DNA of 64,000 nucleotides from Rhynchobatus australiae. Lineage: Eukaryota. Positions 1 through 64,000 of this stretch are shown here, piece after piece. Positions within the stretch are counted from its first letter, which is position 1; every line of letters begins with the position of its first letter. Under the pieces are notes generated by a model that saw nothing but the letters and a program-made list of their open reading frames with translations, was not told the origin of the DNA and ran no database searches. The DNA lies in the NCBI GenBank assembly GCA_034780895.1, contig JAUZTB010000135.1, positions 6,852,038-6,916,037 on the forward strand, written 5' to 3'. The position numbers were made by a program, and so were the translations under genes.

Positions 1-639
1 AAAGACATTTTCACCACTAATGGGTTAGTCCCACTACATCAAAACCGTGGAAGTAATGTGTTGCACTTGTACTCTACCTTTTAGCTTAACGTTGTCCATA
101 ACACATATGGAAACATAGATTCAGGGATCGGCTATTCAGTCTATTAGTGATTCATATCTCAGCTCCATCTATTCAAGATTGTTCTGTAACAAATAGGATC
201 TTTACTAAACTGGAGTATAACACCATACAAAAAATTAAATCTGACAATTTTTTTTCTGATAACTGTAACTGGATTGTTTGTCCTTAGCAGAATGTTGAAA
301 GTTTTCGTGATTTTCTTCAACTTGATGACTTTTTACAGGAAGTCCACCAATTTTGTTCTTAGGATATTTATGGAACAATATGCCTCACACAATGTGTCAA
401 TCATTGATTTAGGAGTGGTGTTTATACTTGGCCTTATGCCAGTTGATTGTACAACAGTCTTCAAGATGCACTATCAACTGTTATGTCAGCCAAAATTATG
501 TTTAAATTTTGAAGGATTGAAATTAAATTTCTTCTCAAGTGGTAATTATATAATATTGTTATTAGAGGAAGGCTTAAGTGAATCCATAAGATTAACTGAT
601 ACAGTGATGAATGGTTAGGATATACTCTCTGATGTATAA

Positions 640-722
640 AACGAAAATACCGCAGATGCTGGAAATCTGAAGCAGAAAGTGCCAAACAGATCAGACAGGA
701 TTCGTGAAGAGAGAAATAGAGA
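640..722 (-). mobile_element. Penelope-derived short repeat fragment
   Basis: CGCAGATGCTGGAAATCTGAAGCAGAAAGTGC...CAGACAGGATTCGTGAAGAGAGAAA matches the GCAGATGCTGGAATCT motif found at 1969, 4049 and 44440. Confidence 0.6.
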
Positions 723-1129
723 TAAATTTTTAAGTATGAATGGTGATTACTTTTAATACTGGGGAAAAAAATATTTATACACAAAATAAAACATTTATAC
801 TCTTACATGGTGTGGGAGTATTCCAGTAGTTATGGCAAAAATACTGAAAATAATCATTGAAAGTATGCAGGGAATTTTTTTAGCCGAAGGAACAATGTTC
901 TGCAGTACCTCTTGTATGGCTGGGAATGGAATTCTGCATTTTAAGATTAATTGCATATCTCCTGATATGGCTTGGTATTAATTTTATTGTTTTTAATGCT
1001 TCTGTGATGCACTTTGTTGTGTTAAAGGTCAGGTATAAATGGCAGATGCTACTGCTGTGCAGATTTGGATTTGAATGGCCTTTCCCCTTTCTGCTTTTGA
1101 AATTCTTATCCTTGTTTTCAGTTCTTGAT

Positions 1130-1430
1130 GCTTTCTCTCCACATCTCTGCAATGTCTTTTTGGGCTAAAATCATCCGGAATACTGGCAGTCCTAAATTCT
1201 GGTCACTTGATTACCCTGAATTTAAATACTCTACCAACAGTGGCTGTTCCTTCAGTTGACAAGACCCAAAGCTCTGGAATTCCCTCTCAGAAAATCTTTA
1301 CTTCTCCTTGTGCTGATGCAGAACTACCCCTTGGCCTCCACGGATATCACTTGACCTGCTGTGTTCCTCCAGCAGTTTGTTCTTTGCTCTACCTTTCCTT
1401 TGTTTAAGATGCTACCTTATTGGTCTTTCT
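1130..1430 (+). mobile_element. L2-clade LINE 3' fragment, interrupted by a Penelope-derived piece
   Basis: TGGCTGTTCCTTCAGTTGACAAGACCCAAAGCTCTGGAATTCCCTC...TTTAAGATGCT resembles the L2 3' end and is homologous to 24074-24275. Confidence 0.55.
1303..1388 (+). mobile_element. Penelope-derived short repeat with partial hammerhead core
   Basis: CTGATGCAG followed by CCTTGGCCTCCACGGATATCACTTGACCTGCTGTGTTCCTCCAGCAGTTTG, same family as 46800-46900. Confidence 0.6.
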
Positions 1431-1963
1431 GCTCTGATATTTGCAAGTGTGGCTAAATTTTATATGATTGATGATGCTGGTCTGAATCCATGAACCTTAG
1501 GGATGCAGTTGTTGTTGTTTAGTTCAATCAGCAGTTTAAGGACATTTAAAACAACACATCATTGAAACTTGCAGTTGCAATGAGGCCACATGACCTGTTG
1601 TATTTTACTGGTTCTTTGAGGGAGCAGTTACACTTATCTAGCATCCTTCTTCAGATCCCAATCAACTTATCTTTCAAGTATTTATGGAATCAAATTCCAT
1701 CACCTTTTCAGGTGGAGTGTCCAGATCACAGTTATTTTGAGTGGAAAAAAAATCTCCTGATCTCTGTTTTTGTTCTTTTTACATTGGTTTTTATTCTAGG
1801 TCCACTGGTGATTAAACCAAGTGAGCAAAGGGAAAAGATTTTCTTATTAAAACCTTTGTTCATGATATTGAAAATCTGCATCAAAACATCTTTTAGCTTT
1901 TACTGTTTGAAGAACAACCTTTAAGCTTTCCATCTTCTCTTCATAACTAAAGACCTATAGTAG

Positions 1964-2077
1964 AAGACGGCAGATGCTGGAATCTAGAACAAAAATAAAA
2001 CACTGGATGAACTGAACGAGTCGGGCAGCAACAAGTGTATGTCAACATTTTGGCTTGAGACCCTGCATCAGGTCTGG
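1964..2077 (-). mobile_element. Penelope-derived short repeat with decayed hammerhead motif
   Basis: GCAGATGCTGGAATCTAG...CTGGATGAACTGAACGAGTCGGGCAGCA; minus strand 2075-2041 reads AGAC-CTGATGCA-GGGTCTCAAGCC-AAAATGTT-GAC. Confidence 0.7.
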
Positions 2078-2081
2078 TGGA

Positions 2082-2240
2082 ATCATGGTTATATTAAAGG
2101 ACTAGTCTGAACTGTTAATCCAAAGACAAGATTGTGAGTTCCACCACAGTCAGTGGGGAATTTAAATAATTTAGTACTTCAGGAATAAAAAGCTCGTTTC
2201 AGTAGCAGTGAATATGGAAGCACAGGATTGCTATAAACCA
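2082..2240 (+). mobile_element. Old L2-tailed SINE, 5' half
   Basis: GGGGAATTTAAATAATT...GGAATAAAAAGCT...CAGTAGCAGTGAATATGGAAGCACAGGATTG is homologous to 60850-61148 and to minus copies at 12455, 34955 and 48790. Confidence 0.55.
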
Positions 2241-2309
2241 CAACCACCCCCCCCCCCCCCCACCATCTCCCACCCCTGGTTTATGTTTGTCCTTCTGGGG
2301 CTGAAATCT

Positions 2310-2440
2310 GCCATCCTTCTCTTGTAAATTTCCTCTGTACATTTTCCAAAGCCACCTCTCTTGAAGCGTGGTGCCCAGAATTGACCACAGTACTCTCGTT
2401 GAAGCCTAATCAGTGATTTATGAAGTTCTGGCATGATCTG
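2310..2440 (-). mobile_element. CR1 LINE ORF2 C-terminal fragment
   Basis: Minus ORF 2231-2527 contains LHKSLIRLQREYCGQFWAPRFKR, the CR1 LYKxLVRPxLEYCVQFWSP motif. Confidence 0.75.
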
Positions 2441-3449
2441 TTTGCTTTTATATAATATTCCTGTCTTTATAAACTTAGATAACGCATAAACAGCATTCTG
2501 CTTCACACTTCTCTGCACTAAGCTCAATTTTCTTGTCTTATGACAGCTTGGAAGTGGGTACTATGGAAAACTTTTTGAATGGCAAAGGCACCACTTCAAA
2601 CAAAGGTAGATGAAGGCAGTAATGAGAAGAGAAAATACAAATCTTCCCATTGTTCATTGCATTTTTTTTCACGTTTGGCCTTTGATTACTTTCTCATGAG
2701 CACAAATTCCCATGTACTGATGTAGTTTCAACACATGACGAACGGCAGCCAATTCACTCAGGAGTGTTAATTGCAACTTTTATTTTTCCATAGCTATCTG
2801 GCACAACAAAACAGTTTAGAAATTATTGCTGTGACTTCAAAGAACAGAACTCTGTCTGAGATTTGCAAATCTCTTTCAGGAGAGCTATTAGTTGGACAAC
2901 ACATTGTTGGTGAAATACAAGAGTAGCTTTGAAAGATTTCTGCACATGGGTTTGTGGTAATTTAATCAGATATTTTGCTAATCCAGACTGAAATTTGCTT
3001 CCTAGTCACTGGATAGAGCAACAAATAGAGCTTTAATCACATATTGATAATAATAAGATTTATTATGGAAAATTAAGGTATTATAGAACATGAGGGATAT
3101 CTCCAAGAGAGAAATGCACAGTATAATGTAATTGTCTCCATGTTGAAATGCTATCTCTGTCAACATCTCCACCCTTATCTGCTTTTGGACTGAGTAAAAG
3201 GTAACAACATTTAAAAGGATAAACAAAAGTAGTTTTTCTCATTGCTTCCTGGGTGGTTGTCCACCTCCTTACAGATGGAATTGCCAATAATTTTGCTTTT
3301 TTATCTATGGTTAAATTTCAGCATTTTCTGTTTTTATTTCAGATTTTCAGCATCTGCAATTTTTTATTTTCAGTTCGGGGAAGTGGTGTTGCGCTGCAGA
3401 GATGGACTGATACACAGTATATGCTTGTGTTCTGTTGTTTGGATCAATA

Positions 3450-3505
3450 ACTGAGTTAAGTGGGTTCAGAACTGCAAATATTTGGGTTCAGTCCTCACAG
3501 TCTCA
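3450..3505 (+). mobile_element. Possible ancient RTE-type RT fragment
   Basis: AAGTGGGTTCAGAACTGCAAATATTTGGGTTCAGTCCTC translates KWVQNCKYLGSVL, like the RT domain 7 FKYLGS motif. The flanks are not alignable by eye. Confidence 0.3.
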
Positions 3506-4036
3506 AACTCAGGAGGGCTAGTAGAGTCTGAAGCACCCAAAATGACATGAGGAACCTCGACAATATTGATTGGTGGATACAGGTTTTGGAGCTGAAATTT
3601 ACAATATGCAAATCTGCAATGGAAAATCATATGAGGCCTCTTCCAGCGCACAAGAAATACTCAACAAATGGAATTCAGCTAAGTAGAGGAGAGGTGGGAT
3701 GACATCTGGAAGGATAGTAGACTTGACACTGACTATGGCCAGACATGGCAAAGCAGCAATCAGCAAATAACATGGAATGCTGAGTTCCAGTGCCAAATCA
3801 GTANNNNNNNNNNNNNNNNNNNNNNNNNNNNNNNNNNNNNNNNNNNNNNNNNNNNCTGTTTCCTGAATACCGCATGCTGTTCTGCTCACCATAAGGCAGA
3901 ATTGTAATTTCAATGTTGTGATTAATCAACGCCGTATTAGGAAAACTTGAACTCGACATCCTTAAAGGAGGTGAATGCGAGGGAGTATTGTGGACCTCTT
4001 AAAGATGTATATGGATTAGATAACGTTAATCCTGAG

Positions 4037-4166
4037 ATACAAGAGACTGCAGATGCTGGAATCTGGATCAATAAACAATCAGCTGGATGAACTCAGCGGG
4101 TCCAGAAGCATCGGTGGGAGGAAAGGAATTGTTGGAGTTTTGGGTCGAAACCCTGCCTCAGTCCTG
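4037..4166 (-). mobile_element. Penelope-derived short repeat with hammerhead motif
   Basis: ACAAGAGACTGCAGATGCTGGAATCTGG...GAACTCAGCGGGTC; minus strand CTGAGGCA-GGGT-TTCG-ACCC-AAAAC has a perfect stem II. Confidence 0.75.
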
Positions 4167-4304
4167 TGCACCATTTAACTTGTACCACGATTGGGAAGGC
4201 TGATCTTGGGAAGTGTCCAATAGCAGCTGATAAGTAGATTAAATGAGAGCAGAGGCAGAAACCCAGGAACAATTCAGGAGGCAGATTTGATGTAATAGAA
4301 GACT

Positions 4305-4723
4305 TTTTGGTTGTTTTCTCTGGAGCGGTGGAAGCTGATGGGAGACCTGATAGAAGTTTATAAGATTATGAGGGGCATAGAGAGAGTAGACACTCAGTAT
4401 CTTTTTCCCAGGGTCGAAATGTCTATTAGTATAAGGCACGCATTTAAGATGAGAAGGGTTAAATTCAAAGGAGATGTGTGGGGCAGGTTTTTTTACTCAG
4501 TGTGATGGTTGCCTGGAAGGCATCAAACAGCGGTGGTAGTGGAGGCAAATATGATGAGAGGCTTTCAAGAGACTCTTAGTTAGGCTTATGAATATGGAAA
4601 GAGGGATATGGACGTGTGGGCAGAAGGGACTAGTTTATTCAGCTTTTAATGACTAATTTAATGAATTTGGCACAACATCATGTGCCAATGGGCCTGTTCC
4701 TGTGCTGTGTGTTGTTCTATGTT
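4305..4723 (+). mobile_element. CR1 LINE 3' end (5'-truncated)
   Basis: ORF 4311-4505 FSLERWKLMGDLIEVYKIMRGIERVD; ends in GGGCCTGTTCCTGTGCTGT...TGTTCTATGTTC CR1 tail. Confidence 0.9.
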
Positions 4724-7304
4724 CAAAACATACACTAGTTCTCTAGGAAGGATGTCCCTGATTTTATTTTTGCAAAATTGGGGGTAATGATGCCAATTCT
4801 GCACTGATTACACTTCCCAAAGGAGCAGACAGTTCCTTGTTCACTGGTTGTATTCTGCTGCAACGGACTTGCATGCTGGGTTTTAGAGGGCTCTAACAGT
4901 CAGCCATGCTGTTTCTAAACAGTAGTTGTGCATAAGCCAGACCAGGTTGGCTGCAGGTTTCTTATTCTGAAAAATATTGATGACTTTGTCGGATGTTTAT
5001 TACAATAAGCAGTCTGCAAGGTCACTTGTTCCTAGATTTATTGAATGCAGTCTCCCAAATTTACCACGGTGGTATTTAAATGTTACAAATGATAGGCTGA
5101 CCAACTTTTTTTAGCTGCAGGTTGCTAGTTGTGAATGGAAATCTGATGCAAAGAATGATATGTTTGATTGAAATAGTTAATGCCTGTATGAAGCACTGCA
5201 ATACAGAAGCATTATTTAACTTCTCACAACAGGGCCATTAGCAGGATCTTTGACTTCAATAAATGTAGCAGCTCATGTCAGTTACATAAGGAAAGTTAAG
5301 CAGTTTAAACTATTTCCTACCAAAGTTTATAGCATTGATGCATATTAACTGAGCCCTAGCCAAATTGTAGGTTGTGTCTTGTTAATATTTGTAAATTTTT
5401 GAATATTTTTCTCACTTTTTCCTTGCTTCTCCTTTCTGCTGTTCTATTTCTTCCCTGTTGGAAAGATGCTATGGTTGAACCATATGTTGGATGTGACCAA
5501 TTATGGCAAGAACGATGTGTGGATTTGGAACAAGCAAATTAGTTTCTCCATCATTGCTGTAGACTTGGTTAGTAGCAGTAGTTTTGTTTCAGTTCAGTGA
5601 TCCATCTAACTTGCTCTTGTAAGCTTCCCNNNNNNNNNNNNNNNNNNNNNNNNNNNNNNNNNNNNNNNNNNNNNNNNNNNNNNNNNNNNNNNNNNNNNNN
5701 NNNNNNNNNNNNNNNNNNNNNNNNNNNNNNNNNNNNNNNNNNNNNNNNNNNNNNNNNNNNNNNNNNNNNNNNNNNNNNNNNNNNNCCCACTTTTCCAAAT
5801 AGGAATTCATCTCGCCCTTTTTAAAAACCTGTCATAGTAATTTGTTCCACAATTTCACAGTAATGCAATAATGCTTTGGGCGAGCAATGGAACATACTAC
5901 TTTAAAAAGGTGAACGACAGCTGGAATACATTTCAAGGTGCGGTGGTTATGACCAGAGTAGCAGATGGATTGAAGAAACTGTTGAATGTGACAATGAGAA
6001 GATGGTAGGCTTGGGGATTCAATGAAAATGACTTTTGGAAAGGTGGCATCTATTGAGTCTAATGGTTGCTCTACACAACAATTGACCAAAAATGCCGGAA
6101 ACGATCCAATTGCTCATCTAGTTTCTCTAACCCAGACGTAATGCAGCCTAATTGCCCAATTAATTCAACCCCCTACTCCACCCAGTCCCTTAATCTCTAC
6201 CAGTTACACACCCTTAGCAAAGGCAACAAAAGCAGAAAGAACTGTGTGGACACAAACCATATATAAATGTACAATTTTTAATTTTAATCCAAACATGTAA
6301 AGTGCTATAGCAATGATGCTATCCTCAATTAAAAAAAAGCCTTGGTTTCATTAAAAATCTGTGAAAGTTATTCCAATTTGCCGTGACACATTTCCTCAGC
6401 TTTCCCCTGAGATTGTATCAAGTGCTGTTGTTTTGTAATTGCTGCCAGTTTTTCCACTTGCTCCCACTGGAGTTCTGCATAAGGGAGGGGGGGGGGAAAA
6501 ATTATCCTCCTGATGACAGAGTTGCCTGGATGATTTCATGCTTGTAGCATTTGTTCACGGGAATTTGTGAAAAATGTAACTGCAGCAGGGCACTGAAACA
6601 ATTAATGTTACTTTTAGTTTTTGACTTTGTGCTGTAGACTGAATGAAGAATTGCAGGTGTTTTACTGACCTGGTCCTGTGGGATTTTATGATGGTAGATT
6701 TTAAGAAGAAAGTACATGTGTTTGCAGAGTAAAGCAGCAGCTGTCAAGGATTTATGCCTTTGTCAGAACTGTAAGATTTAAAAATGTAACATTTAATAAA
6801 AATACATGGAAAGCAGAACAAATTTTANNNNNNNNNNNNATGAACTTTTGGTTTGATCTCTTTACCATAGCAGCAGCTTGTGGGAATATGGAATCAGAAT
6901 CTTGTACTATCTTAATTTAAATATGGTAAGTGAGATTATATGAGAAAATGTCACAGGATCCTTTTTATTACTTTGTAGCTTGTATGGGACCACACTTGAA
7001 CACGTAATTACTTTAAAAGGCCTTTTGTTAGTCTATAAGAATGATTACAAGTCCAGTGGGAGGTAGGAACCAAGTAGGTGATGTACAGAAGAGTCTTAAA
7101 CCATTGTGTATTTCATGAGTTGAATCCCAGACATATTCTTGACTTTCTGCTGTTTTGGATGCTTGCTTCAAAGGTTTCAGAATCAGTATGTATTTTTTCT
7201 GTTGGATGCACTGCTTTTTTCTATGCTTGCCTCAGGGTGTTAATTTTTTTTAATGCAGCATCTATGTGCACATACTATCGTATCAGAATACTTGTAACCC
7301 TTTA

Positions 7305-7646
7305 GGGGTGGAACAGTGGCACAACTAGTAGAGCTGCTGCCTCACCGTGCCAGAGACTTGGTTTGATCCTGACCTTTGGTGGTGTCTGTGTGGAGCTTGC
7401 ACATTCACCCTGGGAATGCGTGGGTTTCCTCTGGGTGCTCCAGTTTCTCCCACATCCCAAAGGTTGGAAGGTTAATTGACCACTGTAAATTGCTGCTAGT
7501 GTGCAGATGAGTGGTAGAATCTGGAGGAGTCAATGGGAATGTGGGTAGAATTAATATCGGGTAAGTGTAAATGGATAGTTGAAGGTTGGTGAGGATCTGG
7601 AAGGCAGCGGAGCCTGTTTCTGTGCTGTATCTCTCTATGACTATGT
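7305..7646 (+). mobile_element. tRNA-derived V-SINE (HE1-like) with CR1-type tail
   Basis: tRNA-like head with B-box-like GGTTTGATCC, V-domain GCGTGGGTTTCCTCTGGGTGCTCCAGTTTCTCCCACATCCCAAAG, tail GCCTGTTTCTGTGCTGTATCTCTCTATGACTATG. Confidence 0.9.
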
Positions 7647-7759
7647 GACTTTTTCCTTAGTCATTTGAGATTCAGATATTTACATTTATAATTTGCTTCA
7701 GAGCCAGAAAGTGCACAAAAGGAAGTTTCAATGAACCTGTAAAAAAAAAAGTTACTTTG

Positions 7760-8080
7760 GGAACAATGCAAAATTTTTTTAGAGAGGGTGCAGAAGGAAC
7801 TCCCCAGAAAGATTCTGGAGTTGAGGTATATTAGTTATGTGTATAGTCTGGAGATGCTGGGGCTGTTATCCTTGGAACAGGGGAGATTGCAGTGGGATCT
7901 GCTCATGATAATTATAATCATAATGGGTATAAACAGAATGGGTAAAATGAAACTAGAGGTTGACCATATAAGTTAACTGCAAAGAAAGGAATGTATGTGG
8001 AACTTATGTACCCAGAGAATGTGAAGCTGTTGCAAGGAGCTATTAAAGCAAACTGCATATAGATACTTTCAAGGGGAAGC
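7760..8080 (+). mobile_element. Degraded CR1 LINE 3' fragment
   Basis: ORF 7788-7976 VQKELPRKILELRYISYVYSLEMLGLLSLEQGRLQWDL matches the CR1 ORF2 C-terminus. Confidence 0.75.
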
Positions 8081-8318
8081 CTAGCATTCCCTATGGTTTT
8101 CCAGCCACTTTCTCAATCTGCTGTTACTTCAATGAAACATGCAAATATACCCAGGTACCTCTGTTCTTGTTCTCCTTTTAGCATTGCTTTCTCTGATTTA
8201 TGTTACCTCTCACCATTCCCAGCAAATAGTTCATTTCTTTTAAATAAACTTTGTGTAATTTCACCCATTCTAGTAAGCATCCAGACATTTGCATTCTACC
8301 AGCATGTGATATTGTTTT

Positions 8319-8467
8319 AAAAAAAACTGCTGGAAGAACTCACTGGGTCAAGCAGCATCTGTGGAGGCAAAGGGACAACCTGAAACGTCAACCATCCCTT
8401 TGCCTCCACGGAAGCTGCTTGACCTGCTGAGTTGCTCCTGATTTCAGCGTCTGCAGCCTCTTGTTTT
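8319..8467. mobile_element. Penelope-derived foldback element
   Basis: Arm GGTCAAGCAGCATCTGTGGAGGCAAAGGGA pairs with TCCCTTTGCCTCCACGGAAGCTGCTTGACC; the loop holds ACCTGAAACGTC, the hammerhead 3' half. Confidence 0.8.
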
Positions 8468-9114
8468 GCCATATTGTGTTTGCTGATTGCTGTAAAGGGA
8501 ATTTGTTGGGAGCTTGTATATATTCTAGTATTTCCCGTCATTGCATAGTTTTTGCATGGATTGTGGTGCATACCAGCAAGACCTGTTTAGGAGCAATGTT
8601 TATGACTTTAAATGGCTATAACCATTCAATGCTAAAGCACAAGTTACATGCTTGTGTTTGTCATGTTATTTTCTCATAAGTGAAGTACCACAAAAGCATT
8701 AACTAGGTACTTTTGTATATCATGACCTTTATTTAAATCACTGAAATAAATATATTTGTGTAAATCAATCAAAAGTTAAGATAAAGCATTTGAGAGATGT
8801 CAGTTTGAACTGGAATCCAGGCAGATATATAAATTATTTTTAAGTAATGAACTGAATAGCAAGGATCATTAGCTTTGAGGCATTTGACTCAGTTATTCAA
8901 GGTGCTGTCAATTTCAGTGGGGTTACCACTTAATTTAAATCAGTTGCTCAGAAGAATTCTGTAGCTAATTCATAAATTAATATTGTTCTTTTTAGGGTAT
9001 ATCCAAAATTGAATACATTTTCAGCATGCTCATACTTTAAGTTGCCTTATGTTGTTGCCGATTTATGTTTCATTATTTTCATTTTTAGTAAGATAGCAAA
9101 TTATACCAGATAAC

Positions 9115-9610
9115 ACTTTTTGTAGCACCTCAGAAGATTCTAAAATATTTTACAACCAATGAAGCACTTCTGAAATGTGGTAAGGGAGGGTCCATAAGGC
9201 AAGATGAACACTGTGAAGTTTGAAGAACAGAAATTAAATGAATGACCAGGTCACATGTATCTTTGTTGGTTGAGGCATGAATGTTGGTCAACACATCAGA
9301 AGGATTATTCTACTCTCCTTTATATTATGCCATCTGGAATCTTTGCCATCCAACTGAAGGGACAGATGAGGCTTTAGTTTAACATCATAACATCTTAGCT
9401 GAGAGAAGGTGTCGCCAAGGNNNNNNNNNNNNNNNNNNNNNNNNNNNNNNNNNNNNNNNNNNNNNNNNNNNNNNNNNNNNNNNNNNNNNNNNNNNNNNNN
9501 NNNNNNNNNNNNNNNNNNNNACATCTTAGCTGAGAGAAGGTGTCGCCAAGGGTGCAGCAGTTTACACCACTCTGAATGTTTGGAGCTAGATTACATAATC
9601 AGATTGCCAG
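9115..9610 (-). mobile_element. Deu-domain SINE (SacSINE1/AmnSINE-related), degraded
   Basis: GGAATCTTTGCCATCCAACTGAAGGGACAGATGAGGCTTTAGTTTAACATC resembles the reverse complement of the Deu domain; homologous to 57130-57521 and 58570-58790. Confidence 0.6.
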
Positions 9611-10094
9611 CATGGGCATGAAGATATGACCTGTTGATGAAGGCAAGAGTGATGATAGTTTGGAAGTGCCTGACATAGATGAGGGTTTCAGTCACAGAAA
9701 TGGTGTGGAGGAGAGCCGCATTAAGTAGGTGGAAATGTGGGATCTTTGCTTCTGATGACCTTATGGGTTTCGATGTATAGTTCATGCAATTAAGATGTTG
9801 CACATAATCATTCAGTGTGAGACAGGAACACAGTCAGTGGTGAAGCAAATGTGGCAGGGTGCCATGTCTGGTGGCTTCTGTCTTCTTCATGCTTGTTGGG
9901 AGAAAATACTGTTTCATCTGAAGCAGAATGTTGTTGAAGCAATCTTACAACACCGAGGCCGATGAGGATCAGGAAAGGTGATGGAGAGGTGGTTGTAGAT
10001 ATCATCTGTGTATTCATGAATGGTGACTCTGCTTGAAGTTAGTTGCTGGCAGGTGACAAGTCATTTAATTCATTTGGTAAATGATACTGGGGTG

Positions 10095-10210
10095 GAAAAA
10101 GAACCATTGCTGGAGCAACAATCTGCTGAAAGAACTCAGCGGGTTGATCAGCATCCATGGGAGGAAAGGAATTGTTGACGTTTCAGGTTGAAACCCTGCA
10201 TCAGGACTCA
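10095..10210 (-). mobile_element. Penelope-derived short repeat with near-complete minimal hammerhead motif
   Basis: Minus strand 10209-10171: GAGTC-CTGATGCA-GGGTTTCAACCT-GAAACGTC-AACAAT. Confidence 0.8.
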
Positions 10211-12029
10211 AGGATATCAGGACTTACTGGAGCTGCTTTGGCTGTGGTCACATAGGGAGGATTAGAACCAAGCAAGGGCAGCGTGCATTGCTGTGTAATA
10301 TGTGAGTTTTTGGAGTGGGATAGTGTGGTTGNNNNNNNNNNNNNNNNNNNNNNNNNNNNNNNNNNNNNNNNNNNNNNNNNNNNNNNNNNNNNNNNNNNNN
10401 NNNNNNNNNNNNNNNNNNNNNNNNNNNNNNNNNNNNNNNNNNNNNNNNNNCAAAACAATTAGTTTGAGCATTGCAGTTTGTGAACAATAAAGCTGCTTTT
10501 GAAGATATGTGATATTTGGTAAAAGAAACATATCTTTAACAAAGTACTTAATTGAATTTTAAAAAATAGATATTTAAAAAAATAGCATTTAAAAATAGAA
10601 ACCATTTCTAAAATAATTGGAAATGTTTAATTTTTATTGTCTTTGTGCAGATTCCTGGTAACATAACCTTGATATCACCTGCAAATATTTTTAATGAATT
10701 AGGTCATGTCATCAACCATTTTATGTTGGAACATTAGAATTCTGCAACAGTAATTACAATGCAAAGCTGTCTTTGCTCCCAGTAATGGTTACTTTAATAG
10801 ATGATGTGGAAAAATGTTGAGTATTTAATTCTTTGTTCTGAAGAGATTGGGGAAAATGAACGAATGGTTGGACCATTGTGTTTTTTTTTATGTTGGCTGA
10901 TCGTTAAGTTATAAGGCAACCTATATTTGTTGGTCTTTGGTTGATTTAGCTGTTTATAATAAAACAATAATAGCCTGGATATGGCTTTGGAAATCTTGGG
11001 AGATGTGGAATGTAGCAGATTGGAAAGCTCAGACATTAGCCTTTGAGCAGCTGGAAAACTTTTCTTTCCTATCAGCTACTGGCAGTGACTGAATTTGGAA
11101 CAAGAAGATGGGATAAATCTAATTACTGCCTAAGCTCATCAATCTCTGCAGCTGCTGCCTCCTAAATTATCAGTCCATTTATTTTCAGGATAATTTTCTT
11201 GACTTGGACTTTACCATACGGAATGGACAGTGCAGTGGATTTTTTTTTATGTACAGTTGACTAATAATGAAAGGTCATGTTACTTATTATTATAAGCAGT
11301 CTTAGTAATGGTGTTAATTGCTTTTTCATGACATATTTGAGAAAATGTTATTGCTGTTTCACACGAATGGTGCAACATTGTCTATACTTTCTGGCACCAG
11401 TGTTGCTCTTTTCAGAGGCGTGCCAAGAAGTTGACAATCAAAGGCATCCTTTTGCTTTTGTAATTTGGATTATGACTTGCTGTGCAATCTTTAATGTGTC
11501 TTTTAATTAATTGGCTGAAATATNNNNNNNNNNNNNNNNNNNNNNNNNNNNNNNNNNNNNNNNNNNNNNNNNNNNNNNNNNNNNNNNNNNNNNNNNNNNT
11601 GATTATTTTTATAAATACTCCAAATACAGTGTGATCAGATCAAACGTAATTGTTAGGTAAAGTAGGTAGAGCAAGTGCGGATAAATGGATGTACAGATGC
11701 TATTTAATCTTTATTTCAGAATTGGGTCTTCTGCCCTTTTCTGTACAATCCTTTGATTTACACTTATATATAATTCAATAGCTATCTCACTAGAACTATT
11801 CCTTTTTATCACTTTGTTGTCAGTTATAAAATGATTCTATGGATTTGATGATTTCAGAATTCATGACTAATGTGAAATTTATATTAGAACAGATGTCATA
11901 ATGCGCACATATTCAGTCAAATATGCCAGGGGGCATTACATTGTTGAAAGTAATATCCACCTGTTCGTGATGTTGTTACAGGCATCTCTCTCGATTCATA
12001 TCAATTTGAAAGCCAAGAAATAGACTTTA

Positions 12030-12288
12030 GTCATAGAGCAATACAGTGTGGGTATAGGCCCTTCGGTCCAACTAGTCCATGGTGCCCACCCAGCTAGTCC
12101 CAATTTCCTGCTTTCGGCCCATATCCCTGCAAGCCCCGCCCCTCCATGTACCTATCCAAGTGCTTCTTAAATGATACTATTACATCAACCACTTCCTTTG
12201 GCAGCTCGTTCCATATGCACACCACCCTCTGCTTGAAAATGTTGCCCCTCAGGTCTCTTTTAAATCTTTCCTCTCTCACCCTGAACTT
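12030..12288 (-). mobile_element. CR1 LINE 3' end
   Basis: Minus ORF ends FRVREERFKRDLRGNIFKQRVVCIWNELPKEVVD...FKKHLDRYM; the tail lies near 12030. Confidence 0.9.
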
Positions 12289-12454
12289 TAGAGGTTCAAT
12301 GAATGCAGGGACCTCTGTGTGATGCTGAGCTCTCCACAGTACTCTGCGACCCTGTGGAATCTTTTGCTCTTTGTGTTGGGGGATGCATTGTGCTTCTAAT
12401 GATCCAGCCCACACTGACCTGAGCTGGTCCACCTGGTCTGACAAACAATCTACT

Positions 12455-12775
12455 TTTGGGATGTGGGTATCGCAGCCGATGACAACATTTACTGTGCATC
12501 TCTCATTGTTCCCTAACGAAGGGCTTTTCAGAGGACATGATGTCAGCAAGCATGACTGATTTCTTCCCCAGAATGACACGAATGAGCCAGATGATCGGGT
12601 AGTTTTGTTTTCATCATTATTATAGCTAGTTGTTTTTGCTTTAATTTTGGATTATTAACAAAATTTAAATTCCACAGCTGCCTTTGGTGNNNNNNNNNNA
12701 GATTTGAATTCCGGTCTCTGGGTTGTTAGTCCTCTAGATTGCTGGTGAAGTAGTTTAACTATTGCTGTACCATGA
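12455..12775 (-). mobile_element. Old L2-tailed SINE
   Basis: TGGGATGTGGGTATCGCAGCCGATGACAACATTTACTGTGCATCTCTCATTGTTCC tail and TTTAAATTCCACAGCTGCC...GATTTGAA head, reverse of 60850-61148. Confidence 0.6.
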
Positions 12776-14054
12776 TACCCATTATCTACCCTACAGTCAA
12801 TCATTTTCACAGTGAATCTGTTTAAATCAATTGGCCATTTTTCTCTTCACTTGGGGTTCTAATTATGGAAAAGGAAATCTTTTCAGAAATTCCTTGCAGT
12901 GCACAAAAAATTCATTTGTTTCAAAATATGAGTAAAAAACATTCAGGTGTGTCCAGAAGTTTGATACATGAATGGTTAACAATACCAGTAGAGCTGTCAT
13001 TACAAGAATAACTTCGTCTAAACTGAGTTAGCATCTTTTTTATCGATGGGAAAAACACATGAGAAGTGATGCAAATAACACATGAAAGCATGACATTTGC
13101 TGTGCTGACTATGGATTTCTTATTTAGGAAAAGAAGGACTATTTCAGTTGACAACATACTGCAGTGTAAATTTAAACCAATGTTTACAAGCCATCCCAGC
13201 CAAATAAAACTTGCCCTAGAAATTCATCCGTGCCATGCCCAAAAGACTCATTAACCTGCCGTTAATGAATTTTGTGCACATTTCTGAGTGACTTCATGCC
13301 AGTCATTAATAAATGACTTTCCATTGCGAGAATCTCGTATACCCTAGTGTTATTTTCTCATTTGTTCAGCTTGCCCAAATGACGTCTGCAGTTGTGCAAT
13401 GTTCAAGATTAATTTCTCTCATGATTTTCTGCCAGGTTGGTCTATATCATATGAACATAGGGTTTAGGAGCAGGGATAGGACACCTTTGAACATCCTCTG
13501 CCATTCAGTAAGATCACAGCTCATCGTATGGTAACCTTCACTACTCATTCCCACCTACTCCTGACACCTTGCATAAAAAGAACCTATCTACAAATACCTT
13601 AAAGATATTCAAAGACTCTGATTTCTTTTCCCCCGCCCCCNNNNNNNNNNNNNNNNNNNNNNNNNNNNNNNNNNNNNNNNNNNNNNNNNNNNNNNNNNNN
13701 NNNNNNNNNNNNNNNNNNNNNNNNNNNNNNNNNNNNNNNNTCCCCCTCCCCCATTTGTCTCCAGCCCCCCAAACGAGTCTCATGTAGGTCCCAAACTGGT
13801 GACAACTTATTTTTAATGCCAGCACTTTCAGGAGTTTTGCAGTGCAGTCAAATGCTGTTAACTCATGTACAGAAGAACTTGTCTTTAACAACAGTGAAGT
13901 CTCAAACTGATTGTTATTTAAAAGATCGGACATGTCTCTCTTGCAATCATGTCTGCTTGGAGTTTGCCTTTCAGACAAACACAAATGTCTGCACTGCTGC
14001 CTGAGTCAAGCTCACCTTCAGAAATATTGCCTCAGGGTTCTTGTAGGCTGTAAT

Positions 14055-14195
14055 AAAACAGAAAAAAATGCTGGAAACATCTAAAGTTCTGATGCAAGCG
14101 ATTGAACTGTAATGCTGTTTCAGATGCTGCCTGACCTACTGAGTGTTTCCAGCATTTCCTGTTTTTATCCAGAATTACCAGTATCTGCAGTAGTT
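14055..14195 (+). mobile_element. Penelope-derived element with inverted 5' piece
   Basis: AAAACAGAAAAAAATGCTGGAAACA is inverted relative to TGTTTCCAGCATTTCCTGTTTT; contains GTTCTGATGCAAG. Confidence 0.65.
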
Positions 14196-15799
14196 TGGTT
14201 TTGGACCTGCTGAGATGCACTGCAATGGCACTTGCTGACTTGACTGTTGCGTCACAGAAGTCAAGAAAAGCTCTGCTGGCAAAGTGGGGAACCCTCTACT
14301 GTTGGTAAATGTGATCTTTGTATTCACATCTGGAAGGAGCATTGGCTGCAATTGCAAGGCTCCCAAATGCATAGCTATTTGTGGAGGGCACTCATGCCCT
14401 TACAGCCACCTCCCTTATAAACCCCAGTATAAATGCATCCAGTACTGTGGGGTCACCTGCTGGGCATATTGTTCTTCAGAAGCCAGTGCAGGTTCCTTAC
14501 TTTCCTCAACCAACCCTGCCCTTCGCCCCCCACCTGTCAAACCTTCCTAGGAGGCTTCCTCCCTGTAGCTGATAGCATGCTGGTTGTCCCATGGTGTAAA
14601 AACTACTTCCTGAAGTCCTAGTAGTGAGGAAAAGTGTGGCTAATGAGGGAAATTTGACCCTCAAGTGCTGCTATTGCTGGAACGGATTGCACTNNNNNNN
14701 NNNNNNNNNNNNNNNNNNNNNNNNNNNNNNNNNNNNNNNNNNNNNNNNNNNNNNNNNNNNNNNNNNNNNNNNNNNNNNNNNNNNNNNNNNNNNNNNNNNN
14801 NNNNNNNNNNNNNNNNNNNNNNNNNNNNNNNNNNNNNNNNNNNNNNNNNNNNNNNNNNNNNNNNNNNNNNNNNNNNNNNNNNNNNNNNNNNNNNNNNNNN
14901 NNNNNNNNNNNNNNNNNNNNNNNNNNNNNNNNNNNNNNNNNNNNNNNNNNNNNNNNNNNNNNNNNNNNNNNNNNNNNNNNNNNNNNNNNNNNNNNNNNNN
15001 NNNNNNNNNNNNNNNNNNNNNNNNNNNNNNNNNNNNNNNNNNNNNNNNNNNNNNNNNNNNNNNNNNNNNNNNNNNNNNNNNNNNNNNNNNNNNNNNNNNN
15101 NNNNNNNNNNNNNNNNNNNNNNNNNNNNNNNNNNNNNNNNNNNNNNNNNNNNNNNNNNNNNNNNNNNNNNNNNNNNNNNNNNNNNNNNNNNNNNNNNNNN
15201 NNNNNNNNNNNNNNNNNNNNNNNNNNNNNNNNNNNNNNNNNNNNNNNNNNNNNNNNNNNNNNNNNNNNNNNNNNNNNNNNNNNNNNNNNNNNNNNNNNNN
15301 NNNNNNNNNNNNNNNNNNNNNNNNNNNNNNNNNNNNNNNNNNNNNNNNNNNNNNNNNNNNNTTCAGAAATAGCACGACAGTAATTGCTAAAGCTGTTTTA
15401 ATGCCTGAAAAACAGTGCAGATAAAATTCTAGGCACTTTTCTCTGTACATAGAACATGCATTACCATTCTTAATTCCAATGTTAAGTCCCAAAATTGTTC
15501 TTTTTTGAAATGATGAAGTGTAAACCTGCAGGAAATTACCAGGGGGATGTCTATGAGGGCCCTTCAAGGATGTCAGCATTTTTTTGGAGCCTTGCAGTGC
15601 AGTCAAATGCCTCTTTCAGGTATGATGCAGTATGCATTCATTAAAAACAGAAAGTTTCTCACTTTACCAGCAGAATATTTTCACTTGTAGACAATCAATA
15701 TTCAGTTTTGCAATTGCGTTACAGACACATGGTATGTTAGCTCCCACAGGCCAGCAGTGGAATAGACATATACTAGATGTATCAAGCTCCCTACTGAAG

Positions 15800-15968
15800 G
15801 AAGGATATTATTTCATTGGAGGCAATTCAATGAAAATGCATTGGGATGATCCCTACAGATTGTCCTGTGAGGGAAGTCTAAACACGTTGGGACTATTTAC
15901 ATTGAAGAATGAGAGGTGATTTTATTTAAACATATGATTTTATTTAAACATATGATTTTATTTAAACA
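15800..15968 (+). mobile_element. CR1 fragment ending in an 18-bp tandem triplication
   Basis: RLSCEGSLNTLGLFTLKNER in ORF 15632-15919; TGATTTTATTTAAACATA repeated three times at about 15917-15968. Confidence 0.65.
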
Positions 15969-16724
15969 CATCCCACATTCCAAAGACGTATGGGTNNNNN
16001 NNNNNNNNNNNNNNNNNNNNNNNNNNNNNNNNNNNNNNNNNNNNNNNNNNNNNNNNNNNNNNNNNNNNNNNNNNNNNNNNNNNNNNNNNNNNNNNNNNNN
16101 NNNNNNNNNNNNNNNNNNNNNNNNNNNNNNNNNNNNNNNNNNNNNNNNNNNNNNNNNNNNNNNNNNNNNNNNNNNNNNNNNNNNNNNNNNNNNNNNNNNN
16201 NNNNNNNNNNNNNNNNNNNNNNNNNNNNNNNNNNNNNNNNNNNNNNNNNNNNNNNNNNNNNNNNNNNNNNNNNNNNNNNNNNNNNNNNNNNNNNNNNNNN
16301 NNNNNNNNNNNNNNNNNNNNNNNNNNNNNNNNNNNNNNNNNNNNNNNNNNNNNNNNNNNNNNNNNNNNNNNNNNNNNNNNNNNNNNNNNNNNNNNNNNNN
16401 NNNNNNNNNNNNNNNNNNNNNNNNNNNNNNNNNNNNNNNNNNNNNNNNNNNNNNNNNNNNNNNNNNNNNNNNNNNNNNNNNNNNNNNNNNNNNNNNNNNN
16501 NNNNNNNNNNNNNNNNNNNNNNNNNNNNNNNNNNNNNNNNNNNNNNNNNNNNNNNNNNNNNNNNNNNNNNNNNNNNNNNNNNNNNNNNNNNNNNNNNNNN
16601 NNNNNNNNNNNNNNNNNNNNNNNNNNNNNNNNNNNNNNNNNNNNNNNNNNNNNNNNNNNNNNNNNNNNNNNNNNNNNNNNNNNNNNNNNNNNNNNNNNNN
16701 NNNNNNNNNNNNNNNNNNNNNNNN

Positions 16725-16900
16725 ATTTTAAGGGAGAATTAAGTAGATCCTTGATAAGCGAGCAGTGAGGGTAGGTTGGGGGATGTAAGTGGGTGGAAGT
16801 TACCATGGAGAGATTTGAATGTGGAGTTGAGGTTACAATCAGATCAGCTGTATTCTTCAATGGTGCAGTAGACTTGAATGGCCTACTCCTGCTCCTAAAT
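16725..16900 (+). mobile_element. CR1 LINE 3' tail
   Basis: ATTTTAAGGGAGAATTAAGTAGATCCTTGATAAGC...TTGAATGGCCTACTCCTGCTCCTAA. Confidence 0.7.
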
Positions 16901-18891
16901 TGTACATTTACGTGTATGGCGGTACTTGAGTTGCTGGGCTCATGTTGCAAATTGGACGCTGATGGCTGGCTTCTGAACTACTACTTGCCAAAATGGATGT
17001 GCACGTTTAAGTATTCATTGTAATAAGTTTTCTTGTTGCTGTAAAGCTACACCTATGGGTGGAAATGTATGCTTTCCTTCACCCTTCAGACGTTGAAAAT
17101 CAAATTGATTTTTGCAAAATTTTGCAGAATTATATGGTGGTTTGGCTCTGCTGCTGCCTGCAGTAAAACAGGTTGAGGAGAAAGCACAATTTTCTGACTC
17201 TTCAGGGATTCTGTATTTGTTACTTTATTGCCAGTTGTTGCAGGGTTTTATTTTTCCCAAGTTTAGATTTTTCCTTTGTTTGACTACAGAGCAGGAAATC
17301 TATCTCCTACTGTTACAGCTGGTAGCCGAATTGGCAGTTATGAATGAATTATTTTGCCCTTTGAGGATTGCAGATGAATTTCTGAAACAAGAAAATCTCA
17401 ACGAGAGCAATTATAAAGTAACCTAGTGAAGTGGTTCATTTCCTTACCAATGTGCCATCCACAGTGGAATCTGGTGCTGAATAAGGATCAGTAGATCCTC
17501 CACAACGAACAGAGGTATAATTCATTGCACGGCTTATACTTTGATCCTCTTGTTCAGTGTGCAAGGGAGCAATAATAAAAGATCAATCATCTTGCTTCTC
17601 TTCTTAGCAGCCAGAGAAACGTGCCAAAGGGGAAAATCTGAGGAGTGAAGAATACTTTATTGACATTATTCTTTAACCAATCATTTGTAAAGATATCTAC
17701 TTGTATTCCATATATCCTTCAAATCTCACTTTAATTTATAGCATTAAAGTTTCCCATTATCTCTACAGTTGTTACATAATGAAAATCAAACGCAGAGATC
17801 TGCAGCAGACTTTCACCCATCAAACGATTAAAGCTAATGGTCTTTAACAATTTCCTCACTTTTTATACTCCTTTCCTTAACACTTATCCAGTAAGATTTC
17901 ATCAGCCCTTTGAGCACTGAATTCCTTCATACTTATGGTGTTGGAACATATGTTCAACCACTTAAACATATTCAAGAAATATTCTGTAAAGTTATAACTC
18001 CTTAGATAGTGGAGTTAGAAAGCACAACATAACAGATTATAAAGTTTATTATTAGATTGGTTTAAATAACAAGTGATTTAAAGATATGAAGAAACACTCT
18101 TGTCCATGTAGGAATTGAACCATTAGTCATGATACAAAAATATTTCTTGCTGTCCCACATTTTTAAAAATTACCGCTTATGTGTGGAGGGGTGATCTGAA
18201 ACTATTTGCACCTTTTTATTCTTTTACTTTTCTCCCTGTCCAACTTTCAAAATCCTACTTAAGCCTGTGTTTTCAGAAGTTTATGCTTTATTGATGTGAT
18301 CTGTGATTATTTCAGATGAGAGAGACAAAAGGCATTGTTCTCGCAGCTGGTGATGTCTCCTTTCTGTAAGGTATCTACAATAACTCGATTGAGAAGTTGG
18401 TCCCACTTCCACAGTTGGTTTGCATATGTGTCATGCCTGGGGGATTGTGTTCTGGGACGTGTGAAATGAGCATTTAAATTGTTATATATGGCTTGCCTTT
18501 TTATTTAGAAATAAAACTGAAAGCATATCTTTTCTGTTGCACTCTTGGACCCATTTGGAAACCAAACAGCTTCATTTTCCTTCTGGAAACCCAGTGCCAG
18601 AATGAGAGGGGCCCTGAACATTGCTTTATTCCTCATTGATGGCACCTCTGACATTGTGTGATCTCGTGCATCCCATCCCATGCTCTTCATAAAGCACAAA
18701 AGGATTGTCATTTTTTTTGGATCCAGTTGATGACTAGCCACACAGAATTTGTGACAGCAGTTAAAACATTTTCATCTGATGATAAGCCTCTGCACCTTAA
18801 CTAAATGAAGGACCTGAGAGAAAACCAAGAATACTGCTGTAACAGTAGTGCTCAACAGATAATTTGATAAATTAGTTTATTATTGTCACAT

Positions 18892-19360
18892 AATAACCTG
18901 AGGGCACATACCACCAGACTTAAGAACAGCTTGTACCCCACTGTGGTAAGACTATTGAACAGTTCCCTTATAGGATGAGATGCACCTCACGATCTATGTT
19001 GTTGTGACCTTGCACCTTATTGCACTGCACTTTCTCTGTAGCTGTGACACTTTACTCTATAATGTTGTTGTTTTTACCTGTACTACATCAATGCACTCTG
19101 TACTAACTCAATGTAACTGCACTGTGTAATGAATTGACCNNNNNNNNNNNNNNNNNNNNNNNNNNNNNNNNNNNNNNNNNNNNNNNNNNNNNNNNNNNNN
19201 NNNNNNNNNNNNNNNNNNNNNNNNNNNNNNNNNNNNNNNTTTTTACCTGTACTACATCAATGCACTCTGTACTAACTCAATGTAACTGCACTGTGTAATG
19301 AATTGACCTATACGATTGGTATGCAAGACTAGTTTAGACAATGATAAACCAATACCAATA
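18892..19360 (+). mobile_element. Rex1/Babar LINE 3' end, nested in an opposite-strand copy
   Basis: CATACCACCAGACTTAAGAACAGCTTGTACCCCACTGTGGTAAGACTATTGAA (RTxRLKNSFYPxxIRLLN-like), 3'UTR, and ATAAACCAATACCAATA tail. Confidence 0.85.
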
Positions 19361-19940
19361 TCAGTGAGAAACTTTGTTTTGAGTGCCATCCATACAGGCA
19401 TTGACATCAGTGCATTGAGGTAGTACAAGGGAAAGCAATAACTGAATGCAGAATAAAGTGTTACAGTTACAAAGAAAGTGCAGTGCAGGCAGACAAAAAG
19501 GTGCAAGGCCATAATGAGGTAGTCCGTGAGGTCAAGAGTCCACCTTATCGTACTGGAGAACCATTCAATAGTCTTATAACAGTGGGTAGAAGCCGTCCTT
19601 CAGCCTGGTGGTACATGCTTTCAGGCTTTTGTATCCTCTGCTCAATGGGAGGGGGGAGAAGAGAGAATGGGGTATGTGGGGTTTTTGATATGCTGGCTGC
19701 TTTACTGAGGCAGCGAGAAGTATAGACAGAGTCCATGGAGGGGAGGCTGGCTTTCATGATGTGCTGAGCTGTGTCCACAACTCCGTGATTTCTTGCGGTC
19801 TTGGGCAGAGCAAGAGTGCTTTCTGTGGTGCATCTATAAAAATTGGTGAGTGTCAAAGGGGACATGCCAAATTTCTTTAGCCTCCTGAGGAAGTAGAGGC
19901 CCTGGTGTGCTTTCTTGGCCAAGGCTGGCATCTACGTGGT
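19361..19940 (-). mobile_element. Rex1/Babar LINE 3' region; its tail is displaced to 18866-18891
   Basis: ORF 19545-19931 AKKAHQGLYFLRRLKKFGMSPLTLTNFYRCTTES...IIKxPHTP...TVIRLLN is the Rex1/Babar RT C-terminus. Confidence 0.9.
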
Positions 19941-20833
19941 ATTTTCTTATTTTAGTGGAAACTCCTTTACATACAAAACAGGTCAATATGCTTCTCATCC
20001 ACATTTATTGAAAAAAAAACATGAATCATTATCCAACAACTCTACCTCTCTTTCACAAAGGCATGACACAGCACATCACAGTGTATCCTTTAAGTTTTGT
20101 TTATCATATGGGACTGGTACTTTCACTTTATTGCGTAGATTGTTGAGAACGAACCCTATCAATGAAGCAGTTCTGGGTCCCACTCTCATATCTGCCCCTG
20201 CCCTTTGATTGAAATGTATCCTTGCTGTCCATTCCATCTGTGTTCCTGATGAACAGTCTACTCTCAGATCAGATCTGATTGCATCTTGGTTGGCCACAGC
20301 TGTGTTTGGAATTGCTTATTGTTGGCTTGCCTTGGTTTCTTCTGGCCTTGAGCAGTTATTTGTTGAAGTAACCAAATGATAAATCTTTACTGCAAGCAGT
20401 GTACTTGTATCAGGCATTTTTGTCTGTAACGCACATTTTCTCCCACAAAACTAATTAGCAATAACTAAGAAGCAATCTGCAGTATCAAAAAGCATTTGTA
20501 CACTTTATTGTAATCTTTAAATACAATATGCAAAGTTAAAGCATAGAACAAATGGCACAAATATGAGATGTGCCTCAGATGGTACCCATTTATTCATTCC
20601 CAGATTAAAAACAGTTGCTCGCAAGATTCCCAATTAGTTATATTTGTTTAAGTTATTGGACTACACAGAATTGGAAGGCATTTACTGTGGCACTTTTGAA
20701 ACAGCCATGTTTAGAGGCTGAGTGAAATGAAAGNNNNNNNNNNNNNNNNNNNNNNNNNNNNNNNNNNNNNNNNNNNNNNNNNNNNNNNNNNNNNNNNNNN
20801 NNNNNNNNNNNNNNNNNNNNNNNNNNNNNNNNN

Positions 20834-20946
20834 CCATGCAGACATGGGGAGAACGTACAAACTCCTTACAGACAGTGGCCGGAATTGAACCCGGGTCACT
20901 GGCGCTGTAAAGCGTTACGCTAACCGCTACACTACCGTGCCTGCCC
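20834..20946 (-). mobile_element. tRNA-derived V-SINE head (relatively young, CpG-rich)
   Basis: Minus strand GGCACGGTAGTGTAGCGGTTAGCG...GGGTTCAATTCCGGCC...GGAGTTTGTACGTTCTCCCC with A and B boxes; the rest is lost in an N gap. Confidence 0.85.
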
Positions 20947-20959
20947 ATATTTGCTATAT

Positions 20960-21600
20960 CTGAACTATATGGATTGAAAAAGGGCTATCCAGCCTAACCC
21001 CATCTTCCAGCACTAGGACCAACCCCTGCAGGTCACTGGTCTTCAGGTACACATGCATGTGCTGTTTAACTGTGATGAGGTTTTCTCCCTCCTCCAATCT
21101 TTCAGGGAGTTAGTCCCAGACCTCTACCACACTCTGGTCAAAAATAAATGTCCTCATCTTCCCTCTAATCCTACCAATTACTTTAAATCTATAACCTCTG
21201 GTTTTAGATCCCCTGAGTTAAGGAAGGAAGTCCTTCCTATTTACACCATCAATTCTGCATTCTGTTCTGTTTTTACTACCTTGATGTACTTGTGTATGGC
21301 ATGGTCTGTGTGGATGGCACACAAATAAAGTTTTTCACTGTACCCCAGTACGCATGACAATAATAAACCAATACCAATACCTCAATCAAGTCTCCTCTCA
21401 GCCACTTCTACTTCACAGAAAACAACTTGAGCTGACTGAATCTTTCCCTAATAGCTAATTTTTTTTCGGTTCTGGCAATGTGCTTGTAAAATTCCTCTGC
21501 ATCCTCTTCAGTGCAATCTGATCCTCCTTGTAGTGTAGTGACCAAAACTGTAAGCCCTAAGTTGTGATCCAGCTCATGTTGCAATATAATTCCAGCATAA
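20960..21600 (-). mobile_element. Old CR1 LINE 3' region
   Basis: GTAAAATTCCTCTGCATCCTCTTCAGTGCAATC...TTGTAGTGTAGTGACCAAAACTG is reverse-strand CR1 QFWSPxYKKDxIALERVQRxFT. Confidence 0.7.
21245..21380 (+). mobile_element. Rex1/Babar 3' tail inserted in CR1
   Basis: TTTTCACTGTACCCCAGTACGCATGACAATAATAAACCAATACCAATAC, same tail as 19340-19360. Confidence 0.8.
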
Positions 21601-23103
21601 TATCTTAGAATATCATAATTTTCTCTACTTTCTGCTCTTATTCCAACACCTTGGCGCTTTCATGTCTGTGCTCATTTGATTTGTTGATTACAAATTACAG
21701 ACTAATCTTTGCATTGAATTTCTGTCTTGACAGTAATGGTCGTAAGTCTATAGTAATCAAAAGGTATGGTTTGGTTAACTTTTATACCATTTTCAAAAAG
21801 ATCATTGTAAAACATACCTTTCCAGTTATGTTGGGCTATAGGTTTTGACGGAAAAAAAAAATCCAAACTCAGAACTGAGTATGAAGCATAGAATTATTAT
21901 TGAATTCGAGCGAGTGAAATTGGCTCTATCAAAGATAACATGCAGAGTGATAACAATGCATCTAGTTCCTCTTGCTTGTCTTGTGTATCACTTTATTCTT
22001 TCATCTACTTTAGAACCAGTCTGAGTGTAAAGGTTTTATAGAGAGCCCCTCATTAGTGTGACATTGAAAGGAAGTCGAAACAGGGCAGATTCTTTCTACA
22101 ATCCGCATTCAGTGCTCTGCAAAACTCCTTGCACTTCACACTCTGACTGTCTGAATAACTCTCACTCATTATTGAGGCATTATGTATAACGCCATATATG
22201 TAAGTAAGGGTTATTCTGTGATGTGCGACTTGCTGTATTTTTAGGAGTTGAATAAATTTATTTGCACAATGGAAAAATTAAAAATAAATTCTACTGCAGT
22301 TGCATTCTGAGTGAAAATGATTGGCTGTGGGGCACCATCCCTGTTTATCATGATGAATGGAACTTCATGATTNNNNNNNNNNNNNNNNNNNNNNNNNNNN
22401 NNNNNNNNNNNNNNNNNNNNNNNNNNNNNNNNNNNNNNNNNNNNNNNNNNNNNNNNNNNNNNNNNNNNNNNNTTCATGATTCCACATTGAAAAGTTTTAC
22501 ACAAAACATCTGCTCCCAAGGTGCCTTTAACTTGCAGGTTTATGTTTCATTTAGTACTTAAACAGATGTTGAATTGCATAGGGTTTGAATCCAATGCCTG
22601 TATTTCTGTGAACTTCTGAAAACCACCCTGTTTCAACAATGACTTGCTCTTGGAACAGATGGGTAGTGGAGAGCATGGCTTCCTTTCCTCGAGCCCTCCC
22701 ACAGCTGACTTCTGTTGTAATCATTCTCCTGTTTAACTTGGATGCAGAATGGTGGGTTTGACAGTAACGATATAAAACTGATGTTCGCAGTTTTGGGAAG
22801 TTGTACATCCGGTCAAGTACAGAACTAATTTTCATGGATCATGCAAGGAGAAATTAAGGTGCGAACAGGAGTGTGAGACAAAATTGGTTCTGGTACATTG
22901 CTTTTCCTTTGTCAATATTGTTAGATGATCTTTTCTGAAGTTATTTAATGATATCAGTTTTTGGTGATGAGCATCCTTCAGTCGTTCATCCAGCTGGTTA
23001 TTATTCATCATTGAAGTTGATGGTCAACAGGACATGTTATATCTCAGGCCAACGTGCACATGCTCAGTTGCGATTGAGTGTAACACTCGATTTTGAAAAT
23101 TAA

Positions 23104-24021
23104 TTGGAATTGGTTTATTGTCACATGTACCAAGGTAGAATGAATTAAACACAATTCATTACACAGTGCATTGAGGTAGTACTAGGTAAAACAATAACAG
23201 AATGCAGAATAAAGTGAACAGCTACAGAGAAAGTATAGTGCAGATAGAAAGTGAGGTGCAAGGTCATATTGTAGATTGTGAGGTCAAGAGTCCATCTTAT
23301 TGTACTAGGGAACTGTTCAATAGTCATAGCAGCAGGATAGAAGCCATCCTTGAGCTGGTGGTACATGCTTTCAGGCTTTTGTATTTTCTGCCCGATGGGA
23401 GAGGGGAGTAGAGAGAATGTCCTGGGTGGGTGGGGTCTTTGATTATGTTGGCTGCTTTACCAAAGCAGTGAGAAGTATAGACAGGGACCATGGAGGGAAG
23501 GCTGGTTTCTGTGAAGTGCTCTGTCCACAACTCTGCAGTTTCTTGTGGTCATGGGCAGAGCAGTTGCTATACCAAGCTGTGGTGCATCTGGATAGGATGC
23601 TTTCTATGGTGCATCAATAAAAATCGGTGAAGGTTGACAGGGACATGCCAAATTTCTTTAGCCTCCTGAGGAAGTAGAGATGATAATGAGCTTTCTTCGC
23701 CGTGGTTGGACCAGGACAGGCTGTTGGTGACATTCATTCCTNNNNNNNNNNNNNNNNNNNNNNNNNNNNNNNNNNNNNNNNNNNNNNNNNNNNNNNNNNN
23801 NNNNNNNNNNNNNNNNNNNNNNNNNNNNNNNNNNNNNNNNNNNNNNNNNNNNNNNNNNNNNNNNNNNNNNNNNNNNNNNNNNNNNNNNNNNNNNNNNNNN
23901 NNNNNNNNNNNNNNNNNNNNNNNNNNNNNNNNNNNNNNNNNNNNNNNTCAATGACCAGCTCTTTTGTTTTGCTGACATTGAGGGAAAGGTTGTTGTCATG
24001 ACACCATGTCACTAGGCTCTC
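23104..24021 (-). mobile_element. Rex1/Babar LINE, 5'-truncated
   Basis: Minus ORFs WCHDNNLSLNVSKTKELVI and YTSHCFGKAANIIKDPTHPGHSLYSPLPSGRKYKSLK; tail TTGGTTTATTGTCACATGTACC near 23110. Confidence 0.92.
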
Positions 24022-24073
24022 TTTGAGGTAAGATTAAATCACGATCTTACCTCAAAGATTAATAACTCTACCT

Positions 24074-24275
24074 TTAGGGCCTTGGCAGCTGAAGACACGA
24101 TGGCCACTCTCTGGAATCCTCTTCCTGAACTTTGCTGTCTTTTTATCTCCTTTTCCTCCTTTTAGGCTCTCCTTAAAGCCTACCTCTCTGACTGTCTTCC
24201 CTGGTATCTTTTAGTAGCTCATGGTCAAATCCTCATTTGATAAAACTCCTGTGAAGTGCATTGGGTTGTTTTGCT
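24074..24275 (+). mobile_element. L2 3' end with 5' inversion
   Basis: CTCTGGAATCCTCTTCCTGAAC...CTCCTTAAAGCCTACCTCTCTGAC...CTCCTGTGAAGTGCATTGGG; first ~32 bp inverted relative to the copy at 1240. Confidence 0.7.
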
Positions 24276-27200
24276 CTGTCAGTGGAGCAGATTTTGCTTC
24301 AGCCGGTTATAATGAACATTTTTATGCCAACTCAATTTGTGCCTCACACACAGTGGCCATAAGGTTGAAGTCCCACCTATCTCTCCGATAGCAATATTAA
24401 CAGAAGAGTACTGGACCAAAGTGAACAAAATCAGCAGAAAGCAGTGTTGCTGAATGTTCAGATAATTTTTCAAAGACTTCCTCCCTATTTAATACTTAAT
24501 TGTAAAACTGTGCCAGAATCTGTTGAGTTCAGTAAGCCAGTTCACAGCAGTGGCAGGATTTCTAGAAGCTTTAAAAAGTAATTTCCTCTTGTTAACCTTC
24601 AAGAAACATTTTTTCCACAGTGAGGTAAAATTAACTGAGGAATGTTCAAAACTAAATTCCTGCTTGCAAGCAGCCAGTAACTTAATGACGGGTAATCGTG
24701 AGGTGTGAACAGCCACTTGAACTGCTCAGTATAATTGGCCCACTTTATATGGTTTAAGGCATCTTTGTAATTGATGCTTATGGTAATACCAAATGGTCAG
24801 CACCATTGGTTCAAGCAAGTAGCTAGAAAGTTTAAAGTGCTGAGGATTGTATATTCATCAATGCACCATCTCCCACACGCAGCGCAGTTAATTTTTAAGT
24901 GGAATCCAATTATTTAATTGTCGCATTGAAATCTGCAAAGAATCACTTTGACAATTTATTGAAAAGGAGTATTTACTGCATTCTTCAGAGGAATTGCATG
25001 TCCTTCATGTAATTGTACNNNNNNNNNNNTAACTTAATTTAATAAGGCACTTTATATCTGCTTCCAGAAAATACTTATTCTTTAATTTTAAATTATCTGG
25101 AGCACATCAAAATCAGCAAAAAAACTTAATTGCTCAGACATTTAATTTTAAAAGGGATGCTAATTTTAGCAAAGAAAAGACACTATTCTTCATTAAAATT
25201 ATTTAATATTTACACAGCGGCGGGCCTCAATGAGGTCAGGTCCTTTATTTTTCTAAATAAAGTTTTTATAGCATTACATTTCAGTTGCACATATCATTTG
25301 TTAACAAGTTGATTTGTAGTCATTAATGCTTTTCTACTTTGTGATCAAAATGTAGATAAAATCGTTTTATATTTCAAGCTGATCAACAATTCAGAACTAG
25401 CATCTGAACTAGAGCAAAGTTCAGATTTATGAAGAGAATAAGCTTGTGTAATTTTCTGTATCATCAGTGGANNNNNNNNNNGGTCCAGTGCAGAAAACTA
25501 AACAACAGCAGTGTGGGAGGGTTATCAGCTAGTTAGACGCTCTCATTTATTGGCAAAAGACTGCAGTTAAGCAGAATTTTCCCATGCCGGAGTCTTGAGC
25601 TGGATGTGCAGGAGTTCTCTTGGTAAATTTATGAAGTGTGCGGCAGTAAATTACCAGAGAACCAGCAATTGGAGAAGGTCATTAATTGTCGGTTTAGTGT
25701 CCTTATCCTTGAAACTGATTGAAAACAAGTTTAAAATATAGTTTTATTGATAGCAAGACTTGGTGCTGCTTTTTATTTTGCTGAGTTATTTAATTACAGA
25801 TTGAACCATTAAGAGAGAAATAATATGGACATTTTTTTTCTTGGGTCAGTGGAAATGGTTGTAATGTGGCAATGCTGATCCTCCATTTGGTGGGAATGTC
25901 TATTAATGTGCAGTATGTTTTTTTAAAAACAGTAGTCTGGAGAAATTTCTGTGTAACCTTAACTAGAAATTATTATTGAAACAAAATTTATCATTTTCTC
26001 TCCCTGTATGTTCTAACAAAATTTACACATTGTCCATATCAACATTTATTGTATTTTTGGTCTTACATTAACTATGAGAAGATATAGAATTGTACAGTTG
26101 CCATTAGAAGTGTACTCTGTCAGGCAATCCTGATATCTGAATTAATTTTTCAGGAAGATACCGTGCTTAAGTACAGCTCCTCTGACTTAAGGTGGATATA
26201 AAGGTGACAGCTGGCCTCAGGGTGCTGAGGTTGGAAAGATAACAGTTGTTTAGATTGCAGAATCCGGTTTATTATCACTGTCATACCGTATGTCGTGAAA
26301 TTTGNNNNNNNNNNNNNNNNNNNNNNNNNNNNNNNNNNNNNNNNNNNNNNNNNNNNNNNNNNNNNNNNNNNNNNNNNNNNNNNNNNNNNNNNNNNNNNNN
26401 NNNNNNNNNNNNNNNNNNNNNNNNNNNNNNNNNNNNNNNNNNNNNNNNNNNNNNNNNNNNNNNNNNNNNNNNNNNNNNNNNNNNNNNNNNNNNNNNNNNN
26501 NNNNNNNNNNNNNNNNNNNNNNNNNNNNNNNNNNNNNNNNNNNNNNNNNNNNNNNNNNNNNNNNNNNNNNNNNNNNNNNNNNNNNNNNNNNNNNNNNNNN
26601 NNNNNNNNNNNNNNNNNNNNNNNNNNNNNNNNNNNTTCTTGAGTCTCTTACTAAATTGGGATGGCATCAAAGGTGGGTTTAATTTAGCATGATGCAATAT
26701 AAATGCACCATCTTTTGTGTTAAGTTACTGCTTGAATAGCCATCATTTTAATTTATATTGATTTATTGTAGTTGTGATTAACCCTTCATAAATATTCTTG
26801 AATTGCAATCTTGTGAAATAATTCATGTGATTTCAAAAACATTGTGTTTAAAAAAAAGGCAGAATACTTTTCCTGATTGCAATCAAATTTGGGGCACAGA
26901 GCCAGGAACATAAAAAGTGAGTTGTCCTTCTGGATTTGTATAGTTGTAGCTTAATTTTGTATGTTTCCATGATACACTGTGAAATGAGATCAGATTTATA
27001 TCTGTGCAAAGACTCCTGTGTAAGCAAGTCTAAAGATCATCATTTTGTCAAACCTTACCTATTATTGCCCCATAAAACTTTTAATTGCACATCCAAAGAT
27101 CAGTGCACAATATAGGACTTCAAATTTTTAAATGTTCACATGATAAACCTTTATGGCTTTGGAATGCATTATTTCCAGGAAAATAATTTTGTTGAATAGA

Positions 27201-27659
27201 CTNNNNNNNNNNAAAGGAAACAGACCAATGGATCTTTAGCTAGGTTTCTCCTTCCATAATTGATCACTGAAACTTATCTGTTTATCCTTCTGTATTTAAC
27301 CTGCCTTCATCGTCATGTGGTCACTGTATTAAAATCCAACAATTTCTGTTTATATAATGCCTTCAACCTAGGTAAAAACCTTATAAGGTAAGAGGTAAGA
27401 AATTGGATACTGATCCTAACAAATGATTGGACTGGTAACCAAAGAGGTAGATTTCAGGCAGTGACTAAAAGAATGAGGGAGAGATAAGATGCTAAAGAGT
27501 TTTGAGTGGGAATTTCAGACCAAATACAAGTTATATGACATGGCCACCTTGTTTTCCTTTAGCTGCATGTTCAACATCAGCAAGTTAATTTTATTGGGCC
27601 ACAGCTCTGTTTCCAGCCCAGACCTACTGACCTTTATGCAGCTGTTTCATGAGAAGACG

Positions 27660-27905
27660 ACAACAAGAATCAGGAGTAGGCCAAGTGGCCTCTTAAGCCC
27701 GCTTCCCCATTGAATAAGATCATAGCTGATCTAGTGTTTGGCTTGAACAATTTCCTAGCCGATCCCCTTAATGCTTAATTCTTCACTGCTCTGGAAATCT
27801 ATATTTTAGCCTTCAGCATCCATAGCCCTCTGGGGTTGAGAATACCAAGGATTTACTGAGGGAATTAATTCTTCTTCATCTCAGCATTTAGTGGTCAACC
27901 TTTAA
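27660..27905 (-). mobile_element. Old CR1 3' tail
   Basis: AGAATCAGGAGTAGGCC...CCATTGAATAAGATCATAGCTGATCT...CATCCATAGCCCTCTGGGGTTGAGAATACCAAGGATT. Confidence 0.7.
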
Positions 27906-29264
27906 TCTGTTTTCTGTGCTTATGGCACAGGGAAATGTGCTCCCGTGGCCTTCTTGGGTATAGAATTGCAAAGTGTTTAGAGAAGCAAAAAAAATCAGGT
28001 GGATGTAAAAGTAGTGAAACTGAAGTTTAATAGGGGTGAATTTTAAGCTTGATTTGTTTTCTGACTGTTCTTTCCTTGCGACTAAATTAAAATGGCCAGG
28101 CACTAATATGACAAATGATTCTTCTGGGCAATTTGTCTTGTAACTTGATTCATTGTGTCATTCAGATGTGTTGTTGTTTGACTCAATCTTTTTTTTTGTG
28201 GGGATAGATTCCAACCGTCCACATGATACTAAAACTGTAAAAGTCATGTAAACAGTTCTTTAATTGTGCTGTGCCAGTAGTATTCGGATAGATGGTTGAC
28301 TTATTCAATAAGTNNNNNNNNNNNNNNNNNNNNNNNNNNNNNNNTGATTAATTAGAAGTTGCAGCTTTTTGACCAGAACATGCAGTCGTGCAGGACATGT
28401 ATTTAGCATTATAAAACGATGACTGATTTGCACATTAAATTCTGGAAGTGTAGTTCAAAATTTAATAAGAATTCACATTGTTTTCTACCTTAAGTGCTGA
28501 AAACAAAGACTATTCTAATTATCTTTTATTCAAAGCTGTATTCATTGATATTTATGCCCCATTTACTCATTCTACTGATGTCATTCTCCTTCCTCCCCCC
28601 ACCCTCCACAACCGCTCTGTACACATTCTTATCTTAGAGGTCTCCTTCAGGTCAGGGAGAGCTGTTTCTTTCCTTCTCTGAATGTTCTTGACCTTTTAGA
28701 AACCCCGTAACTCTGCTTGCCTTTGTGTTGGTTTAAAGAGTGAAGTGATTTTACCCAAATTCTCAGCACTGTTCTGCATTTCTCCAAGAGGTTCGTCTCT
28801 TTTCCCATGAATTTCCAAGAACTATCATGTTCTCAGTGCCAATTAACAATCTCGATTGACCTCATTTGTGGAGAAGTGTTGCAGGACTCATGCTAAGACA
28901 GCAACATTCCTTTTCCAGATAGCAACGCAGTAAACTGTTGAGTGGGTGTCTTTTGAAACACATAATGTTATTACTAGCTATGGTCCTTTGGAGAATTATT
29001 TTCAGCATGCTTTTCAAAAGTAAATTTTGTCCTTTTTTATGGCAATCACATTGTACAGTGATCAAACTTCTTTAATAACCTACATAATTTTTGGTTGATT
29101 AAATTAATGGAACATGCCAAGATAAATGATCTGGTTGGAAGTGATGGCTTTATGACTTATTGCNNNNNNNNNNNNNNNNNNNNNNNNNNNNNNNNNNNNN
29201 NNNNNNNNNNNNNNNNNNNNNNNNNNNNNNNNNNNNNNNNNNNNNNNNNNNNNNNNNNNNNNNG

Positions 29265-29604
29265 AGATAAAAGAAAAAAAATGGTAGAAATAAGAGGCTA
29301 GGAAAGGGAAGAAGAGAAGATGCATGGTGGGGGTGGGTGGGGAGTGCGGTTTGTGGGGAAGGGGGCGGGGAGAGAATTCAATATTCATGCTATTAGGCTG
29401 CAAGGTTCCAAGACAGAAAATGAGGTGCCATTCCTCAAGTTTCTGCTTGGAATTCTCCTGGCAGTGGAGGAGGCTGAGGACTGTCATTATCAGTGATAGT
29501 GTGGGAGGGTTGGAGTTGAAGTGACTGGCAACAGGGAGATGCAGATCGCGGTCTCGGACAGAGCTCAGGTGTTCAGCGAAACGGTCACCTAGTCTGCGTT
29601 TCAC
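29265..29604 (-). mobile_element. Penelope-like element, GIY-YIG endonuclease C-terminal fragment plus 3' UTR
   Basis: KRRLGDRFAEHLSSVRDRDLHLPVASHFNS...LLHCQENSKQKLEEWHLIFCLGTLQPNSMNIEFS has the R, H, H, E and N residues of the PLE GIY-YIG domain. Confidence 0.92.
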
Positions 29605-32600
29605 TGTGGTTAGCTACCTGGTTACAGGTTATAGGTTTATCTTGAATAATTGTATTCAAACACTACCGCATGGTATTCTCTGATCTCCAGCCACTGCTCC
29701 GACAGCCTTTGACAGCTCAGAGTTATTTAAAAAGTTAATGTGGAACCAAATAATTAAAAAAAATAAATAACTAAAAATATGATAAACTTGGTCTCAAGAA
29801 TTAATCAAAATATATTATACAGTGAAATAAAGAAAAATAAATAAAATATCTGAACTCAAATTTACCTTTGCAAAGATGTTTTGTAGGTCCATTCAAGTTA
29901 ATGTATTTGTCACCTGTACACAAACTAAGGCTGGCATAAAGTGGATGGGTCACTTGCACTTTGTATCTCGTCACTCAGCTCAGCATAATCTGGAACTTTT
30001 GTTGGACTCAGCTGTTCAATCTGAGGGGATCAGCGATACTGCTGTTAGATCTCCAGCACATTTCCATGGATGTGGCTAGCAAAGTGCATAGACGTGGCTA
30101 ACAAAGCTGCATTGAACATTGCTGCTCACTTCAAGATTTGATCCAGCCCATGGTTTTGTAATAACCTTTTTTGTAATTTATACCATGTTTATGAACAAGG
30201 CCATTGAGATGGATTTGGTACGTAACAGATATAAAATTCAAAACAGAATGCATATGCCAGATAATGCAGAATCCATTAATACTCTTTTATTGTACCATTT
30301 GCAGCTTTATATAGTAGTTTAAAATTGTTGCCCTACCTTGTGAATGTATTGTCACTGAGGTAATTTAGTGCTACAAAGCTCTAGTTAGATCTGAAGTTCT
30401 TTACATGGGACAGTAAAATTTTATTGGAATCCCTAAATTTACTAAAAATGAAAACAAATCAATCTTATGAGTCCTAGCAGACAAAAAATTAAACTTTACA
30501 ATGCAATATTTAAAGATTTATGACGTCTGTCTGCTTTTTATTCCACTTTGCTAAAAAAATAGTTACCTCACACTCTCTGTCCCTCCTGCAGATTGTATTG
30601 GTATCTTACTTTTCCCCTATTGTCCAGGTCAGATATTTACCTAAACCTTGTCTGTCTAAAAAAGATGGCTCTTTTTATTTTACAAACTTGTAAATTCAGT
30701 CCTTTTCATTAGAAATGTTCAGTTGCATGTTAAGAAGTTATTTTTGCAAACTATTTTCCCTCCAGTGGCCCAACATTTTTGACACATTTCTACTCATTTA
30801 AGAAATGATTTACTTTTAAACTGTCTGCCAGCATTTCAAGTACCATTAACTTAGATTGACTAAATGTACAAGTTTTGTTTTCATAATATTCATAGTTAGT
30901 TAGTGGGACATATACGGAAAATTTGGACTAATCCAAGGTGTTCTTTTTCTTCATTTTGGTTTCTATTCTTTTTCAATGACATTTTCTTATAGACCAAACA
31001 AATCTCTTAAAATATGAACTCTTTCATTTTAAGCATTGGCATATATTAACATTAAATGATAATTAAATGGACTACGCTGTAATGTTTTGTTAATCACATT
31101 CAGATAGTGTAACCTGACTGTTTCAAACTCCTTATGCCCGATGGATTTCTTTCTCATAACTGTACCTTAATCTAGCACATTATGCATTCCAATAGACTTC
31201 ACTTTCAGCTGTCTATAGTATACTATATTACTATGTTGTTCATGGTTATTATTTTGAAATGAGGATTTCCTCGGCTCCCATCCACTCTCTATCCCCAGCC
31301 CTCACTAATCGCCCCACCCACCTCACCTTAACATCCCTTTCCATTTACCATATTTCCCTTCCCAATCTCCCCTTGGATGCCCACTCATTCCCTGTACTCC
31401 ATCTAATTCTTCACTCTCCCTATTTGGGTTGGGGACAGGGTTGTATTCCAGATGTGTAAAAAGACACTGTCACCACACCATCCAACAGCTAGACTATTCC
31501 AGTTGTACAGTGAGGAATCATTTGATTTCTTGAGCATGTGTTGTAGCTGCGATTGTTAGTTTTCTCTCTTGGGAAGAATTCACATTAATTAAGCTCTTTT
31601 CCATTAATGCTCTCTGTAAAGAAGATCCTTGTTCTAGAAAGCACTGAGCAATGAAATAACATGGCAATGTAAAATATCGAAGTTCCAAAATGGAAACTTT
31701 GACTAACTAACACCTCTTATAGAATGCAACAGTTTTGCTTGGATTCTGTAACCAGTTTTACAGCAGTTGTAAATGGTAGAAATTTTTGGCTTCTTGATTA
31801 TGACTGTTCATTTTATTGATAACATTCTTACGTTACGTATTGAACTTATATAGAAACATTGTGGAGTATACTTCATATGCTAAACACTCTGATTTCATGT
31901 TACAAACTGAAAAATAGACATGACAATATATCTGCTGAAAAAAAATAACATTGGTCCTTTCTGAATATGAATTATCTGTCCTTGATTCAAGGCCATTTGA
32001 TTATTTGTTCCTGTACTTTCTGATGTGCTACACACATATATCATTAAGGGCATTAATTTATAAAATTCCTGCAAAGTGGATTTATTGAAAGGTATTTTTG
32101 TTTTACTAAACTCTTGTAATTCAAGTTGATTGATACCAATAATTTTATTAGCAATCATTCTTGGTTTCTCAAATGCATAATGTGAGTAAAATACTTAAAG
32201 TTATCAATTTTTGTAATAATATGCGAACTAGAATGCAATTAAGATATTTTATTGCCTTTCTAGTCTGTCTTGCATGTAATGTAACTTGTGGGGTATGACA
32301 GTTTTGAGTACATTAAGTTTTATTTTCATTTTAAGGCGATGCATCTCAATCTTGGTGTGGATCCATTTCTACCGAGCTAACTAATCTGCATTCATCACAT
32401 TCATTTTTGATTGTCTAAGCTGAAATTAATCATAAATTCATGTTGAATCCAGGTTAAATATTACATGAAATTTCAATTCATAACACCACACCCACCCATT
32501 TACAGTTTTTTGTTCTAGAGTGTGTATGTAAAGTAGCTCCACAGTTTTGATGATCATGTATTCTGTGACTTCTCCTCATAAAACTGGCAAAGTCCTTTTA

Positions 32601-32956
32601 GTGTGGAATGTTAATGGAGTGGAGTAATGGGCACAGCTTGCAGTTGTGACAGATCAGATAGGAGTAGGTGCTCAACACTGCAAATCTAGAGACATGAGAT
32701 CCTTATGGGACAGTAGCATTATAGCAGATAAAAGCAGTGGGAAGGCTGTAAAGGCAGCAGCTGACCATGTTCTGTATTAAAAGGGTCAACAAAGTCCATT
32801 GGGAACCTGGTTGCAAGATAGGTAAAAGTGGCAAAGAAATGTTTTGGAATATTTGGATGGCACAGAGTAATTAAAGAAAGCAGGTGGCTGGACTTTATTG
32901 GGATATCAGGAGAGTTGATGTGGATGAGGAGGAAGATAAAATCAAGTTGGTTGAGC

Positions 32957-33158
32957 TGTTACGTACCACCAACAACAGAAACACACCGAGACATGTATAA
33001 GTGTTAAAAACTACTTTATTNNNNNNNNNNNNNNNNNNNNNNNNNNNNNNNNNNNNNNNNNNNNNNNNNNNNNNNNNNNNNNNNNNNNNNNNNNNNNNNN
33101 NNNNNNNNNNNNNNNNNNNNTTAAAGGAACCTCACTAATTGTAACCTAGTAAGTAACA
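32957..33158 (-). mobile_element. Solo LTR (Gypsy-like), 4-bp TSD GAGC
   Basis: TGTTAC...GTAACA termini; GAGC at 32953-32956 and 33159-33162; interior gapped; TTTATT suggests a minus-strand polyA signal. Confidence 0.85.
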
Positions 33159-33325
33159 GAGCTGAAGGTTTAAAGGAAAGGCTATTTACATTTTCAGCAG
33201 ACCAAACTGTTTGAAGAAAATGGAAGTAAACTTACAAAAGAAAGAAAAGAAAGAATTAGAAAAAAATTGGACATTGTTTATTTACAGACTGAAGGAAAGA
33301 AACCGCTGGGAACTTGAAGGAATAG

Positions 33326-33451
33326 AGAAGTAAAGGACCGCAGATGCGGCAATCCAGATGAAAAACACTATGGTGCTGGAGGAACTCAGCAGGCCAGGCA
33401 GCATCCGTGGAGCCTGGCCTGCTGAGTTCCTCCAGCATTGTAGTGCTTTTC
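33326..33451. mobile_element. Penelope-derived hairpin element with 15-bp TSD
   Basis: About 39-bp inverted arms at 33361-33399 and 33412-33450; AACTTGAAGGAATAG at 33311-33325 and 33452-33466. Confidence 0.9.
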
Positions 33452-34954
33452 AACTTGAAGGAATAGTACAATTCAAAGTAATTTTGGATGTGTTGCTTGT
33501 TCTCACCTTCGTGAGATTGGTTATCATCCAATATTATAAACTCTAACTGCAAAGCAATGCAAGACTGTTGCCTCTCAGAGTTGGGTGTGGAATAGACATG
33601 GCCCCTGCCAGGTTGTATTTATTCTGGAGCCAATACTTATTTAATGGCTGTGCTGTGATAAAAGTCAAACTTAGTTTTCAATGGATATTGACTCCTGCCT
33701 ATAACATTAACTAACTTGCCAGAACACCAGGCAAGAATAAAAATTTAAACATTTAAGTTAATATCGGGCTCTTAACTTGTACAATTTTCCCCCTTCCGTA
33801 GGGGATTCTCAGTGTACTGCTGATGTGGGTTCATTGCAAATGTCTTCACACCAACTCCAAAGTTTCAGGATGAATGCACTCAGTGAGTAATGAAAGCAAG
33901 CGAGTGTGAATGACACTTGAAGCTGGAATCTGAGATTCATGCTTCTGTGGGTTGAGAGTTCAACACTGTTGCAATAGATACTGCATACCTCAACCTGATT
34001 AACTTTGGAAAGTCAGAAACAAGGACGTATCCTTAACCACATTTAATTACTGAATTAGATTGACATCCTTTAAGAAAACATAGCTAACTATTCAAACAAA
34101 AGCTTGTATAGGTGTAAAATGAGCATTATTTAGGAATTACAACTCTGTAGGTTGTATGAACTGACTGGTAGGTGGTCAGAAACTACTCATTCTATAAAAT
34201 TTTCTGCACAACCTTTTGGTTCATTGAGCATTAAAGAGTTGCATGAATTGAAAGGGTTATGGCATTATCAAGATTGTGATGACCCAGGGCCTGCAGGCAG
34301 AGTAAGTGTTATTCTGAAAAAAACATCTATCGCAGAGTGGCTGAGTTTATCTGATTAAGGACCAGAAGAAAATCAGATTATTTGTTATTACATGTAATGG
34401 ACCTTCAGGAAAGAAATTGTCTGTGACAAGCATTAAAATTCAAACAGACTTGGTGTTGGCATGTAGTACAGTGGGGTTGAAAAGGTGTGGTGGTTTTGTA
34501 AATTTTTTCAGGAAAGACTTTATGCATTCAGAAACAGTGATGCAAAAGTAGTTGTCAGGTGCTTTTTACAGTCTATCCCTGTGGCCAGGAAAATTGTTAG
34601 CCTCTATTAAGATTCTAATCCATTTGAAATTCCTTCTTGCATTCCCATTGTGCTCTTTTACACTTTGACCGAGACAAGGTCACGGGTACTGAGCAAGTTC
34701 AGCCAGCTCCAGGTGCTGAAAGTAGCTGGAAACTAGATATGATGTTGGGCGTCCAGATAATTCCGTATTGTTAGTAACTAGGCTTATCATTATCATAACG
34801 CCTTTAACTGTTTATCGAGACCTTTGTTTTAGGAATAGTGGATCTTTAGCAGGGAATTTGCTTGCAACCTCCCAGGCAATCAGCAAGCTCACCCTGTGTC
34901 GGGTCTGAAGAAACTAATTCTTAATTGTGTTCGTGCAAAGTTAACCACTTTCAT

Positions 34955-35285
34955 TGCCCATTTTTTATTTTGTCATGGGATGTCAGCATCACTGGTGTCT
35001 CTAATTGGCACCCTCCACCTGCAGAGTAGGGGTCAACCACGTTGGTGAACACAGAGTTGCACTGGCCAGACCCAGTAAAGATGGCACATTTCCTTCCCTA
35101 AAGAACAACAGAAAACCATATGAGTTTTCATGACAATTCAGTGTTTTCATGGTTGTTATTATTAGCTTTTTATTCCAGCTTTATTTTATTACTTGAATTT
35201 ACATTCCCTAGTTGCCCTGGTGGAATTTGAACTCCTGTTTCTGGATTAATGGCACAGTTTCCTAAACTAACATGCCACTTTACCA
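34955..35285 (-). mobile_element. Old L2-tailed SINE
   Basis: CATGGGATGTCAGCATCACTGG...GGCCAGACCCAGTAAAGATGGCACATTTCCTTCCCTAAAG...TTTTTATTCCAG...GGAATTTGAACTC. Confidence 0.7.
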
Positions 35286-38200
35286 TTATTCACGGACAGA
35301 CAGACCAGAACTTCATAGTCAACATTATTTGATTACTTTTGTGAAAAATGTTTGAGTTAAATTCAGAGGTGATTTATTTTCCGAATCTTACATTTTTCTT
35401 CTTCCCAATCACGTGGTGTTTATTGGTGATACTGAATAGATGGAATTTTATGTGTTATTAAAAGATGGGACTCAATTAAACGCAACTTAAGTGGCTGACA
35501 AATTGCTGGATTTACTGAATTTAATTCTGTAATGTTATGAGTTTATTTGTGTTCAAGTCCCAGATTGGTGGTCCTGTTCTACAGTTGACTGCTTCTGAAT
35601 CTACATCTGCTTTCATAACATTATCCTGAACAGTAATTGAAATTGTAAGGTAGAAAGTAATGAGTTCTATAGGGTCTTTTGTGTTGAATTAGATTAATTC
35701 CCAATGAAAGAGNNNNNNNNNNNNNNNNNNNNNNNNNNNNNNNNNNNNNNNNNNNNNNNNNNNNNNNNNNNNNNNNNNNNNNNNNNNNNNNNNNNNNNNN
35801 NNNNNNNNNNNNAAGAGTATGGTGTGCAGAAGAGTGAATTTATGTTATCTTAAAACTAGCAAGAGTGTACAACTTGATATTAATACAAAATCAATACCTA
35901 ACGATGAAATTTAAAGATGATTTGAACATTAAAGCAGTTTACATTTATGTCTGTCATGCTGATTAAACAATGTGTACGTCACATTTCTCAATTTAAACTG
36001 AAATGTAGCCTGTGGATAAAATGGAAATTGTAACATGTGGATATTTACTTTGAATCTGACCTGGTCCTGCTGTTGTCTGCTAAAATTATCACAATGATAA
36101 AGAACAAAATATTTTATGTATTACTGAATTATCTCATTGTTTTCCATTCAGAAGGGAAAATAGTGAAGGCGGGCTGTGCACCTCATTGTACAGTTTGCTA
36201 TATGCTGCATACCACATTTTGTGGTCATTCTGTTTTTATTTTTATCAACTAATGTCCAGAATTAAAGCTATGTTAAGTGCTCAGTGTTATAGTCACTGTA
36301 TGCTGCTCTGGTGTTTCACTGGCACTAACCATGAAATAAACTTAACAAGACCAGTGACCAAGAATCTCTTTAAAATGCATGATGCTTGTTAAATGGGAAC
36401 CAGCAGCATGGAGCANNNNNNNNNNNNNNNNNNNNNNNNNNNNNNNNNNNNNNNNNNNNNNNNNNNNNNNNNNNNNNNNNNNNNNNNNNNNNNNNNNNNN
36501 NNNNNNNNNNNNNNNTAAAGCATGAAAATGTAGCTCATGTATTTGCATCATATTTCTTCTAATAATCATAACTTTGAACAACTGTCTGTAATGTTCTTAA
36601 TACAGTTTCCCAATGATCTTTGCTGTTACAGGAACATTCCAGCAACTGAAGAAGTTCAATAATGTTAGGTTTACAAACCACTGAAAAGACCACATTGCAC
36701 ACATGGCTAAAAACAAAGCTCTCTTTCAGTGAAAATTAATGAATGCAATGGGGTTTCCTGACTTTTATCGATGGCTGTGCAAGCAACACAAACTATGGAA
36801 TAGTTTAGTTGTTTTCTCCCAAAGATTCTTCGCAATTTTCCTTGTTAATAATGTTAATTTACTCTGAAAATAAGCCAATAGAAAGTATAACCAAAAAATA
36901 AGCTGATTGCTATATTGTTAAATTAATTCACAAACTTGCAATTCCATTTCTCAGGTTAGAATTCACTGACTTTACCATGGGTAATTACCAATTACCCTTG
37001 GGTAATATCCCAACTTATTTTATAAAATTACTCACAAAAGTAAATACTTTGAATTGTTGAAATTAACAAGTGCAATGATAGACTTGATTACATGATGAAA
37101 TTTAATCTGCCATGCTGTTGAAAGACAAATCTCAACTTTAATTCCAGTTTATTATCATGTCAAAGGTCTGGACCTGTCACCTGCTTGATAAAGAACAGGC
37201 CTAAAGGTACAGGCTACAGAGAGGCTCAAAGTTGTCAGTAACCACATGATTGGATTATACTGCTGATTTATGAGTCTGACTGCTGGAAGAATTCATTGGT
37301 TACAGCCAACTCTAGTGTTAACACCTTTCTTATCACATTCTTTTCGAGTTCAATTTTCACTTCTTCTTCCATTTCCTGCATTAAAGGGCATGTCAAAAAA
37401 ACTCCATAGCCTTCCTCACCTATGAAGAGCCACCCAATAAGGGCCTAAAATGGCAGAGCATCAGAGGTGGGAGGATATTTTCTTGAAAGCAGTGGCACAC
37501 ATTGGAGTCGAAATGCTGTTTTATCATGCTGGGCTGTGTGGGAGGATTGACATACTAGATGACTCTTTACGGAAAGTGATCTTGTTACCCCCTGCTGGGT
37601 CGGAGTCTATTGGGTTGACTGCTTCCCTGGGAGTGTTAAGAGTCTCTTTCCAGCATTTGTCTCTGTGAATATGTTTATTTGTTCTATGTTGTCATTGGGT
37701 GGAGAAAGTGCTGTGCATGATGAATATCAGGATCAATAAAAAGTTGTTTGTGTGATTGCTTCTATTAGTTAATTAGATCCTGAGCTATTTAGCAAATTAG
37801 TGTTCCCAAGATATAGATTGTTCTGAAGTAACTAGTAGGATTATTGATTCAATCAGAAGGAGGAAATGTGGGAAGCCAAAACTGTTTCCGAATACTAACA
37901 GTTGCTTGATATCAGCACCTACACACTTGCCAGCTCTTGTCAGCTAATTGAATGCTTGTTCAGTTTTATACTGATCCAATTTACTTAGGTGGTATAATTA
38001 ATTGTCGCAAGTGGCTATGCTAAATCCTCTCAACAATGTGCAAAGTTGAAACTGTAATTGTAATAGTTGAGAAATGCACAATGTGGAGCACTGTGGAGAA
38101 GTGTGTGGCATCTCTCATACTTTGTGCAAAAAGGTTAAAGTTCCAAGAGCTGCGGTACTTAGCAGAATATAAATTTTCTATTCCACAGCGTTCCAGTTAT

Positions 38201-38604
38201 GGGAAGGATGTAGGAGAAAATTTTGATGCATCATGAAATCAATCAGCATTGAGGAAGGCTACTTCAAATATTGTGCCTTGTTGGTTCTAATTCATTTTAT
38301 GACCTTCTACTTTTCTTCATGGCCTTTTAATTTTTTTTTCCAAAATTTACTTCATTCTCAATTGAAGGATACTTTTGAACTTTTCAGACATGCATTCCAG
38401 ATCATCCTAATTTGCTATGTGCAACCAAAAATATCTCTTCATCTCTCCATTTTGTCCATTATCTAAAATCTGTCTCCTCTGGTGAATGACACTCTTGCCA
38501 GTGGAAACAATTACCTCTTATTTACCCAACAGAACATTTCATTTTGACCACTACTATTAAACTTTGATGGAACCGCAAGATTTGTGGATATCATGTTCTG
38601 TTTT

Positions 38605-39770
38605 CTTCAAAAATATGCTTTATTCATAAAATTTGCATATAATTTAAACAGCCGTAAGTCATAGAAGACAGATTATATTCAATCTTTACAGTAAAAGGTA
38701 CACTAGGGTGCCTCATTGCAGTTTCTTACAAGGTTATCTTTANNNNNNNNNNNNNNNNNNNNNNNNNNNNNNNNNNNNNNNNNNNNNNNNNNNNNNNNNN
38801 NNNNNNNNNNNNNNNNNNNNNNNNNNNNNNNNNNNNNNNNNNAAGGTTATCTTTACATCAGTGTGACATGTTATTTCCTTTAAATGCATTCCCTAAAAGA
38901 AAGTTTGAAGCGATTTCTTTCCCCCAGAGGTTTCAGCCTTTAGTAGGAAATGATGAGAGGGCCATAAACTGGCCATTCCTGTATCAAGCTTCAGTCCATC
39001 CGAGTACATAGTATGGGACCTTGAACTGTGCCAGTCTGGGACATTTGGTGGTGGATACCTCTTTGCAAAGGAAGAGCTGCAGGTTATGGGCAGACTGAAT
39101 TAATGATTTTGCAGCAGCAGATGATGTATATCTCACTGTGTCCCTGGGAACAGCCTGTTGGGTATAGAACCATTTGCTCAGGATGAACTTTGGTAAAGAC
39201 CACTGCATCACTTTCAAAACCTTCTGTGCAGGCATGCATTCCAGGAGTAGGTGAATGATGGTCTCTTCCCCACTGCAGCTATCTCAAGGGCAGTGTGTCA
39301 CAGCACTTTGACTTCAACTGTCCAATGCCTTGGTGCTTGTTTGAAAGTTCTGGTGATGAGGCATCATGCCAAGTACTTACGACAGGCTACNNNNNNNNNN
39401 NNNNNNNNCTGAAAATCTTGCTGTCTGAANNNNNNNNNNNNNNNNNNNNNNNNNNNNNNNNNNNNNNNNNNNNNNNNNNNNNNNNNNNNNNNNNNNNNNN
39501 NNNNNNNNNNNNNNNNNNNNNNNNNNNNNNNNNNNNNNNNNNNNNNNNNNNNNNNNNNNNNNNNNNNNNNNNNNNNNNNNNNNNNNNNNNNNNNNNNNNN
39601 NNNNNNNNNNNNNNNNNNNNNNNNNNNNNNNNNNNNNNNNNNNNNNNNNNNNNNNNNNNNNNNNNNNNNNNNNNNNNNNNNNNNNNNNNNNNNNNNNNNN
39701 NNNNNNNNNNNNNACTGAGCCAGCGGCTTGTACTTTGAATAGTGCTGCCCATTGGTGAATCATCTCACAT
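38605..39770 (-). mobile_element. Tx1/L1-clade LINE 3' region, degraded and gapped
   Basis: Minus strand 39297-39235 translates THCP*DSCSGEETIIHLLLEC then MPAQKV, the C-terminal CCHC knuckle of L1/Tx1 ORF2. TTTATT polyA-signal-like end near 38620. Outer limits uncertain. Confidence 0.7.
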
Positions 39771-40304
39771 TGGGCACAAGTCAGCTAAGTGATGGTGCTG
39801 TCAGTGACTGCTCTCTGTCACAATATTTTAATGAAGAAGCTAAGAATAGTCAACCACTTGATTTTTTCAACACTAACCGTAATACTGCCACACGCTTCTA
39901 CTATAACAACAAAAATAAGCAAAATGTGGGTATATAGAATTAGGTTGCAGATCAATCAGACGTGAGCACTGCAGTTCCAGTTTTCCAAAGACTTTCTCTA
40001 TGTCTTGGTCCCTTTGGTAAAAGAGAAGTGACTTCAATTAAAATACACAAGGAGATCTGCTAATGTTTAATTACAGTCTATCTGCCTATAAATTTGAAAT
40101 TATTGAAACATTTTGGAGAATTTGTGTTTTGCACAAATTGCTTGTTTTTGTTTCATTTTAGTTTGAAATGCTGAGCCATTTTGTAATTTGCTTGTTTGAT
40201 GAGTTGAGGTAATGTGGCTGTTCTACTGCTATAGTTCTTGTGCCTTGTTGGCCCTATGTTAATACTTTGACTCAGAAGTTCATAAGTTTAAATCCCTTTA
40301 CAGG

Positions 40305-40460
40305 ATCTGAGCATATGATCTCAGTTGTCATATTAATGTGGGGCAGAGTGAGTCCTGTAACTTTTTGGAAATGCTACCTTTTGTTTAGGATGGAAAGAAA
40401 GTTTGTGTCTTCTGCTTCAAGTGGTTGGAAAGGATCCTTGACATTTTTATGCAGAAGAGT
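40305..40460 (+). mobile_element. Deu-domain SINE fragment
   Basis: CTGAGCATATGATCTCAGTTGTCA...GGAAATGCTACCTTT...CTTCAAGTGGTTGGAAAGGATCCTTGACATTTTTATGCAGAAGAG. Confidence 0.5.
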
Positions 40461-40514
40461 CTGAATTTTAAGGTAAACAAACCCGAAGATTGGAAGCAGT
40501 TTGGACTTCAGCAG

Positions 40515-40870
40515 AGAAGGACACAGAAATTCTTAAGAGAGCAAAAGTAGAGTATCAGAGTAAACTTACTGGAAAAGTAAAAATGGACTGTAAAAGCTTC
40601 TACAGATATATAAAAAGAAAAAGGCTAATGAAAAGAGTAGGTCTCCTATCGTCAGTATTGCGAGAATTCATTGTGGAGAATAAGGGAATGGCAGAGCAGT
40701 TAAACAAAATTTTCAGTTCTGTCTTTGCAGAGGAATACACAAGTAACATTGCCTAAAAATTAGGGAATCAAGAATCTAATGAACATGAGGAATTAAAGGA
40801 AATTAGTATTGGAATAAAATGCTGGAGAAATTAATGGCACTGAAAGCTGATAGATCCCCAGGGTTTGATC
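40515..40870 (+). mobile_element. CR1 ORF2 internal (tether) fragment
   Basis: KRAKVEYQSKLTGKVKMDCKSFYRYIKRKR...MAEQLNKIFSSVF and LEKLMALKADRSPGFD. Confidence 0.88.
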
Positions 40871-42644
40871 ATTTTAATTCCAGTGCACTAAATTGGGGTA
40901 GTTATACCCCTAATACCTACAGTTTAACCAGTCTTAACCATTACCAAATTTCCCTACATGACTTTGTAGTACCACTTTATCTTGGTAAACTGTTTCACCT
41001 AGAATTGTACAAACTTTACTAGCAGTATGTAATTCCAACTCAAGACATTAGCTAAATAAGTATTTATGGTGTTGAATAACATATTTCTCAAAATTATGTT
41101 NNNNNNNNNNNNNNNNNNNNNNNNNNNNNNNNNNNNNNNNNNNNNNNNNNNNNNNNNNNNNNNNNNNNNNNNNNNNNNNNNNNNNNNNNNNNNNNNNNNN
41201 NNNNNNNNNNNNNNNNNNNNNNNNNNNNNNNNNNNNNNNNNNNNNNNNNNNNNNNNNNNNNNNNNNNNNNNNNNNNNNNNNNNNNNNNNNNNNNNNNNNN
41301 NNNNNNNNNNNNNNNNNNNNNNNNNNNNNNNNNNNNNNNNNNNNNNNNNNNNNNNNNNNNNNNNNNNNNNNNNNNNNNNNNNNNNNNNNNNNNNNNNNNN
41401 NNNNNNNNNNNNNNNNNNNNNNNNNNNNNNNNNNNNNNNNNNNNNNNNNNNNNNNNNNNNNNNNNNNNNNNNNNNNNNNNNNNNNNNNNNNNNNNNNNNN
41501 NNNNNNNNNNNNNNNNNNNNNNNNNNNNNNNNNNNNNNNNNNNNNNNNNNNNNNNNNNNNNNNNNNNNNNNNNNNNNNNNNNNNNNNNNNNNNNNNNNNN
41601 NNNNNNNNNNNNNNNNNNNNNNNNNNNNNNNNNNNNNNNNNNNNNNNNNNTCATATTTCTAAGACAATTATGTTTAAGTAACATTGTTGATGGATAATAA
41701 GCAAGCCCTTGTCTTCAAGATACAGCCAGAGGTCCTTTTGAATTTGCCTGGGAGAGGTATCATATTGATGACACATATTTTGCCAGTCTATAGAGTGAGA
41801 ATGTGAACAATTGAACCAATTTTGTAGTTCAGCTTATGATAACTCATTGTCTGGTAAACCTGATTTTTTACCTTCTCATCCTCTTGGTCACGAGATAGAT
41901 GCCCAACTCCATTTAACCATTGACTTAACATTTTTTTCAAATCTGAAGGTTCAGTATTTAGTCCATTACTATCAATGCAATGAATATAAACGGTTACCTT
42001 AACCACTGTAAAAATGAAAGGTCTTTCAGCCCATCAAGTGCATACTATTTCGTCAGACCATTCAATCCCAATCCCATGCTTTTCACTATGGCCCTGCAAA
42101 TTATTTTCTGTTGTTGCTATTCAAATTAACATAATAATTGTGTTTTTATAAGTTATGATCACAATCCATAATTTATCAGTTATTTGCTTTGCAATTTTCC
42201 TCTCAATTTTTTGTTATTGTAGATGAAAAAATATTGCTATGTTAATTAACAGGAATAAAATGTTATACTTTCATGTTGAGGCATGATTAGAATTAAGCAT
42301 TGAATGTAAGTGGATTTGATTATGTGAGTCAGTAATGATTTTGGGAGGATACAATCTGATAGATCAAGGTCAGAAATCCAGACATCGTGCACTTCATATT
42401 TTTCTTCACAGCATAGTGCTGATGGAACTAAATCTCTTAAATACAATTTGACACATTTAGTCGGTAAGAAAGTCTTTTAGCATGTATTCTGCAAGATGTG
42501 ATGCCTGACATTTACAATGCCACTTATCTTTGTGTTGTGAGAAGTTTTATATAAGCCCCTCAATCCAGAAGCATGTAAAACTTCATTTTATCCCATTTTG
42601 CCTAGTGAAGCATTCTGAAAGATTTTCTTTCAGAAGTGATGGAG

Positions 42645-43350
42645 CATTGATGTACAGAGGGATCTTGGGGTGCAAGTTCATAGCTCCCTAAAGTGGCAAC
42701 ACAAGTGGATAGGGTGGTACAGAAGGCGTATGGGATGCTTGCCTTCATTGGTCGGGACACTGAGTTTAAAAGTTGTGAAGTCATATTGCAGCCGTATAAA
42801 ACATTAGTTAGCCCACATTTGGAGTATTGTGTGCTGTTATGATTGCTACATTATAGGAGAGATGTGGAGGCTTTGGAGAGGGTGTAGAAGAGGTTCACTG
42901 GGATGTTGCCTGGATTGGTGAGTATTAGCTAAGGAGAAGTTGGACAAACTTGGATTGTTTTCTCTGAGCATTGGCGGCAGAGGGACAACGTGATAAAAAT
43001 ATATAAAATTATGAGAGCCATAGATAGGGTAGATGGAATCTTTTCTCCAAGGTGGGTATGTCAAATACTAGAGGGCACAGGTTTAAGGAGAGAGGGGCAA
43101 GTTCAAAGGAGATGTTCAGGGCAAGATTTTTTTACACAGAGAGTGGTGGGTGCCTGGAATGCACTGCCATGCAAGGTGATTGTGGAAACAGATATGATTG
43201 CAATGTTTAAGAGGCATTTAGACAGACATATGGACAAGCAGGGAATGGAGGGATAGGGACCATGTGCGGGCAGATGGGATTAATTTAGATTGGTATCATG
43301 GTCGGCACAGACACTGTGGCCTGTTCTTGTGCTGAACTGTTCTATGTTCC
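42645..43350 (+). mobile_element. CR1 LINE 3' ~700 bp
   Basis: GGGATCTTGGGGTGCAAGTTCATAGCTCCCTAAAGTGGC start, FFTQRVVGAWNALP...FKRHLDRHM, TGTTCTATGTTC tail. Confidence 0.92.
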
Positions 43351-44429
43351 AATTAAGTTTGGATGTACAGTTTTTCTTGGCATTAAAACATTGTTGCATG
43401 TCTCCTTTATGATATTTACAAAAAAGGACTGCAAAACGTGACAGCCATGTCTGGCTTTATGCTGTTTCAGAAATGGTGAGCACAATTAAAAAAACAGTGA
43501 CTTTTTCTCAGCTGCAGGCACTTAGCGACATAACTGAGAACTCCACTGAGCCCTTAAAGGAACATGTGCACAAAATCACCTGCACCCCTTCTAGCTCTGG
43601 GACAGTATTGCACTGCTGATGCTTAAGGGGAGGGAGTATGCTTCTTGGTTTACTATTAAGGATCTTGAGAGGCTGGTGGATTACATCTTGCTCAGAAAGG
43701 ATATCCTCTCTCCAGGCGTCAGTTAGGAGCTTCTGGCATGAAGTTGCTGGGAAGAGTGGTTAATCTGTGAATGCTCCACGGACTGATGGAGAAGTAGATG
43801 AAATCTGCTCTTGTGGAATGGAGATGACCTCCAATCACTGACCTCTGTAATGTACCAGTGAGCAGCAAACTGTGGGATATATCTGTAGATTCGGCTGGAA
43901 TGATCCTGAATTTAGGAAACTGNNNNNNNNNNNNNNNNNNNNNNNNNNNNNNNNNNNNNNNNNNNNNNNNNNNNNNNNNNNNNNNNNNNNNNNNNNNNNN
44001 NNNNNNNNNNNNNNNNNNNNNNGCATGCTCCGCATTCCAGGCAGCATCCTTGTAAACCTCCTCTGCACCCTCTCTATGACCTCCACATCTTTCCTGTAGA
44101 TGTGACCTTGGCTTCTGTTGTGAGAATAGTACAGGAGTGTGTGACGTTGCACTTGAGGTTTTAAGAGGTCACAGATGTGAAAGAGAACTATTTTGTGGAA
44201 GCACTGCTTTTGTGGACATTGCTTCTCCATTTTTGTGGACATGTCTCTTATACATCCATGTCCTGCATAAAAAGAAATGTTATGTCTGGACAAATGCATT
44301 AAAAGGCAGTTTTAGTTTCAGCAAACTGTTGAAGACAAGTCTTCAATGTGTGCAGTACGCAGAGTAAGTTGTGAGTGTGCAGAGTGATGTGTCGCAGTAT
44401 GTACACAAATGCAGGTTGAATGTGATTGA

Positions 44430-44575
44430 CATAAGAGATTACAGATGCTGGAATCTGGAGCAAAAAACAAACTGCGGGATAAACTCAGTGGGTCAGGCAG
44501 CATCTGAAGAGGGAAAAGAACAGTTGATGTTTCAATTCGAGACCCTGGACTGAAAGAGTAGAGGGGAGATAGACA
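44430..44575 (-). mobile_element. Penelope-derived short repeat (hammerhead core deleted)
   Basis: ACAGATGCTGGAATCTGGAGCAAAAAACAAACTGC...AACTCAGTGGGTCAGGCAGCATCTG...GATGTTTCAATTCGAGACCCTG. Confidence 0.75.
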
Positions 44576-44744
44576 CTATTGAGTGTGATTGATGCTGTAA
44601 CTAACATTATTTCTGAGTCTTCAGCATTAGAAAATGCTGGTTCTTCTGTGGCTGAACAGCAAGTGTTGTTTTTGGAACAATTTGATAGAAAATTTCATTG
44701 GTGACAAACTTTGAGTGTTGCATTACTGTTGATGTCAGAGAGGC

Positions 44745-45295
44745 ATAGAGTTGCACAGCATAGAAATGGGCATGCTGACCTTTTTGTCCATCTATGCTAA
44801 TCCAATTTGTCCCCATCATGTCAATGTCCTTCTGCGCCTTGTGTATTTAAGTGCCTATCTAAATGTCTCTTAAACATAATGACTGCATCTGATTCCACCA
44901 CCTCCTCTGGCAGCAAGTTCCAGATATCAACCAATCTGTGTTTTAAAAAAACATCTCCCCGCAAGTCCCTTTTCAAACTCTTTCCTCTCACCTTAAACCT
45001 ATGCCCTCTTGTTTTTGATACCCTTACCGTGGGAAAAAGATTCTTTATCCTTTCTCTGCCTCTTATAGTTTTCTATATCTCTATCAGGTCACACCTCAGT
45101 TTCCTTTGCTCCAGGGAAAACAAACCCAGCTTACCCAATCTCTCCACTAAGGTCTCCCAGTGAGGGCACCATCCTGGTGAATCTCCTCTGCATCCTCTCC
45201 AGTACAACCACATCCTTTCTCTAGCATGGTGATCAGAACTGCACACAATAGGATCTAACCAGTGTTTCATAAAGTTGCAACATGACATCCCAACA
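44745..45295 (-). mobile_element. CR1 LINE 3' region
   Basis: Minus ORF ERLGKLGLFSLEQRKLRCDLIEI; tail near 44745. Confidence 0.85.
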
Positions 45296-45303
45296 AGAAG
45301 ATT

Positions 45304-45655
45304 AACACCTCATTCCACCTGGGTAGTTGGGTAGTCTACAATCCATCAGCATAAACATTGAATTCTCCAATTTCGGGCAGCCTGCTCCTCCTCTGTCCCC
45401 TTCTTTCTGAGCTCCCCAGGCCCTCTCGTGCATGCCCTTCCTTCTTTCCAAACCACTCCTTGCCATCTCCCAATTTCTTTTCCCCACCTACTCTATCTGC
45501 GATTATCCACTTGCTTCTCTCACTGGGTTCCCTCTTTCTCCTCCCTGCTCCCCTCCCCACCATTTCCATCTGCTCATCATGCGTCTCTCATTTGGTCCCT
45601 CTTCGCCTTCCTTTCTCTTCGGATTCCATCCTCTGCAGCCCTTTGTTGCCTGCAC
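45304..45655 (+). mobile_element. Penelope-like element 3' end (GIY-YIG tail plus pyrimidine-rich UTR)
   Basis: CACCTCATTCCACCTGGGTAG...CTACAATCCATCAGCATAAACATTGAATTCTCCAATTTC encodes HLI..LG.LQ..SINIEFSNF, as in the 29265-29604 copy. Confidence 0.8.
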
Positions 45656-46634
45656 CACAGGAAGGGCCCCATTTCTGTGCTGTACAATTCTGATTCACGG
45701 CCCTATACCCATGTCAGCTTCTAATGCTGACCCCTTGATTCCAGGATTATAGAAATGTAGCATTAGATCTTTGTCATATTCATGGATGCCGTGAAACTGA
45801 CATAATGAGGACTTAACATTGCAGGATGCAGACGGAGCTAATGATCACATAAGAGAAGATTTTGCTGTTGGAAGTCCCCTGCTGTTTGTGCAGGTACAGG
45901 CCCCATGCTGTGCATGTCTGTCAACACGTCAAACAATGATCTAGCAACCATGAGAATGTCAGCATCAAGTTCATCAGTGGAAATGTTCAGCCTTTGATCT
46001 TTAACCAAGCCACACGGGCTTTACTGCTGCTCTGAGATTATGTAAATGAAAGATGGCTTGATTATACTGTTGGACTGCCCAAGAGAATCAAATCTTAATT
46101 ATAAACAAGTCTGATGCTGAGGGGCTAAAGGGGTATTTGATCACCAAAACCTTTTGCTTTACAAAAGAAACAAACATTCCTTGGAAATATGGTCAGCTTC
46201 AATTGCTTTGCCTTTTGTTAATCTTGAATTTCATTTTGAAATTAGTTTTGTTGCTGAGAGGAGCTGTCTGTTAGGAGTTGCTGAATCTGACATAAAGGAA
46301 TTGATTATTTCTACGTGGCAGAGAGACCCCTCTGTAGTTACTGGTTGGATTTGTCTTCTTCCTTGGTAGGAAGTGTTATTAATCTAGATTGTTTCAGAAA
46401 ATCATGTAATCTCTGCTATTAATTTGTTTGCAAAAGATGCTGAGCTCCTTTGTTAAGCTAGTTCAATTTAACAGTGGATGTCACTATTTGTTTTGGAGTT
46501 AGAGCCAATTCTACTGTAATTATCTTTATTAGCANNNNNNNNNNNNNNNNNNNNNNNNNNNNNNNNNNNNNNNNNNNNNNNNNNNNNNNNNNNNNNNNNN
46601 NNNNNNNNNNNNNNNNNNNNNNNNNNNNNNNNNN

Positions 46635-46900
46635 AACTCTTTCCAGCTATCATCCACCAGTTTTGAGACAAATTTCCCCCTCCCTCTCCCCCTTCCAGCT
46701 CCATCTGTCCGTCATATTCCACCTTACTTTGTTCCACCTATCACCTACCAGCCCCTGTCCCACCACTTCCTCTCACTTCTGTACTGGCTATCTTGCCTCT
46801 ACACTCTTAGTCCTGATGCAGGCGCTTGAAACATCGGCCATCCCTTTGCCTCCACAGATGCTACTTGACCTGCTGAGCTCTTCCAGCAATTTGTTTTTCG
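46635..46900 (+). mobile_element. Penelope-like element 3' UTR/terminal repeat with hammerhead motif
   Basis: C-rich UTR followed by AGTC-CTGATGCA-GGCGCTT-GAAACATC-GGCC and CCACAGATGCTACTTGACCTGCTGAGCTCTTCCAGCA. Confidence 0.8.
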
Positions 46901-48789
46901 TCCCAACTTTTATATACTATGCCCAGCCGATCAAGGCAAACATGCCACATACCTTCTTCACCACCATATCTCCCTGTGTTGCTGCTTAGACAAGCTTGAT
47001 GCTGGACAAAGAGCTCTATCAGTTATGACTATCTCAAGCACAAATGATGATATGATGGTTGTGACTGGCACCAAAGCACCCTGAAATGTATGCAAAATTG
47101 CTTTACCCCAATCTATAAATGATGGCCATGTGCAATTGCAGCAAGTAGATTAGTCGGATTGGCTTGTCCTTCTCCTTGGTTCACTCATCCCTTGCCATAG
47201 ACTCATTGAGGAACTGCTAACATCAAAATGATTGGAAGGGCAATTCAAAGTAAACCCCATCTATTCAGAAAGACGAAAGAAGTTGGAATGACTTTCCCAA
47301 TATACACATTCCACTTCTTCACCATTATGGAAGAGAAACTGCAGAGATGAGATGCACTAAGATTGAGGTGTTACTACAGAAGTGACAGGCACGTGCTGCT
47401 GATGTACTTCTGTTTGTTTAATTGCATTTGCTTTAAGTTCCAGTGATTACCGCACATTGCTGTTGGGAAGATTGGATTAGAAAGCGAGTAAACAATTGTC
47501 CATGAATCCCACTTAAATGTGACACAAGAAATTTCTTGATGTGTAAATGTCATTTCCAAGCCCCTTCATTGAGACTCATCTGNNNNNNNNNNNNNNNNNN
47601 NNNNNNNNNNNNNNNNNNNNNNNNNNNNNNNNNNNNNNNNNNNNNNNNNNNNNNNNNNNNNNNNNNNNNNNNNNNNNNNNNNGACTCATCTGAAAGGATC
47701 CTAATGACTTCTAATGAATAGCAGCAGTGAAAATAATAATGAACTGAATATGTGTTAACTGACAGTACACCGAAGAAAACATTTTCATGCAAAACTGTTA
47801 GGGGTACTTCTCAAAGGATTATGCCTCTATGCTGTTACCTTCTGTTGATTTGACGTGAATGGATTAGTAGTGTTTTCACAATGTAATTTTAGTAAGATTG
47901 ATGATTATTGCTGGGATAATTTTTGTTAGCCTTGCGAGCTCTTTTTTTCCAAAATGTCAGTGTTCCTTGAGCAAATTTAAACTTAATTGGTAAAAAAAAT
48001 TCCTTTGAAGATCCCAGCAGACCCACATAAGGTCTGAATGAGCTAGTAAAGAATAACTTGGCAACAGCTTAAACAGTTTGTTTCTTAAGCCTCCTTTAAA
48101 TTGTAATTAGTTCAAGCTCAGAAAATAGTTGAAAACTCCTGACAATGGATTAGAGTCTAGGTTTTATGGAGGGAAAGAGGACAAAGCTTTTGCTGAATTC
48201 AGCCAAGGTTATTCAATACTTCTGGAAAGTAGCCTTGCCTCTCTGCAGTTTGTATCTACACTGCACCAAATTCTGTTTGCTCATCTTACTGAGCTATGGT
48301 TCATGGTCCTCAGATTTAATTCTTTTGTTTTTTTTAAATTCCTCCACAATCTTCTGTAACCTTCTTCACACTTTTGGTTTTCCTGAATGCACTATTCCCT
48401 TGACAAAAGGCATCAGTGCTTTTCTGTACCTTTGCTACTGGTGGCTGCACATGACTCCTAACCCTCTGCCCAAGCCTTTGATCACTCCATCTCTGGCTCA
48501 GTGTTTTGTGCACATCCTTACACGATGATTCACTTCTAAGCTTTTCTGAGAATTTAATAGATGCAGTATGTCAGAATTGATTGCACTGCTGACAATTACT
48601 TCTGAAGTAAGAAGGAAAATCGAGAAGGGTACACTGTGAATAGAAGTTTCTCTATTTAACTGTTTACCTTGAATACAAAATCAAAAAATAAACTCAGGGA
48701 GACGTGTGTACTTCTAAACTTCTTGTGTTAGTGTTTACTGACCAGGCAAGTGGTAAGTAAACCAACATGAGGCATAAACCCACATTTTT

Positions 48790-49130
48790 TTGAATTTTTA
48801 TTCATTCATTGGATGTGGACAAGGCCTGAATTTAATGTGCATCCCTCCTTGACCCCCCTGAGCAATGGAGGAACTTAAGACTCAACTACATTAGTGGGGC
48901 TAAAGTCACATTTAGGACCAGTCTGGTAAGGATAGTCAAATTCCTCACTTGAATGACATCAGATTTCACAGCAATCCATTAGGCTCACAGTAGCCATTAC
49001 TTAAATCAGATTTTTATTCCAGATTTATGTAATTACTTGAATTTAACTTCCCCAGTTTCCATGGTGAGATTTGAACTCCTCTCTCTGCATCAGTAGTGCA
49101 GGTTTATTAACACTATATTACTGTACTATC
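48790..49130 (-). mobile_element. Old L2-tailed SINE
   Basis: GGACCAGTCTGGTAAGGATAGTCAAATTCC...TTTTTATTCCAGATTTATGTAATTACTTGAATTTAACTTCCCAG...GAGATTTGAACTC, same family as 34955-35285. Confidence 0.7.
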
Positions 49131-49589
49131 ATTGGTGAGTGGGCCAGAAAATCACAGTAAATCTTTCAGGATTGTATGTGCACTGACCATGGTATTTCTG
49201 CAAAGTTTCATCTTCATACAAAGGACCAATCTCTGTAATGTTGTTTAGCAGTACTATCATATTAAATGAAATGAATTTGGAGCAAATATAGCAGTCCAAA
49301 GCCAGGCATACATGCGGTGATGTGAGCCATCAGTGGTAGAATTGTATTCCACTGTAATCTGTAACGTCATGGCCCAGCATATCCCTCCTCTCTGCCCTTA
49401 CTCTTAAGCAAGGGGACCAATCCTATTTCACTGGCATGGAGAATGATATACTGGAAGTAGTTTAGGATATTTCTAAACTGAGGTGCCAAATGGCAAGACT
49501 GAACCACAGGACAACATGTGTGCTAATCTGCAAAAGCAGCAAAGTGGCAGAGTTGCTCAATCCCACAATAATAAGAATCAGATTAGAAT

Positions 49590-49965
49590 TCCGAGGTCAG
49601 GAATACTCAACGCTTGCCTGGATGAATGTGGGGGGTTTCAACAAAACCAGAGATGCAAACGTCATTCAGGACAAAACTGTCTGCTTGATTGACATCCCAT
49701 CCACCACTTAAACATATGCTCCCTCTACCACTGATATACTGCAACTGCAGAATGTACAGGTCCTCCATGGTTTATGAACGCCTGACTTGTGTACAGCCAG
49801 TACACACGATCGAGGATTTGCCAGCTGCTGCGGGGCTGCAGGCATCTTGTGCGACCTGGAAACTCAGTTTGCGGCTACATTTCCGACTTGTGAACTGCTC
49901 CTGCTGTAAGCTGGGGACAACCTGTACCATCTGCAGATATACTGTAGTTACTTGCCAAGGCTGCC
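49590..49965 (+). mobile_element. L2/Crack-like LINE ORF2 C-terminal fragment, split by a MITE
   Basis: QEYSTLAWMN...NVIQDKTVCLIDIPSTT in ORF 49490-49711; resumes at 49925 TACCATCTGCAGAT; same family as 58860-60300. Confidence 0.7.
49757..49924. mobile_element. Tc1/mariner (Tigger-like) MITE with TA TSD
   Basis: TA|CAGGTCCTCCATGGTTTATG at left; right end in reverse complement TA|CAGGTTGTCCCCAGCTTACA; removing it rejoins the host LINE. Confidence 0.75.
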
Positions 49966-52900
49966 TTAACGGTAAATTGGGCAGTAAATTCTGACTATCA
50001 ATATCCACATTCTGTAATTCAATAAAAATAAGATCTGCTGTCAGAGTTGACAATGTTTGTGACGTGATGAGTGCATAAGGAAACTAAGCTCTCTTGAATT
50101 CTGGATTTGGATATGAACACAGGTCATAAGAGAGAACCTGTGTCCTGATCGGGTTTTGATGTCTAATCAGCTAATGTTAAATTCTTCTAGCTCAGAAACA
50201 TTCCAGTCATCACATCGAAATGGAATGTATTTCATCATGTAGCTTTTGTCATTTTTTAAAATCTAAGTGACAATATGCATTTTCAGATTAAAAAGGTAAG
50301 ATGATGTAGAATTAGTGTATTTGCGTGCTTGAAGACCAAGGCAGACAGTGGGAAGAAGGGCTTGTTTCTGTGCATGATGACTCTAACTCTGTTAGTACAC
50401 TGTGAACATAAATCTTTGGGTCGAGAAATTAAATATTGACACTGATTCTCCACAAAGTAGCAGCTCAGGAAAGCTTGGCGTCTTAAATCTGGATTCTGTT
50501 CTGCAGAACTTCATGTGGAGCTGCTTGTTTTCAGTATCTGAACAGATCCTTGTTGCAAGTTGGGTATGGGGGAGACTCAAAGTTGTGGGGTCCATGGGGA
50601 AGAAAATGATGACGGCAACTTTTGAAATCTGGCAAGGTTTTTTCTAACTTCATCGAATGTAAATTATCATGATGATATAGTAGTTTTAATAAAAGTATTC
50701 TTGGCATGTCTCTTTTAACTAAAAGCTTATTTAAAGGCATCCTGTTCTTAGTTAGATTGAAAATTAGTTTGCATAATAACTGGGTTCTATCAGAAGTATC
50801 TGGTTTCTGTGGGAACAACTCACATGCGTTTCATTGGGGTGGGGGCTATTAACAGAAGAGAAGGCAAAAATGTATAGAATAAACATAAGGTAGAAAATAA
50901 TGGCTAAGTAAGGTTACATGCCAGTCATCTGAAGTTAGGGTCCTTCCTATGCAGCTAAAACCACGTACCATTTAAAAACATTCAGTTTGCTAGGAATTTC
51001 AGTGATTAGCATACATAGACTATATTGTTGATGTAAAACATGACCACATTGAAAGATTAATATTTGATAGAATTGCTAGAAATGTAAGTATTTGGAGATA
51101 GCTTTTACATAAAATAATGTATGGTATATATTGAGTGTTTTTTCTTTATCCTAAATGACAATGAGTATCTGGACTGGCGACTCAAAAAATCATGATGAAA
51201 ATTAAAATTTGGTGTCACATTGGGAATGATTATAAAGAGCTTTAGGGTATAGGTGTTTTATTTCCTCAACTCTGTTAACATGTAACTTTTGAGAAAAGTT
51301 GTATTGCCTGTGGATTTGTGGTATCATTTGTGATTAGTTGTGCTCGTTGAGCTAAAGTCTAACTGCAGTTTTAAAAGACCTAAGTAATTCTACTGCTTCC
51401 TCGCTCACTTCATGGTTGTGACTCAGGATTTTAAAGTAGAATGTTAATGCTGTGGAAGCATGGGTTCTGCATTTAACTCTCAGCTTACAAAAATGCTGCT
51501 TTATCCAAGGACATTTGTTCAGTTCTGATTTTGGAACACAGCACTGTAAATGGTTCTTCGTCACTCTGATGGTTTTCTGGCATAACATGTACTAATGGGA
51601 CAATGTCAGCAAATCTTAGCTCACCCTGTTTCCACCCTCCAGAACTCTTAACATCTGGGCAACTGCAGTGGTTTTAGTTGTCCCACTGGAGTCATAAAGA
51701 GCAATGTAAGCAGGGCAGCTTTGAATTTATTTTTAACTATTAATATGCAAGTAATGGTAACTGTACTGAAGTCTGCATTTCCTGTATTTTTTCAGTAGAC
51801 TAAAGGCTAATTGTAAGCTCAAAAGTGTTATATGGCATGTCCAATCTGGTGTACAAAACAAATTAATTTTAATTATTGTTTATTGTAGTGAATATGAAAA
51901 GCTGTCTAAGCACTGAACAAAAGCACTCCCTTGATCATTTCTAGTTGTATTTCATGAGGAACTTCTCTACCAATTTATGCACTTTTGGACCATAGACCAT
52001 AGATCCTTTATTGATATTTTTTTCCTAATAACTCAAATTAGCATTTAATTGGTAGAACCCGAATAACCCAGAAAGCAGAAAAATGTAAATACTCCTGAGA
52101 AGACTCTATTCCAAAGTTCAATCTGCAAAGGGATGGCTAATGTGTTTCATCTCCACGTATCACAGAAAATGAGCTTGTATTATGAGCAGGCCAGTGGACA
52201 AGAAAATAATTTAGAATTAGGCTTTTGAATTATTGATTTAAATGCAAGTGCAGTATGTTCATACATGCTGACTTAGTGCATCCTTAATTGCTTGTAAATG
52301 GTGTCAGAGATAGCGTTCTCCCTAGACAAGACCTTCAGTGTTCTGGCACAAGTCCAGCTTATTCTCCTAATCTATTAGAAAACACATTACTGACATTTTT
52401 ATTTTCTAAAGAAACAAGTTGGAAAATTAGAACTTGATAAAGAGAGCGCTAAATTACCCATTAAAGCAGGAAGTTGCATTTCCCAGGGTTTAATGTTTCG
52501 TGTTCTCACTTGATGTCCTGAATATATCAAGCTTGAAATGTAGTCTACAATTACTGATCAAACTTGGCAAAAACAGCATGATGATTTGATCAGATTTGAA
52601 ACTGCCTGTAATTTTCTAGCCTCTCTCTTCCAGGTATATTTTCAAACACCAGTACAACTTGCTTTGTTGGGGCGAAATTGATCTTGGCTACAGAAATTAT
52701 ATGGAGGGCTCCTGGGCCTGTGGAATTTCCCATGGCTAACCATCCCATCAAGTGAATTATCCCTACACCTGTTGAGGCAGCCTTCTTCTATGTATCTTGA
52801 GGCTGCCTCAGCAGGTGTAGCTCCTGGATATGGAAGTCAAGCTGTAATTGCTGGTTGTAAGAATCCATGTAAAGTGTGCCGTGCAAGCTGTGGACAATGA

Positions 52901-54534
52901 CCAAGTCTTGAGATAAGACCAAGTCATCAGAGAGCCTTGAAGGGACCTGTCAAGAAATGGCTGTAAAGCTTTTAATATGCTATGTTTCTGTACAGCCAAG
53001 AGGAGTATTTAGTTTCACAGAAATACTGCTAGTGATGGTTCATTAGCTGGACCTGTTAAACAATCTAAACACATGCTATTCTGTATTGACACATGGCAGA
53101 CTTGCCTGAGGAATCTGGCTGTAAAAATCCAGTGTTGAGCAAGTGAAATTGTAATTCATTTCAATTGTAATGCTGAGTAAATTGCTTTCCTTATAGGGTC
53201 AGTGGTGACAGATGAAAAATAGTTTTGGTAGGAGCTACAATAAAATGTAAGTGCTCTAAAATTATATTGAGGGACCTCTGGATTGAACTGTAACTAAATG
53301 ATAAGTTACTTTGATAACTTGGAGCACCCAATACATTGAAATATGAAGGCAAAGACTGTTAAAACTTGAAATGAGACAATGTCATTGTTTTTAAATTCCT
53401 TATCTGAATTTTATCAAGTTTAGATGCCTTTATTAAATCAATTTTAGGTTAAATTAATGCGTGCAGTTTAATTTCTGCACCATTTCCTTCAGTTTCCCTT
53501 AGCTGACTAGTCTCATTCCATATCTGTGGCCAGTGATGTTTTGATGATTCTGCAAGACCATACTGTCACCCTGTGGACATAGTTGGTACAGCTTAAGCCT
53601 TCCATGTCAAGGTTGAATGAAGTCCAGTGATTAACAAATTTGCAGCAGAAATGGACTATAATTTTCTCTTTTAAGAATAAAGTTGTTTGTATTTTTCTGT
53701 TACAGTTGCTGACTCTGAAAGTTGTAGGTTGTTTAAGTTTATTCTCCACTTGAACAGAGTGTAAACGTATTGTCCCAAATTCAATCCATAATGTGATTGT
53801 TCATGTGTATGGCTTACATGGAATGTTTAATAAATAGGATCAAGTGTTCTTAATTTGAATTGGGTAGTATACACTGTAAATTCCATGAATTTTCCACAAG
53901 ATGCGGTGTGGAAAGCATGTTTACATTTGTACATTGATTATATGTGCATAGTTAGCTGGTGTAATACTGTGCCAAAAGACACTACAATTTGCTACCAATC
54001 AAGACAAACTTAAATACTAAAGGTCAAGAAAATAGATCACCTATTAACTAAATCATTGCAGAGCAGTGTTTTGTATTGAAGGAGCAAATGAGTTATCCTA
54101 CTTGTACAAATGTTGCTCCATATGGTATTCTTTCAATATAATTATCAATATTTAAGATAGATGGATTTGAAAAAAAGAATAATGGTAGCTTGTAACTTTG
54201 TGCAAGCAGGTTTTCTGCAGATTTTTCACTGCTCAGTATTCTTTTGCCATTTCATTAGTTGGCCAGTGGTCATAAATTTTCTGTTTTGTTGCGTGATGTA
54301 CTTTAATGCTGGTGGATGACAATCTAAGAACCCATTTAGAGTTTAAATCAACACCATGTGCAATCTGATCCAACTGTCTTCATTAAGCAAGGGCAGAGAG
54401 ATCACCGACAGCTGAAGTTACTCGCCTCTGTTTTAGTACATACCGCCTGTCCTTTCTCTGCCGAAAGGGTGCAACCCTTATGATTATACATACGCCAGAC
54501 TGGCACACACAAATTATATATTTTTGACTAAATG

Positions 54535-54770
54535 TTGACAAGATAGTCTTGCAGTTGTACAAGACGTTGGTGAGTACTGTGTACAGTCTTGGTTGCCTTG
54601 ATATAGGACAGGCATCATTAAACTGGAAAGAGTGCAGAGAAGATTGATGGAGATGCCGCCAGGACTCAAGGGTCTGAGTTATAGGGAGAGGTTGGGCAGG
54701 CTTTATTCCTTGGGTTGAGATTGAAGATGACCTTATAAAGGTGTATAAAATCATGAGGGGCATAGATAGG
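54535..54770 (+). mobile_element. CR1 fragment
   Basis: GCAGTTGTACAAGACGTTGGTGAG...AACTGGAAAGAGTGCAGAGAAGATT...GGTGTATAAAATCATGAGGGGCATAGATAGG. Confidence 0.85.
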
Positions 54771-54776
54771 ATGACT

Positions 54777-54884
54777 TGTAGTGGCTAGCTATGCTGAAAT
54801 AAAACACGAGATTGTAGCGGCTAGCTACACTGAATAAAGACACGAGACACTTGTTTGGAGTCCAAGAGTCGAATGAACGACTGG
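54777..54884. repeat. Possible LTR terminus with a ~36-bp tandem duplication
   Basis: TGTAGTGGCTAGCTATGCTGAAATAAAACACGAGA then TGTAGCGGCTAGCTACACTGAATAAAGACACGAGA; TG start abruptly truncates the CR1; other end lost in gap. Confidence 0.45.
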
Positions 54885-55775
54885 NNNNNNNNNNNNNNNN
54901 NNNNNNNNNNNNNNNNNNNNNNNNNNNNNNNNNNNNNNNNNNNNNNNNNNNNNNNNNNNNNNNNNNNNNNNNNNNNNNNNNNNNNNNNNNNNNNNNNNNN
55001 NNNNNNNNNNNNNNNNNNNNNNNNNNNNNNNNNNNNNNNNNNNNNNNNNNNNNNNNNNNNNNNNNNNNNNNNNNNNNNNNNNNNNNNNNNNNNNNNNNNN
55101 CCATCATTTTATAAGTAACTTCCTCACAAAATAATGTTACATTTGATAACAAAATGATCCTACAATTTTCTACATATTGATTGTAGTAGAGCCTCTATAT
55201 CGATACACAAGTGTTATGACTCCAATTGTGTTCTTCTACAAAGATGAACAATTATTTCTATGAAATTCAGTTTCAAATTTGGTAAATGGTGAATCTTGTA
55301 TTTAAAAAGTATAATCTTAAAGTGCAGTGGTGTGTGCTTATGAATAAATTGGGAGCTGCACTTGAAGATTGAGAATTCTGAATTATGAGCTGATTCTTAC
55401 CTCTCTTTTATCTAATTTCATCCAACACTCTCGAAGAGCAAGGGCTTAGGCAGTTATTGATTGAAGTTAACACTTCTATTAAACAAAAATTTTAATCTTT
55501 TAAAACTATTTATACATTTATTAAAGGACTAAATGACAGTGGATGATCCTCTGAGCTTTAGATGTGATGATTCTCATTATTATGACATGTTTGCTGAGTT
55601 TCATTTATATGTGAGCCATAGTGATCAGGTTCTCCTTGTTGACGGAACATGGTCGAGTGTTTTTACTTTTACATTGGCCTTTAGCATGTTAATTGGTAGA
55701 ATTGCATGTTGGAAACCAGGCTTTCCAAGGGCCACCTACTCTCTGGAAAAATTGACAAGATGACTTCCAGGTAAG

Positions 55776-56796
55776 GACCACAAGGATACCAGGTTGTAGG
55801 AAAACATGCTATTTGGTTCACCAAGGGTGTTTAGAGAAGCAGCACTTCTATTCTTACCCAGTTTATATATAACTCCAGATTTGCAGTAATAGAAAAACTA
55901 CGGCACAATTCAGGCCCTTTGGCCCACAAAACTGAAACTTCTGGAAACACTCAGCAGGTCAGGCAGCATGTGATGTAACATAGTTAGTGATCACATAAGT
56001 TTTTAGAAGCTAAGGTGGGTTCACCTTATGGCTAGAGGAAGGTGCACAGTGGGAGGACTGCAGTGAATATATCATACAGCAATTTCATTCAGAAATTCAC
56101 CAAATTTATATAATAGCCTTCAACTGAATATATAAATAATCTTTGCTTCTTTAATCCAATTACCTAGGCTCCCAAAATAGTGCACTCTGAAAGACTTAAG
56201 TGGTATCAAAAATACTCTTCAAATTAATGCCTTAGATCAAAGTAAAATTGGTAAATTGGTTTATTATTGTCACGTGTACTGAGGTATCGTGAAAATCTTT
56301 GTTTTTCATGCCATCCATACAGATCATTTCATTACAACAGTGCATTGAGGTAGTACAAGGGAAAAGAGTAACAGAATGCAGAATAAAGTGTTACAGTTAC
56401 AGAGAAAGTGCAGTGCAGGAAGACAATAAGATGGAAGGCCATAATGAGGCAAATTGTGAGGCCAAGAGTGGATGTGATGCTTATAATTTTAAATATATAT
56501 AACTTTTATTTTTTTGCTTTGTTTTCTCAATTCTTTCACACTCTCAGGACAGAATTGTAAATGCTGCCCAAATGATCTGCTATAAAAGATAGAAGAGGGG
56601 CGCAGTGTGCAAGTGATATGGAGTTGTTCAAATTTCACCACAGCAACTGTGGAATTTACATAGAGTTTCTTAACAAAATCTAGACCACAAGGATGCAAGG
56701 TTGCAGGAAAACATGCCATTTGGTTCACCAAGGGTGATTAGGGAAGCAGCACTTCTTTTCTTACCCAGTTTATATATAACTCCAGATTTGCAGTAA
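55776..56796 (+). repeat. 114-bp dispersed direct duplication (55776-55889 and 56683-56796)
   Basis: Ungapped manual alignment gives 7 mismatches in 114 nt. Confidence 0.9.
56248..56470 (-). mobile_element. Rex1/Babar 3' UTR
   Basis: TTGGTTTATTATTGTCACGTGTACTGAGGTA...GCATTGAGGTAGTACAAGG...CAGAATGCAGAATAAAGTG, as at 19361 and 23104. Confidence 0.88.
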
Positions 56797-57129
56797 CATA
56801 AAGTAAAAACACTGANNNNNNNNNNNNNNNNNNNNNNNNNNNNNNNTCTATGGAAAGAGAAACAAAATTAACATGTTAGATCGAAGACACTTGATCAGAA
56901 CTGACTGTTCTGACTTGTAACAGCGTAATTAGTGCCTGCCCACTATCTGAGATAGACTAATGAATGATTCAGTTGTATCAAACTGCTACACACTGTCAAA
57001 TTCCTGAAACTACAGGACTATATCTTCATCACAAGGAATACAGCAATAAAAATACTGCTGACCACTCTGTCTGAAGGGCAGTTAGGGATGAACAATGAAC
57101 GTTTGTCTTGCAATGATTGACGGAAAAGG

Positions 57130-57521
57130 ACCTTGCATTTTGTATTTCAATTTTTTTAACTGTATGCAAAGGTCTTTATAGCCAATAAAATACTCCTGAG
57201 ATATAGTCACTGATGGTCTATAGTCAGCCTAGAATCCAAATTGTGCACATTTGTGGGCTATAGAGAGAGAATAGGAATAAATGGGGGAATGGGCTTGCTC
57301 AGTGGTTCAAATGGCTGTCTCTCATTTCATAACAAAGCATGGAAATGCCTCGCATGTGGCAGTGAGATAAGTGTCATTGATGCAGGCATAAGTATTAATT
57401 AAGACATCTTTTGTTTGAGAAGTGCAATAGGATCTTTAACATCTATTTGAGAAGGCAAGTGCAGTCTGAGCTTAAAATTGCACATTTAGAACTACACTTC
57501 TGATGGTGAAGCAGTCCCTCA
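57130..57521 (-). mobile_element. Deu-domain SINE, degraded
   Basis: GTGCAATAGGATCTTTAACATCTATTTGAGAAGGCA...CACTTCTGATGGTGAAGCAGTCCCTCAG. Confidence 0.6.
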
Positions 57522-58430
57522 GATTCAGACTTGTTTATTGTCATATACACCAGGGTGCAATGAAATTCCTTGCTCGCATGAAGCTCACAGAGTAAACAGT
57601 AGATGTGGTAATAATAAATACAACAATAAGTACAGTGCCAAGTGCAGAAACAACAGAATGGTGCAAAGTATAGTAGTGCAATCTGAAGTAGTGCAAAAAG
57701 AAATGCTAAAGTGTCAATAACGGAACAACTGAGAGGCAGAATTAAGAGAACAAGAATGTGGCAGCACTCTTGGGAAGGGGAGTTTCAAAAAGATGATTGG
57801 TTCAGAAGTCTGATAGCAGTGGGGAAGAAGCTGCTCTTGAGTCTGGTCATCTAGGCTTTCCAGCTCCCAGAACTTCTCCCAGAAGGTAGAAGAGAGAAAA
57901 GGGAGTGGTCAGGGGGTCAGGCATCCTTGGCGATACTGTTAGCCTTCCTGAAGCAATACATAGTGAAGAATGACTGGGTGGAAGGAAGTGACAAACCTGT
58001 GATGTGTTACGAACCAGCAACTAAAGAAACACACCGAGACATGTATAAGTGTTAAAAACTACTTTATTAATAACTACTTAAAATAATAAGAAAAATAAAA
58101 GTAAAAATGTTAGAAGTAAAAATGTTACACCTTGAACATTAACCCCAAAAACTAACTAAACTTGTCGTGTGTGTGTGGCAAATTCCCAAACTCCATATCC
58201 AGGAATAGTTCTTAAAGTTTAATTCNNNNNNNNNNNNNNNNNNNNNNNNNNNNNNNNNNNNNNNNNNNNNNNNNNNNNNNNNNNNNNNNNNNNNNNNNNN
58301 NNNNNNNNNNNNNNNNNNNNNNNNNTCTTAGAGGGACCTTTACTAATAGTAACCTAGTCCGTAACAGATGAACAAGCTGAATCTTCTCAGGCACTTAAGA
58401 AAGTACAAATGCTGATGTGCTTTCTTTATC
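57522..58430 (-). mobile_element. Rex1/Babar-type LINE (second subfamily), interrupted by a solo LTR
   Basis: Tail TTTATTGTCAT at 57534; minus strand gives PSGRSSGSWKA.TRLKSSFFPTAIRLLN at about 57800-57885 and KKAHQHLYFLKCLRRF at 58380-58427. Confidence 0.75.
58005..58366 (-). mobile_element. Solo LTR (Gypsy-like), 4-bp TSD GATG
   Basis: TGTTACG...CGTAACA termini; GATG at 58001-58004 and 58367-58370; shares AGAAACACACCGAGACATGTATAAGTGTTAAAAACTACTTTATT with the 32957 copy. Confidence 0.9.
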
Positions 58431-58569
58431 CCCACATCAGTATGGGGGCACCAGATGATGTTGCTGGCGATATGGATGTTTCAGGAGAGCACTGAGATGC
58501 CTCGTTAGAAAGAAAAGAAATTGTTTATACAGTATCCTCCATGTCTCCTTCGGGATGTTGGAAAGATCT

Positions 58570-58790
58570 TTAAGGTTAATGAAGTATTTCATAATGTAGG
58601 AAACGTAGCAGTCCATTTGCACTGAGAAACTCCCACAAATTGCTTTGCGATAAACAGTAGATGATCTTCTTTAGTAATGTTATCTAATAAATAAATATTA
58701 TTAAAGGTACATAAAGTAACTTCTCTTCTTCACAATAGTGCCAAGAGATATTTTACATAAACATGAGAGGACCCAGGTTTAACTTCCTAT
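58570..58790 (-). mobile_element. Deu-domain SINE fragment
   Basis: AATGAAGTATTTCATAATGTAGGAAACGTAGCAGTCCATTTGCAC...ATAGTGCCAAGAGATATTTTACAT...GGTTTAACTTCC. Confidence 0.6.
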
Positions 58791-58859
58791 CAACTATTAC
58801 CCTTTGCTTCCTGGCAGTCAGGGAATGGTGATATGCATCCACGTCAGGATTGTTTGTAT

Positions 58860-60300
58860 CTAGAATGGAAGGTGCTGATGGTGACATTATCATATGCTTG
58901 TTGCCTTGTCCTGGCAGAGGACACAGCTTTTGGACGTGCAGATGGAGTGCAAATATCTACAATGCATTTTGTTCATGGCACACACTGCAGCAATGTTCAC
59001 CGGAGGTGGAGATATGAATATTTAGCGTGGAGGGTGGCCGGCTTTATCCTGCTTGATGTTGGGTATCTTGAGTGTTGTTGGGCTGCACTCATCCAGACAA
59101 GTGGGGAGTTTTCCATCATGCTCCTGACTTGTGCCTCGTTGATGATGGAAAGGCTTTAAGGTGTTGGCAATGTGCAAATACTGCAGAGCCAGTCTCTAAT
59201 ATGTCCCTGTAGCCACAGTATTATGTATCTGGTCCAGTTGAGTCTTTAGTCAACAGTGAGGAGGAGGATACAAAGAAGATTTACCAGCTTGATTCCCGGA
59301 ATGAAGGCTTACATACGATGAGCGATTGTCGGCTCTTGGACTGAACTCACTGGAGTATAGAAGAATGAGAGGGGACTCATTAGAAACATTTCAAATGTTG
59401 AAAGGACTGGACAGTGTAGATGTGGCTAAATTGTTTCCCTTGGTGGGTGAGTCCAGGACAAGAGGGCTCTCTCTTAGAGATTAGAGGATACCCATTTAGA
59501 ACAGAAATGAGGAGAGATTTCTTTAGCCAGAGGATTGTGGATATATGGAATTCGTTGCCACATACAGCTGTGGAGGCCCGATCATTGGGGGTGTTTAAGG
59601 AGGAGATTGATAGATATCTAATTAGTCAAGGTATCAAGGGATATGGGGAAAAGGCTGGGAATCGGGGCTAGATGGGAAAATAGTTTAGCTTATGGTGAGG
59701 TAGCGGAGCAGACTCGATGGGCTGAATGGCCTATTTCTGCTCCTTTGTCTTGTGATCTTGTGGATATTTGATGGCGAGGGACTCAGCAATGGTAATGCCA
59801 TCAAATATCACAGATAGGTGGTTAGACTATGTCCCGTTGCAGATGATAGTTGCCTAGCACTCTTGCGGCACATACGTTTCTTGCACTTATCAGCCCATGG
59901 ATGAATGTTGCATGGGTTTTGCTGCATGGCAATAGGAACTGCTTCATTTGTGTGGAATTGCAAACAGGATTGAACATTGTGAGGTCATTAGCAGACATAT
60001 CCACTTCTGACCTTATGGGCAAAAGGTCATTAATGGATCAATTGAAGATGCTTGGGTCATTGCCCTGAGGAGCTCTTGTGAGATATCCTAGGTCTGGAGT
60101 GATTGAACTACATCCATCTTCCTCTGTATGAGATATGATCCCAGTTGTTGTTACCTTGATGCCCATTAATTTCAATTTCTCCAGGAATCCTAGATGCCAC
60201 ACTCAGTCAAATGCTGCCATGATGTCAAGGGTAGGAACTCTCACCTCATTCTAGAATTCATCTCTTTGATCCATGTTTAGCCAAGGCTTTGCTAGATCTG
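58860..60300 (-). mobile_element. L2/Crack-like LINE RT region, split by a younger CR1
   Basis: Minus strand shows LDIMAAFD*VWHLG (about 60190-60230), PQG, and MSAND for the FADD motif (ORF 59822-60022). Confidence 0.75.
59260..59762 (+). mobile_element. CR1 LINE 3' end nested in the L2-like LINE
   Basis: IRGYPFRTEMRRDFFSQRIVDIWNSLP...FKEEIDRYLISQGIKGYG; tail TCTTGTGATCTTGTG. Confidence 0.92.
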
Positions 60301-60374
60301 CATCTGAGTGTATTGCTTATGAATTTTGTTCAGAAAGACTAATTGAAAGTATGCCTTTGTTATAATCCTCGGTT

Positions 60375-60713
60375 GTCATGGTCACACACCATGGAAGCAG
60401 GCCCTTCTGCCCACACATCAAGCGCCCATTTACACTAATCTTATACTAATCCAATTTTAATCTTTGCACAGTACCATCAACTGTCCCCAGATTCTCCCAC
60501 TCCGATACACACTAGGGACAACTTACAGTGACTGGTTAAACTTCAACTTTGACATCTTTGGGATGTGGGAGGAAACCAGAGCACATGGAGGAAACCCATA
60601 CAGTCACAATGAGAAAGTGCAAACACCACACTGTCGGCGCTGGAGGTCATGATTAAACATGGGTCCCTGGAATTATGAGACAACAATGTTAGTAGCTCTC
60701 CACTGTGCTGCCC
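60375..60713 (-). mobile_element. V-SINE (HE1-like)
   Basis: CTTTGGGATGTGGGAGGAAACCAGAGCACATGGAGGAAACCCA...GTGCAAACACCACAC is the reverse complement of the V domain at 7380-7462. Confidence 0.85.
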
Positions 60714-60849
60714 AAAGTCTCCAGTTTATGAAAGACTTGTAGTCAGTTTGTCTTCTGGCACAAGCTAAATACTAAGTCCTAAACAGACCGTTGTATATCA
60801 AGTTTATAATAACTTTCCTGAATGAATCAAAAAAAGGAATAATGTGTTG

Positions 60850-61148
60850 GTTAAGTTACTATACAAACAACCAGAGTGCTGGACCCTTGATCCAGAGTCA
60901 TGGCAACTGGGGAATTAAATTCAAGTAATTTAATAAATCTGGACCTTTTTTAAAGAAAACAGCTAGTCTGTGTGATGGTAACTATGGAACTATTGGATAA
61001 GACAATCTGTTGTCCTTATCTGGTCTGGCTTATGCAGCTTCAGACTGCCAATGTACTTAATTCTTAACTGCCTCTCATTTCAGTGGAAAATAGGGATGGA
61101 TGATAGATGCTGGACTTGCCTCAAGATCCACATCCCGTGAACAAATAA
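60850..61148 (+). mobile_element. Old L2-tailed SINE
   Basis: GGGAATTAAATTCAAGTAATTTAATAAATCTGGA...TAGGGATGGATGATAGATGCTGGACTTGCC...CACATCCCGTGAA. Confidence 0.7.
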
Positions 61149-62074
61149 GTGAATTGCACATGCTGTAAATTGAAATCTGTCTTTCAGTTAAGACCCAATA
61201 ATGAAAATTAAAAATATTCTCAACTGATTAGCGTGAAACGCTTCCTCTTTTACATAGGGTAGATTACACAGTTTTTTGAAGAATAATCAATGGAAGGTAA
61301 TTTCGCTATCGGGTGCCATTAAATTGGCGTTCGATATTTTTATAAGCTTTTTTGATTTGCCCTTTGAATAAAATGGATCAAAGCATTTACCAATGAAACA
61401 CCTGTGCTGGATGAGTGCAGTTTGTGAGTAAGATTTTTATTGGTTGTTGCAGATATACCAAAAGAAATTGAAAATGATCCCATTTGCATTTGGTAGAGAA
61501 TTCAGAGATAACTGAGTGTTTCTAAGTGATGTTTTTATCTTTGTGCTGTATATAGAATTTTAATAACTAATTTTATTTTTTAAAACATTTAATTTCTTTC
61601 ATTAATTTTTAAATAACTGTCTTTCAGAAATGTTTTATTTTGTGACCATTTTGATAGCTGGCTAAGCTGTCACGGTTTTTCCTGCCGAGCAGATTTATGG
61701 GTGGGGCTGATTCTGGTATCTGTGCTGGCAGAGGTGTCAGCAGGACCTCACTCCTGAGCTTTCACAGCAGTTTCAGGAGGGAAGTCAACTTCAGGTAGAG
61801 AAAGCACAGTTTAATTTGCTTATGTGCTAATCAAATGCATTAGCTGCCATTAATAGACAGTCTGTTTTGGAATATTGATATCAGTATTGCTGATGTTTAA
61901 GATCCTTCTTTAGAATAGTTCCTTNNNNNNNNNNNNNNNNNNNNNNNNNNNNATTGGTAAAATTAAAAGTGAAGTTGTATTTACTACTTTTAAAGCTAAA
62001 TTGGGGTATTAATCAAAAACTGCCAACATCTATTAGGGCATTCTGATGAAATACTCACATAGAATTCAGGAATA

Positions 62075-62245
62075 TAGTGTGCAGTACTGTACTCTAAGAA
62101 GGACACGATTGTACTGGAGAGGGTGCAGAGGAGATTCTCCAGGATGTTGCCTGAGATGGAATGTTTCAGTATTGAGGAGAGATTGAATTGGCTTGGTTTG
62201 TTTCCCTTGGAGCAGGGGAAGCTGAGGCAGGATCTGATGAAATGA
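62075..62245 (+). mobile_element. CR1 fragment
   Basis: GTACTGGAGAGGGTGCAGAGGAGATTCTCCAGGATGTTGCCTG...TTGTTTCCCTTGGAGCAG. Confidence 0.8.
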
Positions 62246-62251
62246 ATACTT

Positions 62252-62730
62252 ACATAGAACATTAAATTAAAGGAACAGGCCCTTTGGCCCATGATGTCTG
62301 TGCTGACCATGACGTGGTCATCCAGTTTGTCTGCTCGTGATTCATATCCCTCCCTTCCCTGCCTGTTTATGTGCTCGTCTAAAAGCCTCTTAAACATCAC
62401 TATCGTATCTGCTTCTACCATCCACCCTGGCACCATTTTCCAGGCACCTACCAATCTCTGTGTAAAACAGGATTTGCCTTGCAAGTCTTCTTTAAACTCT
62501 CGCCCTCTCACCTTAAAGCTGTGCTCTCTAGTACATCCTGGGAAAAAGACCGGCTATCTACCCTATGGATGCCTCTCATAATTTTATATACTTTTGTTGG
62601 GTCACCCCTCAGCCTCTGACGCTCCAGTGATAACAATCCAAGTTTGTCCAACCTCTCTGTATAGCTTATACCCTCTAATCCAGGCAGCATCCTGGTAAAC
62701 CTCTTCTGTATCACATAAAAGCCTCCACAT
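62252..62730 (-). mobile_element. CR1 LINE 3' end
   Basis: IQKRFTRMLPGLEGISYTERLDKLGLLSLERQRLRGD and FTQRLVGAWK; CATAGAACAT tail. Confidence 0.9.
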
Positions 62731-62810
62731 CCCTCGAGTGGTCCTACCCTCTCCCTAGTTATCCTTGTTTTTAATGTATGTATAAAATGCCTTGGGATTT
62801 TCCATAATTC

Positions 62811-64000
62811 TTCTCATCTCTACTGTGGTGAAGGATGTGGAAGCTAGTGAGTTAAGGAGAGGGAAATGTAATATCTTGGAGTGTATAAACATTACAAACA
62901 AGAGAAGTTTTGGAGGTCTTGAGATGCATAAAGGTGCAGAAATCCCCAAGGCCTGACCAGGTGTATCCTAGGATGTTATGGGAAGCAAGTGAAGAGATTG
63001 AGGGGGTCTTGGCGGAGACTTTGTATCTTCATTAGCAACAGGTGAAGTACCAGAAGATTGGAGGCCAGCCAGTGTTGTGCCTTAAGTAAAGAGGGGCAAC
63101 AAGGATAAGCCAGGGACTGCAGTCCGGTGAACCTTATAATGGTGGGAAAGTTATTGGAAAGGATTCTGCGGCGCAGGATTTACTTGCAGCTGGAGAATAT
63201 TTAGGGATAGTCAGCATGGCTTTGTGCATGAAAAGTCATGTCTCACAAATTTGATTTTGTTTCTTGAAGAGGTGACCCAGAGGATTGATGAGGGCAGGCC
63301 AATAGACAACTTCTACGTGGACTTCAGCAAGGCTTTTGACAAGATACCCCATGGCAGGCTGGTCTGGATGGTTANNNNNNNNNNNNNNNGGGATGAGCTA
63401 GCCAGTTGGATACAGAATTGGTTTGGTAGTAGGAGGCAGAGACTGGGAGTGGAGGGTTGTTTTTCCTACTCGAAGCCTATGACCAGTGGTGTGCCACAGG
63501 GATCTGTGCTAGGTCCTTTGTTTTTTTTGTCAAATATATTAATGATTCGGATGAATATGCAGGTGGTTGTGATTGGCAAATTTGCAGATGACACCAAAAT
63601 TGGTGGAATCAATACACAAAAAGTGCTGGAGGAACTTAGCAGGTCAGGCAGCATCTATGGAGGGAAATAAACAGTCGACATTCATCAGGACTGGAAAGGA
63701 AGGGGACAGAAGGGAAAGTTGGCAAGTGAAGGGCAAATGGAATTTAACTCGGACAAGTATAAAGTGACACATTTTGGGAAGTTTAACCAGGACAGGAATG
63801 GCAGGGCCCTCGGGGAATGTTGTTGAACAGAGAGACTTTTGAGTACAAGTGCATAGTTTCCTTAAAATGGGAGCGCAGTTAGACCGGGTGGTAACGAAGC
63901 CATAGAGCATGCTTGCCTTCATCAGCTGAGGCAATGAGTGGAAGATCTGGGATGTCATGTTACAGTCGTACAAAATGTTGGCTAGGCCACCCTTGGAGTA
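62811..64000 (+). mobile_element. CR1 LINE ORF2 reverse transcriptase region (frameshifted, runs off the window)
   Basis: KSCLTNLILFLEEVTQRIDEGRPIDNFYVDFSKAFDKIPHGRL...SGVPQGSVLGPLFF...KFADDTKIGG in ORF 63224-63670; upstream KSPRPDQVYPRML. Confidence 0.95.
63611..63712 (-). mobile_element. Penelope-derived short repeat inserted in the CR1 RT
   Basis: ACACAAAAAGTGCTGGAGGAACTTAGCAGGTCAGGCAGCATCTATGGAGGGAAATAAACAGTCGACATTCATCAGGACTGG. Confidence 0.85.

Follow-up and report, generated by a model that had tools for sequence, protein, structure and literature searches.

Decayed minimal hammerhead motifs dispersed over a 64-kb stretch are probably truncated ends of a cartilaginous-fish Penelope-like element

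Results

A dispersed repeat carries hammerhead parts

The window, that is, the whole stretch of 64,000 nt that was analysed, is AT-rich with a CpG observed/expected ratio of 0.22 and holds 4963 N across 35 runs. LINE remnants are abundant, one of them matching RVT_1 of Pfam at 63140-63667 (E 1e-10), and clear host exons were not seen, LINE remnants only, as judged by amino-acid composition and by Pfam on 10 ORFs. The motif at 10172-10209(-), where the letters quoted in a preliminary description of this DNA are present, belongs to a dispersed repeat of 17 segments in 14 insertion units. Ten of the units contain hammerhead parts, and self-BLAST and profile searches trace the repeat 60-97 nt past the hammerhead. 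The units and two remnants of Penelope-like elements (PLEs) are as follows, with hammerhead positions numbered after the papers cited below.

10172..10209, minus strand: index hammerhead relic with the stem I 5' strand, C9 plus an extra A, a 4-bp stem II, GAAA, an intact ACGU and GUC
10112..10212, minus strand: whole index unit, hammerhead plus about 60-65 nt downstream; tailless; 5' end 8 nt before C3
4040..4166, minus strand: copy with perfect stem II, G12>A, U16.1>C and C9; tailed; 5' end at stem I
1962..2076, minus strand: copy with C9 and G12>A; tailed; 5' end at stem I
44430..44578, minus strand: copy with a 6-nt core deletion and about 30 nt of pyrimidine-rich sequence upstream; tailed; 14-bp direct repeat with 1 mismatch
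46635..46905, plus strand: longest copy, with at least 173 nt of C/T-rich sequence upstream (cut by an N gap); tailless
63605..63712, minus strand: copy with A9 and a perfect 5-bp stem I, stem II and GAAA deleted; lies within an RT remnant
56847..56904, minus strand: most diverged hammerhead-bearing copy (G8>C, G12>A, A14>C), with a 31-N gap; weak when taken alone
1308..1395, plus strand: copy with the 5' core half (C9), stem II through GUC deleted; tailless
8319..8466, both strands: head-to-head inverted unit; plus arm from 8376 begins in stem II and is tailed, minus arm 8319-8375 is tailless
14050..14195, both strands: head-to-head inverted unit; plus arm has the 5' core half (C9) and a tail, short minus arm 14050-14081 is tailless
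33326..33451, both strands: head-to-head inverted unit lacking a hammerhead; only the minus arm is tailed (about 34 nt)
55926..55972, minus strand: truncated segment downstream of the hammerhead; tailless
644..724, minus strand: diverged truncated segment; tailed; profile E 7e-4
3316..3369, plus strand: short truncated segment, mostly tail; profile E 8e-3
29264..29613, minus strand: C-terminal part of a PLE GIY-YIG endonuclease (29371-29613), then a C/T-rich tract running into a 100-N gap
45297..45650, plus strand: second GIY-YIG remnant, the last ~26 codons (weak), with a C/T-rich tract and a 25-nt tail match at 45622-45647; no hammerhead

The five further copies and three half-motifs named in the preliminary description are all present; its count of about nine copies holds for those listed and misses the core-deleted 44430-44578(-) copy and five segments without a hammerhead. 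Outside the three inversions, eight units lie on the minus strand and three on the plus strand, and the nearest pair of same-strand copies is 2.1 kb apart. A profile built from 13 segments returned 16 matches in the window at E<0.01, three of them outside the model; among the controls, 10 block-shuffled windows reached E 1.4 at best and the reversed window E 3.6. When members were left out one at a time, 12 of the 13 were recovered, the exception being 56866-56903. The seventeenth segment, the short inverted arm 14050-14081, was added through pairwise alignment. With 14 units in 59 kb of called sequence, the density in this single window is one per 4.2 kb, or 2.7% of bases, and the copies diverge from the in-window consensus by 6-33% (mean 16%) outside CpG sites. 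A 120-nt direct repeat (55776-55895 and 56683-56802, 93% identical) lies directly 3' of the copies at 55970 and 56866, which may be one insertion, locally duplicated or assembled twice, so that the unit count would be 13.

Four candidates were rejected as family copies: 49085(-) is part of another repeat, and 28868(+), 22984(+) and 37299(-) have E>0.3. The sequence CTGATGCAG occurs 5 times in the window against 0.78 expected, a count reached in none of 100 shuffles, and four of the five matches fall within family members; the fifth is inside a repeat at 35161-35267 and 49005-49111. This separate two-copy repeat (78%) has a B-box-like motif, and we take it to be SINE-like.

The motif probably derives from a minimal type I hammerhead and decayed at CpG sites

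Across the copies, C3, U4, G5 and A6 are retained in 8/8, G8 in 7/8, A13 in 7/7, A14 in 6/7, A15.1 in 7/7, U16.1 in 7/8, G10.1 in 6/7 and H17, as C or U, in 8/8, and all eight have the extra nucleotide before G10.1. From C3 to H17 the majority states are correct and correctly spaced at C3 U4 G5 A6 N7 G8 and at G12 A13 A14 A15.1 U16.1 H17, and they equal the published consensus of minimal hammerheads, as given in Fig S3 of PMC4209133, everywhere except at position 9. Pooled, the copies yield a stem I of 3-5 bp, a stem II of 4 bp, ACGU and GUC, which supports the minimal type I hammerhead ancestry that had been proposed. The 4131 copy does have the perfect GGGU/UUCG/ACCC stem II reported for it. 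The 5-bp stem I occurs in the 63672 copy and the 4-bp stem II in the 10171 and 4131 copies; no copy has both together.

Decay of the copies by CpG loss, as the preliminary description had suggested, is borne out. Four dinucleotides (loop II, 11.1-G12, 15.2-16.2 and 17-1.1) show a mixture of CG, CA and TG, indicating that they were ancestral CpGs; over these sites CA is found 11 times, TG 8, CG 7, TA 2 and CT 1 of 29. The palindrome dinucleotide 15.2-16.2 is CG in 2, CA in 2, TG in 3 and CT in 1 of 8 copies, and G12 is kept in only 4/7, its three losses being due to CpG decay. Over the repeat, CpG sites diverge by 43% versus 16% at other sites. Restoring the CpGs yields the G10.1-C11.1 pair, the ACGU palindrome and the C2.1-G1.1 pair. 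Non-CpG core positions vary in 2/61 cells versus 169/865 downstream (p=0.0005), a comparison that is partly circular since some copies are core-anchored and that counts CpG columns downstream.

The reconstructed motif in isolation has a predicted minimum-energy fold with 3 stem I and 4 stem II pairs, and adding the downstream sequence lowers the predicted probability of the two stems to <=0.03. Fold z-scores are unremarkable (+0.1 to -1.6). In the automatic alignment 68.8% of cells are paired as proposed, versus 17.7-41% in registers slid by 1-3 columns. The covariation of stems I and II that had been put forward as a check was not significant with 12 dead copies, which give little power: 60 of 500 shuffles did as well by score and 378 of 500 by double changes, and independent decay after insertion would not yield covariation. 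RNAalifold on 6 copies returned a weak downstream hairpin only, with double changes in 0/8 pairs. A descriptor of the minimal type I hammerhead, another suggested check, had 0 strict matches in the window and at five stringencies never rose clearly above 8 shuffles; with one mismatch each allowed in core, stem I and stem II, it had 2 matches (the index copy and an unrelated site at 62234) versus 0-1 in the 8 shuffles. Sites at 62234(+), 49217(-) and 6399(-) were rejected as hammerheads because they are chance-level descriptor matches. Rfam yielded no hammerhead match, whether searched with the whole window at E<=5 or with just the index region at E<=10, and its hairpin matches at 8338 and 33379 were set aside as inverted units.

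No copy in the window is intact. G12>A occurs in three copies, four have large deletions in the motif and one begins inside stem II; the 46808-46840 hammerhead of the longest copy has C9, a shortened stem II and a broken palindrome. Since CpG deamination struck four CpGs at key positions, the present copies almost certainly no longer cut. In the index copy, C3 is at 10204, G12 at 10184 and C17 at 10177 of the minus strand, with the putative cut between 10177 and 10176. Its core, CUGAUGC-A, has C9, and stem I retains just 2 of its 5 pairs, the core-adjacent 2.1-1.1 pair being C-A. That one or more copies, the index copy for instance, are active or host-domesticated ribozymes is highly improbable. 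Domesticated intronic hammerheads are known in amniotes, as described in passages of PMC6155905, and the index copy retains ACGU, all four pairs of stem II and 10 of its 11 core positions, but its 2.1-1.1 pair is broken, its predicted stem probabilities are <=0.23, helix III is absent, its closest same-strand partners are 6 kb and 34 kb off and also damaged, and a host exon was not found in the window.

Two further features of single copies were observed. At 10212-10227(-), 16 nt upstream of the index copy, stem I and the beginning of the core recur as a 9-nt duplicate that may be an aborted extra copy. The tail of the 4040-4166(-) copy has complementarity to two partners, a stretch 20 nt beyond the cut and the core in its C9 form; both pairings appear among the predicted folds, and a conformational switch is possible in these models.

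Most copies carry cytosine at core position 9

The preliminary description had given the core as CUGAnGA-type, which does not apply to most copies: in 6/8, the index copy included, the core reads CUGAUGCA or CUGAGGCA with C in place of A9, and A is present in two. An A follows C9, and the extra position is A in 8/8. The C9 copies are only 57-83% alike downstream, so the C they have in common predates their insertions, and by this comparison C9 is not a product of decay. With an A after the C in every copy, the core has two possible readings: A9>C with an additional A, or a bulged C ahead of A9, the latter giving a shifted register that the alignment permits.

Position 9 is A in all 56 representative PLE hammerheads by the text extracted from Fig S3 of PMC4209133, and the passages of PMC3088659 on core matching count A9 as a core position where any change disqualified a match and name no position-9 variant. 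In the literature searched, no description of an A9C hammerhead core was found, only studies of the extra nucleotide after A9. The constancy of A9 elsewhere would fit a C9 lineage that had lost ribozyme activity before amplifying, so that the motif was a dead passenger or was retained for another role, in RT binding, coding or splicing. This account is plausible, though we do not favour it. Available passages of two sources point the same way, since hammerhead mutants left insertion of the lizard element PAc unaffected in vitro (PMC11167929) and Naiads amplify without canonical hammerheads (PMC8557442), as does the single reading frame that stays open over the 128-nt consensus. Against it, the rest of the core is near-invariant in C9 copies that differ so much downstream, and the A after C in all eight copies would permit the shifted register. 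We read the C9 core as probably weakly active or protein-assisted and still retained, rather than dead.

A wider proposal, which we put forward tentatively and regard as unlikely, is that the dominant subfamilies of a very abundant shark/ray Penelope family have a working C9 (or bulged-C) hammerhead and that many copies arise from a short template starting at stem I, beside a splice-acceptor-like site. If this were true, CUGANGA descriptors would overlook the C9 core and a large vertebrate ribozyme class would have gone uncounted. A family amplified with both A9 and C9 cores would be a natural test of the role of PLE hammerheads in transposition: if C9 is dead, cleavage is dispensable in vivo; if it cuts, a supposedly forbidden core change is tolerated and descriptor counts are too low.

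Ends, tails and inversions of the insertions

The 3' ends of the segments fall into two classes, about 52-80 and 88-97 nt past the cut, the tailed ones being those at 88-97 nt. The tail (~30 nt) is found in 8/17 segments, and of the untailed segments one is cut by a gap and one keeps 8 nt of the tail; where a target-site duplication (TSD) fixes the ends, the tail measures about 34 nt. Three of the 14 units are head-to-head inversions, each with the tail on a single arm. The 5' ends span from >170 nt upstream of the core to 70 nt downstream. TSDs of 15 and 14 bp flank 2/14 units: a perfect 15-bp duplication surrounds 33326-33451 (33311-33325 and 33452-33466; p=0.002), and a 14-bp duplication with 1 mismatch surrounds 44430-44578 (44416-44429 and 44579-44592; p=0.005 versus 1500 random site pairs). 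The other 12 units are without a significant TSD. At one of these, the 63672 copy breaks up an RT remnant at 63140-63823(+) that is presumably CR1-like; judged by eye, the site lacks about 19 RT codons, which points to a target deletion rather than a duplication.

5' truncation, adjacent inverted copies, an optional tail of 30-40 bp that is often one-sided, and TSDs of variable length are typical PLE features in passages of PMC8557442 and PMC3846280. The tail of Anolis PAc has been traced to two internal RT start sites, the main one lying 85-92 nt past the hammerhead cut by subtraction from values given in PMC11167929, and the agreement of the two 3' ends here with this in vitro geometry in a lizard element of another clade suggests a general mechanism. 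It is very unlikely that the repeat is a tRNA-derived SINE, a MITE or a LINE end with a chance likeness to a hammerhead. Such an origin would be compatible with the missing direct join to a PLE ORF, with descriptor and Rfam matches that are not above chance and with the long hairpins formed by two units. However, a tRNA gene was not found, a repeated 3' tail is absent, and the B-box motif has 21 matches versus 21.8 expected, none in stem II and one downstream in the index copy only. Asymmetric inversions, TSDs of 14-15 bp and an optional tail are PLE-like, and 10 of 11 core positions correctly spaced together with both stems are not a chance layout for a repeat consensus.

The preliminary description had envisaged a very large non-autonomous family. 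A separate family of this kind was not demonstrated, since variable 5' ends, inversions and an optional tail suit truncated ends of an autonomous element; four 5' ends do cluster at stem I. These ends could reflect a self-standing, retrozyme- or SINE-like monomer of about 130 nt with its start at stem I, mobilized in trans by the PLE protein; this would keep the Penelope origin and differ only in the template. We consider this unlikely. The four copies begin 5-8 nt before C3 and have non-pyrimidine flanks, and 4/10 non-inverted 5' ends lie within 5 nt of one another (p 0.004-0.035 by the range assumed, a post hoc test in which three positions are approximate or gap-limited); monomer-rich, pLTR-related retrozyme families are reported in vertebrates, including one chondrichthyan, in the preprint text of bioRxiv 10.64898/2026.07.22.740005. 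On the other hand, the four copies do not group in a tree of 12 downstream segments (0/9 branches well supported; the 56866 copy omitted as too short), three other copies reach 20-170 nt further upstream, seven segments begin downstream of the hammerhead, and no tandem array was found in the window. A fixed 5' end could also arise by RT run-off at the 5' end of a pLTR-initiated transcript or by pausing at stem I, so a short stem I template, run-off and stem pausing would each give the cluster. Single motifs are interpreted as truncated PLEs in passages of PMC4209133, and here the copies are explained no less well by truncated ends than by a separate non-autonomous family.

In the three upstream-extended copies, a pyrimidine tract with YAG stands exactly at the stem I 5' strand (46800-46810(+), 44548-44570(-) and 63689-63712(-)), and most tailed copies have a second T-rich tract with YAG just before the tail. 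By sequence, these would be two acceptor-like sites, at the stem I 5' strand and before the tail. In D. virilis, the intron end maps to the helix I 5' end.

Remnants of Penelope-like ORFs

The GIY-YIG C-terminus at 29371-29613(-) matches 292 proteins at E<=0.001 and has E 6e-23 to a whale shark RT/GIY-YIG protein. Its relatives carry RT, a Cys linker and GIY-YIG, and the closest named ones come from Hypanus, Mobula, Rhincodon and Rhinoraja (stingray, devil ray, whale shark and skate), which makes a cartilaginous fish the probable origin of this DNA. The CX2-5CXXC linker is present in the closest relatives and is not contained in the remnant itself. Pfam assigned 0 families to the window remnant and GIY-YIG to 7/12 relatives, two of which exceeded the curated cut-off. 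Among the named protein models from rays, several are chimeras that join host genes to the ORF of this element. No hammerhead was seen beyond the 100-N gap that follows the 29264-29613(-) remnant. The second remnant, 45297-45374(+), is weak (tblastn E 0.004-0.065, profile E 2.1) and ranks first of 1864 windows in a comparison with DNA from the end of the first remnant. Prokaryotic genome scans for related DNA returned 0 DNA-motif matches and 134 pattern matches, none confirmed.

The tie to Penelope that the preliminary description had drawn is supported for the origin, better through the insertion architecture and a tail match than through the C-rich tract. The tract before the 46808 copy resembles the GIY-YIG-linked tracts in composition only (pyrimidine 0.75 vs 0.77), and alignments between the putative UTRs were not significant (p 0.06, the value for the proposed link, 0.80 and 0.32). 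The repeat tail, in contrast, matches 45622-45647 in ORF-sense orientation at 18/24 positions, with a shuffle p of 0.002 for two of the three tails tried and 0.04 for the third, this being one of 10 comparisons; the site ranks among true family members for 2/5 tails tried. It may be either an internal copy of the tail in the tract or a fragment that lost its hammerhead by deletion, and either would tie the repeat to the ORF. No hammerhead copy contiguous with a PLE ORF remnant exists in this assembly, in which both long tracts end in N gaps, and a search for long protein relatives scored 0/40 and 0/61 candidates. The insertion pattern is stronger evidence for Penelope than the ORF link.

A single reading frame runs uninterrupted through hammerhead, spacer and tail (42 codons of the 128-nt consensus, for example at 44430-44552(-)) and holds an ATG about 20 nt past the cut. 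It could be an ORF start as in other PLEs or arise by chance; a comparison with 150 relatives gave no convincing match.

Proposed origin of the repeat

We propose that the repeats are probably dead, 5'-truncated 3' ends (pseudo-LTRs, pLTRs) of a cartilaginous-fish PLE, presumably of Neptune type. The parent would have had an RT/GIY-YIG ORF, a C/T-rich tract, the minimal hammerhead, about 65-70 nt with a small hairpin, and an optional tail of ~30 nt. The PLE endonuclease would nick host DNA and the RT initiate inside the RNA about 65 or about 95 nt past the hammerhead cut; the 3' ends are measured in the window, and the initiation is taken from the Anolis element. Copying would mostly halt after 50-300 nt, at times adding an inverted second copy, and such an early halt with an inverted copy would account for the short length of the units, for tails on one side, for head-to-head inversions and for duplications of 14-15 bp.

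The ancestral hammerhead, without a helix III of its own, would have needed to pair through ACGU with a second motif of a tandem transcript in order to cut after GUC. Cleavage of this dimeric kind, with low activity, is described in passages on other PLEs, and assistance to a PLE hammerhead by protein in PMC11167929; by analogy, the PLE protein probably aided ancestral cleavage here. After insertion, CpG deamination would have struck loop II, 11.1-G12, the palindrome and 17-1.1.

Comparison with known systems

PLE hammerheads have been described in lamprey, teleosts, coelacanth, frog and reptiles. Those at the pLTRs of metazoan PLEs in the passages of Cervera and de la Pena (2014; PMC4209133) share with the copies here the type I architecture without helix III, the palindromic 15.2-16.2, the extra nucleotide 9/10.1, the G10.1-C11.1 pair and the short stem I, as well as their occurrence mostly as single motifs of truncated PLEs with some opposite-strand pairs; they differ in that most window copies have C9 and all are damaged. 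Chondrichthyans are not among the species of Table S1 and Fig S3 of that paper.

Poseidon PAc of Anolis (Frangieh 2024; PMC11167929) resembles the repeat, in the passages on its insertions, in having the hammerhead followed by about 90 nt to the insertion end and two alternative ends that make the tail optional. However, PAc belongs to a different PLE clade, whereas the relatives of the window remnants have the Cys linker of Neptune/Nematis, and the PAc ORF begins at stem II, a start not assigned for the window element. Neptune-clade PLEs, as covered in passages of Craig 2021 (PMC8557442), share the C-terminal GIY-YIG and the Cys-rich linker seen in the relatives, together with 5' truncation, inverted 5' copies and a one-sided tail. 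The Neptune placement depends on this motif in relatives rather than on an RT tree; the window is without the element's RT, and by the linker Nematis is also possible. In the supplement to PMC8557442, no shark or ray genus was found among the five looked for.

Animal non-LTR retrozymes, in the preprint text cited above, are likewise non-coding, pLTR-related and dispersed as monomers with a type I hammerhead, but they are defined by tandem units with complete hammerheads, and the window copies are neither tandem nor complete. No description of this shark/ray PLE hammerhead family was found in the literature searched; the supplements of the 2026 preprint may cover it. As hammerheads at Penelope ends are established, the finding adds a lineage rather than a concept.

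Other repeats in the window

The 3' end of another LINE is present in fragments at 19404-19931, 23163-23709, 56334-56469, 18937-19058 and 21323-21372, several of them adjacent and inverted, and the tail of its ORF matches Pfam ALKBH8_N (E 8e-10). Tandem repeats lie beside assembly gaps at 15917-15968 (an 18-nt unit repeated 2.9 times, 100%) and 54776-54847 (a 36-nt unit repeated twice).

Follow-up and report, generated by a model that had tools for sequence, protein, structure and literature searches.

Minimal hammerhead ribozymes (min-HHRs) are known from the ends of Penelope-like elements, and the consensus given in the accessible part of PMC4209133 reads CUGANGA-H followed by stem II, with A9 fixed and one extra variable base. 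All 56 metazoan motifs in Fig. S3 of that paper carry A9, and none of them comes from a cartilaginous fish; the search descriptor behind most of the 56 requires cuganga, which makes a C9 family undetectable by it. Stems I of 3 bp, and even of 2 bp, occur among the published motifs (PMC4209133). That Penelope elements spread without a canonical hammerhead is also in print, as far as the available sections of two papers go (PMC8557442, PMC11167929): Naiad elements, which are without canonical hammerheads, reach very high copy numbers (PMC8557442), and in an anole element core mutants were without effect on insertion in vitro and the main template was uncut RNA (PMC11167929). These findings bear on why Penelope elements carry hammerheads, as a means of processing the RNA of the element or as a passenger. 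The new part reported here is a family-level variant in which A9 is C. A literature search that included the accessible portions of PMC3088659, PMC6765202, PMC3705267, PMC9901934 and bioRxiv 10.64898/2026.07.22.740005 found no family-level C9 and no measured A9-to-C rate, the main text of PMC9901934 giving no value for position 9.

In the window analyzed (64,000 nucleotides of a contig from Rhynchobatus australiae), a profile built from seven copies matched a single repeat in 13 pieces (E<0.001; Table 1). They represent the 3' end of a Penelope-like element in a decayed state, with no intact ribozyme among them, and the window copies themselves are fossils. The hammerhead announced at 46808-46840 in the original prediction is accordingly not intact, its stem II lacking five bases and its G16.2 reading A. 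No window copy passed a descriptor relaxed at position 9, and an Rfam search gave no match at the gathering score and, among 15 weak matches, none to a hammerhead family. The layout was kept in the copies at 2064, 4154 and 10197, although CpG-type decay has cost each of them G12, G16.2 or pairs. At least three tail types, named by antisense translation, were distinguished where a single subfamily had been claimed: IV (copies at 4154 and 10197), MV (1313, 46813 and the 8312 palindrome) and TV (63681 and 44436). The copy at 14089 has CAAG instead of CAGG after the box, another stem I strand and 53-76% tail identity to the rest, and from its sequence looks like a member of a further family.

Table 1. 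Positions of the repeat copies and associated features in the window.
Feature	Position	Strand	Basis
Variant base C at hammerhead position 9, flagged copy	46819..46819	+	letters read and copy alignment
Decayed minimal type I hammerhead (flagged copy)	46810..46838	+	alignment, fold; numbering after PMC4209133 Fig. S3
Flagged copy, stem I 5' strand	46810-46812	+	
Flagged copy, box C3-A9.1	46813-46820	+	
Flagged copy, broken stem II, 5 bases missing	46821-46827	+	
Flagged copy, G12-C17	46828-46835	+	
Flagged copy, stem I 3' strand	46836-46838	+	
Pyrimidine-rich 3' UTR / pseudo-LTR, N gap at left edge	46635..46809	+	likeness to stretch behind P0013 GIY-YIG end (E=6e-5, pairwise)
MV-type tail of flagged copy	46839..46901	+	alignment
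C9 (1319) copy with MV tail; deletion of stem II and the GAAAC box	1303..1385 (ends approximate)	+	
C9 (2065) copy, stem II and G12 decayed, tail not assigned to a type	1962..2075	-	
C9 (4155) copy with IV tail and N7=G; intact stem II of 4 bp; loss of G12 and G16.2	4036..4165	-	
C9 (10198) copy with IV tail; core best preserved of all, CpG decay at 11.1 and 1.1	10107..10208	-	
Copy of more distant family, inverted tail arm in front	14055..14197 (ends approximate)	+	
TV-tail copy, stem I 5 bp, position 9 ambiguous	63601..63710	-	
TV-like copy, six bases of first box deleted, position 9 ambiguous	44436..44578	-	
Palindromic (back-to-back) MV-tail insertion without first box	8312..8462	.	
Palindromic insertion, tail only	33332..33458	.	
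C-terminal piece of Penelope-type GIY-YIG endonuclease; UTR runs into N gap; separate insertion	29371..29613	-	ESM Atlas

The letters on which the variant rests were read back from the window. The box CTGATGCA, with C, stands at 1313-1320, 14089-14096 and 46813-46820 on the forward strand and at 10197-10204 on the reverse strand; at 2064-2071 (reverse strand) the letters also agree, the start given earlier as 2063 being one base off. The box CTGAGGCA was found as described in the 4131-4166 copy (reverse strand), at 4154-4161. At 63681-63688 (reverse strand) the letters CTGATGAA are present, but the copy loses its proposed role as the canonical A control: a deletion at this very point took away stem II and the greater part of the GAAAC box, and its AA may stem from either side of the junction. 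The six C-bearing boxes share one alignment column, in register within one repeat, and the base adjoining stem II is A in all six. Since the variant box has the same length as the published one, A9 has in sequence terms been replaced by C within CUGANGA-H; the insertion of a C between G8 and A that had been suggested does not describe the sequence, while in structural terms the next A could assume the role of A9. A coding reason for the change was unsupported, as in the copies read the frame opened by the ATG inside the box is no longer than about 21 codons.

Compared with published min-HHRs (PMC4209133), the copies share an 8-nt first box, a G-C-closed stem II, a GAAA-NN-UH box, the lack of stem III and a short stem I, as well as a location 3' of a GIY-YIG domain, at the end of the element, and occurrence mostly as single truncated copies; they differ in the C in the A9 slot, seen in 0 of the 56 motifs there. 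Instead of CUGANGA plus an optional extra base, the six copies read CUGANG-C-A. Stem II (3-7 bp and G10.1-C11.1 in min-HHRs) has 4 bp in the 4154 copy and in the majority sequence and is broken in the flagged copy, and the second box (GAAANNUH, palindromic at 15.2-16.2, no stem III) is intact in the 10197 copy. Stem I (at least 3 bp, type I) has 3 bp in the IV/MV majority and 5 bp in TV, CpG decay breaking it in most single copies. The C9 variant descends from, and would work like, a Penelope minimal hammerhead, but falls outside the canonical first-box definition. Family-level core deviations missed by a strict descriptor have counterparts in the U3-A8 variant of Schistosoma Cercyon (PMC4209133) and in the rare core variants covered by the accessible text of PMC3088659, although U3-A8 is a compensated pair and in the C9 copies G12 shows no change that would compensate. 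The chrysanthemum chlorotic mottle viroid likewise has two bases between G8 and G10.1 in its plus hammerhead; there, in the part of PMC3705267 available, A9 is kept and the second base varied, whereas in the C9 copies the first base is altered. In their relation to cleavage, the nearest parallels in the accessible texts are anole PAc Poseidon, where cleavage is dispensable in vitro (PMC11167929), and Naiad, without a canonical hammerhead (PMC8557442); unlike in these, A9 and C9 sister subfamilies coexist here, one core base and the length of stem I apart.

The Penelope identity of the repeat, assumed from the start, was borne out by a bridge through P0013, a protein from another contig, in which an inverted tail is followed by a GIY-YIG end like 29371-29613 (E=2e-5) and then by a UTR like that of the flagged copy. 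The pseudo-LTR behind a C-terminal GIY-YIG domain is therefore placed by this one indirect TV-tail bridge, and is discontinuous in the window. For the 29371-29613 piece the nearest ESM Atlas clusters were eukaryotic GIY-YIG proteins (score 0.94), with no Pfam or PDB match. Back-to-back insertions were a second argument: 5'-truncated or inverted insertions are represented by the palindromes at 8312-8462 and 33332-33458 and by the inverted arm at 14055, and both these and the order in P0013 agree with the Penelope-like layout in the accessible part of PMC8557442. The copies are dispersed singles, 0.75 kb to more than 30 kb apart in the window; a non-LTR retrozyme, which consists of tandem hammerhead units of 150-1000 nt, was rejected on this ground. 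No Penelope-like reverse-transcriptase piece was recognised in the window and no longer relative among 40 candidates; word-based protein searches with the window frames gave no match, and an Atlas search with P0001 no usable match.

Several neighboring sequences were recorded along with the repeat. Tail-only fragments lie at 55927-55969 and 644-684 (both reverse strand), the former 87% like the tail in the 14089 copy. A second Penelope-type endonuclease 3' end was seen at 45310-45700 (forward strand), matching the 29371 piece over 20 nt (E=0.06); a pyrimidine-rich UTR follows, and no hammerhead or tail was found behind it. The TV-type copy at 63681 is surrounded by a decayed LINE reverse-transcriptase fragment (63140-63670, forward strand; weak RVT_1 match, E=0.012). 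The two palindromic insertions yield spurious microRNA-like Rfam matches below threshold. A further dispersed repeat (19404-19931, 23145-23709 and 56334-56469; 78-93% identity), one frame of which matches Pfam ALKBH8_N (E=8e-10), is presumably a LINE-derived end and not the gene.

The bare 8-mer is near chance in the window (7 seen against 3.6 expected, the matches at 5143 and 49086 falling outside the repeat), and this twofold excess, together with the age of the copies, is what random decay or chance matches would have in their favor. The 10-mer CTGATGCAGG, however, was seen 3 times against 0.16 expected, and elsewhere in the window copies A-to-C changes occupy 1 of 130 cells, a background from which five parallel A-to-C changes would have a probability of roughly 1e-11. 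Because of the 10-mer excess and this background rate, C at position 9 does not reflect parallel random decay; with the shared register and the link to tail type described below, decay or chance is refuted, and would be a most improbable account, except possibly for the 14089 copy, whose C at 14095 may have an independent origin. The claim that C was inherited through a source element was in this way upheld.

The distribution of the variant beyond the window was assessed by proxy from spurious gene calls over the repeat (proteins from public contigs), with the base deduced from the codon. An antisense-translation profile collected 44 proteins and a second search three more; after subtraction of one unrelated protein and two same-locus pairs, 44 loci were left, 24 of which reveal position 9 while 20 do not. 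With five of the type calls made by eye and a profile derived from mostly C-type copies, position 9 was C in 12, T in 1 and A in 1 of the 14 loci with IV/MV tails, whereas A (7) prevailed over C (2) and T (1) in the 10 loci with TV tails (Fisher test of tail type against base: p=0.0015 for the 22 C/A loci, p=0.022 for the 18 in-frame loci). C therefore tracks subfamily, as had been anticipated, and we conclude that this core variant is genuine, was inherited and is tied to subfamily, in copies that are now fossils. Stem I also separates the types, being 5 bp long in the window copies with TV tails and 3 bp long in IV/MV. Between IV and MV, the tails differ at 11 of 49 positions in the raw comparison, perhaps 4-6 of which are not due to decay. 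The tail frequently has an open antisense strand, from which small proteins (P0001-P0055) are called in public contigs, a source of false genes.

Template switching can correct quasi-palindromes, and the A-to-C change perfects one here, so C could have recurred in inserted copies at a mutational hot spot without being a source trait. The TV loci, with C in 2 of 10 and T in 1 of 10 against a background of 1 in 130, would suit such recurrence; the same TV copies share the quasi-palindrome and yet keep A in 7 of 10, against C in 12 of the 14 IV/MV loci, which makes this account improbable. Template switching could explain the first origin of C or a few TV-type C copies, not the subfamily link.

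The reading that we favor, at a probability of roughly 0.5, is that two related source subfamilies carried C9, that their self-cleavage was likely weakened, and that the elements likely kept spreading because copying into the genome would not require the cut. In the accessible text of PMC11300833, A9 and G12 form a sheared pair and the chain turns sharply between G8, the general acid, and A9. With A9 as the usual partner of G12 (the general base), C9 would mean either that the A9-G12 pair is lost or that the next A slides in and forces C into a bulge next to the general acid, where the chain turns sharply from G8 to A9; either outcome would be expected to slow cleavage. Reverse transcription would then start in the tail on uncut RNA and end early, leaving short copies across the cleavage site. 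All six core-bearing C copies in the window reach upstream of the predicted cleavage site; copies of this kind fit uncut templates, and do so alike for an active and a dead ribozyme. As a counterpoint, the C subfamilies show no apparent change, other than C9 itself and stem I, in the reconstructed core, the 4-bp stem II or the ACGU palindrome. The chance of an unchanged core is 0.04-0.11 if 4-6 tail differences are true source changes; an unchanged core despite tail divergence hints at continued selection.

Predicted folds were obtained under 12 settings from models resting on two to three decayed copies per type, one common core and one common upstream sequence. Stem II of the TV/A9 model formed with P of at least 0.66 in 11 of the 12 settings (2.4-3.1 kcal/mol to the hammerhead shape), that of the IV/C9 model reached P of at least 0.4 in 2 of 12 (2.8-8.8 kcal/mol), and that of the MV/C9 model stayed at or below 0.04 in all 12 (4.6-8.8 kcal/mol). 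Swapping C back to A left IV and MV unrepaired (P at most 0.13), so their poor fold stems from the tail and the short stem I; in these models it would fit relaxed selection on the ribozyme in the C lineage. Free-RNA folding may mislead, however, because the anole hammerhead cleaves only with its protein, according to the available part of PMC11167929. A candidate rescue of the fold by C9, seen in the short IV model, was rejected, being lost across flank lengths.

The same short IV model, in which C9 frees stem II from competition by a tail helix (P 0.61-0.68 against 0.03), enters the case for a tolerated register shift, in which the A adjoining stem II would pair with G12, C would be bulged between G8 and A9, and a protein-assisted dimer would still cleave. 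The majority sequence kept the remaining core bases as well as stem II and the dimer palindrome while the tails diverged, the A precedes stem II in every C copy, and natural core variants with residual activity exist according to section 8 of PMC3088659, although the accessible text of that section names no position-9 variant and no G8/A9 insertion. The folding gain of C was not robust, C beating A in 7 of 12 IV and 3 of 12 MV settings, and stem I is shorter in the same C subfamilies. The site also appears sensitive: in the part of PMC3705267 available, the chrysanthemum viroid has its extra base after A9 and a change of A10 to C is strongly detrimental. We regard such a shift as possible but less probable than weakened cleavage, towards which the indirect evidence leans.

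The stakes differ between the two. The sister subfamilies, one core base and two stem I pairs apart and both amplified in natural genomes, form a matched pair. If C9 is dead, they would be evidence from within the genome that spread can do without cleavage; should it be active, the core consensus and the descriptors would need widening, and the variant would reveal which adenine pairs with G12 in minimal ribozymes. In the latter case, which we consider a tentative prospect, there would be a cleaving hammerhead class with C in the A9 slot and the extra adenine as partner of G12, present in thousands of copies in several cartilaginous fish and invisible to CUGANGA surveys.

C9 might also have been kept for another job, as part of a closed hairpin over the CUGAUG box that would switch cleavage off or shape protein binding. 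C completes the palindrome CCUG-AUG-CAGG, and the hairpin appears in the predicted folds of the 2064, 10197 and 46813 copies, with P up to 0.59 in IV models. It comprises only 4 bp and a triloop, however, its P was between 0 and 0.27 in 9 of 12 IV settings, the real copies folded no better than shuffles in 6 of 6 cases (z from -0.77 to +1.29), and no covariation was seen, so we hold this function to be unlikely, if slightly less so than the hot spot. IV-type stems II with a UUCG loop were recorded at 4142-4153 and 10185-10196 (both reverse strand), the stretch from stem II to GAAAC being a second near-perfect palindrome; in the centroid fold of the 10197 copy both hairpins mask the two core boxes.

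Abundance outside the window was estimated by mapping four of 13 listed runs (organisms A, B, D and E) to the 10197 copy at 80% likeness, which placed 7,853, 8,048, 15,524 and 11,851 contigs. The family is abundant in all four organisms, position 9 lying inside the end zone and so falling outside the count; the differences registered keep a distance of 31 letters or more from any piece end, with none past 10180, so that the lack of a row for 10198 is not evidence for C. The placed contigs are mostly of IV type, as few other letters occur in the tail. The CpG at 15.2/16.2 was the main letter in all four runs and decayed in 26-38% of the depth per base, which indicates an old family. Three of the 12 joint snippets listed (of 14 in all) span position 9, and all three have C (organisms D and E). 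Moreover, the 32 longest pieces among those listed all cross the predicted cleavage site, opposite-strand joints were present in the four runs, and loose ends run on into sequence like the UTR at 46635-46809.

Scans of other sources gave no further members. The core was absent from the prokaryote genomes scanned and the tail motif from the viral ones; viral scans with the C9 and A9 box patterns returned 65 and 43 loci (78 distinct) with no minimal hammerhead having a stem I of at least 3 bp, and are uninformative on C9 because the test and the A9 control were both empty. None of the 43 metagenome loci with the tail motif belonged to the element described here, and 15 were an unrelated repeat from one contig set. 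This set, Ga0209679 (L001, L003, L005, L006, L008, L014, L027, L029, L031, L032, L035, L038, L041 and others), holds a multi-copy repeat that matches the tail motif by chance and lies in a low-GC component, probably eukaryotic, of one metagenome.
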